Of a stretch of 64,000 nt of DNA, positions 1 to 64,000 are shown piece after piece. The DNA lies in NCBI GenBank assembly GCA_030390025.1, contig CM059431.1, forward strand, positions 142,726,001 to 142,790,000, given 5' to 3'. The DNA comes from Squalus acanthias (lineage: Eukaryota). How positions within the stretch are numbered: the first letter of the stretch is position 1; the number at the start of each line of letters is the position of its first letter. The notes beneath the pieces were generated by a model. It was not told the origin of the DNA and did not search any database. It saw nothing but the letters and a program-made list of their open reading frames with translations. Made by a program: the position numbers and the translations under genes.

Positions 1-250
1 GCGCCTCCTTTTTACGAGCGTAGAAGATTCAATACTTACCCTCGCTTTGAAACCTGAAAAAAACCGAAGTGTGCTGCGCGCGCGCAGCCTCTAGTGCGCA
101 CGCGGTTCACCTAGGAAGCGCCCCCTGCCCCATACCGGAAGTGCCGGATTCCCGCGCATGCGCAGTGCATGCAGGAAACGTGCACTTCGGGAATGAATAC
201 GGGTGAGTACGCACTGAGTACTCACCCGAGAACGGCCGAATTTTTGGGCC
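1..250 (-). mobile_element. Partial copy of a non-autonomous DNA transposon (MITE, probably PIF/Harbinger-type)
   Basis: Reverse-complement match to 4806-5050 (e.g. CATACCGGAAGTGCC...CCCGCGCATGCGCAGTGCATGCAGGAA). Ends in AATTTTTGGGCC, the terminal repeat seen in the other copies. Confidence 0.7.
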
Positions 251-279
251 AATGTCACGGAGAAGTGAAAAGATCTGCA

Positions 280-363
280 TGTCAGAAGTGGGATTTGAAC
301 GCATGCCTATTTGAAAAGATTGCGATGTGAATGCAGCGCCTTAAACTATTCGGCCACCCTGAC
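280..363 (-). pseudogene. Decayed tRNA-Leu(CAG)-derived pseudogene
   Basis: Minus strand reads GTCAGGGTGGCCGAATAGTTTAAGGCGCTGCATTCACATCGCAATC...GGCATGCGTTCAAATCCCACTTCTGACA, colinear with vertebrate tRNA-Leu(CAG) (GTCAGGATGGCCGAGCGGTCTAAGGCGCTGCGTTCAGGTCGCAG...GGTTCGAATCCCACTTCTGACA). It has many substitutions, including the anticodon position reading CAC. Confidence 0.8.
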
Positions 364-656
364 TCAAGGACCGCTTCAATGTGCCTAAATTTCCCCACAG
401 TGGCCCAAATACAGTTCCACTCATTTTGTTCCTCCGTAACTATTGGAAACCTCCGTGGACTTGAATAACTTCACTTCTGTCCCACACTAAAACCTCTGAA
501 TCTTTCTCCTCCGTTACCTTTTCCAGGCATTTCACTGATCGAAACCACACAACTCACACAGGAAATTGATTTTTTAGGTGATTAACTTTCTGAAGGAGCT
601 CCAGAATTGTCCGACCCTAATCTACTGAAACAGATTATTCTCGCTGGAATCCTTTT

Positions 657-900
657 CATATAATCATAGAATTATATAATGATACAGCACAGAAGGAGGG
701 CGTTCGGCCCATCCTGCCTGTGTCGGCTCGTTGGTAGAGCTATCCCATCAATCTCAGTCCCCTCCTATTTCCCCATAGCCGTTTAAATTTATCTTCAATT
801 ATTGATCCAGTTCTCCTTTGAAAGTCACTGTTGAATCTGTTTCCGCCGCCCCTTCAGACAGTGCAATCCATATCACAAAAATGGTTATGTGTAAAAAAAA
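657..900 (-). mobile_element. CR1 LINE 3' tail fragment
   Basis: CATAGAA-type terminal repeat followed by ACAGCACAGAAGGAGGGCGTTCGGCCC, the reverse complement of the CR1 3' end seen at 1250-1290 and 25470-25520. Confidence 0.65.
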
Positions 901-1149
901 AGTCGTCTCGGGTTCATCTTCGACGTGGATCGGCTGCTCTCGGCCCCCAGGACGGGACCATTCTAATTCTGTGACTGTAGCCAATTTTGTTCGGGCAGAG
1001 TTTTGACTGAAACGTCACACTTGCCTCGTAAAGGACAATAAAGCAGGGGAGGCTGTAACCTCTGAAAAATCTGAGGCCAATCAGAAAAGTTTGTGCCTCT
1101 GAATCTCTAACTTGTTCTGTTCCTTTTAAAAGTTTCACCATTTATATGT

Positions 1150-1292
1150 ACATTACTTGAAGAGAAAAATACTGGGCAATATGTAAAGAGAAGGGGAGTG
1201 GGATTAATGCGATAGCTCCACCAAAGAGCCGGCACAGACACGATGGGCCAATAGCCTCCTTCTGTGCTGTATCATTCTATAATTCTATGATT
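1150..1292 (+). mobile_element. CR1 LINE 3' tail fragment (a similar tail and flank recur at ~2280-2380)
   Basis: GAGCCGGCACAGACACGATGGGCC...CCTCCTTCTGTGCTGTATCATTCTAT...ATTCTATGA. Confidence 0.7.
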
Positions 1293-2377
1293 ACGCGGCA
1301 CCTACAATCTTGTCTTTGGCACTTACAGTGAAGCGGAGACCAGTTTTCACTCTTAAACCAGCAATTATAATATTAAGCAAAAGTGCAGGAAAAAAATCAG
1401 TGTTCAGCGCGATGACATCGCGGCAGGAATTCAGACCTGCGGACCGAACGTGAAAGCAACATGAAAGGATGATACAAATATTCACCCAATGTGGACCTCG
1501 AACCAACCACACTAACATTAAGAATCTGAAGCTTTTCTGACTGGACTAGCCGGGCTGACTAAATTCTACGTTTTGTCGCTTATTAAAGTGAGGCGACTGT
1601 TGGCTCCGCCCCAGCGGTTCGACATGTGCTAAAAACCACGGACCAAGTCCTCCTTAATTCCAAGGTGTATAAAGAAGTCAACCCTCAAACCATTCATTGA
1701 TCACAGGGGTTCTGACAATGTTCTGATGGCCTTTGCCCTTGTCAATATCTCTTGTCTATTTCCCGGTGTTTCCCGATACTCTCCGTATCTCTGGCTCTGT
1801 TTATCTGTGTGTGGCTACCTGCAGGTTGATTTTGTGTCTGTTATATTAAATAAACGAGGGCATCAGGTGCTTCTCTCCGTGGCCCTGCGGAACTAGTATG
1901 AGAGACTTTAGAGTGAGGTACTAGTTATGTGGAAATGTAAAGAAAACATGTGTGTATCTGGACTTGGTCGAACACAATAAAAAGATTTGTATTTGCAAAC
2001 GATATTTTCGTGTCGGAACTGAACTGCTTACATCTCCTCAAACTACTAATTAATATCGCGCTACGTTTACTCCGCACCTGCTGTGATTTGTGGGGATTAT
2101 CCATGTTCTGAGATGAATGTAGATGCAGTGAGAGGTTACAGAAAGGCCAGGGGTCAATTGCCGCAGTGAGTTCCGCTGGTAGAGCCGGACTGTGTAACTC
2201 AGTGAGGACAGGACGTTCCTCGGCGTGGAACCGGGAGAATCTGCAAGACGTTGACATAATTCTGGGGAATCCGCTGTCTTTGCACAGACACGATGGGCCA
2301 AATGGGCTCCTTCTGTGCTCTATCATTCTATGACATTATGATTAAGTGGCACCGACGAAATTATCTCTGACACTATC

Positions 2378-2556
2378 GTTGAATACATTCAAGGCTGAGA
2401 TAGATAGATTTTTGACCCGAGGGGAATCTGGGGATATGGGGATCGAGCGGGAAAGTGGAGATGAGGTCGAAGATCAGCCATGATCTGATTGAATGGCGCA
2501 GCAGGCTCGAAGGGCCGTATTGCCTACTCCTGCTCCTAATTCTTATGTTCTTATGT
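2378..2556 (+). mobile_element. CR1 LINE 3' tail fragment
   Basis: GATCAGCCATGATCT...GGCTCGAAGGGCCG...CCTACTCCTGCTCCT followed by (TTCTTATG)2, matching the 3' ends of the long CR1 copies in the window. Confidence 0.8.
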
Positions 2557-2559
2557 AGA

Positions 2560-3150
2560 GTAGGGTTACCATCAGAAATGTTAAAGTGTCGCCATTATCG
2601 CTAACGTAATTGTACAGTCATGATCAATAACGTTAGAATCGGGTTACCGCCAAAGATGTTAGAATTGACTGACCACCGGTAATGATATTGTAGACTCGCC
2701 ATCGGTACTGCCACAGTTCGTTCACCGCAAGTAATTAAAGTAAAGTCACCACCATTGGCATTAGAATAAAGGCACCAGCAGCAATGATAGATTAGAGTCA
2801 CTACCAGTAATGCTAGAGCTTTGTCTTCACCAATAATGTAGGATAGCTACAAGCAATGCTATAGTAGAGTCCTCAAAACTCATGTTAATGTACGGCCATC
2901 ACCAGTAATGTGAGAGTAGGGGATCACCAGCAAATTTACAGTAGTGTTGCCTCTAGTAATGCTACATTAATGCTAGAATCATCACCAGCAATGTTGCAAG
3001 TGAGTTATCACCAGTAATGTTAGAAGAGAGTCAGCACCAGCAATGTTAGAAGTGAATCATCACCAGTAATTGTAGACAGGAATCATCGCCAGCAGTGTTA
3101 GCAGTCAATCATCGCCAGTAATGTTAGAGGGGAGTCATATCTAGTTATCA
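2560..3150. repeat. Diverged minisatellite, ~27-bp unit (consensus like ATCACCAGTAATGTTAGAGTAGAGTC)
   Basis: Recurrent CACCAGTAATG/CACCAGCAATG + TTAGA motifs at short regular spacing. Confidence 0.7.
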
Positions 3151-3244
3151 TTAAAGTAAAAAAAACTAATTTAAGTTATGCAATGAATGACTGAAGTTTT
3201 CTCTGAATTAATATGAGACCACAAGAGCCTACCGCAGAGTCCAG

Positions 3245-3388
3245 GAGTTAGTTCTGACGAAGGGTCATCGACCTGAAACGTTAACTCTGTTTCTCTCTCA
3301 CTACAGATGCTGCCTGACCTGCTGAGTATTTCCAGCATTTTTTGTTTTATTTCAGAATTCCAACATTCGCAGTAATTTGCTTTTGTCC
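3245..3388 (+). mobile_element. Penelope-type pseudo-LTR fragment with minimal hammerhead ribozyme motif
   Basis: AGTT-CTGACGA-AGGGTCATCGACCT-GAAACGT-T-AACT. Same family as the terminus of the Penelope relic at 35690-35790 (opposite strand). Confidence 0.7.
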
Positions 3389-3577
3389 AGGAGGGATGTT
3401 CCATTCAGAGCTGAGGGCCATGCGCAGGGCACATTCCCTCTGGGGTTACTTTCCTTACAATGTCCCCATTGGCGGCCCGGCCGCACTGAAGCGGAAAATC
3501 TCCCCTTGTTTGTTAAGTGACTGTAACTAACGCCACATATTGTGTCACCTGTTTTCTCGCCGGGGCACCGATTGTTC

Positions 3578-3583
3578 TATAAA
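3578..3583 (+). promoter_or_regulatory. Candidate TATA box of the GPCR gene
   Basis: TATAAA followed by GGGGG, 86 nt upstream of the ATG at 3664. Confidence 0.4.
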
Positions 3584-3663
3584 GGGGGAGCATTTACGGA
3601 TCACAGATACACTCCAGTCGGAATAGTAAAGCTGGACACAATTTGCACATTCTTCTAAAAAAA

Positions 3664-3733
3664 ATGGAGCGGCCAACAATTCTACAGATAAAGAGATTTT
3701 ACTATCCTATTCTCGCAGCCTTTGGTGCTCCCG
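3664..3733 (+). CDS. GPR139/GPR142-like class A GPCR, exon 1 (MERPTILQIKRFYYPILAAFGAP)
   Basis: ATG in AAAATGG context, 23 codons + 1 nt, then a GTAAGT donor at 3734. The phase matches the acceptor at 6399/6400, and the YYPILAAFG-P-A-N join completes TM1. Confidence 0.85.
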
Positions 3734-4805
3734 GTAAGTCAATATATTCTGTTGTTTGACTCTATCAGTGTTAATGTAACAGATTCCGAGAATGTCTCAT
3801 TGCAGAGTCATTGACCCACCGGGATCAGTCGGTGAATTTCAGCGGGAATCCTACTAGTCCTCGCGGCCGCTGAAGCGCTGTTCTGGTCGGTAGATTATCT
3901 GCACCAGACACCGTATAGTGAGTGAGGGCGAGGATGAATCCCCGGCCCCTCCAACAGTACATAGATCACTAAAGAATGTGTTGCTTAGTGTCCATGGTAA
4001 TCATTTCATCTATTCCATTATTTCCTGTCAACATTAAGTTGATCATTCCTTGTACTGCAGCCACCTCCACCCATCAGAGGACTGTGAAAGATATTTGGAG
4101 CAATAATTGCCGCTTAGGGAGCCGCTCCCCTCCCCTCGACTGCAAAGAACCTTCGCGGCTCCATCAGCTCCCGCTCTGTTACCGAGCAACTCCCTCGGGG
4201 GGAATATAATTAGAAAAAGCGCAGAGTTTCCACCTGCATCGAATGTTTGTCTCTCATCTGAATGTATTATTTGCATTCATGTCAATCCAGTAATTGGTTC
4301 TAAATTATATTGAATACAACTGACATCTGATGCCGCTCCCGAGATCCCCCTCGCCAATTAAACGGATGAGATTAAATGTAAAATTCCATCGATTGCTCCC
4401 TGGGGCCGCTGTAGTAACTCATCAAATTGGCTCGGTGCATCACATGTTCCCAGCCTCATGGCGTGATGGTTTCAGCGCTCCACACTGCAATGGAATGTGT
4501 GTTTGGGTGTATGTAAGGGAATCCGCTTCTTTATTGACTGTGAAAATGAATCTGTAACTGTACAGTCCCTGCGAGGTACTGTGTCTTGACCTGGACCGCA
4601 CCGTTAAAGTGTGAATAGAGACTCAATTGTTCGGTTCGCACAGAACTGTCAAGAGTATGAATGGGGATCACATTTAAAAACACACTAAAACATTAAAAAA
4701 AGACTTATTTAAAGTTAATTAAAATGACATTTAATTAAATATTTTAAACAAAAATTTCATTTTTGGGGAAAAAAATGTTTTAACGGGGCTAAAAATAAAC
4801 TTATT

Positions 4806-5564
4806 GGCCCAAAAATTCGGCTGAATAGGGGAGAATACGAACTGTGTCGTCTCGCGTATTCAGTCCCGAAGTGCCAGTTCCTGCATGCACTGCGCATGCG
4901 CGGGAAACAGGCACTTCCGGTATGGCAAAGGGGGCGGTTCTAAGTGAACCGCGTGCGCACTACAGGCTGTGCGCACGCAGCACACTTAGTTTTTTTTCAG
5001 GTTTCAACGCGAAGGTAAGTATGGAAGATTTTACACATGAAGAAAGGAGGCGTAAGACCCCCTTTTAACAAGGTAAGTAGTTAATTAAGTATTATTTTTA
5101 TTTTTTTTCAACAGTTTATCTTTTTTAGAGACATTAAAGAAAGGTAAGTTTATTTTTATAACTTGTAAAAAGAATTTAAATTTTTTCAAAAATTAAAATT
5201 TTTGTTTAAAGTGGTTAATTTATTTAACTTTAGTTATTTTATTAATGTGATGGTTTTTTATTTATTTATTTGAGGTTTAGCTGTTCTTTTGGGGGCAATT
5301 TGTATTTATAGTTCTGACAGTTCTCCTGTCAAATTAATGAATGAAAGATGGTGTGCTGCCATTGGCTCTCCATTGCCCACGTGATCCCAGAGGTCGCATC
5401 GAACTAACTGCGCCTCTGGGACACGCACACACTGCGCGCCTGCACCAGGGAGAGGCCCAGGAGCTGAAGTTCGTGTGGGCCCGAAACACAACGGCCGGCG
5501 CGGAGTGCGATATCGCGGTTGATCCTTACCCCCGCGGCAAGCCTCCGAGTCAAATTTCTGGGCC
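4806..5564 (+). mobile_element. MITE with terminal inverted repeats in the GPCR intron
   Basis: Starts GGCCCAAAAATT and ends AATTTCTGGGCC. Homologous to 1-250 and 31352-31900, both inverted. Confidence 0.75.
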
Positions 5565-5569
5565 AATAT

Positions 5570-6340
5570 TTTGAAGAGTATTTTTAATTTATAAATCAGT
5601 TATCACATTTAATGTTTCTATTTTTTAAAACGCTTAATCTGTTAAAAGCTGGCGTTACACTTGCTTTTACCAGGTGTAATAATTTGACGGTCATTCAGCG
5701 GGCGGACGTTTTGCAAAAAGCGAAACACTCCACCCGCGGAGGCACTTTTCTTGGGCATGCGGATGATCTTAGCACACCTGAAACCGGCACTTGCGCACAC
5801 GTAGGGATTGCAAAATCCGGCCCACCGGTTCATCTACCTACAATAGGCCAGATTTTCCGAACCCACGAGTGCGTACGAGATGCGTACGCACCCATGGGGC
5901 CGAGCAGGTGCTGGGTTTAGGCATGCAAAGCGCATGCGCTAAAACCCGACACTTGCGATCTGTCAAGAATACACTTGACAGATCATCCGCATGCCGAGGA
6001 GATGGGCGCTTTCTGCACAACTTCCGCCCGCTGAAAACCTTTAAATATCTTATGCCTGGTAAAAGCATGCGAAAAGCCCGCGAAAAGCTTGCTATTATCA
6101 GCATAAGAGTTTTATAAAATAATACAATTTTTTTTTCGCTGATTTATAATTTTAAAACACTTTTTAAAAATGTACGTTAATTTTTAGCCCCGTAAAAATC
6201 TTTATTTTTTTCAAAAAATCAAATTTTTGTTTAAAATATTTAATTTAATGTTATTTGCGGGGCCAGCAGGTAAGTTCGTATATTTTTTCAATCGGAGGCA
6301 TCCGCCCGCAGGAAGCCTGCGATCAGAAATTCAGGCCCAA
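5570..6340. mobile_element. Second Harbinger-like non-autonomous element with internal inverted AT-rich arms
   Basis: Ends GAAATTCAGGCCC. 6170-6250 is an inverted repeat of 4725-4803. 5860-5960 resembles the Harbinger end at 12240-12340 (GGGTTTAGGCATGC-AAGCGCATGCGCTAAAA). Confidence 0.55.
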
Positions 6341-6399
6341 TATGCTATAATATTTATTTCAGCGTGCCCATGACTTACCCTTGAACCTCTTTCTTACAG

Positions 6400-7331
6400 C
6401 GAACTTATTGACAATGGTGATTCTCTCCAGAGGAAAATGCGGCCTTTCCAAATGTACCTCGATCTACATGGGGGCCATGGCAACAGCAGATCTACTGGTC
6501 ATGATCTTCAATGTAATCCTATATCACATTTTGAGTAAACACTTCCCATATTCATTTCTGTCCTACACTGCCGTTTTTAAGTTCATGATATATATGTGTA
6601 GTGTCAGCCTATATATGTCGGTGTGGTTTACAGTCTCCTTCACATTTGATCGATTTGTAGCTATATGTTGTCAGAAGTTTAAAACAAAGTATTGCACAAT
6701 GAGAACTGCGGCCGCGGTTATAACAACGGTCTCTGTCCTCGTTTATTTAGAGAACATCCCCTTTTGGTTTGCATATGAACACGAACAAATAATCAACAAT
6801 GTTCCCTGGGGGTTCCGCCCCAGCGCGGCCTTTTTTTCATCGCCTGCGGGTGTAGCATACTCCCAGTTAGAAGATATTTTAATTACATATCTTCCTTTTG
6901 GTTTGATATTACTGTTTAATTGTTTGACAGTCAGACGTATTTTAGTGGCCAGTGGAGCCCGCAGGGGACTCCGGAGTCACAGCAGTGAGAATCAGAGCGA
7001 TCCAGAGATGGAGAACCGAAGGAAATCCATAATTTTACTGTTCATTGTATCGGCCAGTTTTATATTGTTGTGGCTGACATCTGCCGTGAGTTCTATAGTT
7101 AACAACCTGGCCGTGCATCACCGACTCGATTATACATCTCCTGCATACATCGCCACTGAAACCGGATATCTGCTCATGTATTTGAGCTCCTGTACAAACA
7201 CGTGTATTTATGCAGCTGCACAAACTAAATTCAGAGAAGAGTTGAAGAAGGTGGTGAAATCTCCTTGGACATTTATTCTGATATTGGTTAAAAAAAAGAA
7301 TAATCAAACTAAAGCTTCCTGTCCAAACTAG
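6400..7331 (+). CDS. GPR139/GPR142-like class A GPCR, exon 2 (spliced product ~333 aa)
   Basis: CTCTTTCTTACAG acceptor and an open frame with hydrophobic TM segments; MATADLL (TM2), FTFDRFVAIC (DRY-like), LPFGLILLFN (TM5) and NTCIY (NPxxY-like). The family assignment is from motif recall, not a search. Confidence 0.88.
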
Positions 7332-8053
7332 AGTTAAATTACTGACCGTGTTCCATTTTAGAATGACTAACTTTCTCTTAGGAAGAAATAGGATTGTTGT
7401 TGTGAAAATAAGCATTAATCAGGAGCCATTTCTCCCACTTTGTACCGTGTGTTTGATGTCTGCTGCTTTCCCCGGGTGAACATAATAGTTTCCTGCTAAA
7501 ACAGCGCCCTTCCCGCTCAAGATTCAAAGAGAACAGTCATGACTGAGCTTCAGCAGTGGAGTAGAACATGTGGGCGTCAGCGTTAACTGCCTCACGCCGC
7601 AGGCACTGGAATGAGACGCTCAGTTTAATTAACAGATACAGTTTCCTTTAGTGTAGAAACAATGTGTTACAATGGTGGTTAGATGTAATTCTGTAATCTT
7701 GGTATGAATGTTGCAGGCGCTGGTCTCCCCATCAGACTCCGCCCCCCATTGTCTCCTGGACCAATAGAACGGGGCCCTATCTCCTGACCAGTGTCAAATG
7801 ATGGAGACAGTAGGAACTTGACTCGTCAATGTGACATTAGACATATTTGTTCACAAATGTTTACTGAAAATCATAACTGGTCATCAAACTGTTGGAAAGT
7901 TATAACGGAGAAACAGGTTATTAGACCCAACCAGTACTTGTCGGCCTTTACACTCCACCCGATCAAATAGTTCCAATCACTTTACCCAACCTTTCTCAAC
8001 ATCTCTTCCACCTATTGTTATTCATCCATCTAGCGAATTTAAGCGTGAACATT

Positions 8054-8340
8054 GGCAGTGTCAGCTGTGGCTCAGTGAGAAGCACTCTCGCCTCTGATTT
8101 AGAATCCATGGGTTTAAGTCATTCTCCAAGAACACAATCAATCTATGTTGACACTCCAGTGGGGTGCTGCACTGTCAGAGGTGCAATATTTCGAATGAGA
8201 CGTAAAACCGGGGCCCCGTTTGCTCACTCAGGTGGGTTTCCCACAACACAACAGTGACTGCACTCCAAATATTATTCATTATCTGCAAAGCGCTTTGATA
8301 CATTCGGTGGTCGTGAAAGGCGCTACATAAATGCATATTT
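8054..8340 (+). mobile_element. tRNA-derived SINE with Deu-domain-like core and L2-like tail
   Basis: TGTGGCTCAGTG A-box-like head; GCTGCACTGTCAGAGGTGC...TTTCGAATGAGACGTAAAACCG core; TGAAAGGCGCTACATAAATGCA tail. Confidence 0.65.
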
Positions 8341-8770
8341 TTCTTTCTAATTTCTGCCTCCGGGAATTCCACAATCTCATAAATCTCCATGTAAAGAGGT
8401 TTCTCCCACCCTCAGATCTAAATCGCGCCTCCGTCAATTTACAATCTCATAACTCTCCATGTGAAGAAGTTTCTCCTACCCTCAGATCTAAATCGCTTCC
8501 GCATTTAAAAAAAAAATCTATGGCGGTTAGTTCTTGATCGCTCAAATAATGGAAGGTGTCTGCTTCTATCTATCATGTCCCGTCCCTTCTTAACTTAAAT
8601 CACCTGGGTAACACTTGCCAAAATATATGAGTCTGGTATCAATGCACAGTCGAGTGAAAGTCAGGAAAGTAGTTAAGATGGTTAATTGCTAGCTTTCTCT
8701 TGGAGATGGTTGTGTTCTTGCTTTAGCTGAAGAAAGAAAATAAAGTATTTGAAAGCCTGACAAATTCCCC

Positions 8771-10171
8771 AAATTACAGACCGGTAAGTCTGACATTGGT
8801 ATTGGGGAAAATGCTAGAGTCCATTATAAAGGATGTAATAGCTGAGCACTGACAGGATCGGACAAAGTCAACATGGATTTACAAAAGGTAAATCATGCTT
8901 GACTAATCTACTGGAATTTTTTGAGGATCTAACTGGGAAAATAGATAAGGGAGAACCAGTAGATGTGGTGTACTTGGACAATCAAAAGGCTTTCAATAAG
9001 GTTCCGCATAAGAGATTAGCGTGTAAAGTTAAGGCACATGGGATTGGGGGCAAGGTATTGACTTGGATAGAGAACTGGTTGGCGGACAGAAAGCAGAGAG
9101 TAGGAATTAATGGGTCTTTTTCCGAGTGGCAAGCAGTGAGTAGTGGGGTACCGCAGGGATCGGTCCTTGGACCCCAGCTATTCACAATATACATTAATGA
9201 TCTAGATAAGGGAACTAAATGTAATATCTCCAAGTTTGCAGATGACACAAAGCTGGGTGGGCGTGTGTGCTGCGAGGAGGATACCGAGAAACTCCAGGAT
9301 GATTTGGACAGGTTGGGTGAGTGGGCAGAAGCGTGGCAGATGCAATATAACGTGGATAAGTGCGAGGTTATCCACTTTGGTGTCAAAAACAGAAAGGCAG
9401 ACTATTATCTGAATGGCAATAGATTGGGAGAAGGGGAAGTGCAACGAGACCTGGGTGTCCTTGTGCACCAGTCGCTGAAAGTAAGCATGCAGGTGCAGCA
9501 GGCGGTGAAGAAGGCAAATGGTATGTTGGCCTTCATAGCGAAAGTGTTTGAGTATAGGAACAGGGATGTCCTGCTGCAGTTGTACAGGGCCTTGGTGAGA
9601 CCACACCTTGAGTACTGTGTGCAGTTTTGGTCGCCTTATCTGAGGAAGGATGTTCTTGCCATGGAAGGAGTTCAGCGAAGATTCACAAGGCTGATACCTG
9701 GGATGGCAGGAATGACATATGAGGAGAGATTGGGTCGATTGGGCTTATACTCGCTGGAGTATAGAAGAATGAGAGGGGATCTCATCGAAACATATAACAT
9801 TCTGACAGGTCTGGACAAACTAGATGCAGGAAGAATGTTCCCGATGGTCGGAGAGTCCAGAACCAGGGGTCATAATCTAAGGATAACGGGTAAGCCATTT
9901 AGGACAGAAATGAGGAGGAATTTCTTCACCCAGAGAGTGGTGAACCTTTGGAATTCTCTACCACAGAAGGTAGTTGAGGCCAATCATTAAATATATTCAG
10001 GAATGAGTTAGATATATTTCTTAAAGCTAAAGGTATCAAGGGATATGGGGAGAAGGCAGGTACAGGGTACTGAGTTTGGATGATCAGCCATGATCTCATC
10101 GAATGGCAGAGCGGGCTCGAGGGCCTGAATGGCCTACTCCTGCTCCTATCTTCTATGTTTCTATGTTTCTA
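8771..10171 (+). mobile_element. 5'-truncated CR1 LINE (RT part of ORF2, ORF 8899-9990)
   Basis: [24 protein letters not shown] and NFFTQRVV motifs; (CTATGTTT)n tail. Confidence 0.95.
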
Positions 10172-11359
10172 CATCGGGACAATTCAAGGGCGATCCTAAT
10201 CAAACACCCACCAACCCCCAATCCATTGATAGATAGGCAGAAAGGGCAGGAATCGTTTGTATCGGCACTGTAAGATCCTGGGATATCGCCGTGTTTGCAG
10301 AAGTGACGCGTTTTGCATGAAGCAACCAGCATGCTCTATGCGTGATGAAGATATGCTGAGGTACGGAGCCAAACCTTGGTCAGTTAGGCAGGCAGCACCA
10401 TTACATGAAATGGTTAATGTGGCTCTGGAGAGTGAGATTCGTCAATTTCAAGAAACTTTAATCATTTGGTAGCAGTTTTGGAAGACAGTTAGTTCTACAA
10501 GTTCAATAGATACAGAAACAGACAGTCTTACTGTTAAAAGTTTCACTTGGTGCAATTGCAATTATATGGATCAAGACTGAGATTATCGATCGGATAAATC
10601 ACTTAAAATATCTCTGTGTAGAGTTTTATTTTAACTTTGATATCATTAGGTAATGCAGATATGCGAGGATTGTCAAGTACAGGGAGTGAGAAAAATGAAT
10701 AAAAATGTATTCGGTTTTTGTAAAGACCCAAAATACTGAGCTCAGGACTGTGATATGTTTGGGTCACCACCCAACCATCTTCAGGTGTGGTTCACATTTC
10801 TAACTTTTAAGTGTGTGTTTAAGTAATATTACATATATTATGTGCTTAATAAACCTATGGCACCTCACTCCAATGTTCAAGAACATTATTGAAAAGCTTA
10901 TGCTGGCAATAGCCTTTGTACTTTAATTGTGAATGGGATGCATTTACTAACTGTGATTAAGTGCCCCCTTTACCCGTCACTTTTTAACGTTCCACTTGAC
11001 CCAGACGTTCTCCAAAACCAAAATCCTCTTGTTTGCAGGGCCTCGTGCAGCCCGGGTTCTGCAAATCCGGCTCGCATCCAGCTTCTGGGAAAAGTGGTGA
11101 TTAGTTGCGGGCGGTTTTGTGTAAGAGCCACATTCTCATTTACCTGGATGCGGACAACCAGTAGTATTTAAGGCCCGAGTAAGGCAGCCGCCAAAGGTTT
11201 TAGTTCCATCAGTCAGCGATGTTCTGCACCCAGCTACAATCCCGAGAAGGCGACCTGCAGTCAACCACATCATCCAAACTGCACAGGTAAAATAGAAAGC
11301 AAAGGCATGAATAATTAACCATTACATTACCGGGTCACATTCAATCTGATGTGGTTGTG

Positions 11360-11915
11360 ATTCCCGTCTCCTATTTCTAATTAACCAGTTGCTGTATTCC
11401 CTTGTGTTTCTCAATTTCTAATTAAACATTTACTGTGTTTCTATGACATTCCCATCTCCTCTATTTCTAAATAAACAGTTACTGTCTCCCCAGTCACCTA
11501 CTTTTATATTAATAGTTATTTACTGTGTTACCCCATGTCTCCTTTTATTCTATTTCTAATTGGACAGTTAGTTGATTCCCCTGAATGTCCGTGTCCTCTA
11601 TTTCTAATTGAACAGTTGCTGTCTTCCCCTGTCCCCTTCTTCGAAATGAAGGGTTATTGTGTTCCGCTGGTCCCTATTTCTAATATCAGTTGCCATATTC
11701 CCCTGACCTCTTTTCCAAATTAAGCCATTACTGTGTTCCCCTTTATTCCCTTTATTCTATTTCTAATTAACAGTTCGTTGGTTCCACTTAATTTTCCTGT
11801 TCTCCATTTCTAATTAAACATTTACATAGTTCCCCTAAATTTCCCTTTATTCTATTTCTATTTATGCTTCTCGTGTTCCGCTGAATTCCCCTGTCCTCCA
11901 GTTTTCATTCTAAAG
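11360..11915. repeat. Diverged pyrimidine-rich minisatellite (~45-bp unit, TCTATTTCTAATT-AACAGTTACTGTGTTCCCC)
   Basis: Repeated ATTTCTAATT and TGTGTTCCC motifs. Confidence 0.7.
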
Positions 11916-12220
11916 ATTAGGAGCAAGTCTGTTCCATAGATCGACCGTTGCTCATAGAAATAACGGTTCCAGAAATTAGTTTTGAATTTACCCCCACCAA
12001 TCTCAGGCCATGCCCTCTGGTTTTACACTTCTGGACAAGGTGAAACAGCTCGTCAACATCCACTTTACCTGGTGGATAAAGAACAGTGTCTCGCACATAT
12101 TCAGGTCCCAGATATTCCTGTGCCCTTTTTATGTTTGTCATAGGATTGTTAACATGGAAAGGGTAATGGAACTTCTGGTGCTGAGGCCAGCTACAATTCA
12201 ACAGTTTCAGTGGTTTACAC

Positions 12221-13620
12221 GGGGCCGTATTTTGCGGACTTACGGGTGCGTACGAGGTGCGCACGAGTCCGTAGGGGCCGCGTAAGTTCTGGGTTTAGGC
12301 ATGCGAAGCGCATGCGCTAAAAAATTGGAAATTGCGAGCTTGCGCAGATTTGCGCTATTTGTCCAACTACTGGCCAGCAGTTACTGACAAAACTGCAACG
12401 ACAGAAAAAAAGCAGGCGGACAGCCGGCATTCTATCTAAAGAAGAAGCAGGAAGAAGACGTGGAAGTCAGGGGGCTGGAAACTGGACTGTTTTAGCTTTT
12501 AAAGTTAACAAAGTTCTTGTTATAAAGCCTGATTTAAGTTTCGAACAACTTTAATTTGTTGAATATTTCTTTGGTTTTAGATGTAGTTCTGAGGAGTGTC
12601 GGTGATTAGAAGAGGAACTTTCGCTGTGGACAAGGTGAGCATTCTGTTCAAATAGATTTCTTCTTTTTAACCTTGAAAATGACTGTTTAAAAATGATTTT
12701 GTTCACATTTACTCATGTTTAAAATTATGCCAAAATATACGAATGTTTTAAATGTTAACTTTTTTATGCTGTTTAAAAATTAATGTATGACTTTGTAAAA
12801 TGTTTTAAACGTCTTAGATGGGCGGCCGATCCGATACCGCCCGTTTCACATCACCGCCCGCCGTGAATTTCTTACATCTCACTTTATTAATATGACGTTT
12901 ACAACTCTTTCCATTTCTTCCCAACAGTTACTGCATCTATTTAAAGAGGAATCCTGTGCGGGAGAATCATGCTTCATGAGGAGTTTGTCCCGATCTTTTG
13001 TGTGATTCTGGCCCATAGATTCGAAAACGCCAGGGAACAACAAAGAAGACTGAGGAACCATGACCGCCACCTAATCAGGAGGATCTACTACCCACCCAGA
13101 GAGGGTACAGGGAGAGGCTGTCTTTTCAGATGCTGTTGCAGGATTTGTGTGTGAGGAGGCTGCGCTTTTGTAAAGAGACATTTGACCTACTATGTGACAT
13201 GTTGAAGGACGGCCTTCAAACACGCTCGAAGACCCTCACTGCCTTGTCAGTGTCCATGAAGGGAACCACAGCACTGAACTTCTTTGCATGCGGGTCAGTT
13301 CAGTCAGGCACCGGTGACATTTCAAACATCTCCCAGAGTGCTCGAGGACCTGCATTCACCAGGTCACAGATGCCATATTCCGCAGGGCTTCAGAGTTTAA
13401 ATAACAGCAAGCATTAAAAAATTGTCAGATATCCCCCTCGCGTCTGTGCCTGAGGATCGAAGGAGGTGAATTGTGCCAAAGATGGCACCCTACTGTCTCC
13501 TGCGTTTCCCCTTCCCCGTGACTGGAGCCCTCTCAGACCAAGTGAAAGGCCCCTGTGTACAATCTCTGGCCCTTCAGCAATTGGCTCGTGACAGGGTTAC
13601 TGCTGCTGTTGCTGCTGCTG
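12221..13620 (+). mobile_element. PIF/Harbinger transposon relic with HARBI1-like transposase N-terminus (~12965-13400)
   Basis: GGGGCCGTATTTT terminus. Translation CVRRLRFCKETFDLLCDMLKDGL...TALSVSMKGTTALNFFACGSVQSGTGDISNISQS resembles the Harbinger transposase HTH region; it is frameshifted and truncated. Confidence 0.75.
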
Positions 13621-13634
13621 AAAGGCAACATATA

Positions 13635-13790
13635 CATGCAGATTAAAACTACCTCTACACCGTCCCATCAAACACTCCCAGGTCAGGTACAGCATGGGTT
13701 ACATACAGTGTACAGCATATTTAAACTGCCGATAAAATACTCCCACGAAGGTCACATACAGAGTAAATCACCCTTCGCACTATCCCATCA
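13635..13790. repeat. Tandem repeat (ACACTCCCAGGGCAGGTACAGCA...CCCATCAA), left part, split by a CR1 insertion
   Basis: The same unit resumes at 16965-17463. Confidence 0.7.
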
Positions 13791-16700
13791 TTGAGGCATT
13801 GGGACCAGTTTTGTGGTAGGTGTGACCTATACAAAAGGGACGGTCTACACCTGTGCAAAGATGGAACTGAGGTTCTCGGGGTAAATTTTGATAAAGCAGT
13901 TCGGGAGCATTTAAACTAGTATGGCAGGGGGCTAGAAACCCATGTAGTGAAATAGAGGAAAGTGAAAGGCAGACAGAAATAAATGGTAAAAAGGAGAGGA
14001 ACAAAAAACAAAGGGCCAAACTAATTCATAAAAAATGTGAGCATAAAAAAAGCCTGAGGGTTTTATACCTTAATGCGAGAAGCATCAGGAACAAGGTAGA
14101 TGAATTAGCTGTGGAAATAGAGGTTAATAATTATGATCTAATTGGGATTACGGAAACATGGTTGCAGGGTGAGCAGGGCTGGGAGCTTAACATACAGGGG
14201 TATTCAGTATTTAGGAAGGATCGACAAAAAAGAAAGGGAGGAGGGGTAGCATTGCTGGTAAAAGAGGGGATAAATGCAATTGAAAGGAAGGATATTAACT
14301 CAGTTAATACAGAATCTATATGGGTGGAGCTAAGAAATAGCGAGGGGCGAAAAACATTAATAGGAGTGGTATATAGGCCTCCAAATAGTAAAATAGAGGT
14401 TGGGGAGGGCATCACGAGGGAAATTAGAGAAGCGTGCAATAAGAGCACAGCTGTCATCATAGGTGACTTTAACTTACATATAGATTGGACTAGCCTAATC
14501 AGTAAAAATAATGAGGAGGAGGAATTCCTTGAGTGTTTAAGGGATGGTTATCTGGATCAATATGTCGAGGAACCAACTCGGGAACAGGCTATATTGGACT
14601 GGGTACTGTGCAATGAGAAGGGACTAATTAGTAATCTTGTTGTACGGGGACCCTTGGGTCAGAGCGATCATAACATGATCGATTTCTCACTCGAAATGGA
14701 AAGCGAAGAAATTGACTCAGAGACTCAGGTCCTGAATTTAAACAAGGGGAATTATGATGCCATTAGACGGGAACTGAGTAGGTCTGATTGGACAACGTTC
14801 CTGGGAGGACTGAAGGTAGATAAACAATGGCAAGCATTTAAAGATAGAATGACAAAATTGCAAAAATTGTTTATACCAATCTGGCATAAAAGGAAATCTA
14901 AAAAGGTGACTCAACCGTGGATAACAGGGGAAATTAGAGACAGCATAAAATCCAAAGATAGGGCGTATAAAATAGCCAAAAAACGCGCCAGAGCGGAAGA
15001 TTGGGAACAGTTTAAGATAGAGCAAAGGAGGGCAAAGGGCTTAATCAAGAAGGGCAAAATAGCTTACGAAAGCAAGCTGGCGGAAAATATAAAAACTAAC
15101 TCCAAAAGCTTTTATAAGTATATCAAGAGGAAAAGACTGGTGAAAACCAAAGTTGGTCCATTGCAGTCAGATACGGGGGAATATATAATGGGAAATAAGG
15201 AAATGGCAGACCAACTAAATGCATACTTTGGGTCAGTCTTTACGAAGGAAGACACAAAAAACCTCCCTGGGATATCGGGAAAAATAGGGACATTGGCAAA
15301 GGAGGAACTGACGCAAATCAATATCTCTAAGGATATGGTGTTAAGGAAGCTAAAGGGATTGAAGGCGGACAAATCCCCAGGGCCTGATAACATGCATCCT
15401 AGGGTACTGAAGGAGGTGGCCCTAGAGATAGCGGATGCACTAAGCATGATTTTTCAGAATTCATTAGACTCGGGAACAGTGCCCATGGATTGGAGGGTAG
15501 CTAACGTTACCCCACTATTCAAAAAGGGGGGTAGGGAAAAAGCAGGTAATTACAGACCTGTAAGCCTTACATCAGTTGTGGGCAAAATGCTGGAGTCCAT
15601 CATTAAGGATGAAATAGCCGAGCACTTAGCAAATGGGGACAGGATAGGACAGAGTCAACATGGATTTACAAAGGGTAAATCGTGCTTGACTAATCTATTG
15701 GAATTTTTTGAGGGAGTAACTGGTAAAATAGATGGCGGAGAGCCAGTAGATGTGGTGTACCTGGACTTCCAAAAGGCCTTCGATAAGGTCCCACATAAAA
15801 GATTAGCATGGAAAATTGAAGCTCATGGGATAAAGGGGAAAGTATTGACGTGGATAGAGAACTGGCTGTCAGATAGAAAACAGAGAGTTGGAATAAACGG
15901 CTCATTTTCTGAATGGCAGGCAGTAACAAGTGGGGTACCACAGGGATCTGTCCTGGGTCCCCAGCTGTTCACAATTTATATTAATGACCTGGATCAGGGA
16001 GTCGAATGCAGCATTTCCAAATTTGCAGACGACACTAAACTAGGAGGGGGGGTGGGCTCAGAGGAGGAGACCAGGAAGCTCCAGAGCGATTTGGACAGAC
16101 TGGGTGATTGGGCGGATAAATGGCAGATGCACTATAATGTGGACAAGTGCGAAGTTATCCACCTTGGGTGCAGGAACGGGAGGGCAAATTATTATTTAAA
16201 TGGCAATAAATTGGGAGAGGGGGAAGTACAGAGAGACCTGGGTGTTCTTGTACACCAGTCACTGAAGGCGAGCATGCAGGTGCAACAGGCGGTCAAGAAG
16301 GCAAACGGTATGCTGACCTTCATAGCAAAAGGGTTGGAATACAGGAACAGGGATACCTTGCTGCAGCTGTACAGGGCACTGGTGAGACCACACCTCGAGT
16401 ACTGTGTACAGTTTTGGTCGCCTCATCTGAGGAAAGATGTTCTTGCCATGGAGGGGGTGCAGCGGCGATTCACCAGGCTGATACCAGGAATGGCGGGATT
16501 GACCTATGAGGAGAGACTATGTAGTTTAGGGATGTACACACTGGAGTTTAGAAGATTGAGAGGGGACCTCATAGAAGTGTATAAAATTCTGACAGGTCTA
16601 GACAGATTAGATGCAGAAGGAATGTTTCCCTTGGCGGGTGAGAACAGAACTAGAGGACATAATTTAAGGATAAGGGCTAAACCATTTAGGACAGAAATGA

Positions 16701-16961
16701 GGGGGAATTTCTTCACTCAGAGAGTGGTGAACCTGTGGAACTCATTGCCACAGAGGGCAGTGTACGCCAGCTCATTAAATATATTTAAGAGGGAATTAGA
16801 TATATTTCTACAGGCAAAAGGGGTTAAGGGTTACGGAGAGAAGGCGGGGACGGGATACTGAATTGAAGGATCAGCCATGATCTCATTAAATGGCGGAGCA
16901 GGCTCGAAGGGCCGGATGGCCTACTCCTGCTCCTATCTTCTATGTATCTATGTATCTATGT
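13791..16961 (+). mobile_element. Young CR1 LINE, 5'-truncated within ORF1, with uninterrupted ORF2
   Basis: ORF1 C-terminus LRHWDQFCGRCDLYKRDGLHL...REHLN* (13791-13919), then ORF2 and a (CTATGTAT)n tail. Possible ATCA target duplication. Confidence 0.97.
13910..16861 (+). CDS. CR1 ORF2: APE endonuclease + reverse transcriptase (frame open from 13895)
   Basis: YLNARSIRNK, ITETWL, VYRPP, GDFN and SDH (APE); KSPGPD, NYRPVSL, DFQKAFD, GVPQGS and FADD (RT). No stops or frameshifts. Confidence 0.93.
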   Translation, partial: FKLVWQGARNPCSEIEESERQTEINGKKERNKKQRAKLIHKKCEHKKSLRVLYLNARSIRNKVDELAVEIEVNNYDLIGITETWLQGEQGWELNIQGYSVFRKDRQKRKGGGVALLVKEGINAIERKDINSVNTESIWVELRNSEGRKTLIGVVYRPPNSKIEVGEGITREIREACNKSTAVIIGDFNLHIDWTSLISKNNEEEEFLECLRDGYLDQYVEEPTREQAILDWVLCNEKGLISNLVVRGPLGQSDHNMIDFSLEMESEEIDSETQVLNLNKGNYDAIRRELSRSDWTTFLGGLKVDKQWQAFKDRMTKLQKLFIPIWHKRKSKKVTQPWITGEIRDSIKSKDRAYKIAKKRARAEDWEQFKIEQRRAKGLIKKGKIAYESKLAENIKTNSKSFYKYIKRKRLVKTKVGPLQSDTGEYIMGNKEMADQLNAYFGSVFTKEDTKNLPGISGKIGTLAKEELTQINISKDMVLRKLKGLKADKSPGPDNMHPRVLKEVALEIADALSMIFQNSLDSGTVPMDWRVANVTPLFKKGGREKAGNYRPVSLTSVVGKMLESIIKDEIAEHLANGDRIGQSQHGFTKGKSCLTNLLEFFEGVTGKIDGGEPVDVVYLDFQKAFDKVPHKRLAWKIEAHGIKGKVLTWIENWLSDRKQRVGINGSFSEWQAVTSGVPQGSVLGPQLFTIYINDLDQGVECSISKFADDTKLGGGVGSEEETRKLQSDLDRLGDWADKWQMHYNVDKCEVIHLGCRNGRANYYLNGNKLGEGEVQRDLGVLVHQSLKASMQVQQAVKKANGMLTFIAKGLEYRNRDTLLQLYRALVRPHLEYCVQFWSPHLRKDVLAMEGVQRRFTRLIPGMAGLTYEERLCSLGMYTLEFRRLRGDLIEVYKILTGLDRLDAEGMFPLAGENRTRGHNLRIRAKPFRTEMRGNFFTQRVVNLWNSLPQRAVYASSLNIFKRELDIFLQAKGVKGYGEKAGTGY

Positions 16962-16964
16962 ATC

Positions 16965-17463
16965 AAAGTCGCCCACGACAGGTCCAGCACGGGGTAGATA
17001 TTGAGTAAAGCTCCCTTCACACTATCCCATCAAATATTTCCTCGAAAGGTCCAGCACGGGGTAGATAAAGAGTGAAGCTACCTCCACACTATCCCATCAA
17101 AGATTCCCAGTCAGGAATAGAATAGGTTACATACAGAGTAAAGCTCCCTCCATACTATCCCATCAAAGACTCCAAGGTGAGGTACAGCACGTGTCGCATA
17201 CAGAAAGTTCCCTCGACACTGTTCCATCAAACACTCCCAGGGCAGGTAGGCAGCAGTTGGATACATTGTAAATCTCACTCTATTATCGTTTATCAAGCAC
17301 AGTGAACTCAGATACAGCATTAGGTCAAAGCAGCGTACAGCTCCTCTTAAACTACCCAATGAATCTCACCATCTCACGTACAGCATGGTATGAATACAGG
17401 CCAGAAATCCCTGTACATGTGAGTATCACGCACTCCCAGGTGAGGTATGGGCGTGTTTTACAT
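16965..17463. repeat. Tandem repeat (~65-bp unit), right part
   Basis: Repeated AGGT(C/A)CAGCACG...AGAGTAAAGCTCCC...CACTATCCCATCAA. Confidence 0.75.
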
Positions 17464-17674
17464 GATGCGGAGATGCCGGTGTTGGACTGGGGTGGACAAA
17501 ATTGAGAGGTCGCACAACACCAGGTTATAGTCCAACAGTTTTATTTGAAATCACAAGCTTTCGGAGCTATCGATTTGCTCCTTCCTCAGGAAGGAGCAAA
17601 TCGATAGCTCCGAAAGCTTGTGATTTCAAATAAAACTGTTGGACTATAACCTGGTGTTGTGCGACCTCTCAATT
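17464..17674. mobile_element. Penelope-derived mini-insertion forming a perfect palindrome, with 11-bp target site duplication
   Basis: 87-bp perfect arms (17500-17586 / 17588-17674). GTGTTTTACAT flanks both sides (17453-17463, 17675-17685). Hammerhead-like CTGAGGA...GAAA at the centre. Confidence 0.8.
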
Positions 17675-18016
17675 GTGTTTTACATACCAGTGAATCCACA
17701 GCCAAATTATCGCATCAAATACCGAGCCTTTTGCCAGAAATTAAACGGCGCCCAATAGCTTGATATAATCTCACCTTGAAAAAATCCTGTACTGATGGGT
17801 TCTCAGCCTTTCCAATCATTGATGAAGCTTCCTGGTTTATGCCGTCTTGTCCAATGGGAGTGTTAGTCACACCAGGTCTGTTCTGTGAAATCAGAGACCT
17901 TTCTGTAGTCCCAGTTAGTTCATAAAATCAGCGTCAGTTCTTTATATTATCGGCCCGCACCACAGAAAATACTCCTGACCCCGCAAAAGAGGCAGGAAAT
18001 CCCCCTTAGAGAGACC

Positions 18017-18395
18017 ACATTGGCACGGGTGTGGGGATTGAATCCCTGTTGTACTGGGAGGCTCTCTGAGACTGTTGCTGAGGCCCATGTGCTACCTTTG
18101 GCCGATACTACAATGGGGCTGGTGTGGGGAATGAAACCATGTTGTACTGGAGTCTTTCTGAGTCTGTTGCTATTGTCCATGTGCTGCCTTTGGCCGATAC
18201 TACAATGGGGCTGGTGTGGGGAATGAAACCATGTTGTACTGGCAGTCTCTCTGAATCTGTTACTGAGGCCCATGTGCTGCCTTTGGCCGACACTACAATG
18301 GGGCTGGTGTGGGGAATGAAACCATGTTGTACTGGGAGTCCCTCTGAGTCTGTTGCTGAGGCCCATGTGCTGCCTTTGGCCGACAGTACAATGCC
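18017..18395. repeat. Tandem repeat, ~93-bp unit, ~4 copies
   Basis: GTGTGGGG starts at 18029, 18122, 18214 and 18307. Confidence 0.92.
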
Positions 18396-19992
18396 TTCCC
18401 AGCACGGTGTTAGAGTTTGAAAATGACACGCCGGGAGTTGCTGGGTAGATTCAGTTTATTGCAGAATGACTGGAACCAAGTGAACTCAGAAAGTCCACCA
18501 GTGGGTGAAAGCCCTTTGCTCCGGGCTGTAAAAGCCAACATTCCCCTGTCGGAATCACTGGCCATGACGGGAGCGACCGGATTTGCTCAGAGTTACCGGG
18601 GATTAGTGAATTTGGCGAAGAGGGTCTGAGACCCATTGATCCTGGGGCTGAATTTCCATCAATCGACACTGGACCTCAAGGTCCCATTCAGCTGTGGACA
18701 GACTCCAAGAGCTGTGCGCATGGGCCGGGGATTTCTGGGACTATCGCTTTGTGTCCGGAATGGTCTGTCCGGAATGATTCCACTCTTTAATGAGCCGGGA
18801 AAGAATCATTCAGTACCTTGCACTCCCTCCATGGTCTGTGGGATCTACAGCCCGATCCTCTGTTGGGATCCAGTGCGTCGTCTCACGGGAGCATCACAAC
18901 CATCAAGGCCTTTCTCACAGTTTTACTCCTGAGCCCTCAGCCCCATGGGATTAACTCTATGAACAGTAAGTTCAGGAATCGAATCCTTTTTAATCAGTAG
19001 TATTTCTCTATTTGGAGTTCCAGCTCCTGCTCACTCCCCTAGTTTACCAGGAGTTCACTGATCAGGTGTCCCTTCATTTCTTTGCGATGGTTGTTATTTT
19101 CTCCATCCTGTGATCCCCTGGTCTGCAGCAGCGGTCGCGGTTTGTGGTTATAATGCTTTGTGTCTCAGCTGAATGTAATGTTTGAATTCATATCTTTCCA
19201 GTAATTGTTTGTAAATGATATTGAATACAGCTGACATCTGATGCCGCTCCCGAGATCCCCCTCGCCATTTAAACCGATGAGATTAAATGTAAAATTCCAT
19301 CGATTGCTCCCTGGGGCCGCTGTAGTAACTCATCAAATTGGCTCGGTGCATCACATGGTCCCAGCCTCATGGCGGGATGGTTTCAGCGCTCCACACTGCA
19401 ATGGAACATGTGTTTGTATGTATGTAAGGGAATCCGCTTCTTTATTGACTCTCGAATATGAACAAGTTACAGAACCAGCCAAGGTTTCGCTTTAAGTGTC
19501 TTTTATCTGTAACTGCACCGTCCCTGCGAGGTACTCCGGCTTGACCTGGACCGCACAGTTAGAGTGTGAATGGAGACTCAGTCTAGTGTCAGGGGCGATA
19601 GTGATTGAAATGACAATCGGGAGAGATGTATGACGGTCGGCTGATCAAATGTCGCCGGTTTTACATTATCTCACAAAGTTAATATCCTCCTATATCCTGC
19701 CTGGTTGTCTGTGGTGGTGGGGATCGCTCTCCGTGTCCATTCCAGATACTGAATCCGAGCGACCCTCCTCCCCGCGCCGCCTGGACAACATCTGACTGAA
19801 GTATACTGGAAGGATGGTCATTCTCAGTCCCTCTATAGTGAGTGTAGAATGATGCGTTTATTTTGAAGAACATGTCGACAACGCTCACCTATATTAAAAA
19901 TAATAGGAACACATCTCAACATTTCCCCACAATAAGCTGTGAGATTTATCTGAGTGTCCCCGTTACTGACCTTCTGCCCCTTTTTCTCACTG

Positions 19993-20890
19993 CGAACCTA
20001 CTGACAATGGTGATTCTCTCCAGAGGAACTGTCGGCCTTTCCAAGTGTATCTCTGTCAACATGTTGACCATGGCAACAGCAGATCTACTGTTCATGATCC
20101 TCAATGTATAGTGTATCACATGTGTACAAATCACTTTCCACATTCCTTCCTGTCGTACACTGCAGTTTGTATGAAAATTATTTACATCCATTCTGCCAGC
20201 TTGGATATGTCGGTGTGGTTTACAATCTTGTTCACATTTGAACGATTTCTAGCCTTATGTTGTCAGAGTTTGAAAACAAGTAATTGCAGAGTGAAAACTG
20301 CGGCTGTGCCCATAACAACGGTCTCTGTCCTGATCTATTTACAAAGCATTCCAGATTTGATTGCCTATAAACCTGATCGAATAATTAACAATATTCATTG
20401 GGGTTGTTACCCCGGATTGGACTATTTTTCATCGCCTGCAGGTGTCGGGTTCTCCCGGTTACAAGGTATTTTAACGATGTGGAGTCCATTTGTTTTGATA
20501 TTACTGTTTAATTGCTTGACAATCAGACGTATTTTGATGGCCTGTAGAGCTCGCAGGGTACTCCGGGGTCACAGCAGTGAGAATCAGAGCGATCCAGAGA
20601 TGGAGAACCGGAGCAAATCCATCATTTTACTGTGTATCGGGCAGTTTAATATTGTTTTCGCTGACATCTGCCGGAGGTTTTTTAACTGACAAATCCCGCT
20701 CATAAGCCACCCGATTATATCTCTAATGCACACATCGCCACAGCAAGTGGGCTTATGCTCATGTATTTGATTTCCCGTACAAACACGTGTATTTATGCAG
20801 CTACAGAAACTAAATTCAGGGAAGAGCTGAAGAAGATGGTGAAATCTCCTTGAGCATTTATTCTGATTTTGGTTAAATTAATGTAACATT
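19993..20890 (+). pseudogene. GPR139-like GPCR pseudogene (paralogue of exon 2 at 6400-7331)
   Basis: Colinear with 6400-7331. Acceptor CAG changed to CTG (CTCACTG|CGAAC), 1-nt deletion near 20108, a further frameshift near 20630, and TGG changed to TGA near 20851. No exon 1 found. Confidence 0.9.
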
Positions 20891-21269
20891 AAAGCAAAGC
20901 TTCCTGTCCTAACTGGAGTTAAATTACAGCCCGTGTTCCATTTCGGAATGACCGTCTTTCTGTTGGGACGGAAACCAATTGTTGTTCTGAAAATGAGCAG
21001 GAATCAGAAAAGATTTACTCCAATTTGTGCCGGGTGTTTGATGTCTGCTGCTTTCCCCGGGTGAACATAATCGATTCCCGCTGAAACAGCGACCTTCCCG
21101 CTCAATATTGAAAGAGATTTCCTATCAATGCAAGTTGTTCTTGTAGTGTAATTGATCAGAGATTGTTTGCTGAGCTCAGTCAATAACTCAAGTTGTTGTT
21201 GTAGTGTAATTGATCAGAGATTGTTTGCTGAGCTCAGTCAATAACTCCATTATCAACAATAACAGGATG

Positions 21270-21945
21270 TTAATGAGGCGGGTTAATAAGGCCAGAAAAA
21301 GCAAACCGAGCACTAGTGCTTATTTCTAGAGGAAGAGAGTTGCAAAGCAGTTACGATATGTTAAACTTGTACCCAACCTTGGTTAGATCACACTTGGAGT
21401 TCTGTGCACATTTCCGATCTCCACATTATAAACAAGGACATAAAGACAATGGAGGATATGTAAATAACGATTTTCTGGGATGATACGAGAACTGAGAGTG
21501 TATACCTATCAGGAAAGATTGGACAGGCTAGGGATCTTTTCCCTTGGAAAGAAAAGGCTGAGGGGTGACCTAATAGTGTTCTTTAAGATTAGGAAAGGAT
21601 TTCATTGGGAGACGGAGGGAAAATGTTTCCACTTGCGGGGGAGACCAGAACTTGGGACCATAAATAGAAGAGTCCCTAATAAATCCAATAGGGAGTTCAG
21701 GAGAAACTTCTTTACCCAGAGAGTGGTGAGAATGTGGAACTCGCTACCACATGGAATAGTTGAAGCGAATAACATAGATGTATTTAAGGGGAAGCTGGGT
21801 AGGCACATTTGGGAGAAAGGGATAGAAGGATATGTTGATTTAGTTAGAAGAAGGGGGATGGAAGGAGGCTCGTGGGGAGCATAAACGCCGGAATGAACCT
21901 GTTGGACAGCATGGCCTGTTTCTGTGCTGTAAATACGATGTAATG
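21270..21945 (+). mobile_element. Degenerate CR1 3' fragment
   Basis: YQERLDRLGIFSL...RLRGDLI and FRRNFFTQRVVRMWNSLP. Confidence 0.9.
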
Positions 21946-22821
21946 ATCTGAGAGAACAGTCATGATTGAGCTTCAGCAGTGGACTAGACCAGGTGGGCGT
22001 TAGCGTTAACTACCTCACACCGCAGGTACTGGAATGAGATGCCCCAGTTTAATTAATAGTTAATGTTTCCTTTAATGTAGAAACAATGTGTTACAATGGT
22101 GGTTATCTGTAATTCTGTAATCTTGGTGTGAATGTTGCAGGCGCTGGTCTCCCCATCAGACTCCGCCCCCCATTGTCTTCTGGACCAATAGAACGGGACC
22201 CTGTCTCCTGACCAGTGTCTAATGATGGAGACAGTTGGAACTTGACTCGGCAATGTGACATTAGACATCTTTGTTCACAGATATTTACTTGAAATCTCAA
22301 CTGGTCAACACAATGGAGTGCAACGACAGGAGAAAAGGCTAAACGAACCAATCAGTTCAAGGTTGCGTTTACAATCTACACTAACAATTAATTCCAATCA
22401 ATTTACCTGCCCTGTCTCAGGATCACTTCAACCTATTTTTATTCATCCATCTATCGTTATTGATAAAGAATAAGTAGAATAATTCTCCTCGTAGAAAGTT
22501 GAATTATAACTTTTATATAATTATGTAATAAAGAATTGTATTGATTCCCACGTAGCGAGAGTGAGAGCAGTGTATAAAAGGAGCTGTTTGTAATGAATAT
22601 AACATTTTTAAAAGCCTAAGATAATTAGCTCAGAACCGTAAACTTTTGAGCTGACCAACTCTATTAAAGACACGAGTCAGACAGCAGGCCGGGTTTTTAA
22701 TTCCATTAGTCAGCGATGGATCTGAACCCAGCTCCAATCGTGATGAGGCAATTTGTCATCAGAATCATCATCTAATATCAATATGTAAAATAGAGAGCAA
22801 CGGCATGAACACGTTAACCAT

Positions 22822-25530
22822 TGGTGTTCAGGAAAGACAGGGAAGGAAAAAATTAGGTGGGGTGGCGGTATTGATTAAGGAGACTATTAAAGTGCTGGGG
22901 AGAGGATGTCCTGGAAAGGTCAAGGACAGAATCTATTTAATTAGAGTTAAGAAACAGTAGAGGTGCCATTACACAGCTAGGTGTATTCTACAGGCCATCA
23001 ACCAGTAGGAAGTTAATAGAGGAGCAAATTTGCAGGAAAATTACAGAGAGCTGCAAGAACTATATAATAGTGATAATGGGGACTTCAATTATCCTAATAT
23101 AGACTGCGATTGTAATATTGTAAAGAGGGGGAAGAATTTCTGAAGTGTGTTCTTTCTTGACCAGTACGCTTCTGGCTCAACGAACAAGGAGGCATTGCTG
23201 CATCTGGTTCTGGGGAATGAGCTGGGTCAAGTGGTGCAATTGTCATTAGGGGCCTATTTAGGGAAAAGAGGCCATAGTATCATAAGGTTTAGATTAGAAA
23301 TGGAAAAGGGCAGGGCGCAATCTAAAGTGAAAATACTGAACTGGTGGAAGACCAATTTCATTGTGTTGAGAATGGATCTGTCCCGGGTAAATTGGAATCA
23401 AAGATTGGCAGGCCAAACTGTAATTGAACAATGGTCTGCCTTTAAAGAGGAGATATTTCGGGTATAGTCGAGGTACATTCCACGAGAAGGAGAGGTAGGT
23501 TAACTAAAATCAGAGCTCCATGGATGATGAAAGAGATAGAGAGTAAGATGAAGCAGAAAAAGAGCCCGTATGACAGATGTTGGCTGAGAATATAAGTGAT
23601 AATCAGGCTGAATATAGAAAGTTCAGAGGGAAAGTGAAAATGTAAATAAGAAGGGCAAAGAGAGAGCGTGAGAAAGACTGGCAGCTAACATTAGAAGGAA
23701 TAAAAAATCTTCTATATGCATATAAATAGTAAACGTGTCATATGTGGAGCGGTGGGGGCGATTAGGGACCAACAAGCAGATATACGCATGGAGGCAGACG
23801 ACATGGCTGACGTACTAAATGAATACTTTGCATCTGTCTTTACCAAGGAAGAAGAAGCTGCCAAAGTCATAGCGAAAGAGGAGGTAGTTGAGATACTGGA
23901 TGGGATAAAACAAAATTGTTAAAGTGGAGGTGCTAGAAAGGCTGGCTGTTCTTAAAGTAGATACGTCACCATGACCGGATGGGATGCATCCTAGGACGCT
24001 GAGCGAATTAATGGTGGAAATTGCGGAGGTACTGGCCATAATCTTCCAATCCTCCATCGATACGGAGGTGGTGCCAGAGGACTGGAGAATTCAAATGTAA
24101 CACCTTTGTTCAAGAAAGGGTGTAAGGATAAACCCAGCAACTACAGGCCAGTCAGTTTAACCTCGGTAGTGTGGAAGATTTAAGAAATGATAATCCGGGA
24201 CAAACTCAACGGGACAAGTGTGGATTAATTAAGGAACGCCAGCGCGGATTTCTTAAAGGCAAATCATGTTTAACTAACTTGAATGAGATTATTGATGAGG
24301 TAACAGAGAGGGTTGATGAGGGCAATGCGGTTGATGTGGTGTACATGGACTTCCAAAAGGCTTTTGATACGATGCAACACAATAGTCTTGTCAGCAAAGT
24401 TGAAGCCCATGGAATAAAAGGGACAGCGAGGGCATGCATATGAAATTGACTAAGTGACAGCAAACAGGGAGTGGTGGTGAACGGTTGTTTTTCGAACTGG
24501 AGGAAGTTGCACAATGGTGTTCCCCAGGGGTCGGTTCTAAGACCACTGTTTTCCTTGATACACATTAATGACTTGGATTTGTTTATACAGGGCACAATTT
24601 CAAAATTTGCAGGTGGCACAAAACCTGGAAGTATAATGAACAATGAGGAGGATAGTGAGAGATTTCAAGAGGAGAGCAGACAAGCTGGTGGAATGGACGG
24701 AGGCGTAGCAGATGGAAATTTAATGCAGAAAAGTGTGAAGTGATACATGTTGGTATGAAGAACGAGGAGAGGCAATATAAACTAAAGGGTACAATTCTAA
24801 GGGGCTGCAACATCCTCGGGGTATATGTGCACAATTCGTTGAAGGTGGCAGGGCAGGTTGAGAAAGCGATTAAAAAGTGTACGGGATCCTGGGCTTCATA
24901 AATAGAGGCATTGAGCACAAAAGCAAGGAAGTTAAGATGGAACTTTATTAAACACTGGTCCGAGCTCGACTGGAGTATTGTGTTCAATTCCTGGCACCAC
25001 ACTTTAGGAAGGATGTGAAGGCCTTAGAGAATGTGCAGAGAAGATTTACAAGAATGGTTCCAGGGATGAGGGATGTCATTCACATCGATAGACTGGAGAA
25101 GCTATGGTTGTTCTCCTTAGATCAGAGAAAGTTGAGAGAAGATTTAATATATGTGTTAAAAATCATGAGGGGTTTAGACAGAGTAGATAGAGAGTAACTG
25201 TTCTCATCATTGGAAGTGTCGAGAACAAGAGGACAAACATTTAAGGTGATTGGCAGAAGAACCAAAGGCCACATGCGGAAAAACTTTCTTACGCAGTGAG
25301 TGGCAGGATCTGGAATGCAAAGCCTGAAATGATGGTCGAGGCAGATTCAATCGTGGCTTTCAAAAAGGAATTGGACAAGTACATGGACGAAAAAACTGCA
25401 GGGCCAGGGGGTATAGGCGACGGAGTGGGACTAGCTGAAGTGCTCTTGCAGAGAGCCGGCACGGGATCGACAGGTCGAATGGCCTCCTACTGTACTGTAG
25501 CCTTTCTATGATTCGATGATTCGGTGATTC
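22822..25530 (+). mobile_element. Degenerate CR1 LINE (ORF2 with many stops and frameshifts)
   Basis: APE and RT fragments ([32 protein letters not shown]) and a CR1 3' tail. Confidence 0.93.
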
Positions 25531-25589
25531 AACAGCTTAATCCCAGTTTACAGGGAAAGTTCATCACTTTTTAGGAAGAGGGTATATCC

Positions 25590-25770
25590 CCAGACCAGAA
25601 ATACACACAGGGGAGTTGGAGCAGGGGAGGGAGGGAGGGCATGACCGCAGACAAGGAATACACACAGGGGGATTTGGAGCAGGTGAGGGAGGGAGGGGAT
25701 TTCCCCAGACAAGGAATACACACAGGGAGTTTGGAGTAGGGGAGGGAGGGAGGGGAGAGGATGGGGAAGG
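25590..25770. repeat. Three ~57-bp purine-rich tandem copies
   Basis: CAGAC(A/C)AG(G/A)AATACACACAGGG...TTGGAG(C/T)AGG...GAGGGAGGGAGG repeated three times. Confidence 0.75.
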
Positions 25771-26129
25771 AGTCCGTCCCACGCCAGAATTGCTCCTTCC
25801 GGCCCTGTCCGTGTGGTTTGGTGTGAGCTGTGGATAGAAGTGATCTGTTTCACCGGGTGATGTTCTTGGACCAGCCCTGTGTATGGCCTGCAAGTGGGAT
25901 CAGTGTTTAGGATTATATCAAACTGCAGTAATATTCACAACAAATATTCAGGTTTCAAATCAAAAAACAGGTTCCTGGAAAGGTCCTGGACAAAGCAGTC
26001 CGACACTGGACAGCATTATTCCGGATTAACATGAGAATGGGCAGAAAGACCAGCCATACAAGAGCGATACACCAACCTGTCAAAGGCTCAGGGGAGGAGC
26101 TCCAGCCTGCAGTCTACAAACTGCTCACC

Positions 26130-26460
26130 TGGCTGGGTGGGTCCCACTGTGGAGTATGTCTCGGTTGGTGGGTCTTTGGGTGGGGTGGTCTCTGGGTGGT
26201 GCGGTATTGGGTGGGTGGGTCTCTGGGTTGGTGGGTCTTTGGGTGGGTGGGTCTCTGGGTAGGTGGGTCTCTGGGTGGGTGGGTCTCTGGGTGGTGCGGT
26301 ATTGGGTGGGTGGGTCACTGGTTGGGGTAATATTTCAGCAGCTGGGTCCCAGGGTGGGTTGTGACTCGATTGGTGTGTAGCTGGGTGGGTGGGTTTCTGG
26401 GTGGGGCGGTATTTGGATGGGTGAGGTCCAGGTTGGGGGCCCCAAGGGTGGGTGAGCCCG
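26130..26460. repeat. G/T-rich low-complexity repeat (GGGTGGGTGGGTCTCT)
   Basis: Directly visible. Confidence 0.85.
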
Positions 26461-26769
26461 AATTTAAACAAACCCCCTCTCTGGAGGAAAAACCTCTCAG
26501 TCTTGATTCTCCTGTGTGTCATCAACTTCTTTCTTGTCTCTCAATCTTTTATTCTTCAGTTCCTCTGGTTTATAACAGGGATTGGTTGGTAAATGGAGTT
26601 GCTGAGAGATTGTCCGTATAACTGAGTGATAGAGACGGAGCCTGGACCTGTGCTAATTGTACTTTGTTTCACTCAATTTATTTTTGCCCTCTAGTGATGA
26701 TTATCGTTGAAAATTGCCACGAAATGATTTAGTGAATGAAAATTTAGGGAAGAGGAATATTGGACAAAA

Positions 26770-28240
26770 GCTTCCTCCAGAGGAGACAAACCGAGGCCTC
26801 CTCCAGAGGGGAACGACCGAGACCTTCACCAGAGGGGACTGACCGAGATCTTCTCCAGTGGGGAATGACCGAGACCTCCTCCAGAGGAGACTGACCGAGA
26901 CCTCCTCCAGAGGAGACTGACCGAGACCTCCTTCAGAGGGGAAAGACCGAGACCTCCTCCAGAGGAGACTGACCGAGACTTCCTCCAGAGGTGACTGACG
27001 GAGACCTCCTCCAGAGGCGACTGACCGAGACCTCCTCCAGAGGAGACTGACCGAGACCTCCTCCAGAGGAGACTGACCGAGACCTCCTCCAGAGGAGACT
27101 GACCGAGACCTTCCCCAGAGGAGACTGACCGAGACCTCCTCCAGAGGTGACTGACCGAGACCTCCTCCAGAGGCGACTGACCGAGACCTCCTCCAGAGGA
27201 GACTGACCGAGACCTCCTCCAGAGGAGACTGACCGAGACCTGCTCCAGAGGAGACTGACCGAGACCTCCTCCAGAGACTGACCGAGACCTCCTCCAGAGA
27301 CTGACCGAGACCTCCTCCAGAGGAGACTGACCGAGACCTCCTCCAGAAGCGACTGACCGAGACCTCCTCCAGAGGCGACTGACCGAGACCTCCTCCAGAG
27401 GCGACTGACCGAGACATCCTCCAGAGGCGACTGACCGAGACCTCCTCCAGAGACTGACCGAGACCTCCTCCAGAGGCGACTGACCGAGACCTCCTCCAGA
27501 GAAGACTGACCGAGACCTCCTCCAGAGACTGAACGAGACCTCCGCCAGAGGGGTCTGACCGAGACCTCCTCCAGAGGAGACTGATCGAGACCTCCTCCAG
27601 AGGAGACTGATCGAGATCTCCTCCAGAGGGGACTGACCGAGACCTCCTCCAGAGGAGACTGACCGAGACCTCCTCCAGAGACTGACCAAAACCTCCTCCA
27701 GAGACTGACCGAGACCTCCTCCAGAGGGGACTGACCGAGACCTCCTCCAGAGGGGACTGACCGAGACCTCCTCCAGAGGGGACTGAACGAGACCTCCTCC
27801 AGAGGGGACTGACCGAGACCTCCTCCAGAGGTGACTGACCGAGACCTCCTCTAGAGGGGACTGACCGAGACCTCCTCCAGAGGAGACTGACCGAGAGCTC
27901 CTCCAGAGGGGAAAGACCGAGACCTCCTCCAGAGGAGACTGACCGGGGCTTCCTTCAGAGGGGACTGACCGAGACCTCCTCCAGAGGGGACTGACCGAGA
28001 CCTCCTCCAGAGGGCACTGACCGAGGCCTCCTCCAGTGAGGACTTACCGAGACCTCCTCTAGAGGGGACTGACCGAGACCTCCTCCAGAGACTGACCGAG
28101 ACCTCCTCCAGAGGGGACTGACTGAGGCCTCCTCCAGAGGGGACTGACTGAGACCTCCTCTAGAGGGGACTGACCGAGACCTCCTCCAGAGGAGACTGAC
28201 CGGGGCTTCCTTCAGAGGGGATTGAACGAGGCCTCCTCCA
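26770..28240. repeat. Minisatellite, 26-bp unit GACTGACCGAGACCTCCTCCAGAGGA with 23-bp variants
   Basis: Directly visible period; it explains the repetitive minus-strand ORFs. Confidence 0.97.
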
Positions 28241-28554
28241 CAGGTTGAAGTAAATGGGGCCCACCTGAGTTCTGTCTGTTTATTTCCTGGGGTTTATTTT
28301 CCTCTCCGTCCCCTGATTTTGTTACCTCGGGTTAACAAGTTCCTGTTCGATTGTGGCCCTTGTGTTTTGAAGAGGTTGAAGCCTGGGTTAAAGTAGCCCG
28401 GCCTGCAATGTTACAAAAATATGTGAACTTGGTGCGCGACGAACAGTGGCTGAGAGGAAATTAAATTTGGAAACGTTACACCGTGGATGGACATTTCAAA
28501 ATAATGCTTGTGTTTCGGAGCGCTGCAACAACTTTGAGGGGACATGGAGGCCAT

Positions 28555-28850
28555 TTGATGGGATTTGATAGAGTAAATAGGGAGAAACTATTTCCGGGTC
28601 AGGAGGCTGGGTAACCAAAGGACACAGGATTCAAATAATTGGCAAAGAACCAGAGCAGAGATGAGGAGGATGTTTTCTGCAGTGAGTTGTTCTGATCTGG
28701 AATGCACTGCCTGAAAGGGTGGTGGAGGCAGATTGTACTTGTATACTTGTAAAGACAGTTTGCAGGGCTACAGGAAGAGAGAGGGACTAATTGGATCGCT
28801 CTTTCAAAGAGCCGGCACAGGCAGGATGGGCTGTGTGATTCTATGATTTG
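28555..28850 (+). mobile_element. CR1 3' fragment
   Basis: ATAGAGTAAATAGGGAGAAACT...TGGAATGCACTGCCTGAAAGGGTGGTGGAGGCAGA...AAAGAGCCGGCACAGGCAGGATGGGC. Confidence 0.75.
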
Positions 28851-29159
28851 TTGCAGATTGATGGCAGCCATTGCCCGTTGCCTGTGGGGCGCCATTTTTA
28901 GAATCCCAGCTGCGCCCTTTTGCTGACACTCAGTCTCACCATCTTGTGTAAATTGTATATCCAGCCTCCCGAGTAAGACCACCCGCTTCAATAGACTGAC
29001 AGGTCGCGTCTACAGTGTCGTTTGGAGAAGGTGGGATGTACTTTTGAGGAACCTTTATTTAATATATTCAAACAAAGAAGCCACTTTTTCTGAAAATGTC
29101 GAGGAGACCAGGCGTGAGCTGAAGTAAGCGGTGGAGTTTTATTAACACAACACAGGGAC

Positions 29160-29470
29160 AACAACAATAACTTGCATTTATATAGCGGCTTTAATGTAAT
29201 GAAACGTCACAAGTCAATTATCAGGAAAAAAAATTCACACTGAGCCAAATAAAGAGATTTTAGGAGAGATGGCCCAAAGCTCGGTGAAAGAGGTAGGTTT
29301 TAAGAAGCGTCTAAAGGAGGAGGAGAGAGAGGTAGAGCTGCGAAGAGGGTGATGGAGGGAATTCCAGAGTTTAGGGCCTTGGCAGCGGAAGTCATGGCGC
29401 CAATGTGGAGCAACGAAAATCGAGGATGACGAACAGGTCAGAGGAGTGGAGAGATCTCGGAGGGTTGTAG
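29160..29470 (-). mobile_element. L2 LINE 3' fragment
   Basis: Minus strand encodes GPKLWNSL...FRRFLKP; the tail is the reverse complement of ACAACAATAACTTGCATTTATATAGCG. Confidence 0.75.
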
Positions 29471-29897
29471 GGACACTTGTTACAGAGTCTGACTCCTCAC
29501 TGGGAGAGACACACACTGTACACAGGGACACTTGTTACAGAGTCTGACTCCTCACTGGGAGAGACACACACTGTACACAGGGACACTTATTACAGAGTCT
29601 GACTCCTCACTGGGAGAGACACACATTGTACACAGGGACACTTATTACAGAGTCTGACTCCTCACTGGGAGAGACACACACTGTACACAGGGACACTTGT
29701 TACAGAGTCTGACTCCTCACTAGGAGAGACACACACAGTACACAGGGACACTTATTACAGAGTCTGACTCCTCACTGGGAGAGACACACATTGTACACAG
29801 GGACACTTGTTACAGAGTCTGACTCCTCACTGGGAGAGAGACACACTGTACAGAGGGACACTTGTTAGAGTCTGACTCCTCACTGGGAGAGACACCC
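29470..29897. repeat. Minisatellite, 55-bp unit, ~7.7 copies
   Basis: GGGACACTTGTTACAGAGTCTGACTCCTCACTGGGAGAGACACACACTGTACACA; copies start at 29470, 29525, 29580 and onward. Confidence 0.96.
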
Positions 29898-30197
29898 AGG
29901 AATACTGAGTGCGATTGTGAGTGTCCCACTGCAACCCAGACTGAGCCCCACCCTGGGCCCTTCCTGTCTGTGCATTTCCCCAGTGCCCCATTGGGGAACA
30001 TTCAGCCCCGGATATCCTGTAGAAGCAGCGCTGTGGGGCCGGGCGGCTGAGTCTCGTGACCTGCGGCTGGGCCTCTGACATCACAATGGGAGATGACGCT
30101 CGCTCAGCTCGAGTTGGAAACCATTAAATTAAATTCAAATCAAATCATCGGCCAACAATGGTCAAATAATGAGTAGTGACGTCATCAATTGAAATGT

Positions 30198-30284
30198 TCA
30201 CAATTCCACACTCAGTCCGGGTCTGTTTCCTGCAGTGACCTCAGCAGTTTCTGTCCGGTTGAACTGAACTGATTCCCCAACAGC
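30198..30284 (-). CDS. NLR terminal exon (LLGNQFSSTGQKLLRSLQE...)
   Basis: TCTGTTTCAG acceptor and compatible phase. In-frame TGA at 30212-30214; an alternative frame ends RPGLSVEL* at 30198. Confidence 0.65.
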   Translation of the reverse strand, partial: AVGESVQFNRTETAEVTAGNRPGLSVEL

Positions 30285-30456
30285 CTGAAACAGATTAACG
30301 ATTAAACAGGAAATAAACAGATTGAACAACAGTGTAAATAACAGGGAGACTGGGGTTAATATTTCAACAATAATTACAGACAAATATTACCTATAACAGT
30401 GACTGAATCCCATTTATATTTAATTTATTACATTAAACATTAACACAAACACTCAC

Positions 30457-30624
30457 TTGATCCGCTCCAGACTCCTGCAGGTCAGTATGAGGCGGCGGAT
30501 AGCGGGGAATGATCGGTCTGTGAAGGAGTTTGATCCCAGGTCCAGAACCGTCAGTGACTGGTTTGGACTGAGAGCGGAGGCGAGATCCTCGGTACAAGAA
30601 TCTGTGAGACCGACACCAACCAAC
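30457..30624 (-). CDS. NLR LRR exon (168 bp): [55 protein letters not shown]
   Basis: CCCCAG acceptor, GTGAGT donor, RI-like LRR pattern. Confidence 0.88.
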
Positions 30625-30765
30625 CTGGGGATCAGAGAGAGAAATAACAGGAATCAAAGTAAATCCCCGGAGTTAATTAATAACACTATTACAGATACTA
30701 ATAATAATGTACAGTGTCAGACATCCAGTTATTATCAACACAATCTCACACAGTCTGGTACTTAC

Positions 30766-30936
30766 TGCAGTTCCTGTATTTTACAGCCCGGGTTCCTCAG
30801 AGCCGCAGACAGTAGTTTCACTCCTGAATCTCCCAGTTTATTATTACTCAGATTCAGATCCGTCAGTGACCGGTTTGTACTGAGAGCGGAGGCGAGATCC
30901 TCGGCAGAAGAATCTGTGAGACCGACATTCCATAAA
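30766..30936 (-). CDS. NLR LRR exon (171 bp): [56 protein letters not shown]
   Basis: CCCCAG acceptor, GTAAGT donor; the 171-bp size is typical of NLR LRR exons. Confidence 0.9.
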
Positions 30937-31075
30937 CTGGGGATCAGAGAGAGAAATAACAGGAATCAGTAAATCCTCAGTGTTCATTAATAACACTATT
31001 ACTGATACTAATAATAATGTTCAGTGTCAGACATCCAGTTATTATAAACACAATCTCACACAGTCTGGTACTTAC

Positions 31076-31246
31076 CACAGTTTCTGTATTTTACAGTCCG
31101 GGTTACTCAGAGCCGCAGACAATAGTTTCACTCCTGAATCTCCCAGTTTATTATAATCCAGGTTCAGAACCGTCAGTGAACGGTTTGTACTGAGAGCGGA
31201 GGCGAGATCCTCGGCACAAGAAGCTGTGAGACCGTTTTCACACAGC
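31076..31246 (-). CDS. NLR LRR exon (171 bp): [56 protein letters not shown]
   Basis: CACCAG acceptor, GTAAGT donor; near-duplicate of 30766-30936 including intron sequence. Confidence 0.9.
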
Positions 31247-31351
31247 CTGGTGATCAGAGAAATAACAGGAATCAGAGTAAATCCCCAGTGTTTATTAATA
31301 ACACTATTACTGATACTGATAATAATTTCCAGTGTCAGACACCCAGTTATT

Positions 31352-31900
31352 GGCCCAAAAATTAGTGAGGGAGCCTTCGTGCGGGGGTATGGCTTCCCCG
31401 CGATATCTCACTGTGCGCCGGCTTTTTCATTCCCAGCTCGCACGAACTTGATTTTCTGGACAGCAGCTGGGCAGTGCTTGCATATCCCACAGGCGCAGTT
31501 AATTCGTGCGAGCTGTGGGATCACGTGATTCAGTTAGAGCCAAAGGCAGCACACAATCTTTCATTCATAGTTTTCACGTCAAGTGCTGTGAAAGCTATGA
31601 ATCTATACCCCCCCAAAAGAACAGCTAAACCTCAATTAAATTTAAAAAAAAACCATCACATTAATAAAATAAGTATAGTTAAATAAATTAACCACTTTAA
31701 ACAAGAAATTAAATTTTTGAAAAAAATTAAAACTTTTAAAAAGTTATAAAAATAAACTTACCTTTCTTTAAAGTCTCTAAAAAAGATATACCTGTTGAAA
31801 AAAATTCAAAATAATACTTAATTAACTACTTACCTTGTTAAAAGAGGGTCTTACGCCTCCTTTCTTCATGTGCAAAATCTTCCATGCTTACCTGCGCGTT
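31352..31900 (-). mobile_element. MITE copy (same family as 4806-5564), partial
   Basis: Starts GGCCCAAAAATT; reverse-complement homology to ~5000-5564. Confidence 0.75.
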
Positions 31901-31904
31901 CAAA

Positions 31905-32230
31905 GCGGGTGGGGGCCGGAGGCGGGTCGGGAGCGGCCGGGATCGGTGGCGGGTCGGGTGCGGACGGAGTCGGTGGCGGGTCGGGAGCGGCCGGGGTCGG
32001 TGGCGGGTTGGGGCCGGAGGCGGGTCGGGAGCGGCCGGGGTCGGTGGTGGGTCGGGGTCGGTGGCGGGTCGGGAGCGGCCGGTGGTGAGTCGGGGTCAGT
32101 GGCGGGTCGGGTGCCGCCGGAGTCGGTGGCGGGTCGGGGCCGGAGGCGGGTCGGGAGCGGCCGAGGTCGGTGGCGGGTCGGGTGCAGCCGGGGTCGGGGG
32201 TCGGGGTCGGGTCGGTGGCGGGTCGCGGCC
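31905..32230. repeat. GC-rich, G-skewed repeat (GGGTCGGTGGCGGGTCGGGAGCGGCC)
   Basis: Directly visible. Confidence 0.9.
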
Positions 32231-32299
32231 TCGCTCTGGAGAATTGGAGGAAGCGGGTTTGATGATGTCATTTGATGACGCACACATTGAATTTGACCA

Positions 32300-33812
32300 T
32301 TGTGATGTCAGTGTTCTACAGTATTGAGGTGCTGCAAACACTGACAACCTCTGCACAGAGGAGCACGGCTGCACCCAGGCTCTCCCATAACTCCCTCCAT
32401 ATGCTTATGGAGGGAGCCACAGCACGGAGGGAGGTTCTCTTCACTTCCAATGGGCGGAAGAGACCAACACAGCCTGGTTACACATTGCACAGTGGGGCTC
32501 AAGCAGGGATGTCATCAGGGGTCGCAAACCTTTCAATGATCTCAGTAGATCATGAAACGTTACTGCAAAGCCACACTCAACCTCATCCTGCTGTGCCTCT
32601 CATCACATCCCCAACACTCTGCCTTCCCTACCCTACTCCTGCACATTCTTACACCAACTTACCTTGCACCTCCACCCATCCCTCTCTATCTATATTATCA
32701 CTTCCCCATCTCACTAGCCACCCCTCACACTCACCCTGATCCTAGTCCAATCATATCAACTAACAACACACAAGGGTAGGCAATTGTGTGTTTTAGCAAA
32801 TGTTCATGTGAAATTTCTGTTAATATGGTGTCAAACATTGAAATCTTTATTTTCACCACTTTCCTTTCTTCGATAGAGTTATGTGCACCTTTGGATGTGG
32901 CTTAGTGAGTTGCAGTGAATAGAGAAACATAACGGTACCCCCGCAATGCTGATGAATGTGACAGGAATGGTTTGGGCACTGTAGGGATGCTTTATGTTGT
33001 TGGTGTGGCCTGGTGCCAACCTGGAGCATCATGTGGCTTCCAGTGTGTGCAGCGTCAAGTGAAGTAAATCTGGCCATGGTGAGGCCATCTCTGGCGTCCC
33101 GGTCAGCAATGAGGACGGGTGTTGATGCCCTCTGTGCTTTGCAGCATCAGGAGTTGTGGAATAGGTTGGTGTTGTTGTTGGTGCTGCTGGTGTGCCTGGT
33201 GCTGTAGGTGTTGGGGCTGATGGTGGTGGGACTCTGAGGCCCAAGGTGAGACAGTATAAACCATACCCATGCTGATGTAATAGATGGCAGGTGAACTTGA
33301 GATGACAGAAGCGATCGGTCAATGGTGAGAGAGGTTGTTCCATTGAGGGGACAATGGATAGAGTGTTTGATCCAAACACTTGCAACCTGCATAAAGCTCA
33401 ATCTGTCTTCCAAATGCAGTAAGCAACAGCTTCTGTGCTTGGAAAGTGAACAGCTGTGAGATGGGAGCGTTTATAGCACATTTCCAGTTGTCAAGTGGTG
33501 AGGTGATTCCATGGCCAGTCAACTCCCGCCCTGCTCACCTGACGCGATCCCCGAGCAGCGTGGACCACCCGGTAAACTCTGAAGGTGAGCTGAAAATAGT
33601 TTTTAATCCTTTGTTAACAAGGTCATAATGAGCTGAATATCCTCCCCCGTCGCTGCATGTCGGATCTGCTCAGCACTGACAGACCCGACATTTGGGAAAG
33701 GCGCATAGTGGTGGTTTGACAGCGGGGTCCTGACCCGCTGGGGGAAAAAAATCTAGTTTCCCACCAGACCCGCCACCGATCGCGCCCGCTGACCCCCACG
33801 AAATTTCCCCCT
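32300..33812 (+). mobile_element. PIF/Harbinger relic with Myb/SANT-like ORF fragment
   Basis: AAPRLSHNSLHMLMEGATARREVLF resembles the Harbinger Myb-like protein N-terminus; terminus GAAATTTCCCCC. Confidence 0.55.
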
Positions 33813-33884
33813 ATTCCTGTCACTGGGAATTAATCTCACTCTGTCCAACTGCCCATATATTCAGAGACTGTCAGTAAATGCCCC

Positions 33885-35362
33885 TCTAACCAAGCTGTTC
33901 CAGTACAGCTACAACAATGGCTTCTATCCAACAATGTGGAAAACTGCCCAGGTATGTCCTGTCCACAAAGCAGGACAAATTCAATCCGGCCAATTGCCGC
34001 CCCATTAGTCCACTCTCAATCATCAGCAAAGTGATGGAAGGTGTCATCGACAGTACTATCAAGCGGCACTTACTCCCCAATAACCTGCTCACTGATGCCC
34101 AGTTTGGGTTCCGCCAAGACCACTCTGCTCCAGACCTCATTACAGCCTTGGTCCAAACATAGACAAAGGAGCTGAATTCCAGAGGTGAGTGAGAGTGACT
34201 GCCCTTGACATCAACGCAGCATTTGACCGAGTCTGGCATCAAGGAGCCCTAGTAAAACTGAAGTCAATGGGAAGCGGGGAAAACACTCCACTGGCTGGAG
34301 TCATACCTAGCACAAAGGAAGATGGTTGTGGTGATTGAAGGTTAATCATCACAGCCCCAGGACATCGCTGCAGGTGTTCCTCAGGGCAGTGTCCTAGGTC
34401 CAACCATCTTCAGCTGTTTCATTAATGACCTTCCCTCCAACATAAGGTCAAAAATGGGGATGTTCGCTGATGACTGCACAGTGTTCAGCGCCATTCACAA
34501 TTCCGCAGATAATGAAGCAGTCCATGCCCACATACAACAAGACCTGGACGATGTTCAGGCTTGGGCTGATAAGTGGCAGGTAACATTCGGGCCAGAGAAG
34601 TGCCAGGCAATGGCTATCTCCAACAAGCGAGAGTCTAACCACATCCCCATGACATTCAATGACATTACCATCGCCAAATCCCCCACTATCAACATCCTGG
34701 GGGGGTGGGGGGTCACCATTAACCAGAAACTTAACTGGACCAGCCACATAAATACTGTGGCAACAAGAGCAGGTAAGAGGCTAGGTATTCTGCAGCGAGT
34801 GTCTCACCCCCTGACACCCCAAAGCCTTTCCACCATCTACAAGGCACAAGTCGGGAGTGTGATGGAATACTCTCCACTTGCCTGGATGAGTGCAGCTCCA
34901 ACAACACTCAAGAATCTCGACACCATCCAGGACAAAGCAGTCCGCTTGATTGGCACCCCATTCACTCCCTCCACCACTGGCGTACCATGGCTGCAGTGTG
35001 TACCATCGACAAGATGCACTGCAGCAACTTGCCAAGGCTTCTTCGGCAGCACCTCCCAAACCTGCGAACTCTTCACCTAGAAGGACAAGGGCAGCAGGCA
35101 CATAGGAACACCACCACCTCCAAGTTCCCCTTCAAGTCACACACATCCTGATATGGAAGTATATCGGCCGATCCTTCATCGTCGCTGGGTCAAAATCCTG
35201 GAACTCCCTCCCTAACAGCACTGTGGGAGTACCTTCACCACACGGACAGCAGCAGTTCAAGAAGGCGGCTCATCACCACCTTCTCAAGGGCAACTAGGGG
35301 TGGGCAATAAATGCTGGCCTTGCCAGCGACGCCCACACCCGATAAGCAAATAAAAAAATAAA
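33885..35362 (+). mobile_element. 5'-truncated non-LTR retrotransposon (CR1/L2-group RT, a family distinct from the main CR1s)
   Basis: [44 protein letters not shown]...MEYS; AATAAA and A-rich tail. Confidence 0.88.
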
Positions 35363-35689
35363 TGAAGTGCTGTCTGTCTGCCGCATTTAAATGTCCCTCA
35401 GTCCGGTCTCATTCCCTGATGATCAGAATTACCCTCCTGGAGCTCAGTGACCGGCTCCGTCATGTTTGGAGAAACTTGCCTCATTTCTGCTGCTCCTTAA
35501 ATCCTGGATTTTATGGGAATGGGGCGATTTTCCCTGAATTAAATGATAAAGCGATGATTCCCTGTACTATATACTCTGTGCATTATATTAATCTGTGTAA
35601 TATCGCGGGGTGAGTTATATTGTGAAACGCTAACTGCTGCTGTAAAATCCGTCCCCCAGGATTTTATATAACAAGGTGAATTTATACTG

Positions 35690-36965
35690 AAATAATAACA
35701 GAAAATGCTGGAAATACCCAGCAGGTCAGGCAGCATCTAGAGAGAGAAACAGAGTTAATGTTTCAGGTGGAGGACCCTTCGGCAGAACTGGAAAAAGTTA
35801 CAGATGTAACAAATTTTTAAGGAAGTGTCGGGGCAGGGAAAGATGGGGGGAGCGGAGGAAAGAACAAAAGGGAAGGTCCGTGATAGGGTGCAAGACAGGA
35901 GAGATTAAAAGACAAGAGGGATGATGGTGCAAGCAAAAGAAGGTGGTAATGGGACAAGTTAAGGAATAAAAGATGAATCTAGATGATGTGTGAATGGTAA
36001 TGGCAACGTCATTAACAGCCGTCATGTGAGAGAAAAAAAGGGAAAAGGAAAAATAAATGAGAAAAATAAAATAGGGGCCGAGTTTATAGACAGAAATTGT
36101 CGATCTCGATGTTGAGTCCCGAAGGCTGTAAAGTGCCTAATTGAAAGATGAGGTGCTGTTCCTCGATCTTATGTTGTACTTTGTTGGAAGACTGTAAGAG
36201 GCCGCGAACAGAGAGATCAGAGTGGGAGTGGAGCAGAGAATTAAAGCGATAGGCGATCAGAAGCTCGGGGTCACACTTACAGACTGAACGGAGGTGCTTC
36301 GCAAAGCGGTCACCCAATCTGTGTCATGTCTCCCCAATGTAGAGGAGACCGCATCGTGAGCAGCGAATACTATATAATAAATTGCAAGTACAACAAGTAA
36401 ATCGCTGTTTCACCTGGAAGAGTGTTTGGGGACCCGGACAGTGGGAAGGGAAGAGGTAAAAGAGCAGGTGTTGCATCTCCTGTGCTTGCATGGGAAGGTG
36501 CCGTGGGAAGGGGAAGGGGTGTTGGGGGTGATTGAGGAGTAGACCAGGGTATCGTGGAGGGAGCGGTCCCTTCAGAATGCTGAAAGTGGAGGTGAGGGGA
36601 AGGATTGTTTGGTGGTGGGACCACGCTGGAGGTGGCGGTCGATGATCCGTTGAATACGGAGGCTGGTGGGGTGAAAGGTGAGGACAAGGGGAACCCTATC
36701 GTGGTTCTGGGAGGGGGGGGAAGGGGTGAGAGCAGAAGTGCGGGAAATAGAATGGACACGGTCAAGAGCCATGTTAACCACGGTAGAGGGGAATCCTCGG
36801 TTGAGGAATAAGGAAGACATGTCGGAAGCACTAGTATGGAACGTGGCATCGTCAGAACAGATGCGGCAGAGACAGAAAAACTGGGAGAATGGACCAGCGT
36901 CCTAACAGGAAGCGAGGTGGGAGGAAGTGTATTCCAGGTAGCTGTGGGAGTCAGAGGGCTTATAG
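35690..36965 (-). mobile_element. Penelope-like element relic (RT C-terminus, GIY-YIG endonuclease, pseudo-LTR)
   Basis: Minus-strand fragments FLNRGFP, RVPLVLTFHP, YIGET...GDRFAKHLRSV and EEQHLIFQLGTLQPSGLNIE. Terminal hammerhead-like CTGCCGA...GAAA at ~35755-35790. Confidence 0.85.
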
Positions 36966-37884
36966 TGAATGTTTGTCAATAGCAGCAATAGTTTATTCTG
37001 TCCCGTTACAAGTTTTAAATGTCCCTGTGCTCCTAGTTTATAGGGGAGGGGAGTCTCTCACTTTATTCACCATTAAACTGGCTCTACATTTATTTCAGGT
37101 GTAACTGGTCCGACAGTGTTTGGGGAATTTTCGGAAGTTCCCTCCCCGAGCGGGGCCTCATACACAGGGGGCGGATTATGGGGAATTCCCGGGTACACTG
37201 CCCCTGGTTTACCCAGGAGCCGCCCGCTGTGTGCGAGGCCCCACCGCTGGCCGGTGTGTGTCTGTACTCCGGGGCTAATACCACACAACACGTTAGATTG
37301 GAACCTTTTACCGGCAGATTTAAGATCCTGAATATCAATCTTTACTCAATGTTCAGGACTGTGTATAATTGTAAACATTTACAGCTGAAAGAATTCCCGA
37401 TTCCCTAATATTCCCAATCCAGGAAACTTCTCCCTCGACAAGACACACCCTGCACGGTATTGGAGTAAATATCGAACTGTTAGTGATTTAAACTCGGGTT
37501 TCTCTCCTGTTTCCAGTTGAAATGGTGGATGTGGAAAACATTAAATTAATTTTATCTTCATTGCCGGATTATATGTTATGTTTACATTCCGCTGTCCAGT
37601 ATTATTAAATATGATTTATTGTAATTAAATTATCAGACTCTCAGTGACCTGTATTTGCTGATCCGATAAAGACTGTAAAATCCCTACTTGTTCACAAGGA
37701 TCCATTTTAGATTCTCACACCTTAGGGAATTACTAACCGATCCACTTATTATTGGTCATATTTTTGTTGAATCTGCTTCTCTCTGGTTTAACTGAACTGT
37801 TTGTTTCCCTCCATTACGGAGCAGCAACACAATCCGTGACTGTTCTACAATTCACCCAACAGTTAGAGACAAATAAACAGTTAC

Positions 37885-39621
37885 CTCAACACCCGGCATT
37901 TGTGCAGTACGGGTCCCAGCCGCTGGAGTCCGTCACACTGAACGGAGCAGTTCTCCAGATCAAGATGCTTTACTGTATCACAGAGTCCAGTGACATGAGA
38001 CAGGACCGCACAGTCAATCGGGGTCAGTCGCAATCCATTAAATGTAAGTGATTCCACAGATCCCACTGTTTTCCGAGCCAGTGCTTTATTCTGAGACTCA
38101 AACAGGTAGTGGAATGTGTTTAGGAGGTTCCTTTTACCAGTTTCACTCCCTGTGTTCCCAATCTGTGCTTCAATCTTCTCATCACCCAGTCAATCACTCG
38201 GCAGGTGGTTTGATGAAGAAATGGACCCAGAAACTCCTCCAGGGGCCGAGCTGCCTGTGGGGAGGAGAGACCAGCAACAAAACGGAGAAATATCTCAAAT
38301 CGCCCATCTTCCTCGCGGTGGGATTCTCTGAGGAGTTTCAGGATGTCCCCGGGATCTGGAGTCAGGAATTGTGCGAGTGCGGCTACAAACTCTTGGATGG
38401 TGAGGTGCGGGAATGTGTACACCACGCTCTGGGCAGATTCATCTCTCTCCAAAAGTTCCATCATGAACCCAGACAGGAACTGGGAAGGTTGCAGATTGTA
38501 CTTGATCAAATCTCCATTTCTAAACACAATCTTCTTCTCGGAGACTCCTGTGAAGGCCATCTCACCAAGCTTCAGTAACACATCACGGGGGCTTTCAATC
38601 TCTCGGCCATGGTTTTTCAGAATGTTGTAAATATAGTAGGAATATAGTTGGGTGATGGTCTTGGGAACTCGCTGCTGATTCCTGTCTCTTTGTGTGAAGA
38701 AGGGACCCAGTGACAAACCGAGGATCCAGCAGTAGGAAGGGTTGTAGCACATGGTGTACAGGATCTCGTTCTCCTCCACGTGTTTGAAAACAGCTGCTGC
38801 CACCGTCTGATCCTCAAAAAACTTGTTGAAATATTCCTTCCGTTTTTCACCAACAAATCCCAGGATTTCAGCCCAGACACTGATCTCAGCCTTTTCCAAT
38901 AAATGTAATGCAGTGGGGCGGCTGGTCACTAGCACTGAACATCCTGGGAGCAGCTTGTGCTGTATTAAACTGTACACAATGTCAGACACTTCACACCAGT
39001 CTTCGGGATCTGTGCACATGGACTGAGGTTCTGTATTTCTCCGATTGTCAGCAAAATCGATCCTGTCCTTGAATTCATCCAAACCATCGAATATAAACAA
39101 CAATCCCTCTGGGCTCTTCCAGAGCTCTCCCAGAACATTCCCAAAGTAAGGATACAGATCCAATATCAGATTCCTCAGGTTTATTCGACAGTTAATAGCA
39201 TTCAAATCCCGGAATTTAAAGCTGAAAATAAATTGAAAGTGTGGGTATATTTTCCCAGTGGCCCAGTCATGAACAATCTTTTGCACCATTGTTGTTTTTC
39301 CAATCCCCGGGACTCCGCTTACTGCTCCTGAACTCCCAGATTTGGATTTTCGCTGGGAAAAACTGCTCTGGAACAATTGATCAGTTCGGATTTTTTCCAG
39401 CTCTTTCCGGAGATGTTGCTCTCTCCACTCTTCATGGTCTCGGCCTCTTGCCAGCAGTTCATGTTCTACAAGTGTCCGATCTCGAACAGTAGAAATGACC
39501 GTTAGCTCAGCGTATCGATCAACCAGCTGAAAAATCTTAACCTTCTCCTTTATTAGGATAGTGTTCACTCTCAGTGTTTCAGTTTGTACCCGGAGTGTCT
39601 CCTTGTGTTTCTGTTGAACAT
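37885..39621 (-). CDS. NLR (NLRC3-like) NACHT exon; 1-nt frameshift near 38182, so possibly a pseudogene
   Basis: TAATTTAAG acceptor (DVQQKHKETLR...), Walker A GVPGIGKTT, Walker B LLFIFDGLDE, VLVTSRP and FPHLTIQEFVAA. After the frameshift it continues NLLNTFHYLFESQN...LTPIDCAVLSHV...LHKCRVL to a GTAAC donor. Confidence 0.92.
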
Positions 39622-39899
39622 CTTAAATTAGAACAGACAGAAAGATCAGACATAAAAAAAACTTCTCAATAACATTTCGCTATTCAGTAAAATGTTGCAA
39701 GGTTTAATTCACAGCTTCAATAGAGGCATGTGTTGAAATTAAAACTCAGTTAATGGAAACCTCGCTTGAAAGTGAACAATGGCCGAGAAAAGTTTCAAAT
39801 CCTCTCTTGATTCTAATATTCACTGAACATGCAGGTTTCAATGATATGACTTTTACCTCTGATGGTTAATACTTTCCGGCCTGCTCTTTTCTATTGACA

Positions 39900-42800
39900 T
39901 CTCCTCGCGGCTGGAAAAGAACTTTGAATGGGAGGGGGAGGATCCAGTTGTCGTGGTCCACGTAGGAACCAAAGATATAGGTATAACTAGGAAAGAGGTT
40001 CTACTGATGGAGCGTGAGAAGCTAGGATCCAAATTAAAAAACAGAACCTCAAAGGTAATAATCTCTGGATTGGTACCTGAGCCATGTGCAAATTGGCACA
40101 GGGACAAACAGGATAGAGGTTTAACTGAGTGGTTCAAAGAGTGGTGTGGGAGGAAGGGCTTTCAGCTAATGGGGCACTGGCACCAGTACTGAGGAAAGAG
40201 GGAGCTGTTCCTTTGGGACGGGCTCCATGGGGCTGGGACCAGTGCCCTGGCGAACCGAATAACTAGGGCAGTAGACAGGGCATTAAACTAATGAAGGGGT
40301 GGGGGTGGGAGACTCCAGGAAAGAGTAAATTTAAAAGCAGTGAGAGAAATGTCAAGGCTCTGGAGCCAAGTAGAGTTTTGGGTAAAAATAAGCAGAGTGC
40401 GTCAGGATGTGACAGAGACTAACAAAGGTAATAAGGCATCAGTGACTAAGGTGACATCAGGGAAAAATAGAAATAAGTCAAAGCTAAAGGCACTATATCT
40501 GAATGCGTGAAGCATTCACAACAAAATAGATGAATTAATACTGCAGACAGAAATTAACAGGTTAGATCTAATCGCCATAACGGAGACGTGGTTGTAAAGT
40601 GGCCAAGGTTGGGAACTAAATATTTCAGGATATTTAACTTTTAGAAGAGTTAAGCAAAATGGAAAAGGAGGAGGGTTAGCCCTGATAATGAAGGATGGGA
40701 TAAAGACAGTAGAGAGAAAGGATCTTACCTCTGAAAATCAAGAAGAAGTAGAGTCAGTTTGGGTGGAGCTAGGAAACAGCAAGGGGCTGAAAACATTGGT
40801 GGGAGTTGTGTATAGGCCCCCAAATAGTAGTTGTAACGTAGGGCAGAGTACAAAACAGGAAATTAAACGCACATGTAACAAGGGTAATAGAGTAATCATG
40901 GGGGACTTTAATCTACATATAGACTGAGCAAACCAAATTTGCAGTAATACTGTGGAGGACGAATTCACGGAATGTATGCAAGTTAAGTTTGTAGATCAGT
41001 ATGTTGAGGAACCAACTAGGGAACAGGCTATTTTAGATCTAGTATTGTGCAATAAGAAAGGATTAATTAATAATCTTGTAGTAAAGGGGCCTTTAGGGAA
41101 GAGTGACCATAATATGATAGAATTTTATGTTGACTTTAAAAGTGATTTAGTTAAATCTGAAACTAGGGTCTCAAATCTGAACAAAACAAACTAAGTAGTT
41201 ATGAGGGGCGAGTTGGCTGAGGTAGATTGGGAAACTACATTAAAAGGTATGACGGTAGACAAGCAATGGCTAGCATTTAAAGAATTAATACATAATTTAC
41301 AACAACTATACATTCCTTTAAGGCACAAAAACCCCACAGGAAAAGTGCTCCAACCGTGGCTAACAAGAGACATTAAAGATAGTATTAGATCAAAGGAAGA
41401 TGCTTATATTGTTGCCAAAAAGAGTAGTAAGCCTGAGGTTTGAGTGTATTTTAGAATTCAGCAAAGGAGGACCAGAAACTGATAACGAAAGGGAAAATAG
41501 AACACGAGAGTAAATTTGCGAGAGACATAAAAACAGACTGTAAAATCTGCTATAGTTCTGTAAAAAGGGAAAGATTTGTGAAAGTAAATGTGGGTCCTTT
41601 ACAGACTGAGACAGGAGAAATTATAATGGAGAATAAGGAAATGGCAGATAAATTAAACAAATAAATACTTTGTGTCTCTCTTCACGGAAGAAAAATGCAA
41701 AAAACTTCCTGGAAATAGTGGAGAACCAAGGGTCCAGCGAGAATGAAGAACTGAAAGAAATTAGTATTAGTAAAAAAAAAAGTACTGGATAAATTAATGG
41801 GACTGAAAGCTGATAAATCCCTTGGACCTGATGGCCTACATCCTAGGGTTTTGAAAGAGGTGGCTATAGAGATAGTGGATGCATTGGTTGTCATTTTCCA
41901 AAATTCCATCGATTCTAGAATGTTTCCCGCGGATTGGAAGGTAGCAAATGTAACCCCACTATTTAAGAAAGGAGGGAGAGAAAATGGGGAACTACAGACC
42001 GGTTAGCCTGACATCAGTCATAGGGAAAATGATAGAATCTATTATTAAGGAAGTGGTAACAGGGCACTTAGAAAATAATAATAGGATTGGGAGGATTTAT
42101 GAAAGGGAAATCGTGTTTGACGAATCTGTTAGCGTTTTTTGAGGTTGTAACTAGCAGAATAGATAAGGGGGAACCAGTGGATGTGGTGTATTTGGATTTT
42201 CAGAAGGCATTCGATAAGGTGCCACACAAGAGGTTATTAAACAAAATTAGGACTCATGGGATTGTGGGGTAATATACTAGCATGGATTGAGGATTGGTTA
42301 ACGGACAGAGAAGAGAGTCGGAATAAACGGGTAATTTTCTGGTTGGCAGGCTGTAACTAGTGGGGTATTGCAAGGATTAGGGCTTGGGCTTCAGCTATTC
42401 ACAATCTATTTCAATGATTTGGATGAGGGAACCAAATGTAATATATCTAAGTTTGCTGATGATTCAATGCTGGGTGGGAATGTAAGTTGTGAGAAGGTTG
42501 CAAGAAGGCTTCAAGGGGATATAGACAGGCTAAGTGCGTGGGCAAGAACATGGCACATGGAATATAATGTGTAGAAATGTGAATTTGTCCACTTTGGTAG
42601 GAAAAATAGAAAAGCAGAATTTTTTTTAAATGGCGAGATTAGGAAATGTTGGTGTTCAGAGGGGCCTGGATGTCCTTGTACACGAATCACAAATTTAACA
42701 TGCAGGTACAGCAAGTAATTAGGAACGCAAATGGCATGTTGGCCTTTATTACAAGAGGATTTGAGTACAAGAGTAAAGACATCTTACTGCAGTTATATAG

Positions 42801-43331
42801 GGCCCTGGTGAGACCCCTGTATTTTGTACAGTTTTGGTCTCCTTACCTAAGGAAAGATATACTTGCCATAGAGAGAGTGCAACAAAGGTTTTCCAGCCTG
42901 GATCCTGGGATGGGGGAGCTGTCCTATGAGGAGAGATTGAGTAGACTAGGCCTATATTCTCTAGAGTTCAGAAGAGTGAGAGGTGATCTCATTGAAACAT
43001 ACAAAATTCTTACAGGGCTTGACAGGGTAGCTGCAAGGAGGATGCTTCCCCTGGCTGGGGAGTCCAGAACCAGGGGTCACAGTCTCAGAATAAGAGGCGA
43101 CCACTTAGGACCAAGATGAGGATAATTCTTTCACTCAGAGGGCGGTGAATCTTTGCAATTGAGTATTTTCAAGTCAGAGATTGATAGATTTTTGAATATT
43201 AAGAGAATCAAGGAATATGGGGATAGTGCTGGGAAGTGGAGATGAGGTAGAAGAACAACCATGATCTTATTGAATGGTAGAGCAGGCTCGAAGGATCAAA
43301 TGGCCTCCTCCTGCTCTTATTTCTTATGTTC
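39900..43331 (+). mobile_element. Degenerate CR1 LINE (ORF1 esterase 3' part + ORF2), antisense in the NLR intron
   Basis: VHVGTKD and VIISGL (SGNH esterase); APE and RT motifs with stops; CR1 tail. Confidence 0.95.
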
Positions 43332-43569
43332 ATTACAAATCCACACATGATCCTGGTTATAAGACAGTAGACTTCTAGTGGATCAATCATTCACAGTCAG
43401 TGGTGCTTACAATCTTCAGAAATGGGAAATAGGACATTGGATATCTGTGGAAGAGGGACAGACTGTGAATGGTCAGAAGCCCACTATTATTTTATCAGAC
43501 CTTGGGCCCGTTATCTATGATATTGTGTGCATTGGGTGATGGACAGACTGCGAAGGGAAGTAAGTTCCA

Positions 43570-44130
43570 ATCGGCGGACTATTTGATCCTTAACTGAGAT
43601 CCCAACCCTATATCCTCTCCATCACCAAGACCGCCTACTTCCACCTCCATAATATTGGCCGTCTCCGCCCTTGCCTCAGCTCATCTGCTGCTGAAACCCA
43701 CACCAATGCATTCGTTACCTCCAGATTGAACTACTCCAACCCTCTCCTGGTCAGTCTCCCTATTCCAAAGAGCTCTTGGTCGGCCTCCAACCTTGCACCC
43801 TCCGGAAACTAGGTCATTCAAAACTCTGCTGCCCCAAAGTTAAATTGCACCAAGTCCCATTCACCCATCACACCTGATCTCGCTGACCTACATCGACTCC
43901 GCGTCCGGCAATGCCTCGTTTTAAAAATTCTCATTTTTGCATTCCGATCCCTCCATAACCTCACCCTCCCAATCCCTGTAGCTTCCTCCAGCCCTACAAC
44001 CCGAGATCTCTGCACTCCTCCAATTCTGGCCTCTTGCACGTCCCAGATTTTCATCATTCCATCATTGCCAGCCATTGTTCAGCTTCCTCGGCCCCAAGCT
44101 CTGGAATTCCCTCTTTAATCCTCTCCGATC
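43570..44130 (+). mobile_element. L2 LINE ORF2 3' fragment
   Basis: ITKTAYFHLHNI, AFVTSRLNYSN, QNSAA, HSPITP and GPKLWNSL motifs. Confidence 0.85.
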
Positions 44131-44714
44131 CTTAACAGAAATCCACTGTCCTTATATCAGGACTCGTACATGTTATCTGTGGTATTGTGTGCACTGAATG
44201 AGAGACAGACTGTGAAAGAACAGGAGGTAATTTGCTGTTGCTTCAGGACTCTGGTTATCTGGTGTATTAACTCCACTTCCATTGTCACCTGATCACTGGT
44301 GAAGGTTACTGTCATTCTGAAGGTAGAGGGGAATGAGAAAGATTATTCAAGGTATTAGGAGTTTAGGTTGAGGGGGTTTGATGTGCTTTGTTTGGGCAAG
44401 AGACTGCTGTATTGAAACGTTTTAATGGAATTCACGACATTAGTTCAGGAAACAGGCTCACATTTACAAATTAATTAGTAACCGAGAAAATTGAAAGTGA
44501 AAAGTAGGAAGGGAAACCAAGGTAACGTTTTTACCCAAAGGGTAATAGAGCGGGGAACAGTTATCAGGGAAGGACACTAAAGGGGCAGTGTTAGTGGAGT
44601 ATGTAGACAATTAAATGCGATTCTGTGGATATACTGAGAGGAGGGGTAGTTGGGTTCATCTCTATAATAGAGGAACGCTCATTTGGGACAAATGGCCATT
44701 TGCTGTCCCTAATC

Positions 44715-45565
44715 ATGACATAGGATATACGGCACAGAAACAGGGCATTCGGCCCAACCAGTCCTGCCAGCGTTTATGCTCCACATGAGCCTCCTCCCGT
44801 CTTTCCTCATCTAAATCTATCAGTGTAACCCTCTATTCCCTTCTCCCTCATATGCTTGTCTAGCCTCCCCTTAAATGCATCTATACTATTCGCTTCAACC
44901 ACTCCCTGTGGTAGCGAGTTCCACATTCTCACCACTCCTTGGGTAAAGAAGTTTCTTCTGAATTCCCTGTTGGATTTCTTGGTGACTGTCTATCTTGATG
45001 AGCTCTAGTTATGCTCTTCCCCACAAGTGGAATCATTCTCTCTAGTGCTTGGTTTGCTTTTTTATGGCCTTGCTAACCTGTGTCGCAACTTTTAGTGATT
45101 TGTGTATTTGTACTTCAAGATCCCTTTGTTGCTCTACACCACCTTGACTCACACCCTCCAAGTGAAGTGACCGCCCTATTCTTCCTGCCAAAATGTAATA
45201 CCTCACATTTTTATATGTTGAACTTTATCTGCCAATTATATGCCCATTTGGCAAGTTTATTAATGGCCTCCTGTAACTTGTTGCATTCCTTCTCTGTATT
45301 GACTATCCTCCCCCAACAATTTGGTGTCATCTGCAAATTTAGAAATTGTGTTTTTGATTCCTAAGTCTAAATCGTTAATGTAAATTGTGAACAGCAGTGG
45401 TCCTAGCACTGATCCTTGTGGAACACCACTACCCAACTTCTGCCACTGTGAATAGCTGCCCTCTACTCATATTCTCTGCTTTCTGTCCTGAAGCCAGCCA
45501 GCAATCCATTCTGTTACTTGTCCCCTGACTCCGCATTCTCAGACCTTATCGAAGGCCTTTTGAAA
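44715..45565 (-). mobile_element. CR1 fragment(s), minus strand
   Basis: Reverse complement of NFFTQ..WNSLP, FADDTK and VPQGSVLGP. Confidence 0.85.
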
Positions 45566-45597
45566 TCATATCCTGTTATATTGTGTTACAGAAATTG

Positions 45598-46330
45598 TGA
45601 ACCCAGAATTTGTGGTCGGAATGACGACGAACTGAGAGCATTCGCCATGATTCCTCCTTTGAAGCTGACTGCAACTTCGGGATTTTGGCACATGAGCAGG
45701 TGCATGCGAAAATCCTGAAGTTGCGGTCTCGTCAATGACAGCTCCGAAACTAGCTGCGCTGTGCACCCCCCACCACCTGCCCCCACAGAGCCAGGAATCA
45801 ATGTCAATACCAGATCAGGGAAACTGAAGAGAACTTCAGCTCTTCCGCAGTATGTACGTTGTCCAATTCCTCACAAAACGTTAGCTAGAAAGGAATTGCT
45901 GAAACTGGGGGTTTTAAAGCGTTACTAGTAAACAACTGTTAAGGGTCTGGAAACTAATTTTAATTTTGCGCAGTGTGAAATTTGTCCATTTTAATAGAAA
46001 TATTTGTTTTAAGAAAATGTTCAAAATAAATATTTTAATGTTTGCCCATCTTTATATCAGGTTTGGTTTTCCCCCTTGTGAGAGCCCCAAGCTTTGTTTT
46101 GCTCTCTCTAACATTTTTAAATGTTACAATTTTAAGGGCTTGTTCACTTCCTTGTTCACTGTCTGAGAATTCTGACTTTAGATTGGCTGCTTAGACAGAC
46201 TGTTGAGGTCACAGCAGTTCGCAAAAGGGAATCCCCATTAACTTCTGTTGATTTGAATTAAAGTTCGGAAAACCCAACATTCTCGACACAGTGATCGCGA
46301 GAATCTTGTGCGAAAAGAACTTCGGGGCCA
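45598..46330. mobile_element. Probable Harbinger-like MITE
   Basis: Ends ACCCAGAATTTG and GAACTTCGGGGC; AT-rich interior with inverted segments. Confidence 0.4.
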
Positions 46331-46783
46331 GCCTCCACCAGAGGTCCCCATCATCCCAGAAGCCAGTCTTCAGCCTATACAATTCACTCCAGATATCATC
46401 TAGAAAGCACACTGGATACAGCAAAGACTATGGGCCCTGACAACATCCCGGTTGTCGTGCTGAAGACTTGTGCTCCAGAACTAGCCACCCCATTAGTCTA
46501 CTCTCAATCATCAGCAAAGTGATGGAAGGTGTCATCGGCAGTGCTATCAAGCAGCACTTACTCACCAATAACCTGCTCACTGATGCACAGTTTGGGGTCC
46601 GCCAAGACCACTCGGCTCCCAACCTCATTACAGCCTTGGTCCAAACATGGACAAAGGAACTGAATTCCAGAGGCGAGGTGAGAGTGACTGCCCTTGACAT
46701 CAAGGTAGCATTTGACCGAGTGTGGCATCAAGGAGCCCGAGTAAAACTGAAGTCAATGCGAATTGGGGGGAAAACTCTCCACT
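46330..46783 (+). mobile_element. Fragment of the same non-LTR family as 33885-35362
   Basis: PISLLSIISKVMEG...QFGVRQDHS...ALDIKVAFDRVWH. Confidence 0.88.
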
Positions 46784-46784
46784 A

Positions 46785-46952
46785 GCTGTTCCGCGATTCG
46801 GATGTGGAGCTGCGGCTGGAGTCACTGTGGTGCATCCGCGAGGCTGAGATCTACGTGGACAACACGTTTAACGAGGTGATCACACCGCAGATAAAGAGTG
46901 CAAAGGCAGAAAGGGAATGGGTGACTGCCAGACAGAGTAAAAGAACTAGGAA
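46785..46952 (+). mobile_element. CR1 copy A, left part (ORF1 coiled-coil region)
   Basis: ELRLESLWCIREAE...VITPQIK...REWVTARQSKRTR, homologous to ORF1 at 56260-56400. Confidence 0.85.
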
Positions 46953-47591
46953 ACTAAACTAAAGTGGCAGGGGGTTGGGCACCTGAGCAGGGAGGCAGAG
47001 GAAAGCGTGTCAGGAAGGGACAGAAGGTATGGAGTAAAAGGTAAAGTGTTAAAAAAAGAAAAAGCAGGAACTAAGTGTCACAAAACATATTTGAAAGTTC
47101 TTTATCTGAATGCACATAGCATTCGTAACAAAATGGACGATTAACGGCACAAATAACTACGTATGGGTATGATCTTGTGGCCATTACAGAAACATGGCTG
47201 CAGGGTGACAACGACTGGGAATTAAATATGCCAGGGTATTTAACAATCAGGAAGGACAGGCAGGAAGGAAGGGGATGTTAATAAAGGAAGGAATCACTGT
47301 AATACAGAGAAATGATATTGGGTCAAAGGATCAGGATAATGAAACAGTTTGGGTGGAGATAAGGAATAATAAGGGGAAAAAAACTAGTGGGAGTAGTATA
47401 TAGGCCTCCTAATAGTTGCAACTCTGCTGGAAGAAGTATTAATCAGGAAATAGTTGGGGCATGTAATAAGGGAACTGCTATAATTATGGGGGATTTTAAC
47501 TATCATATTAACTGGACAAATCAAATTGGGCAGGGCAGCCTTGAGGAAGAGTTTATTGAGTGTCTTAGGGATGGATTTCTTGAGCAGTATG

Positions 47592-47785
47592 TGTGGTAAC
47601 ACAATACAGCTTCCTGTGACTTGAACTTTATTACATCACTTCCTGTGATTAGTACAGGATAAATACTGGGCTGATCAGTTGGATCCTGGAGAGGCATAGA
47701 GTAAGACCTCTTTTGTATGTAGCACCTTTTTAGTTGATTAAAGCTTACTTTAAGTTCACCAAGCGTAAGGCTCATTCTTACGACA
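47592..47785 (+). repeat. 5' LTR
   Basis: TGTGGTAAC...TTACGACA; four mismatches to the 3' LTR by eye. Confidence 0.95.
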
Positions 47786-47863
47786 ATTTAATCAACTTTG
47801 AAAAACTTCGCACTCAAACTTTTTGGACGAACTCGGAGCTAAGGATCCAGGGAATCACCCATC

Positions 47864-50800
47864 ATGGAAAACATCCATAAACCATCGCGTCTTGACTTGG
47901 ACCCAAACACCCCAGCAGCCGGTAAGGTGTGGAAACACTGGTATCGCACGTTTGACAATTTTCTCGAATATTGCAAGGCTGATGATGACTCAAAATTGCG
48001 GATACTCATTAACTGTGTCACCCCGAATGTATTTCAGTATGTCGAGGAATGGGGCAGTTACGAGGAGGCAATTCGGACGCTTAAAAGACTATATACTAAG
48101 ACACCGAATGAGGTCTATGCCAGACATCTACTAGCTAAAGCCCAACAAGGGCCGGAGGAATCCATTGATAAATTCCTCCAAGAGCTTCGCAGACTTAGTA
48201 TGGACTGTAACTTTCAGGCGGCCTCAGCTGAGCTGTACCGTGAAGAAATGATCCGTGATGCTTTCATCTGCGGGCTTGCCTCCCCATTTATACGCCAGCG
48301 TCTACTGGAAAGTAAGACACTTGAGCTTCAGACAGCTTATGACATGGCTTGCTCTCTAGATCTGGCAAAAAGAAATGCAGACCTTTATACAGTGCCCAGA
48401 CCTCGGTCTGCTGCCTTAACTACAGTCAGGCAATTTAAGAGGCCACAGGTGAACTCTATTAGGGAGGACTTTATCCCTGACGATCAATCTGATGACTTCA
48501 CTGATGAAGAGGATGATGACCCCACTGTGGCAGCCTCTTGGCAATCTAAGAAATGCTTCTTTTGTGGTGATGAGTTTCACCCTCGGAAATTCTGCCCTGC
48601 TCGCAATGCGTTTTGCAGTCATTGCAACAAAAAGGATCATTTTGCAAAGGTTTGCCTATCAAGAGCCTCTACGAGGGCTTATCAAGCTAAGTCCTACCGA
48701 ACTGCCCCGGTAAGGGCCTATCAAGATGTTCCGGCTAAAATCTATCGTGCTTCCTCTCGGGTTTTCTCTCGAAGAAACACACCTAGAGTTTCAGCCACTC
48801 TTTGTGCAACGACACCAATTACAGCTGCTTGTCCTCAGAACCTATTCCATGCAGCTACAAAAGCAACAATTAATGGACATACTTTAGATGCCTTAATTGA
48901 CTCAGGTAGCACTGATAGTTTCATTAGGGAACAGATTGTTGCAGAGTTAAAGCTACATGTTTTCCCATTGGACCAGGCAATTGCGATGGCTCAGTCATCA
49001 CTTAATACCAGAATTTCTGGCTTTTGTATGGTTGAAATAACACTTAATGGTGACAGGTATCCCTCCACCCGGCTTTCGGTGCTCAAGGACTTATGTAGTG
49101 ATCTTATCTTAGGGCTAGATTTTCAAAAGCAGCATAAGAAGCTCACCATTGAGTTTGGCGGATCCAAACCTGAACTCACTATTTCTAATATACGACCTCG
49201 ATTACCGTTCTGTGCATTGTCAGCAGCTTCACTGGATGAACCCTCACTGTTTACCAGTATCCCTCCTCGATGCAAACCGATTATAACAAAGTCACGACGT
49301 TTCAGTCAGGAAGACCAGTCTTTTATTGCGGCTGAGATTTCTCGGCTTTTAGCAGAGGATATCATCGAGCCTTGTTCGTCGCCATGGCGCGCCCAGGTCG
49401 TTATTGTTAAGAACCCTCTACAACCTCACAAGAAACGGCTGTGCATTGACTATTCACAGACCATCAATCAATATACGGACTTGGACGCATACCCATTGCC
49501 GCGCATCGATGATATGGTTAATAAACTGGCTGAGTACACGGTGTTCTCAACATATGATCTGAAAAGTGCCCATCATCAGGTACCCTTGAAGGTCTCAGAC
49601 AAGCAGTATACGGCCTTTGAAGCCAATGGACGGCTGTATCAATTTCGTCGCCTCCCCTTTGGGGTCACTAATGGAGTGGCTGTCTTCCAGCGAGCAATGG
49701 ATGACCTGGTCAAACAGGAAGACTTAAAGGATACGTTTCCTTATCTGGACAATATTACTGTCGCAGGTCGCAATCAGCGGGAACATGACGCCAATCTCCA
49801 ACGATTTTGGGATGCACTCCAGCACCGTAATTTGACATTAAATGCGGCTAAATCCATTGAGTCACAACCAACCATCAACATCCTTGGCTATTGTGTGGGC
49901 AATGGCATCATTAAACCTGACCCTGAAAGGCTTCGCCCACTCCAAGAACTCCCGCCACCTAAGAATCCGGCCTCCTTGCGCCGGGCCCTCTGCCTGTTTG
50001 CATAGTATGCTAAATGGATTCCTAACTTCTCGGACCGAATCCAACCTCTACTGAAGGCCAGCACATTCCCACTAGACACAGCGGCTGTTGCAGCCTTTAA
50101 CCTCCTGAAAAAACAGTTGGAGAAAGCGGCTCTTCACTCCATCGATGAGAGTCTTCCTTTTGTTGTTGAGTGTGATGCCTCGGAGGTGGCGATTTCGGCC
50201 ACTCTGAATCAGGAAGGTCGTTCGGTGGCATTTTTGTCCAGGACTTTTCAAGGGGCTGAGCTACATTATCCTCCAGTCGAGAAAGAAGCTACAGCCATCA
50301 TAGAGGCAGTACGGAAGTGGACTCATCTCCTAGCTCGCCAGCACTTTACCTTAATCACGGACCAGCGATCGGTCGCCTTCATGCTCGATAATCGAAAACG
50401 GACCAAAATTAAAAATAATAAAATCCAGCTTTGGCGGCTGGAATTGGCCTCTTTTGGTTACACCATCCACTATCGACCTGGCAAGGAGAATGTGGCTCCC
50501 GATACCCTCACACGAGCATTCTGCTCCGCCATGGCACCCTCTACGCTCGTAGACATCCATGATGGGTTGTGTCATCCGGGCGTTACTCGCATGCTACACT
50601 TCGTGCGGTCCCGAAATCTCCCATTCTCTACCGGGGATGTAAAGAAGATGTGCTCGGACTGCAGAGTCTGTGCGGAATTGAAACCTCAGTTTTTCCGCCC
50701 CTCGGGTGGTATACTCATACATGCGACCCAGCCAATGCAACGGCTTAGCATCGATTTTAAGGGGCCGTTGCCCTCTTCAACTCGCAACACTTATCGATTG

Positions 50801-51270
50801 ACCATGGTCGATGAGTATTCCCGTTTTCCGTTTGCCTTTCCCTGACCCAATATGCTGACGACCACGGTTATCAGCTGCCTTGAGCAGGTATTTGCTTTCT
50901 GTGGCATGGCATCCTATGTTCATTCGGATCGGGGCCCTTCTTTTATGTCAGGAGAACTCAAGGCCTATCTCTCGGAACGGGGTATTGCTGCCAGCAGAAC
51001 GACGCCTTATCATCCGGTCTGAATGGGCAAGTCGAGCGTTTTAACGCTATCATCTGGAATGCGGTACGTCTGGCTTTGAGATCTCGGGGCCGACCCAACC
51101 AGCAATGGAAAGCAGTACTTCCAGACGCATTACACTCCACACGGTCCCTCCTTTCGACCGCCACAAATACGATGCCTCATGAACGATTCTTCCGATTTCA
51201 GCGTCGCTCATCCTATGGGCTATCTCTCCCGTCGTGGCTGACTGCACCGGAACCAGTGCTACTCCGAAGA
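47864..51270 (+). pseudogene. Gypsy gag-pol polyprotein, disrupted by stops (TAG 50003-50005, TGA 50843-50845) and integrase deletions
   Basis: Knuckles CFFCGDEFHPRKFC and CSHCNKKDHFAKVC; protease LIDSGS; RT PFGVTN and YLDNI; RNase H VECDAS and TDQRS; integrase H..H..C..C, IDFKGP and VHSDRG. Confidence 0.93.
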
Positions 51271-51842
51271 TGAGGTTGAGCTCACTGATGTCAACCCTAC
51301 CTACGCCTATATTCGGTATCCTGACGGTCGGAAATCTACCGTGTCATTGCGGGATCTGGCTCCCTGCCCGCCGAAACATAGAGGGACACCAGGGGATGAT
51401 ATTGTACCAGGCACATCTCTGAGCTCGCCAGGTGCTTCTCATCACGATCTGGATCTGACGCCGGCTGGTACCTCACTCCAGCGTGCCGACCTGGGGCAGA
51501 CTGACTATGAGCCCGTCGGGGCTCGCACGCGCAGCCACGATCCACCCCGTACCATACGCTCGGAAACATATCTTCCACAGCCCTGCCCGACACCCGTTCG
51601 GGCACCAGTACACAGTCAGGATCGTCCTGACCCCTCACAGAGCGGGCTGGATCACTCGGACTCTGGTCCACGGCCCGCGGCAGGTAAACGGGCTAGGGGC
51701 CCTCTACCGCTACGAGAACCCAAACGGGTGCGGCTCTCCCTCGTCCAGCGGCTACGAAATGGAGGGAGAATGTGGTAACACAATACAGCTTCCTGTGACT
51801 CGAACTTCATCCCGGCCTCCTAATCTTTTGGGGGGGGGAGAA

Positions 51843-52036
51843 TGTGGTAACACAATACAGCTTGCTGTGACTTGAACTTTATTACATCACTTCCTGTGAT
51901 TAGTCCAGGATAAATACTGGGCTGATCAGTTGGATCCTGGAGAGGCATAGAGTAAGACCTCTTTTGTATGCAGCACCTTTTTAGTTGATTAAAGCTTACT
52001 TTAAGTTCACCACGCGTAAGGCTCATTCTTACGACA
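51843..52036 (+). repeat. 3' LTR
   Basis: Preceded by GGGGGGGGAGAA PPT and followed by TSD GTATG. Confidence 0.95.
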
Positions 52037-54527
52037 GTATGTAACTGATCCTACAAGGGGGCAAGCAATCTTGGACCTGGTCCTGTGTAATGAGTCAGGA
52101 TTAATTAATAATGTCCTAGTTAAGGATCCCCTTGGAATGAGTGACAATAACATGGTTAAATTCCATATCCAATTAGAGGGTGAGAAGGTTGGTTCTCAAA
52201 CAAGCGTACTGAGCTTGAATAAAGGAGACTATGATGATATGAGAGCGGAATTGATTAAAGTGGACTGGGAAAATAGATTAAAGGGTAAGACGGTACATGA
52301 GCAGTGGTGTTCATTTAAGGAGTTATTTTACAACTTTCAAAAAATATATATTCCACTGAAGAAAAAAGGGTGTAAAAGAAATGACAGCCATTCGTGGCTA
52401 AGTAAAGAAATTAAGGATAGTATCCAACTAAAAACAAGGACATATAAGGTAGCCAAACTTAGCGGGAGAATAGAAGATTGGAAAGTCTTCAAAAGACAGC
52501 AAAAAGTAACTAAAGGATTGATTAAGAAAGGGAAGATAGATTATGAAAATAAATTAGCAAAAAATATAAAAACAGATAGCAAGAGTTTCTATAGTTATAT
52601 AAAAAGAAAAAGGGTGGCTAAGGCAAACGTCGGTCCCTTAGAGGATGAGACCGGGAAATTAATGGTGGGAAACATGGAGATGGCAAAAATGCTGAACAAA
52701 TATTTTGTTTCAGTCTTTACGGTAGAGGACACTAAGAATATCCCAACACTGGACAAACAGGGGGCTCTAGGGGGGGGGAAGGAGCTAAATACGATTAAAA
52801 TCACTAAGGAATTGGTACTCAGTAAAATAATGGGACTCAAGGCGGATAAATCCCCTGGACCTGATGGCTTACATCCTAGGGTCTTGAGGGAAGTGGCTGT
52901 AGGGATTGTGGATGCTTTGGTAATAATTTTCAAAAATTCCCTGGACTCAGCAAAGGTCCCAGCAGATTGGAAAACTGCTAATGTAACACCCTTATTTAAA
53001 AAGGGTAGTAGGCAGAAGGCTGGAAATTATAGACCAGTTAGCTTAACATCTGTGGTGGGTAAAATTTGGGAGTCTATTATTAAGGAGACAGTAATGGAAC
53101 ATTTAGATAAAATTTAATAGGACAATGTCAGCATGGCTTTATGAAGGGGAAGTCATGTCTGACAAATTTGCTAGAGTACTTTGAGGACATAACGTACAGG
53201 GTGGATAAAGGGGAACCAGTGGACATAGTGTATTTAGACTTCCAGAAGGCATTCGACAAGGTGCCACATAAAAGATTATTGCTCAAGATAAAAAAAATCA
53301 CTGGATTGGGGGTAATATTCTGGCATGGGTGGAGGATTGGTTATCTAACAGGAAGCAGAGAGTTGGGATAAATGGTTCATTCTCGGACTGGCAACCAGTA
53401 GCCAGTGGTGTTCCGCAGGGGTCGCTGCTGGGTCCCCAACTCTTTACAATCTATATTAACGATTTGGAGGAGGGGACCGAGTGTAACATATCAAAGTTTG
53501 CAGATGATACAAAGATGGGAGGGAAAGTAGAAAGTGAGGAGGACATAAAAAACCTACAAGGGGATATAGACAGGCTGAGTGAGTGGGTGAAGATTTGGCA
53601 GATGCAATACAATATTGGAAAATGTGAGGTTATGCACTTTGGCAGGAAAAATCAGAGAGCAAGTTATTATCTTAATGGCGAGAAACTGGAAAGTACTGCG
53701 GTACAAAGGGATCTGGTGGTCCTAGTGCAAGAAAATCTAAAAGTTAGTGTGCAGGTGCAGCAGGTGATCAAGAAGGCCAACGGAATGTTGGCTTTTATTG
53801 CTAGGGCGATAGATTATAAAAACAGGGAGGTATTGCTGCACTTATATAAGGTATTGGTGAGACCGCACCTGGAATACTGCATCCAGTTTTGGTGTCCATA
53901 CTTAAGAAAAGATATGCTTGCTCTCGAGGCAGTACAAAGAAGGTTCACTCGGTTAATCCCGGGGATGAGGGGGTGGACATATGAGGAGAGGTTGAGTAGA
54001 TTGGGACTCTACTCATTGGAGTTCAGAAGAATGAGAGGCGATCTTATTGAAACATATAATATTGTGAAGGGGCTTGATCGGGTGGATGCGGTAAGGATGT
54101 TCCCGAGGATGGGTGAAACTAGAACTAGGGGGCATAATCTTCGAATAAGGGGCTGCTCTTTCAAAACTGAGATGAGGAGAATCTTCTTCACTCAGAGGGT
54201 AGTAGCTCTGTGGAATTTGCTGCCCCAGGAAGCTGTGGAAGCTACATCATTAAATAAATTTAAAACAGAAATAGACAGTTTCCTAGAAGTAAAGGGTATT
54301 AGGGGTTACGGGGACGGGAAGGAAATTGGACATGAGGCTGAGTTCGGATCGGTCAAGTCCCTGTGGGTGGCAGAGCGGGCCCAGGGGCTGAGTGGCCGGG
54401 TCCTGCTCTTACTTCTTGTGTTCTTTCGATTTGAGGTTAGGATCAGATCAGCCATGATCTTATTGCAGGCTCGAGGGGCCAATTGGCCTACTCCTGCTCC
54501 TATTTCTTATGTTGTTATGTTCTTATG

Positions 54528-55733
54528 TAGGAAGGTATTGCAGGAGTCCCCTGGGTCCATCTCCCTCTCCAACAGATTTTCCGTTTTGGATACTGCTGGG
54601 GAGATGGTTTCTCAGGGGAATGCAGCAAGAGCCAAGTCCGTGGCACTACGAGTGGCTCAGCTGCACAGGAGGGGAGGAAAAAGAGTGGGAGAGCAATAGT
54701 GATAGGGGATTCTATCGTAAGGGGAACAGATAGACGTTTCTGTGGCCGCAGACGTGACTCCAGGATGGTATGTTGCCTCCCTGGTGCCAGGGTCAAGGAT
54801 GTCACTGAGCGGCTACAGGACATTCTGAAGGGGAGGGTGAACAGCCAAAGGTCGTGGTCCATATCGGTACCAACGACATAGGTAGAAAGAGAGACGAGGT
54901 CCTGCAAGCAGTATATAGGGAGCTAGGAAATAAATTAAAAAGCAGGACTCAAAGGTAGTAATCACAGGATTACTCTCAGTGCCACGTGCTAGCGAGAGCA
55001 GAAACAGGAGAATAGACCAGATGAATGCGTGGCTGGAGAGATGGTGTAGAAGGGAGGGATTTAACTTCCTGATGCATTGGGACAGATTCTGGGGAAGGTG
55101 GGACCTGTACAAGCTGGACGGATTACACCTCGGCAGAACCAGGACCAATATCCTCGCAGGGTGTTTGCTGGTGCTGTTGGGAAGTTTTTAAACTAGTTTG
55201 TCAGGTGGCTGGGAACCTAAGTGTGGGCCCAGAACGGAGAGAAACAAAGCTGGAAGTGCAAGTTAGAAAAGTAGTCAGCAAAACTAGTAGGGAGCAGAAA
55301 CAAAGGCCAACAGTAAAGGGGGTCAAAGTGCAGAAAAATATTAAACAAGCAACGTTGAAGGCACTTTATCTAAATGCATGTAGCATTCGCAACAAGGTGG
55401 ATGAATTAATGGAACTAATGGTAGTAAATGGGTATGATGTAATTGCCATTACAGAGACATGGTTGCAGGGTAACCAAAGCTGGGAACTGAATGTTCCAGG
55501 GTACTCAACATTTAGGAAGGACAGACAAAAAGGAAAAGGAGGTGGCAAAACACTGTTAATAAGGGATGAGATCGGTACGGTAGAGATAAAAGATCTTGGC
55601 TCGGCAGACCGTGATGTAGAACTGGAATCAGTTTGGGTGGAGCTAAGAAAGAGCAAAGGGTGGAAAACATTGGTGGGAGCTGTGTATAGGCCACCAAACA
55701 GTAGTGGTAATGTAGGGCACAGTATCAATCAAG
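54528..55733 (+). mobile_element. CR1 copy A, right part (ORF1 esterase + start of ORF2 endonuclease)
   Basis: RKVLQESPGSISLSNRF, VIGDSIVRG, DGLHL, then KALYLNACSIRNK...VYRPPNS. Truncated where CR1 copy C begins. Confidence 0.9.
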
Positions 55734-58700
55734 AGGCCAAACCTCGGGAGATTTCTAAGGTGAGCGAGAGCGGCTGGAGGGCGCCAAACCTCGGGAGATT
55801 TCAAAGGTGAGCGAGTGCGGCTGGAGGGCGCCAAACCTCGGGAGATTTCAAAGGTGAGCCGGGGCTACAACGGACCGGTGAATGTAAAGAAGTAAAAAGT
55901 AATCGAAGTGTGACATCATCAGAAAGCAGGTAAGTGACTGGCTGGTGAGTATTTCTCGCTTTCTCGCTTTTTTCCTAACAATTTTTGTGGTTTATAGTTT
56001 CTAAGTTCTCTGTTGTGTGGCAGGGAGTGCTAATAAACAAGGGCCCTTAAGTATATCATTTAATTGTAGTGTAATTGGTGGTAGTGATTTGGTTTAATTT
56101 AATTTGAATTAAAGGGTAAGTCATGGCAGCACAGCTCGGCCCCGTGGCATGCACCTCCTGCACTATGTGGGAAATCAGGGACACTTCCTGTGTCCCCGAC
56201 GACCATGTGTGCGGGAAGTGTATCCAGCTGCAGCTACTGGCAGACCGCATTGTGGCGCGGGAGCTGCGAATGGATACATACTGGAGCATTCGCGATGCTG
56301 AGGACATTGTGGATAGCATGTTTAGGGAGTTGGTCACACCGCAGGTAAAGGCTGCACAGGCAGGAAGGGAATGGGTTACCGCCAGGCAGAGTAGTAGGCA
56401 CAGGCAGGTAGTGCAGGGATCCCCTGTGGCCATCCCCCTCTCAAACAGATATACCGCTTTGGATATTGTTGGGGGAGATGGCTTATTGGGGGAAGGCAGC
56501 AGTAGCCAACTTCCTGGCACCATGGGTGGTTCTGCTGCACAGGACGGGAGGAAAAAGAGCGGGAGAGCTATAGTGATAGGGGATTCTATTGTAAGGGGAA
56601 CAGATAGGCGTTTCTGCGGCCGCAAACGAGACTCCAGGATGGTATGTTGCTTCCCTGGTGCAAGGGTCAAGGATGTCTCGGAACGGCTTTCTGGAGGGGG
56701 AGGGTGAACAGCCAGCTGTCGTGGTGCATATAGGTATCAACGATACAGGTAAAGAACGGGATGAGGTCCTAAAGCTGAATATAGGGTGTTCGGAGGTAAA
56801 TTAAAAATAGGACCTCATAGGTAGTCATCTCAGGATTGCTACCAGTGCCACGTGCTAGTCAGAGTAGAAATAGAAGGATATTTCCGATCAATACGTGGCT
56901 AGAGGAATGGTGCAAGGGGGAGGGATTCAAATTCCTGGGACATTGGAACCGGTTCTGGGGGAGGTGGGACCAGTACAAACTGGACGGCTTGCACCTGGGC
57001 AGGGCCGGGACCTATGTCCTAGGGGGAGTGTTTGCGAGTGCTGTTGGGGAGGGTTTAAACTAAAATGACATGGGGGTTGGAAACCTGTGCAGGCAGACAG
57101 AGGGAAGGGAAGCAAGGATAGAAGCAAAAGACAGGAAGGATCAAATCAATAGTGGAAGGCAGAGAAATCAAGGGTGTAAATGAAACAGGGCCACAGTAAA
57201 TAATAATTCTAAAAGGACGAACAGTGCTAAAAAAACAAGCTTGAAGGCTTTGTGTCTTAATGCGAGGAGCATTCGTAATAAGGTGGATGAATTAGCTACA
57301 CAAATAGATGTAAACGGATGATATAATTGGGATTACGGAGACATGGCTCCAGGGTGGCCAAAGCTGGGAATTCAACATCCAGGGGTATTCAATATTCAGG
57401 AAGCACAGGCAAAAAGGAAAAGGAGGAGGGGTAGCATTGCTGGTTAAAGAGGAGATTTACACAATAGTAAGGAAGGATATTAGCTCTGATGATGTGGAAT
57501 CTGTATGGGTAGAGCTGAGGAATACCAAGGGGCAGAAAACTTTAGTGGGAGTTGTATACAGACCCCCAAACAGTAATGCTGAGGTTGGGGAAGGCATTTA
57601 ACGGGAAATTAGAGACGCGTGCAATAAGGGCACAGCAGTTATCATGGTTGACTTTAATCTACATATAGATTGTGCTAACCAAATTAGTAACAATACTGTG
57701 GAAGAGGAATTCCTAGACTGTATACGGGATGGTTTCCTGGACCAATATGTCGAGGAACCAACCAGAGATCAGGCCATCTTAGACTGGGTATTATGTAATG
57801 AGAAAGGATTGATTAGCAATCTTGTTGTGCGAGGCCCCTTGGGGAGGAGCGATCATAATATGATCGAATTCTTCATTAAGATGGAGAGTGAAGTAGTTGA
57901 CTCAGAGACTAGGGTCCTGAATTTAAGTAAAGGAAACTGCGATGGTATGATGCACAAGTTGGCTAGGATGGATTGGGGAACATAGCTTAAAGGGTTGACG
58001 GTGGATAGGCAATGGCAAACATTTAAAGATCGCATGGATGAACTACAGAATTTGTTCATCCCTGTCTGGCATAAAAATAAAACAAAAAAGGTGGCGCAAC
58101 CGTGGCTAACAAGGGAAATTAGGGATAGCATAAGATCCAAGGAGAGGACATATAAATTGGCCAGAAAAAGCAGAAAACTTGAGGATTGGAAGCAGTTTAG
58201 CATTCAGCAAAGGAGGACAAATGGATTAATTAAGAGGGGGAAAATAGAGTATGAGAGTAAGCTTTCATGGAACATAAAACCTGACTGTAAAAGCTTCTAT
58301 AGATATGTGAAGAGAAAAAGATTGGTGAAGTCAAGCGTAGGTCCCTTGCAGTCAGAATCAGGGGAATTTATAATGGGGAACAAAGAAATAGCTGACCAAT
58401 TAAATACATACTTTGGTTCTGTCTTCACAAAGGAGGACACAAATAACCTCCCAGAGATGTCGGGGAACATCGGGTCTAATGAGAGCGAGGAACTGAATGA
58501 AATCACTATTTGCAGGGAACTGGTGTTAGGGAAATTGACGGGATTGAAGGCCGATAAATCCCCAGGGCCTGATAATCTACATTGTAGGGTACTTAAGGAA
58601 GTGGCCCTAGAAATAGTAGAGGCATTGCTGATCATCTTCCAAAATTCTATAGACCCTGGCACAGTTCCCATGGATTGGAGGGTAGCTAATGTAACCCGAC

Positions 58701-60134
58701 TATTTAAAAAAGGTGGTAGAGAGAAAACGGGGAATTATAGACCAGTAAGCCTGACATCGGTAGTGGGGAAAATGCTAGAGTCAATTATAAAAGATGGAAT
58801 AGCAGAGCACTGGGAAAAAAGTGGCAGGATCGGACAAAGTCAACATGGATTTACAAAAGGTAAATCATGCTTGACTAAGCTACTGGAATTTTTTGAGGAT
58901 GTAACTGGTAGAATAGATAAGGGAGAACCAGTGGATGTGGTGTATTTGGACTTTCAGAAGGCTTTCGATAAGGTCCCGCATAAGAGATTAGTGCAAAGTT
59001 AAAGCACATGGGATTGGGGGAAAGGTACTGACTTGAATGGAGAACGGATTGGCAGACAGGAAGCAAAGAGTTGGAAAAAAGACCCGTTTATTCCGAGTGG
59101 CAAGCAGTGACTAGTGGGGTACCGCAGGGATCGGTGCTAGGACGCCAGCTATTCACAATATATATTAATGATCTAGACGAGGGAACTAGATGTAATATCT
59201 CCAAGTTTGCAGACGACACAAAGCTGGGTGGGCGTGTGTGCTGTGAGGAGGATGCAGAGAAACTCCAGTATGAGTTGGACAGGTTGGGTGATTGGGCAGA
59301 TGCATGGCAGAGGCAGTATAATGTGGATAAATGCGAGGTTATCCACTTTGGTGGCAAAAACAGGAAGGCAGATTATCTGAACGGCAATAGATTGGGAGAA
59401 GGGGAAGTGCAACGAGACCTGGGTGTCCTTGTGCACCAGTCGCTGATGGTAAGCATGCAGGTGCAGCAGGCGGTTAAGAAGGCAAATGCTATGTTGGCCT
59501 CCATAGCGAGAGGATTCGAGTACAGGAGCAAGGATGTCTTGCTGCAGTTGTACAAGGCATTGGTGAGACCACACCTTGAGTAGTGTGCGCAGTTTTGGTC
59601 GCCTTATCTGAGGAAGGATGTTCTTGCCATGGAGGGAGTGCTGCGAAGATTCACCAGACTGATATCCGGGATGGCAGGAATGACGTATGAGGAGAGATTG
59701 GGTCGATTGGGCTTATATTCGCTGGAGTTTAGAAGAATGAGAGGGGATCTCATTGAAACTTATAAAATTCTAACAGGACTAGACTGACTAGATGCATGAA
59801 GGATGTTCCCAATGGCGGGGGAGTCCAGAACCAGGGGTCACAGTCCAAGGATAAGGGGTAAGCCATTTAGGACTGAGATGAGGAGGAATTTCTTCACCCA
59901 GAGAGTGGTGAACCTGTGGAATTCTCTACCACAGAAGGCAGTTGAGGCCAATTCATTAAATATATTCAAGAAGGAGTTGGATATATTTTTTAAGGCTAAA
60001 GGGATCAAGGGATATGGGGAGAAAGCAGGGACAGGGTATTGAATTTCGATGATCAGCCATGATCTCATCAAATGGCGGAGCAGGCTCGAGGGGCCGAATG
60101 GCCTACTCCTGCTCCTATCTTCTATGTTTCTATG
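55734..60134 (+). mobile_element. Full-length CR1 LINE (copy C): 5' UTR, ORF1, ORF2, tail; both ORFs disrupted
   Basis: 5' UTR with three tandem CCAAACCTCGGGAGATTTC-AAGGTGAGC units; ORF1 from 56123; ORF2 fragments to 60042; (CTATGTTT)n tail. Confidence 0.95.
56123..57063 (+). pseudogene. CR1 ORF1: CxxC-CxxC zinc finger/leucine zipper + SGNH (GDSL-like) esterase, frameshifted
   Basis: CTSC...CGKC, PLSNRY, IVIGDS, VHIGIND, DGLHL; ends GEGLN*. Confidence 0.9.
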
Positions 60135-61369
60135 TGCAGAAGTTCCACCGTTCGTGTGTCAGGTCCAGGGCAGGTTATCTGGGGTAATGTGTGCACTGGG
60201 AGAGGGACAGACTGTGAATGTACATAACTTCCACTGTTACTGTATCAGACCGTGGACAGTTTATATGGTGTCCTGTGTTCACTGGGCGAGGGACATTCTG
60301 TGAAAAGAGAGAAGTTACACCGCTAGGTTGTCAGGTCCTGTGTGTCTTTCTAATCATCTAATCACAGGAAGAATGCTATTGCAATGGTGAAGGTGCAGAG
60401 AAATACAAGATGATTATGGCACAATTAATGCGGTGTTAGATCAGTTTCACTTGAAATAAGACATTGGATATTGAATTATTGATCTGAATTTCGAACGGAA
60501 TTCACATAATTAATGCCGAAATGAGAAAAATAATGATCACAATTAATTATGAGACGCCAGGAGTAAGAAGGGAAATCAGGGTAATCGTTTTCACCAAAGT
60601 GTAATAGAGTGGGAGATCAGTTACCAGGGAGGACACTATGGGGCAGTGTAATTGGGAACAAGAGACAATTGGTTGTGTTTCTGTGGATAGACTGAGAGGA
60701 GGGGCAGGTGGGTTCATCTCTAACAGGGACAGACTTGTTTGGACCAAAGTGGCCTTTTGTTCCCCTAAATATCCTCCTGTTGTGATTCAAAAACTGAACA
60801 GTTTTCAGTAATTTTACACTTATATTATTTTTATGTAAGTCTCATCTGATAACCGATCAGAATCAGAAATAGAACTATCGCCCACTCCACTCAGTATTAT
60901 GTCAGGGAAGAAAAGATTGAGAGTTCATTTCAACAGTTACGATCATTAAATTCCATCGTTTCATTTGGATACGAGTTTCCTACAATGTAGTTTTGAAAAT
61001 TACGCATATGTTTCTGATAATCAGTAAATTGGGAATCAAAATCCTCCTGAATGAAAGGGGGCTTCTTCAGTACAACAAGCCCCTCTGTGCCTAGTTTGAA
61101 TGATTCACTGCCAGTGGGAATCGGTCCAATCAGTTTCTAATCACGCATAACATGTCCTTTATCACATGTTCCTCCTCGGTTAATGTTTGATTGAGTGAAC
61201 GTCTGTACATCTTCTCAGATTGGATTGAACACGATCGGATATTTCATGACATGATGTACAACGGTGATACTTAACGGTTTCCCATTTCTCGGCCACTATT
61301 CCGACAGTTTATGCTGGAATAGAAGCGCCAGTAGCACAGTAACTTCCACATCAGGCTCAAGGTCCTGTG

Positions 61370-64000
61370 TGTCACAGGGTATAATGATCCTGCCAGGTGT
61401 GTATGGGGTTTCACAGTGTATCAGGATCCTGCCAGGTGTGTATGGGGTTTCAGTGTATCAGGATCCTGCCAGGTGTGTATGGGGTTTCAGTGTATCAGGA
61501 TCCTGCCAGGTGTGTATGGGGTTTCACAGTGTATCAGGATCCTGCCAGGTGTGTATGGGGTTTCAAAGTGCATCAGGATCCTGCCAGGTGTGTCTGGGGT
61601 TTCACAGTGTATCAGGATCCTGCCAGGTGTGTATGGGGTTTCACAGTGTATCAGGATCATACCAGGTGTGTATGGGGTTTCACAGTGTATCAGGATCCTG
61701 CCAGATGTGTATGGGGTTTCGCAGTGTATCAGGATCCTGCCAGGTGTGTATGGAGTTTCGCAGTGTATCATGATCCTGCCAGGTGTGTATGGGGTTTCGC
61801 AGTGTATCAGGATCCTGCCAGGTGTGTATGGGGTTTCACAGTGTATCAGGATCCTGCCAGGTGTGTATGGAGTTTCACAGTGTATCAGGATCCTGCCAGG
61901 TGTGTATGGGGTTTCACAGTGTATCAGGATCCTGCCAGGTGTGTATGAGATTTCACAGTGTATCAGGACCTTCCAGGTCTGTATGGAGTTTCACAGTGTA
62001 TCAGGATCCTGCCAGGTGTGTATGGGGTTTCACAGTGTATCAGGATCCTGCCAGGTCTGTATGGAGTTTCACAGTGTATCAGGATCCTGCCAGGTGTGTA
62101 TGGGGTTTCACAGTGTATCAGGATCCTGCCAGGTGTGTATGGGGTTTCACAGTGTATCAGGATCCTGCCAGGTGTGTATGGGGTTTCACAGTGTATCAGG
62201 ATCCTGCCAGGTGTGTATGGGATCGCACAGTGTATAAGGATCCTGCCAGGTGTGTATGGGGTTTCACAGTGTATCAGGATCCTGCCAGGTGTGTATGGGG
62301 TTTCAGTGTATCAGGATCCTGCCAGGTGTGTATGGGGTTTCAGTGTATCAGGATCCTGCCAGGTGTGTATGGGGTTTCACAGTGTATCAGGATCCTGCCA
62401 GGTGTGTATGGGGTTTCACAGTGTATCAGGATCCTGCCAGGTGTGTATGGGGTTTCACAGTGTATCAGGATCCTGCCAGGTGTGTAGGGGTTTCACAGTG
62501 TATCAGGATCCTGCCAGGTGTGTATGGGGTTTCACAGTGTATCAGGATCCTGCCAGGTGTGTATGGAGTTTCACAGTGTATCAGGATCCTGCCAGGTGTG
62601 TATGGGTTTCACAGTGTATCAGGATCCTGCCAGGTGTGTATGGAGTTTCACAGTGTATCAGGATCCTGCCAGGTGTGTATGGGGTTTCACAGTGTATCAG
62701 GATCCTGCCAGGTCTGTATGGAGTTTCACAGTGTATCAGGATCCTGCCAGGTGTGTATGGGGTTTCACAGTGTATCAGGATCCTGCCAGCTGTGTGTATG
62801 GAGTTTCACAGTGTATCAGGGATCCTGCCAGGTGTGTATGGGGTTTCACAGTGTATCAGGATCCTGCCAGGTGTGTATGAGATTTCACAGTGTATCAGGA
62901 CCTTCCAGGTCTGTATGGAGTTTCAGTGTATCAGGATCCTGCCAGGTGTGTATGGGGTTTCACAGTGTATCAGGATCCTGCCAGGTGTGTATGGGATTGC
63001 ACAGTGTATAATGATCCTGCCAGGTGTGTATGGGATTTCACAGTGTATCAGGATCCTGCCAGGTGTGTATGGGGTTTCAGTGTATCAGGATCCTGCCAGG
63101 TGTGTATGGGGTTTCAGTGTATCAGGATCCTGCCAGATGTGTATGGGGTTTCACAGTGTATCAGGATCTGCCAGGTGTGTATGGGGTTTCACAGTGTATC
63201 AGGATCATACCAGGTGTGTATGGGGTTCCGCAGTGTATCAGGATCCTGCCAGGTGTGTATAGGGTTTTGCAGTGTATCAGGATCTTGCCAGGTGTGTATG
63301 GAGTTTCGCAGTGTATCAGGATCCTGCCAGGTGTGTATGGGGTTTCACAGTGTATCAGGATCCTGCCAGGTGTGTAGGGGTTTCACAGTGTATCAGGATC
63401 CTGCCAGCTGTGTGTATGGAGTTTCACAGTGTATCAGGGATCCTGCCAGGTGTGTATGGGGTTTCACAGTGTATCAGGACCTTCCAGGTCTGTATGGAGT
63501 TTCACAGTGTATCAGGATCCTGCCAGGTGTGTATGGGGTTTCACAGTGTATCAGGATCCTGCCAGGTGTGTATGGGGTTTCACAGTGTATCAGGATCCTG
63601 CCAGCTGTGTGTATGGAGTTTCACAGTGTATCAGGATCCTGCCAGGTGTGTATGAGATTTCACAGTGTATCAGGATCCTGCCAGGTCTGTATGGAGTTTC
63701 ACAGTGTATCAGGATCCTGCCAGGTGTGTATGGGGTTTCACAGTGTATCAGGATCCTGCCAGGTCTGTATGGAGTTTCACAGTGTATCAGGATCCTGCCA
63801 GGTGTGTATGGCGTTTCACAGTGTATCAGGATCCTGCCAGGTGTGTATGGGGTTTCACAGTGTATCAGGATCCTGCCAGGTGTGTATGGGGTTTCACAGT
63901 GTATCAGGATCCTGCCAGGTGTGTATGGAGTTTTAGTGTATCAGGATCCTGCCAGGTGTGCATGGGGTTTCGCAGTGTATCAGGATCCTGCCAGGTGTGT
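61370..64000. repeat. Satellite, 39-bp unit GTGTATGGGGTTTCACAGTGTATCAGGATCCTGCCAGGT with 37-bp variants, running off the window
   Basis: Directly visible; gives 13-aa periodic spurious ORFs. Confidence 0.98.

Follow-up and report, generated by a model that had tools for sequence, protein, structure and literature searches.

The window, a 64,000-nucleotide stretch of the genome of the dogfish Squalus acanthias (GCA_030390025.1, contig CM059431.1), carries on its forward strand a copy of a CR1-type LINE that is 5'-truncated at about 13791, and because of this truncation only the last 42 codons of ORF1, belonging to an SGNH-esterase domain and ending REHLN-stop, are present (13791..13919). These codons finish as GAG CAT TTA AAC TAG, where the heptamer TTTAAAC (13910-13916; U_UUA_AAC in the ORF1 register) is abutted on its 3' side by the stop codon (13917-13919), which is TAG here and TAA or TGA in other lineages. 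The initial annotation had described this as an X_XXY_YYZ site at the ORF1 end, with which the sequence agrees exactly, and had proposed that ORF2 continues unbroken in the -1 frame. This frame is indeed open from 13895 to 16861 (988 aa), where the ORF2 stop ends, and encodes a basic, AUG-free linker of 52 codons (13910..14065), an APE-type endonuclease starting YLNARS (14066..14671; PF03372, residues 55-254 counted from TTT) and a reverse transcriptase domain (15530..16162; PF00078, residues 541-751), with PF14529 also matched beside these two. Within the linker the -1 frame holds no stop codons, while frame 0 holds five and the +1 frame nine. The first ATG of the -1 frame, expected to be late, lies at 14675 (codon 256 from TTT), past the whole PF03372 match, and all 14 ATGs between the ORF1 stop and this position are out of the -1 frame. 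That at 13921, likewise annotated as out of frame, opens a +1 mini-ORF with the product MAGG-stop (13921..13935), which is missing in most other lineages. A run of five Gs (13927..13931), at a position shared across families, starts 11 nt past the heptamer and is a candidate stimulator or protein-binding site. The element ends in a 3' UTR with a tail of short (CTATGTAT)n repeats (16862..16964), which we take to resemble the tail of shark HER1/HE1.

TTTAAAC occurs 20 times in the 64-kb window, so a lone heptamer is weak evidence and its weight comes from position and conservation; likewise, TTTAAACTAG with at most one mismatch was found eight times in the window against 4.6 expected, a number reached in 12 of 100 shuffles and therefore not significant. 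The heptamer also stands where ORF1 ends in two further CR1 lineages, a second one, represented by an old copy, in which it is followed by TAG (55187..55196, plus strand), and a third, in which it is followed by TAA (57054..57063, plus strand). Other features of the window include two related, intronless GPCR-like open frames (6351-7331, plus strand; 19970-20689, minus strand), a stop-broken gag-pol of a Ty3/gypsy-like LTR retrotransposon (47843-51778, plus strand) and long tandem-repeat arrays that give rise to spurious open frames (26700-28050 and 61250-64000).

In a genome search with a 334-bp stretch, all 40 scored matches were 100% identical, and a pattern in which the heptamer was masked as N recovered at least 1,939 flank-matched copies in the 3.7-Gb genome; TTTAAAC was present in 100/100 copies among the matches listed of these at least 1,939. 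Judged by these sequences, the window copy is a member of a very young CR1-type LINE family, and since the family is young and has so many flank-matched copies, the AUG-less ORF2 is the form of the spreading source element and not a product of decay. Assignment to the CR1 clade agrees with the Pfam matches (an APE endonuclease and reverse transcriptase in ORF2, an SGNH esterase in ORF1) and with 5'-truncated copies that carry a 3' short-repeat tail instead of poly(A), an organisation also seen in canonical vertebrate CR1 (PMC13343379, PMC3905857). Sharks and rays supply the nearest named homologues, and by eye the junction region is closely like the CR1-labelled rows in the supplement of PMC13343379, where published consensus sequences have a junction identical to that of the window family. 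The annotation had further assigned a zinc finger and an esterase to ORF1; the window holds too little of ORF1 to bear this out, but in longer copies of the family (L001, L019) ORF1 is 315 aa long, has a Cys-rich N-terminus and contains an SGNH esterase that matches PF13472. In the 5' UTRs of CR1 copies there are GTAAG(T) motifs that strongly resemble splice donors, together with an AG-bearing pyrimidine tract (L019:485-506 and 599-607; window 55925-55950); similar motifs occur in dogfish and catshark consensus rows of the PMC13343379 supplement, and they may represent an intron in the 5' UTR or sites that bind U1.

Across the dogfish genome, junctions were anchored on the upstream esterase motif and, after removal of one duplicate row, TTTAAAC plus a stop was found at 153/163, where 61 of these rows are window copies or were retrieved with heptamer-containing DNA queries and the remaining junction sets came from protein queries or were chosen for long open frames. 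At the other 10 junctions the changes are scattered, each confined to a single copy. As a synonymous control we compared the last 169 ORF1 codons in one natural copy from each of seven lineages, which share 47-92% amino acid identity and differ at 17-58% of four-fold sites. Among 12 invariant Leu columns, only the terminal one uses a single codon (TTA, which accounts for 17/105 Leu codons elsewhere), and the terminal Asn is the only one of three invariant Asn columns with one-codon usage. The codon preceding Leu-Asn is CAT, GGT or GCT, in every case with T as its last base, and the stop after Leu-Asn is TAG or TAA. Free synonymous variation of the Leu-Asn codons, named in the annotation as an outcome that would count against a frameshift site, was therefore absent between lineages, whereas other Leu and Asn codons do vary. 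Single-codon usage was also found in 9/57 other invariant degenerate columns, which makes the dogfish genome alone moderate evidence.

Homologous proteins extend this pattern. A Leu-Asn C-terminus was found in 38/116, alligator proteins among them, and most of those with other ends are truncated, mis-spliced predictions or teleost L2-type ORF1s. The residue before Leu-Asn is one whose codons cannot end in T in just 1/38 homologues, as against 21/38 and 10/38 at the two preceding positions and 2/38 at the next. The last two residues, L314 and N315, do not vary in 33 aligned ORF1 proteins, a set chosen among proteins ending in this way. For birds and turtles the coverage consists at most of proteins ending A-L-N (P0114/P0115), presumably of the bird type. 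Many of the teleost L2-type proteins (P0052-P0092) end in Thr-stop instead of Leu-Asn-stop, which, from the proteins, would fit an AUGA stop-start overlap, and one shark-type CR1 ORF1 (P0012) is deposited as a Pseudomonas aeruginosa SGNH hydrolase, probably because the assembly in question contains host DNA. When metagenome and viral contigs were scanned with alignment A1, 61 and 64 pattern matches, respectively, turned up, none of them a confirmed relative.

Cross-species DNA was examined by eye in the first 400 characters of each row of Supplementary Table 2 of PMC13343379, where TTTAAAC plus a stop occurs 23 times. Eighteen of these occurrences read as ORF1/ORF2 junctions and five lie elsewhere; the junctions come from 12 species (alligator, saltwater crocodile, bearded dragon, bullfrog, coelacanth, bowfin, halosaur, elephant shark, stingray, sawfish, catshark and dogfish). 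Using an anchor at the endonuclease start that is independent of the heptamer, 6/7 junction-reaching CR1 rows of the supplement contain it, and the seventh, the low-quality gecko consensus EubMac_CR1-1, is one A short at this site. Six alternative heptamer spellings gave no junction match among the supplement matches listed (9/16 places for one spelling). AldAff_Crack-2 in the same table is labelled Crack and has a CR1-type esterase end with a TTTAAAC-TAG junction, and the TTTAAAC-stop site may help to classify elements of this kind. Taken with the synonymous control, these comparisons of sequence show that the heptamer is conserved at the nucleotide level, beyond what the protein needs.

The linker between the heptamer and the endonuclease varies from 45 to 72 codons and is dissimilar between lineages, yet keeps the -1 phase. 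It is open in this frame in 31/31, 19/28, 24/26 and 38/48 copies of four large families, the first being the window family, and in fewer copies of older families, and in 8/9 copies examined, several of them picked as open, it is free of stops in -1, while the two other frames have 2-12 each. Upstream of TTT the -1 frame is closed 5 codons away in the window family and 1 codon away in 10/12 copies of FAM5; with this frame closed just 5' of TTT and free of ATG, its Phe-Lys is not translatable from upstream, and ribosomes must pass into ORF2 close to the ORF1 stop, either through a slip or through a restart. A conserved in-frame AUG ahead of the endonuclease, a further observation that the annotation had said would speak against frameshifting, was not found as a general feature, and none of the 31 window-family copies has one overlapping or near the ORF1 stop, but three other lineages do possess an in-frame AUG between stop and endonuclease. 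One of these has an in-frame UAAUG in 22/23 parsed copies (of 25), as do the consensus rows ScyCan_CR1-1a and SquAca_CR1-17a/6c in the PMC13343379 supplement; in FAM6 the AUG is codon 8, and in a FAM3 subfamily it is at codon 39 or 44 in 17/18 open copies.

The UAAUG family is represented in the window by a junction at 40282..40293 (plus strand) in which the first heptamer position is A. We considered whether the heptamer had been lost in this lineage after it gained UAAUG and rejected this, as the 11 A-TTA-AAC copies have a common truncation point and flank and are therefore one segmentally duplicated insertion with an old mutation, and 12/12 independent insertions of the family retain TTTAAAC. 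This insertion (~39900-41900) and its flank are duplicated at 10 other places, six of them on one contig (C29), and adjoining it is a 500-aa open frame (38120-39622, minus strand) with a P-loop (GVPGIGKTT) and a NACHT/NLR-like look, a sequence arrangement that suggests an expanded immune gene cluster.

A standard -1 frameshift signal requires a 3' structure (PMC3542737), and the annotation had called the heptamer coronavirus-type. The heptamer and its register are identical to those of coronavirus ORF1a/1b (U_UUA_AAC), and the coronavirus layout, shared with retroviral and LTR-element gag-pol, also has a structural or RNA-binding ORF first and the polymerase downstream in the -1 frame; the likeness does not extend to the 3' side, where local folding, unlike in these systems, gave neither a pseudoknot nor a conserved stem-loop. 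Over 45-100 nt, z-scores were between -1.2 and +1.5 in 8/9 copies and only L060 reached -2.9, and no stem-loop or pseudoknot was found 5-9 nt downstream in these nine copies, with pseudoknots and long-range pairing lying outside a purely local model. We therefore do not class the junction as a canonical two-part signal. A two-tier G-quadruplex was predicted in just 3/9 copies. Position was more constant than structure at the G-run, which starts at +11 after the heptamer in 31/31, 27/28, 26/26 and 45/48 copies of four families and at +9 in two more, and is visible in most, not all, of the supplement rows. In arteriviruses, frameshifting is stimulated by a protein that acts at a C-rich motif, which follows the slip site at a distance of about 10 nt. 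The CR1 junction similarly has a short low-complexity motif at fixed spacing in place of a structure, but one that is G-rich, and reading by a protein is a candidate explanation only. CR1 differs further from the viral systems in that its zero-frame stop comes at once and in being a non-LTR retrotransposon.

Termination-reinitiation, in which ribosomes stop at the ORF1 end and restart in -1 at or near it to make a separate ORF2 protein, is the established route for L1 and SART1 (PMC5972666, PMC3708506, PMC1965478), which like CR1 have a bicistronic LINE RNA and scarce ORF2p. Such a restart could be AUG-independent, as in L1, or use UAAUG, as in SART1, with the heptamer as a cis-element or relic, and it accounts just as well for an open -1 linker. 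In L1 a 63-nt spacer and an AUG are found and in SART1 a UAAUG is required (PMC5972666); the window family has neither, and UAAUG is found in one CR1 lineage. The AUG of L1 ORF2 is replaceable by other sense codons, as cited second-hand in PMC1965478, and a missing AUG alone thus does not require frameshifting. Given this and the in-frame AUGs of the UAAUG lineage and two more, reinitiation stays alive, although we consider it unlikely: it leaves unexplained an X_XXY_YYZ heptamer fixed at synonymous sites and its retention in all 12 independent insertions of the very family that has UAAUG, the codon at the UAAUG position differs by lineage (ATG, GTA, AAA, ATT, ACT, GTT or AAT), and no near-cognate start codon has a common place across lineages. 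The fixed heptamer favours slip over restart, as it matches the X_XXY_YYZ definition of a -1 slip site (PMC3542737) and U_UUA_AAC is listed among the heptamers most shift-prone on mammalian ribosomes (PMC5009743).

An in-frame ORF1-ORF2 mRNA, or one for ORF2 alone, could also arise by splicing or by polymerase slippage at the junction, with no ribosomal recoding, which we regard as very improbable. There are three donor-like GT(A/G)AG sites in the 5' UTR and a CAG|G 10 nt past the heptamer in four shark lineages, but the 500-nt 5' UTR of the window family is ATG-free, and a search for spliced retrocopies found none, with two copies that differ just 5' of CAG|G, against at least 1,939 normal ones, being truncation-like and not joined to element sequence. 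Contigs from four sequencing runs, weak data since their RNA status is guessed, gave 0/6 joints with GT..AG ends or landing at the junction, and one (X1 record 4) spans it colinearly; a spliced start upstream of the endonuclease, which the annotation had listed against its own proposal, thus left no sign. Slippage of a polymerase would be in keeping with FAM3, in which the G-run that precedes the heptamer varies in length, so that the two frames are joined in 5/30 unselected copies (17/48 in a set enriched by picking), whereas the window family lacks a long run there and 31/31 copies are in register. Fused copies with an extra G 5' of the heptamer (L091-L102, L134, L142, L143, L152 and L157) are open for up to 1,290 aa. 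On the tree they are dispersed (15 changes, against a mean of 14.2 after shuffling), and a propagating in-frame fused subfamily was rejected in favour of independent events that form no clade; since they do not cluster, no constitutively fused lineage is seen. Least probable of all is that the heptamer is kept for another cause, either because ORF1p needs a C-terminal Leu-Asn or as an RNA site for packaging or for a binding protein, with ORF2 made by another route. The invariance of L314 and N315 would fit this, in a set of proteins chosen for that ending, but protein constraint would free the wobble T, TTA and AAC, all of which are fixed; furthermore, L2-type esterase ORF1s have different ends, and the AUG-less ORF2 would still need explaining.

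The junction combines a zero-frame X_XXY_YYZ heptamer, a downstream -1 ORF that is open and has no start of its own, and conservation beyond protein need. We infer, with a probability of roughly 0.78, that this conserved U_UUA_AAC-stop site directs -1 programmed frameshifting to make a minor ORF1-ORF2 fusion of about 1,296 aa, and the gag-pol-style fusion originally suggested for this copy is accordingly supported by the sequence tests, the mechanism itself being probable. Most ribosomes would halt at UAG and release the 315-aa ORF1p, while in a few per cent or less tRNA-Leu would re-pair from UUA to UUU and tRNA-Asn from AAC to AAA, by tandem slippage or during the wait at the stop, and these ribosomes would continue as ...H-L-N/L-V-W-Q-G... 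into ORF2. Candidate stimulators are the stop just 3' of the heptamer and the G-run that begins at +9 to +11. Such a slip would set a high ORF1p:ORF2p ratio, and the fusion would let the polymerase join ORF1p multimers in the manner of Gag-Pol; as CR1 encodes no protease, it would stay whole unless cut by the host. More tentatively, and at somewhat less than even odds, all esterase-type CR1 of jawed vertebrates may have used an uncleaved ORF1-ORF2 fusion for more than 400 million years, made at a structure-free U_UUA_AAC-stop and stimulated by the stop together with a G-rich motif that lies ~10 nt further 3' and is recognised by a protein, perhaps ORF1p itself. On this broader reading a LINE would follow a gag-pol strategy, with a stimulator of a type not yet described.

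Drosophila HeT-A is the only non-LTR case of frameshifting in the relevant passages of a 2016 review (PMC5009743), and there, unlike in CR1, the shift is inside a gag-like gene of an element without a reverse transcriptase and does not join ORF1 to an endonuclease-reverse transcriptase. The main text of a 2026 survey (PMC13343379) does not discuss frameshifting, overlap, start codons or translation, and the mechanism of ORF2 expression is not given in the relevant passages of that paper or of PMC3905857. Our literature search found no paper linking CR1 to frameshifting, with the 1997 chicken and turtle CR1 papers outside its reach and novelty in print not established. These papers reportedly contain the first full-length elements, and an earlier suggestion of a frameshift may stand in either.

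In most vertebrates, CR1-group elements dominate among the retrotransposons (PMC13343379), and translation of LINE ORF2 has been described as unclear (PMC3708506). Because the family is young and offers about 1,900 near-identical junctions, the question is testable with one reporter construct. If the frameshift reading is true, it would be a further LINE solution beside the reinitiation of L1 and SART1 and 2A skipping, and would add a very widespread chromosomal -1 site without the usual RNA structure. The working CR1 enzyme would then bear ORF1p at its N-terminus, which would bear on how ORF2 starts are annotated, how intact copies are judged and how CR1 retrotransposition assays are built.

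Follow-up and report, generated by a model that had tools for sequence, protein, structure and literature searches.

Positions 54529 to 55735 of the window (the whole stretch of Squalus acanthias DNA that was analyzed, 64,000 nucleotides) hold the ORF1/ORF2 junction of a dead CR1 LINE of the esterase-ORF1 type. The copy is 1.2 kb in size; its left edge lies directly behind the octamer tail of an upstream CR1, its right edge is the start of the leader repeats of the next CR1, and no reverse transcriptase (RT) of its own was found further downstream. The following features were identified.

54529..55196, plus strand: 3′ part of CR1 ORF1 with the SGNH/GDSL esterase domain, 5′-truncated and frameshifted (profile and protein identity)
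55187..55193, plus strand: candidate −1 shift site U_UUA_AAC, made up of the last two ORF1 codons and the preceding wobble base
55194..55196, plus strand: ORF1 stop codon TAG directly behind the heptamer (TAA or TAG in other window copies)
55197..55351, plus strand: A-rich linker, open in the −1 frame and ATG-free in all frames
55200..55218, plus strand: short G-rich tract, about 6 to 20 nt 3′ of the heptamer, a candidate stimulator or coding conservation
55352..55735, plus strand: N-terminal part of the ORF2 AP endonuclease up to the end of the copy, without RT (tblastn, 61% to the copy at 13910)
55736..55860, plus strand: tandem ~47-bp leader repeats of the next CR1, marking the 3′ edge of the fragment

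Composition of the fragment and its surroundings

Three-frame translation places four one-base frameshifts in ORF1, near 54600, 54830, 54950, and 55160. An SGNH esterase domain, as expected of an esterase-ORF1 CR1 LINE, was recognized from a Pfam PF13472 match on 54934 to 55158 (E value, 4.4e−5, under the curated cut-off), from 62 to 78% identity to full ORF1 proteins, the nearest named of which come from sharks and rays, and from a match of the ORF1 family profile to PDB entry 4C1B, "ORF1-encoded protein" (E value, 4.5e−48). Approximately the first 130 codons of ORF2 are present, and this endonuclease part matched PF03372 with an E value of 1.8e−4, again under the cut-off. The initial annotation gave the ORF as 55205 to 55810; endonuclease homology within it ends near 55735, at the first leader repeats of the next CR1. 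With copies referred to by the position of their heptamer, the AP endonuclease of a CR1 ORF2 is found in the 55187 copy itself; the RT, which this fragment lacks, is found in a 74%-identical neighbor and the 13910 copy.

Related window copies finish in a 3′ hairpin and an octamer-repeat tail without poly(A) (10131, 16918, 54485, and 60100); the fragment itself has no 3′ end. Its junction and flanks agree by eye with rows labeled LINE/CR1 in the visible part of the consensus rows of PMC13343379. In the available passages of PMC4120745, vertebrate canonical CR1 with an esterase ORF1 corresponds to CR1 subgroup 7 with ORF1 type IVB. As described there and in the available text of PMC13343379, such elements carry a zinc-finger/zipper and esterase ORF1 and an ORF2 with AP endonuclease and RT; the window copies have the octamer-repeat 3′ tail.

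The fragment is the second of three CR1 elements of different subfamilies that lie head to tail on the same strand between 52020 and 60135. The first ends at ~54527, and the third, near-full-length, spans 55736 to 60135. Elsewhere in the window, an LTR (Gypsy-like) element at 47843 to 51778 interrupts a CR1 endonuclease; it carries gag, protease, and RT in one 720-codon frame, behind which the RNase H and integrase frames are broken. A 500-codon NACHT-like frame at 38120 to 39622 on the minus strand, together with leucine-rich-repeat-like exons at 31072 to 31407, probably represents an NLR immune gene, judging from translation. Two single-exon GPCR-like frames were seen at 6351 to 7331 and 19970 to 20689, the second apparently broken, and long tandem-repeat arrays at 26700 to 28290 and 61330 to 63940 give rise to repetitive open frames.

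Frame geometry and the five junctions of the window

The final ORF1 codons of the 55187 copy are TTA AAC TAG, and the positions read in the sequence bear out the initial annotation in placing TTTAAAC at 55187 to 55193 and TAG at 55194 to 55196. The zero frame here contains an X_XXY_YYZ heptamer, and the ORF that follows is read at −1. The −1 frame, TTT AAA CTA GTT TGT CAG GTG GCT GGG AAC (FKLVCQVAGN), is without stops from 55073 to 55810 and runs into KALYLNACSIRNK; that it is open and ATG-free up to this motif was correctly recognized, while the supposed beginning at 55205 is merely a GTG start within the longer open frame. No ATG occurs in any frame over the 183 nt from the heptamer to the LNA codon at 55370. 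When the linker of the 55187 copy was shuffled, a stop-free frame was obtained in 137 of 5,000 shuffles and ATG was absent from 1,539 of 5,000 (31%), so the missing ATG was rejected as evidence by itself. The motif TTTAAACTA occurs three times in the window against 0.51 expected, a count reached in 3 of 100 shuffles, and all three matches are ORF1/ORF2 junctions.

The junction had been described as the second of its kind, but the window holds five, two of which have non-triplet linkers. The four comparison copies are listed here.

13910..16861, plus strand: TTTAAAC TAG; 159-nt open linker; intact 983-codon ORF2 (endonuclease and RT) in which no in-frame ATG precedes the endonuclease motif
40282..40501, plus strand: ATTAAAC TAA TG; 217-nt non-triplet linker; decayed ORF2
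46953..47108, plus strand: ACTAAAC TAA; 153-nt open linker; borders on an internal deletion in ORF1
57054..57258, plus strand: TTTAAAC TAA; 202-nt non-triplet linker with stops; decayed ORF2

TAAAC-TAR is common to all five junctions, and their endonucleases are 67 to 79% identical. In three of them the linker is open, has a length divisible by three (153 nt at 46953, 159 nt at 13910, and 183 nt at 55187), and leads AUG-less into an ORF2 at −1; the remaining two frames of these linkers contain two to eight stops. As had been noted, the linker of the 55187 copy is unlike that of the 13910 copy (183 versus 159 nt, 62% identity, against 71% over the first 300 nt of the endonuclease), with heptamer, stop, and frame kept. 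Both non-triplet copies (40282 and 57054) carry further breaks in the ORF2 frame. In the 40282 copy, the stop shares bases with an ATG that is in frame with ORF2 (TAATG, 40289 to 40293), and the heptamer reads ATTAAAC where matching published rows have TTTAAAC; the linker of this family would be triplet by one published row and non-triplet by another, the rows being gappy. At 46800 to 46960, a deletion takes out the whole esterase domain of a CR1 and rejoins at Leu-Asn-stop, such that the ORF1 frame and the open −1 linker survive. An overlapping ORF2 start further upstream was rejected, since in the 13910 and 40282 copies the −1 frame is closed by stops 6 to 7 codons ahead of the heptamer.

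Searches for a frameshift stimulator gave no canonical stem-loop or pseudoknot 5 to 9 nt downstream of the window heptamers. Folding z-scores 3′ of the five heptamers were −1.3 to 0.0, with no stimulatory structure; the consensus fold contained only a 4-bp stem (−2.1 kcal/mol) with no covariation; a stem scan found nothing over 6 bp; and an Rfam search at the junction returned no relevant match. The junction is therefore not classed as a canonical pseudoknot-type signal. The G-rich tract is the sole feature shared 3′ of the heptamers and may simply encode W-Q-G-x-G (−1 frame W-Q-G-x-G-N).

Conservation of the junction in CR1 and related elements

Contigs from three public sequencing runs (2,549, 4,072, and 4,957 records) were aligned to 54960 to 55500 at 80% likeness; a fourth, raw-read run contributed six reads. 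Two indel rows were found in the aligned contigs, both in ORF1 at 55158 to 55160, and none in the linker, across which some individual contigs show one or two gaps. Among the 40 of 92 substitution rows listed, none fell within 55187 to 55196, and those at 55182, 55185, and 55186 indicate that relatives have an Asp or Gly codon ahead of TTA. Of the 27 listed rows in ORF1, 12 were third-position, and 9 of these 12 were synonymous. The public-run look-up listed no RNA data set containing the stretch.

A wider comparison drew on the consensus rows in supplementary Table 2 of PMC13343379, of which the first 400 letters per row were inspected by eye. Within this portion, TTTAAACTA had 23 matches, 17 of them at an ORF1 end upstream of endonuclease, in rows from sharks to crocodilians. 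The 17 junction rows are labeled AldAff, AllMis (two), AmiCal, AquCat, CalMil, CroPor (three), HypSab, LatCha, PriPec, ScyCan (two), and SquAca (three), and in the visible part of the table the AldAff row is classed as Crack and the other 16 as CR1. We take these labels to stand for a ray-finned fish, alligator, bowfin, bullfrog, elephant shark, crocodile, stingray, coelacanth, sawfish, catshark, and dogfish. As a search with TTTAAACTA selects for the motif, alternative spellings were also searched in the first 400 letters per row. None of 47 matches to CTG, TTG, CTC, CTT, or CTA followed by AAC and TA, and none of 10 with A, C, or G before TTAAACTA, lay at an esterase ORF1 end; one alternative-spelling match upstream of an endonuclease start was in an L2 row. 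AAT spellings gave none at a junction among the 11 of 20 matches listed, and TGA-stop spellings were covered in part. On three pages of shark and ray rows not selected for the motif, TTTAAAC was present in all six fully visible junctions, one of them without a stop; the ScyCan-13 row has the heptamer with no stop behind it. The consensus rows are gappy, and birds, turtles, and squamates lie outside this DNA-level comparison.

In the intact ORF2, TTA accounts for 17 of 96 Leu codons and AAC for 20 of 51 Asn codons, from which, by our own arithmetic, a TTTAAAC-type spelling would arise by chance in about 1 to 2% of cases per lineage. Conservation of the heptamer at the nucleotide level goes beyond protein need, with 17 junction matches against 0 of 57 for alternative spellings in the visible part of the rows (AAT and TGA spellings covered in part). 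The sequences thus show the frame geometry of the window junctions, a heptamer conserved in its nucleotides, and no conserved start codon. The initial annotation had suggested selection on the junction. At the level of the lineage, this is supported by the fixed synonymous sites and by the whole-codon linker lengths of the three open window copies. It does not extend to the 55187 copy, for which ongoing selection was rejected because the copy is truncated and frameshifted; as this is a dead 1.2-kb fragment, any selection would have acted on the source lineage. These sequence comparisons make it very likely that vertebrate CR1 LINEs have a conserved recoding site at the junction.

The codon behind CTA is not conserved as a start, being GTT, GTA, or AAG in window copies and AGC, GGT, GAT, GGG, ATT, or GTG in the visible part of the published rows. 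This variation speaks against termination-reinitiation, in which ribosomes would stop at the ORF1 TAR and restart at −1, through an overlapping AUG as in SART1 or AUG-independently as in L1, to make a separate ORF2p. Both routes have precedents in the available text of PMC3894237 (SART1) and PMC5972666 (L1), and TAATG in the ORF2 frame is present in the 40282 copy and, as far as the rows are visible, in ScyCan-1a, SquAca-17a, and SquAca-6c, all three with TTTAAAC. Reinitiation also predicts open triplet linkers and is in keeping with the failure to find a frameshift stimulator at the window junctions. The overlapping stop-start is nevertheless limited to the 40282 subfamily and some published rows and is lacking in the 55187 copy, which reads TAG TTT and is ATG-free for 183 nt. 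Moreover, reinitiation leaves unexplained both the synonymous fixation of the seven bases before the stop and the alternation of LN, GN, and KN ends described below, and we consider it unlikely. A combination of both mechanisms, with frameshifting ancestral and a TAATG restart added in some subfamilies, would account for the retention of TTTAAAC in the visible SquAca-17a, SquAca-6c, and ScyCan-1a rows. Many different codons occur at that position, however, so that an ATG there may be neutral, and we consider the combination highly improbable. Use of the TAG as a splice acceptor is also unlikely and was rejected, the stop often being TAA instead.

The C-termini of ORF1 homologues were compared at the protein level. 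A DGxH motif is present in 104 homologues, of which 58 have LN and 9 have GN as the final dipeptide. In a reduced set of 81 representatives, from which 5 run-through proteins and the first-search matches were left out, 54 have a terminal dipeptide that one of the canonical heptamers can encode (LN, 44; GN, 9; KN, 1), against an internal-dipeptide background of 5 to 7%, and 27 have other endings. At tail lengths other than 26, LN, GN, or KN ends occur in 25 of 49. A quick tree of the esterase domain, built with the last residues left out, placed 32 LN ends within a clade of 34 rows (SH-aLRT, 96), with two further LN-rich clades, and brought GN, KN, and LN together in one clade of 18 rows (SH-aLRT, 95). 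Several representatives are near-identical in the esterase domain, and the 81 rows therefore amount to few, nonindependent clades. LN, GN, and KN are the dipeptides encoded by U_UUA_AAC, G_GGA_AAC, and A_AAA_AAC, the GN, KN, and nonvertebrate LN ends being known from protein alone. According to the available text of PMC5009743, these three heptamers are among the shiftiest on mammalian ribosomes. Two of the shark-type LINE ORF1 proteins, P0007 and P0008, carry bacterial names (Proteus and Pseudomonas) and are probably host contamination of assemblies.

More distant relatives were sought in a metagenome scan, which yielded 58 loci, none of them vertebrate-type CR1. Of 28 full-length esterase ends, 23 have TGA, 19 TGA-C, and 14 TGA-CTA, and none has a heptamer. 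An endonuclease lies downstream at 18 loci, in the same frame as ORF1 at 13, at +1 at 4, and at −1 at 1; no further stop separates the two in 12 of the 13 same-frame loci, where the gaps are 165 to 384 nt. UGA-CUA is a described readthrough context (PMC4132726, in the passages available), and loci with a TGA-CTA ORF1 end and a same-frame endonuclease (L002:2733, L006:990, L010:743, L013:616, L017:2825, and others) are candidates for stop-codon readthrough in a LINE. Junctions such as those of L002, L006, and L013 resemble the UGA-CUA readthrough of alphaviruses and the OPRL1 group covered in the available part of PMC4132726. We found no report of such readthrough in LINEs in the literature searched. 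As most of the gaps between ORF1 and endonuclease hold in-frame ATGs (there are none in L002 and L018), reinitiation is a possibility at these loci too. Readthrough is not the mechanism of the window copy because its ORF2 is out of frame. In this sister clade, ORF1 often has AAC or AAT as its last codon and ORF2 starts with CTA, an arrangement also seen at the −1 junction, and one may speculate that duplication or loss of 4 nt would interconvert the two junction types. Among bacterial SGNH controls, a heptamer preceded the stop at 0 of 18 loci and a TGA-C end was seen in 0 of 15 full-length loci. Viral contig scans returned no true relative, the one locus considered (L001) being rejected as a chance match, and a GTDB scan returned bacterial esterases only.

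Terminal Asn is common in the UGA-CUA clade too and may therefore be kept for another reason. Its recurrence there would fit a motif that is maintained outside translation, either as a Leu-Asn C-terminus needed by ORF1p or as an RNA or DNA signal, with ORF2 made from a separate transcript or from a downstream internal start. Internal Met codons do occur in the linkers of P0018, P0019, and P0171. Against this, protein need cannot fix synonymous bases, many homologous esterases lack the LN end, and the Met upstream of the endonuclease in predicted ORF2 proteins varies in position from 1 to over 100 residues, with no in-frame Met in three window copies; this explanation is very unlikely. In P0018, P0019, and P0171, the esterase continues through FKL into the endonuclease in one reading, with open −1 linkers of other lengths, in records that are short and broken. 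No intact natural in-frame ORF1-ORF2 fusion was found in the protein search, which is a weak test; one 594-amino-acid esterase-endonuclease read-through was found in a ray.

Proposed programmed frameshifting in CR1 and its implications

The reading we favor is that programmed −1 frameshifting at U_UUA_AAC probably yields an ORF1-ORF2 fusion at a low level in active source elements. In such elements, a ribosome at the end of ORF1 would hold UUA in the P site and AAC in the A site, with the stop codon next. The majority of ribosomes would terminate to give ORF1p with a Leu-Asn C-terminus, and a small fraction would slip one base back onto UUU AAA and read CUA into the linker, endonuclease, and reverse transcriptase. 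ORF1p would then be abundant, ORF2p scarce, and a start codon for ORF2 dispensable. Speculatively, the pause would probably come from the adjacent stop codon and/or the G-rich tract, not from a pseudoknot. The available text of PMC5009743 reports that −1 shifting in pea enation mosaic virus requires a stop codon close by, a requirement that does not depend on 3′ structure, and that stimulation of shifting by G-quadruplexes has so far been seen in synthetic constructs only. That the heptamer and stop are shared from sharks to crocodiles suggests that the copying enzyme is made through a retrovirus-style slip of the ribosome by one base.

Viral −1 frameshifting as covered in the accessible part of PMC5009743 (U_UUA_AAC in IBV; retroviral gag-pol) offers the same heptamer and a like arrangement, with a structural-protein ORF upstream and a polymerase ORF at −1. 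CR1 differs from the viral sites in that no 3′ pseudoknot or stem-loop was detected and the stop lies directly behind the heptamer. Among APE-type non-LTR elements, a −1 frameshift is stated to be necessary for ORF2 of Dictyostelium TRE5-A and TRE3-A (figure legend of the review PMC5911963, available in part). Their ORF1 and host are unrelated to CR1, and the passage gives no shift site or experiment, whereas CR1 has a defined heptamer across jawed vertebrates. The available portions of PMC5006619 and PMC3159450 hold nothing further on this frameshift, and those of PMC4255032 and PMC2734521 were uninformative. Coupling at UAAUG in SART1 (PMC3894237) and unconventional reinitiation in L1 (PMC5972666), as far as those texts were available, likewise provide ORF2 at a low level from a bicistronic LINE RNA, and some CR1 subfamilies carry TAATG. 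In contrast to both, most CR1 junctions, including the 55187 copy, are AUG-less at the stop, and the slippery heptamer is kept throughout.

The available text of PMC3894237 calls the translation of ORF2 in LINEs an open question; the described answers are reinitiation (SART1 and L1) and 2A skipping. Across the available parts of PMC3894237, PMC5972666, PMC3708506, and PMC4120745, translation of LINE ORF2 is ascribed to reinitiation, IRES ideas, or 2A, or is not treated. Frameshifting has no mention in the main texts of PMC4120745 and PMC13343379 to the extent available, whose passages do not address ORF2 translation; the main text of the latter, within the same limits, has no match for overlap, start codon, or translat-. 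The available frameshifting text of PMC5009743 does not mention CR1, and the accessible supplements of PMC4316615 and PMC2817409 contained 3′-end matches only. No report of CR1 frameshifting was found in the literature searched, and the 1997 papers on chicken and turtle CR1, Repbase notes, or supplements may already remark on the overlap.

The 55187 copy is dead and of value as a witness only. With a shift site defined in CR1, the question of ORF2 translation could be put to the test with a single synonymous mutation. If frameshifting is correct, CR1 ORF2p would bear the ORF1 esterase at its N-terminus, the inconsistent starts of annotated CR1 ORF2 proteins would be explained, and engineered CR1 retrotransposition constructs would require an intact junction. 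In addition, −1 frameshifting in vertebrates would gain a very widespread chromosomal example. More tentatively, recoding may be how esterase-ORF1 LINEs of animals in general produce their reverse transcriptase, in the form of a Gag-Pol-like fusion of ORF1 and ORF2; these LINEs include the retrotransposon that dominates in sharks and crocodilians and probably also in birds and other reptiles.
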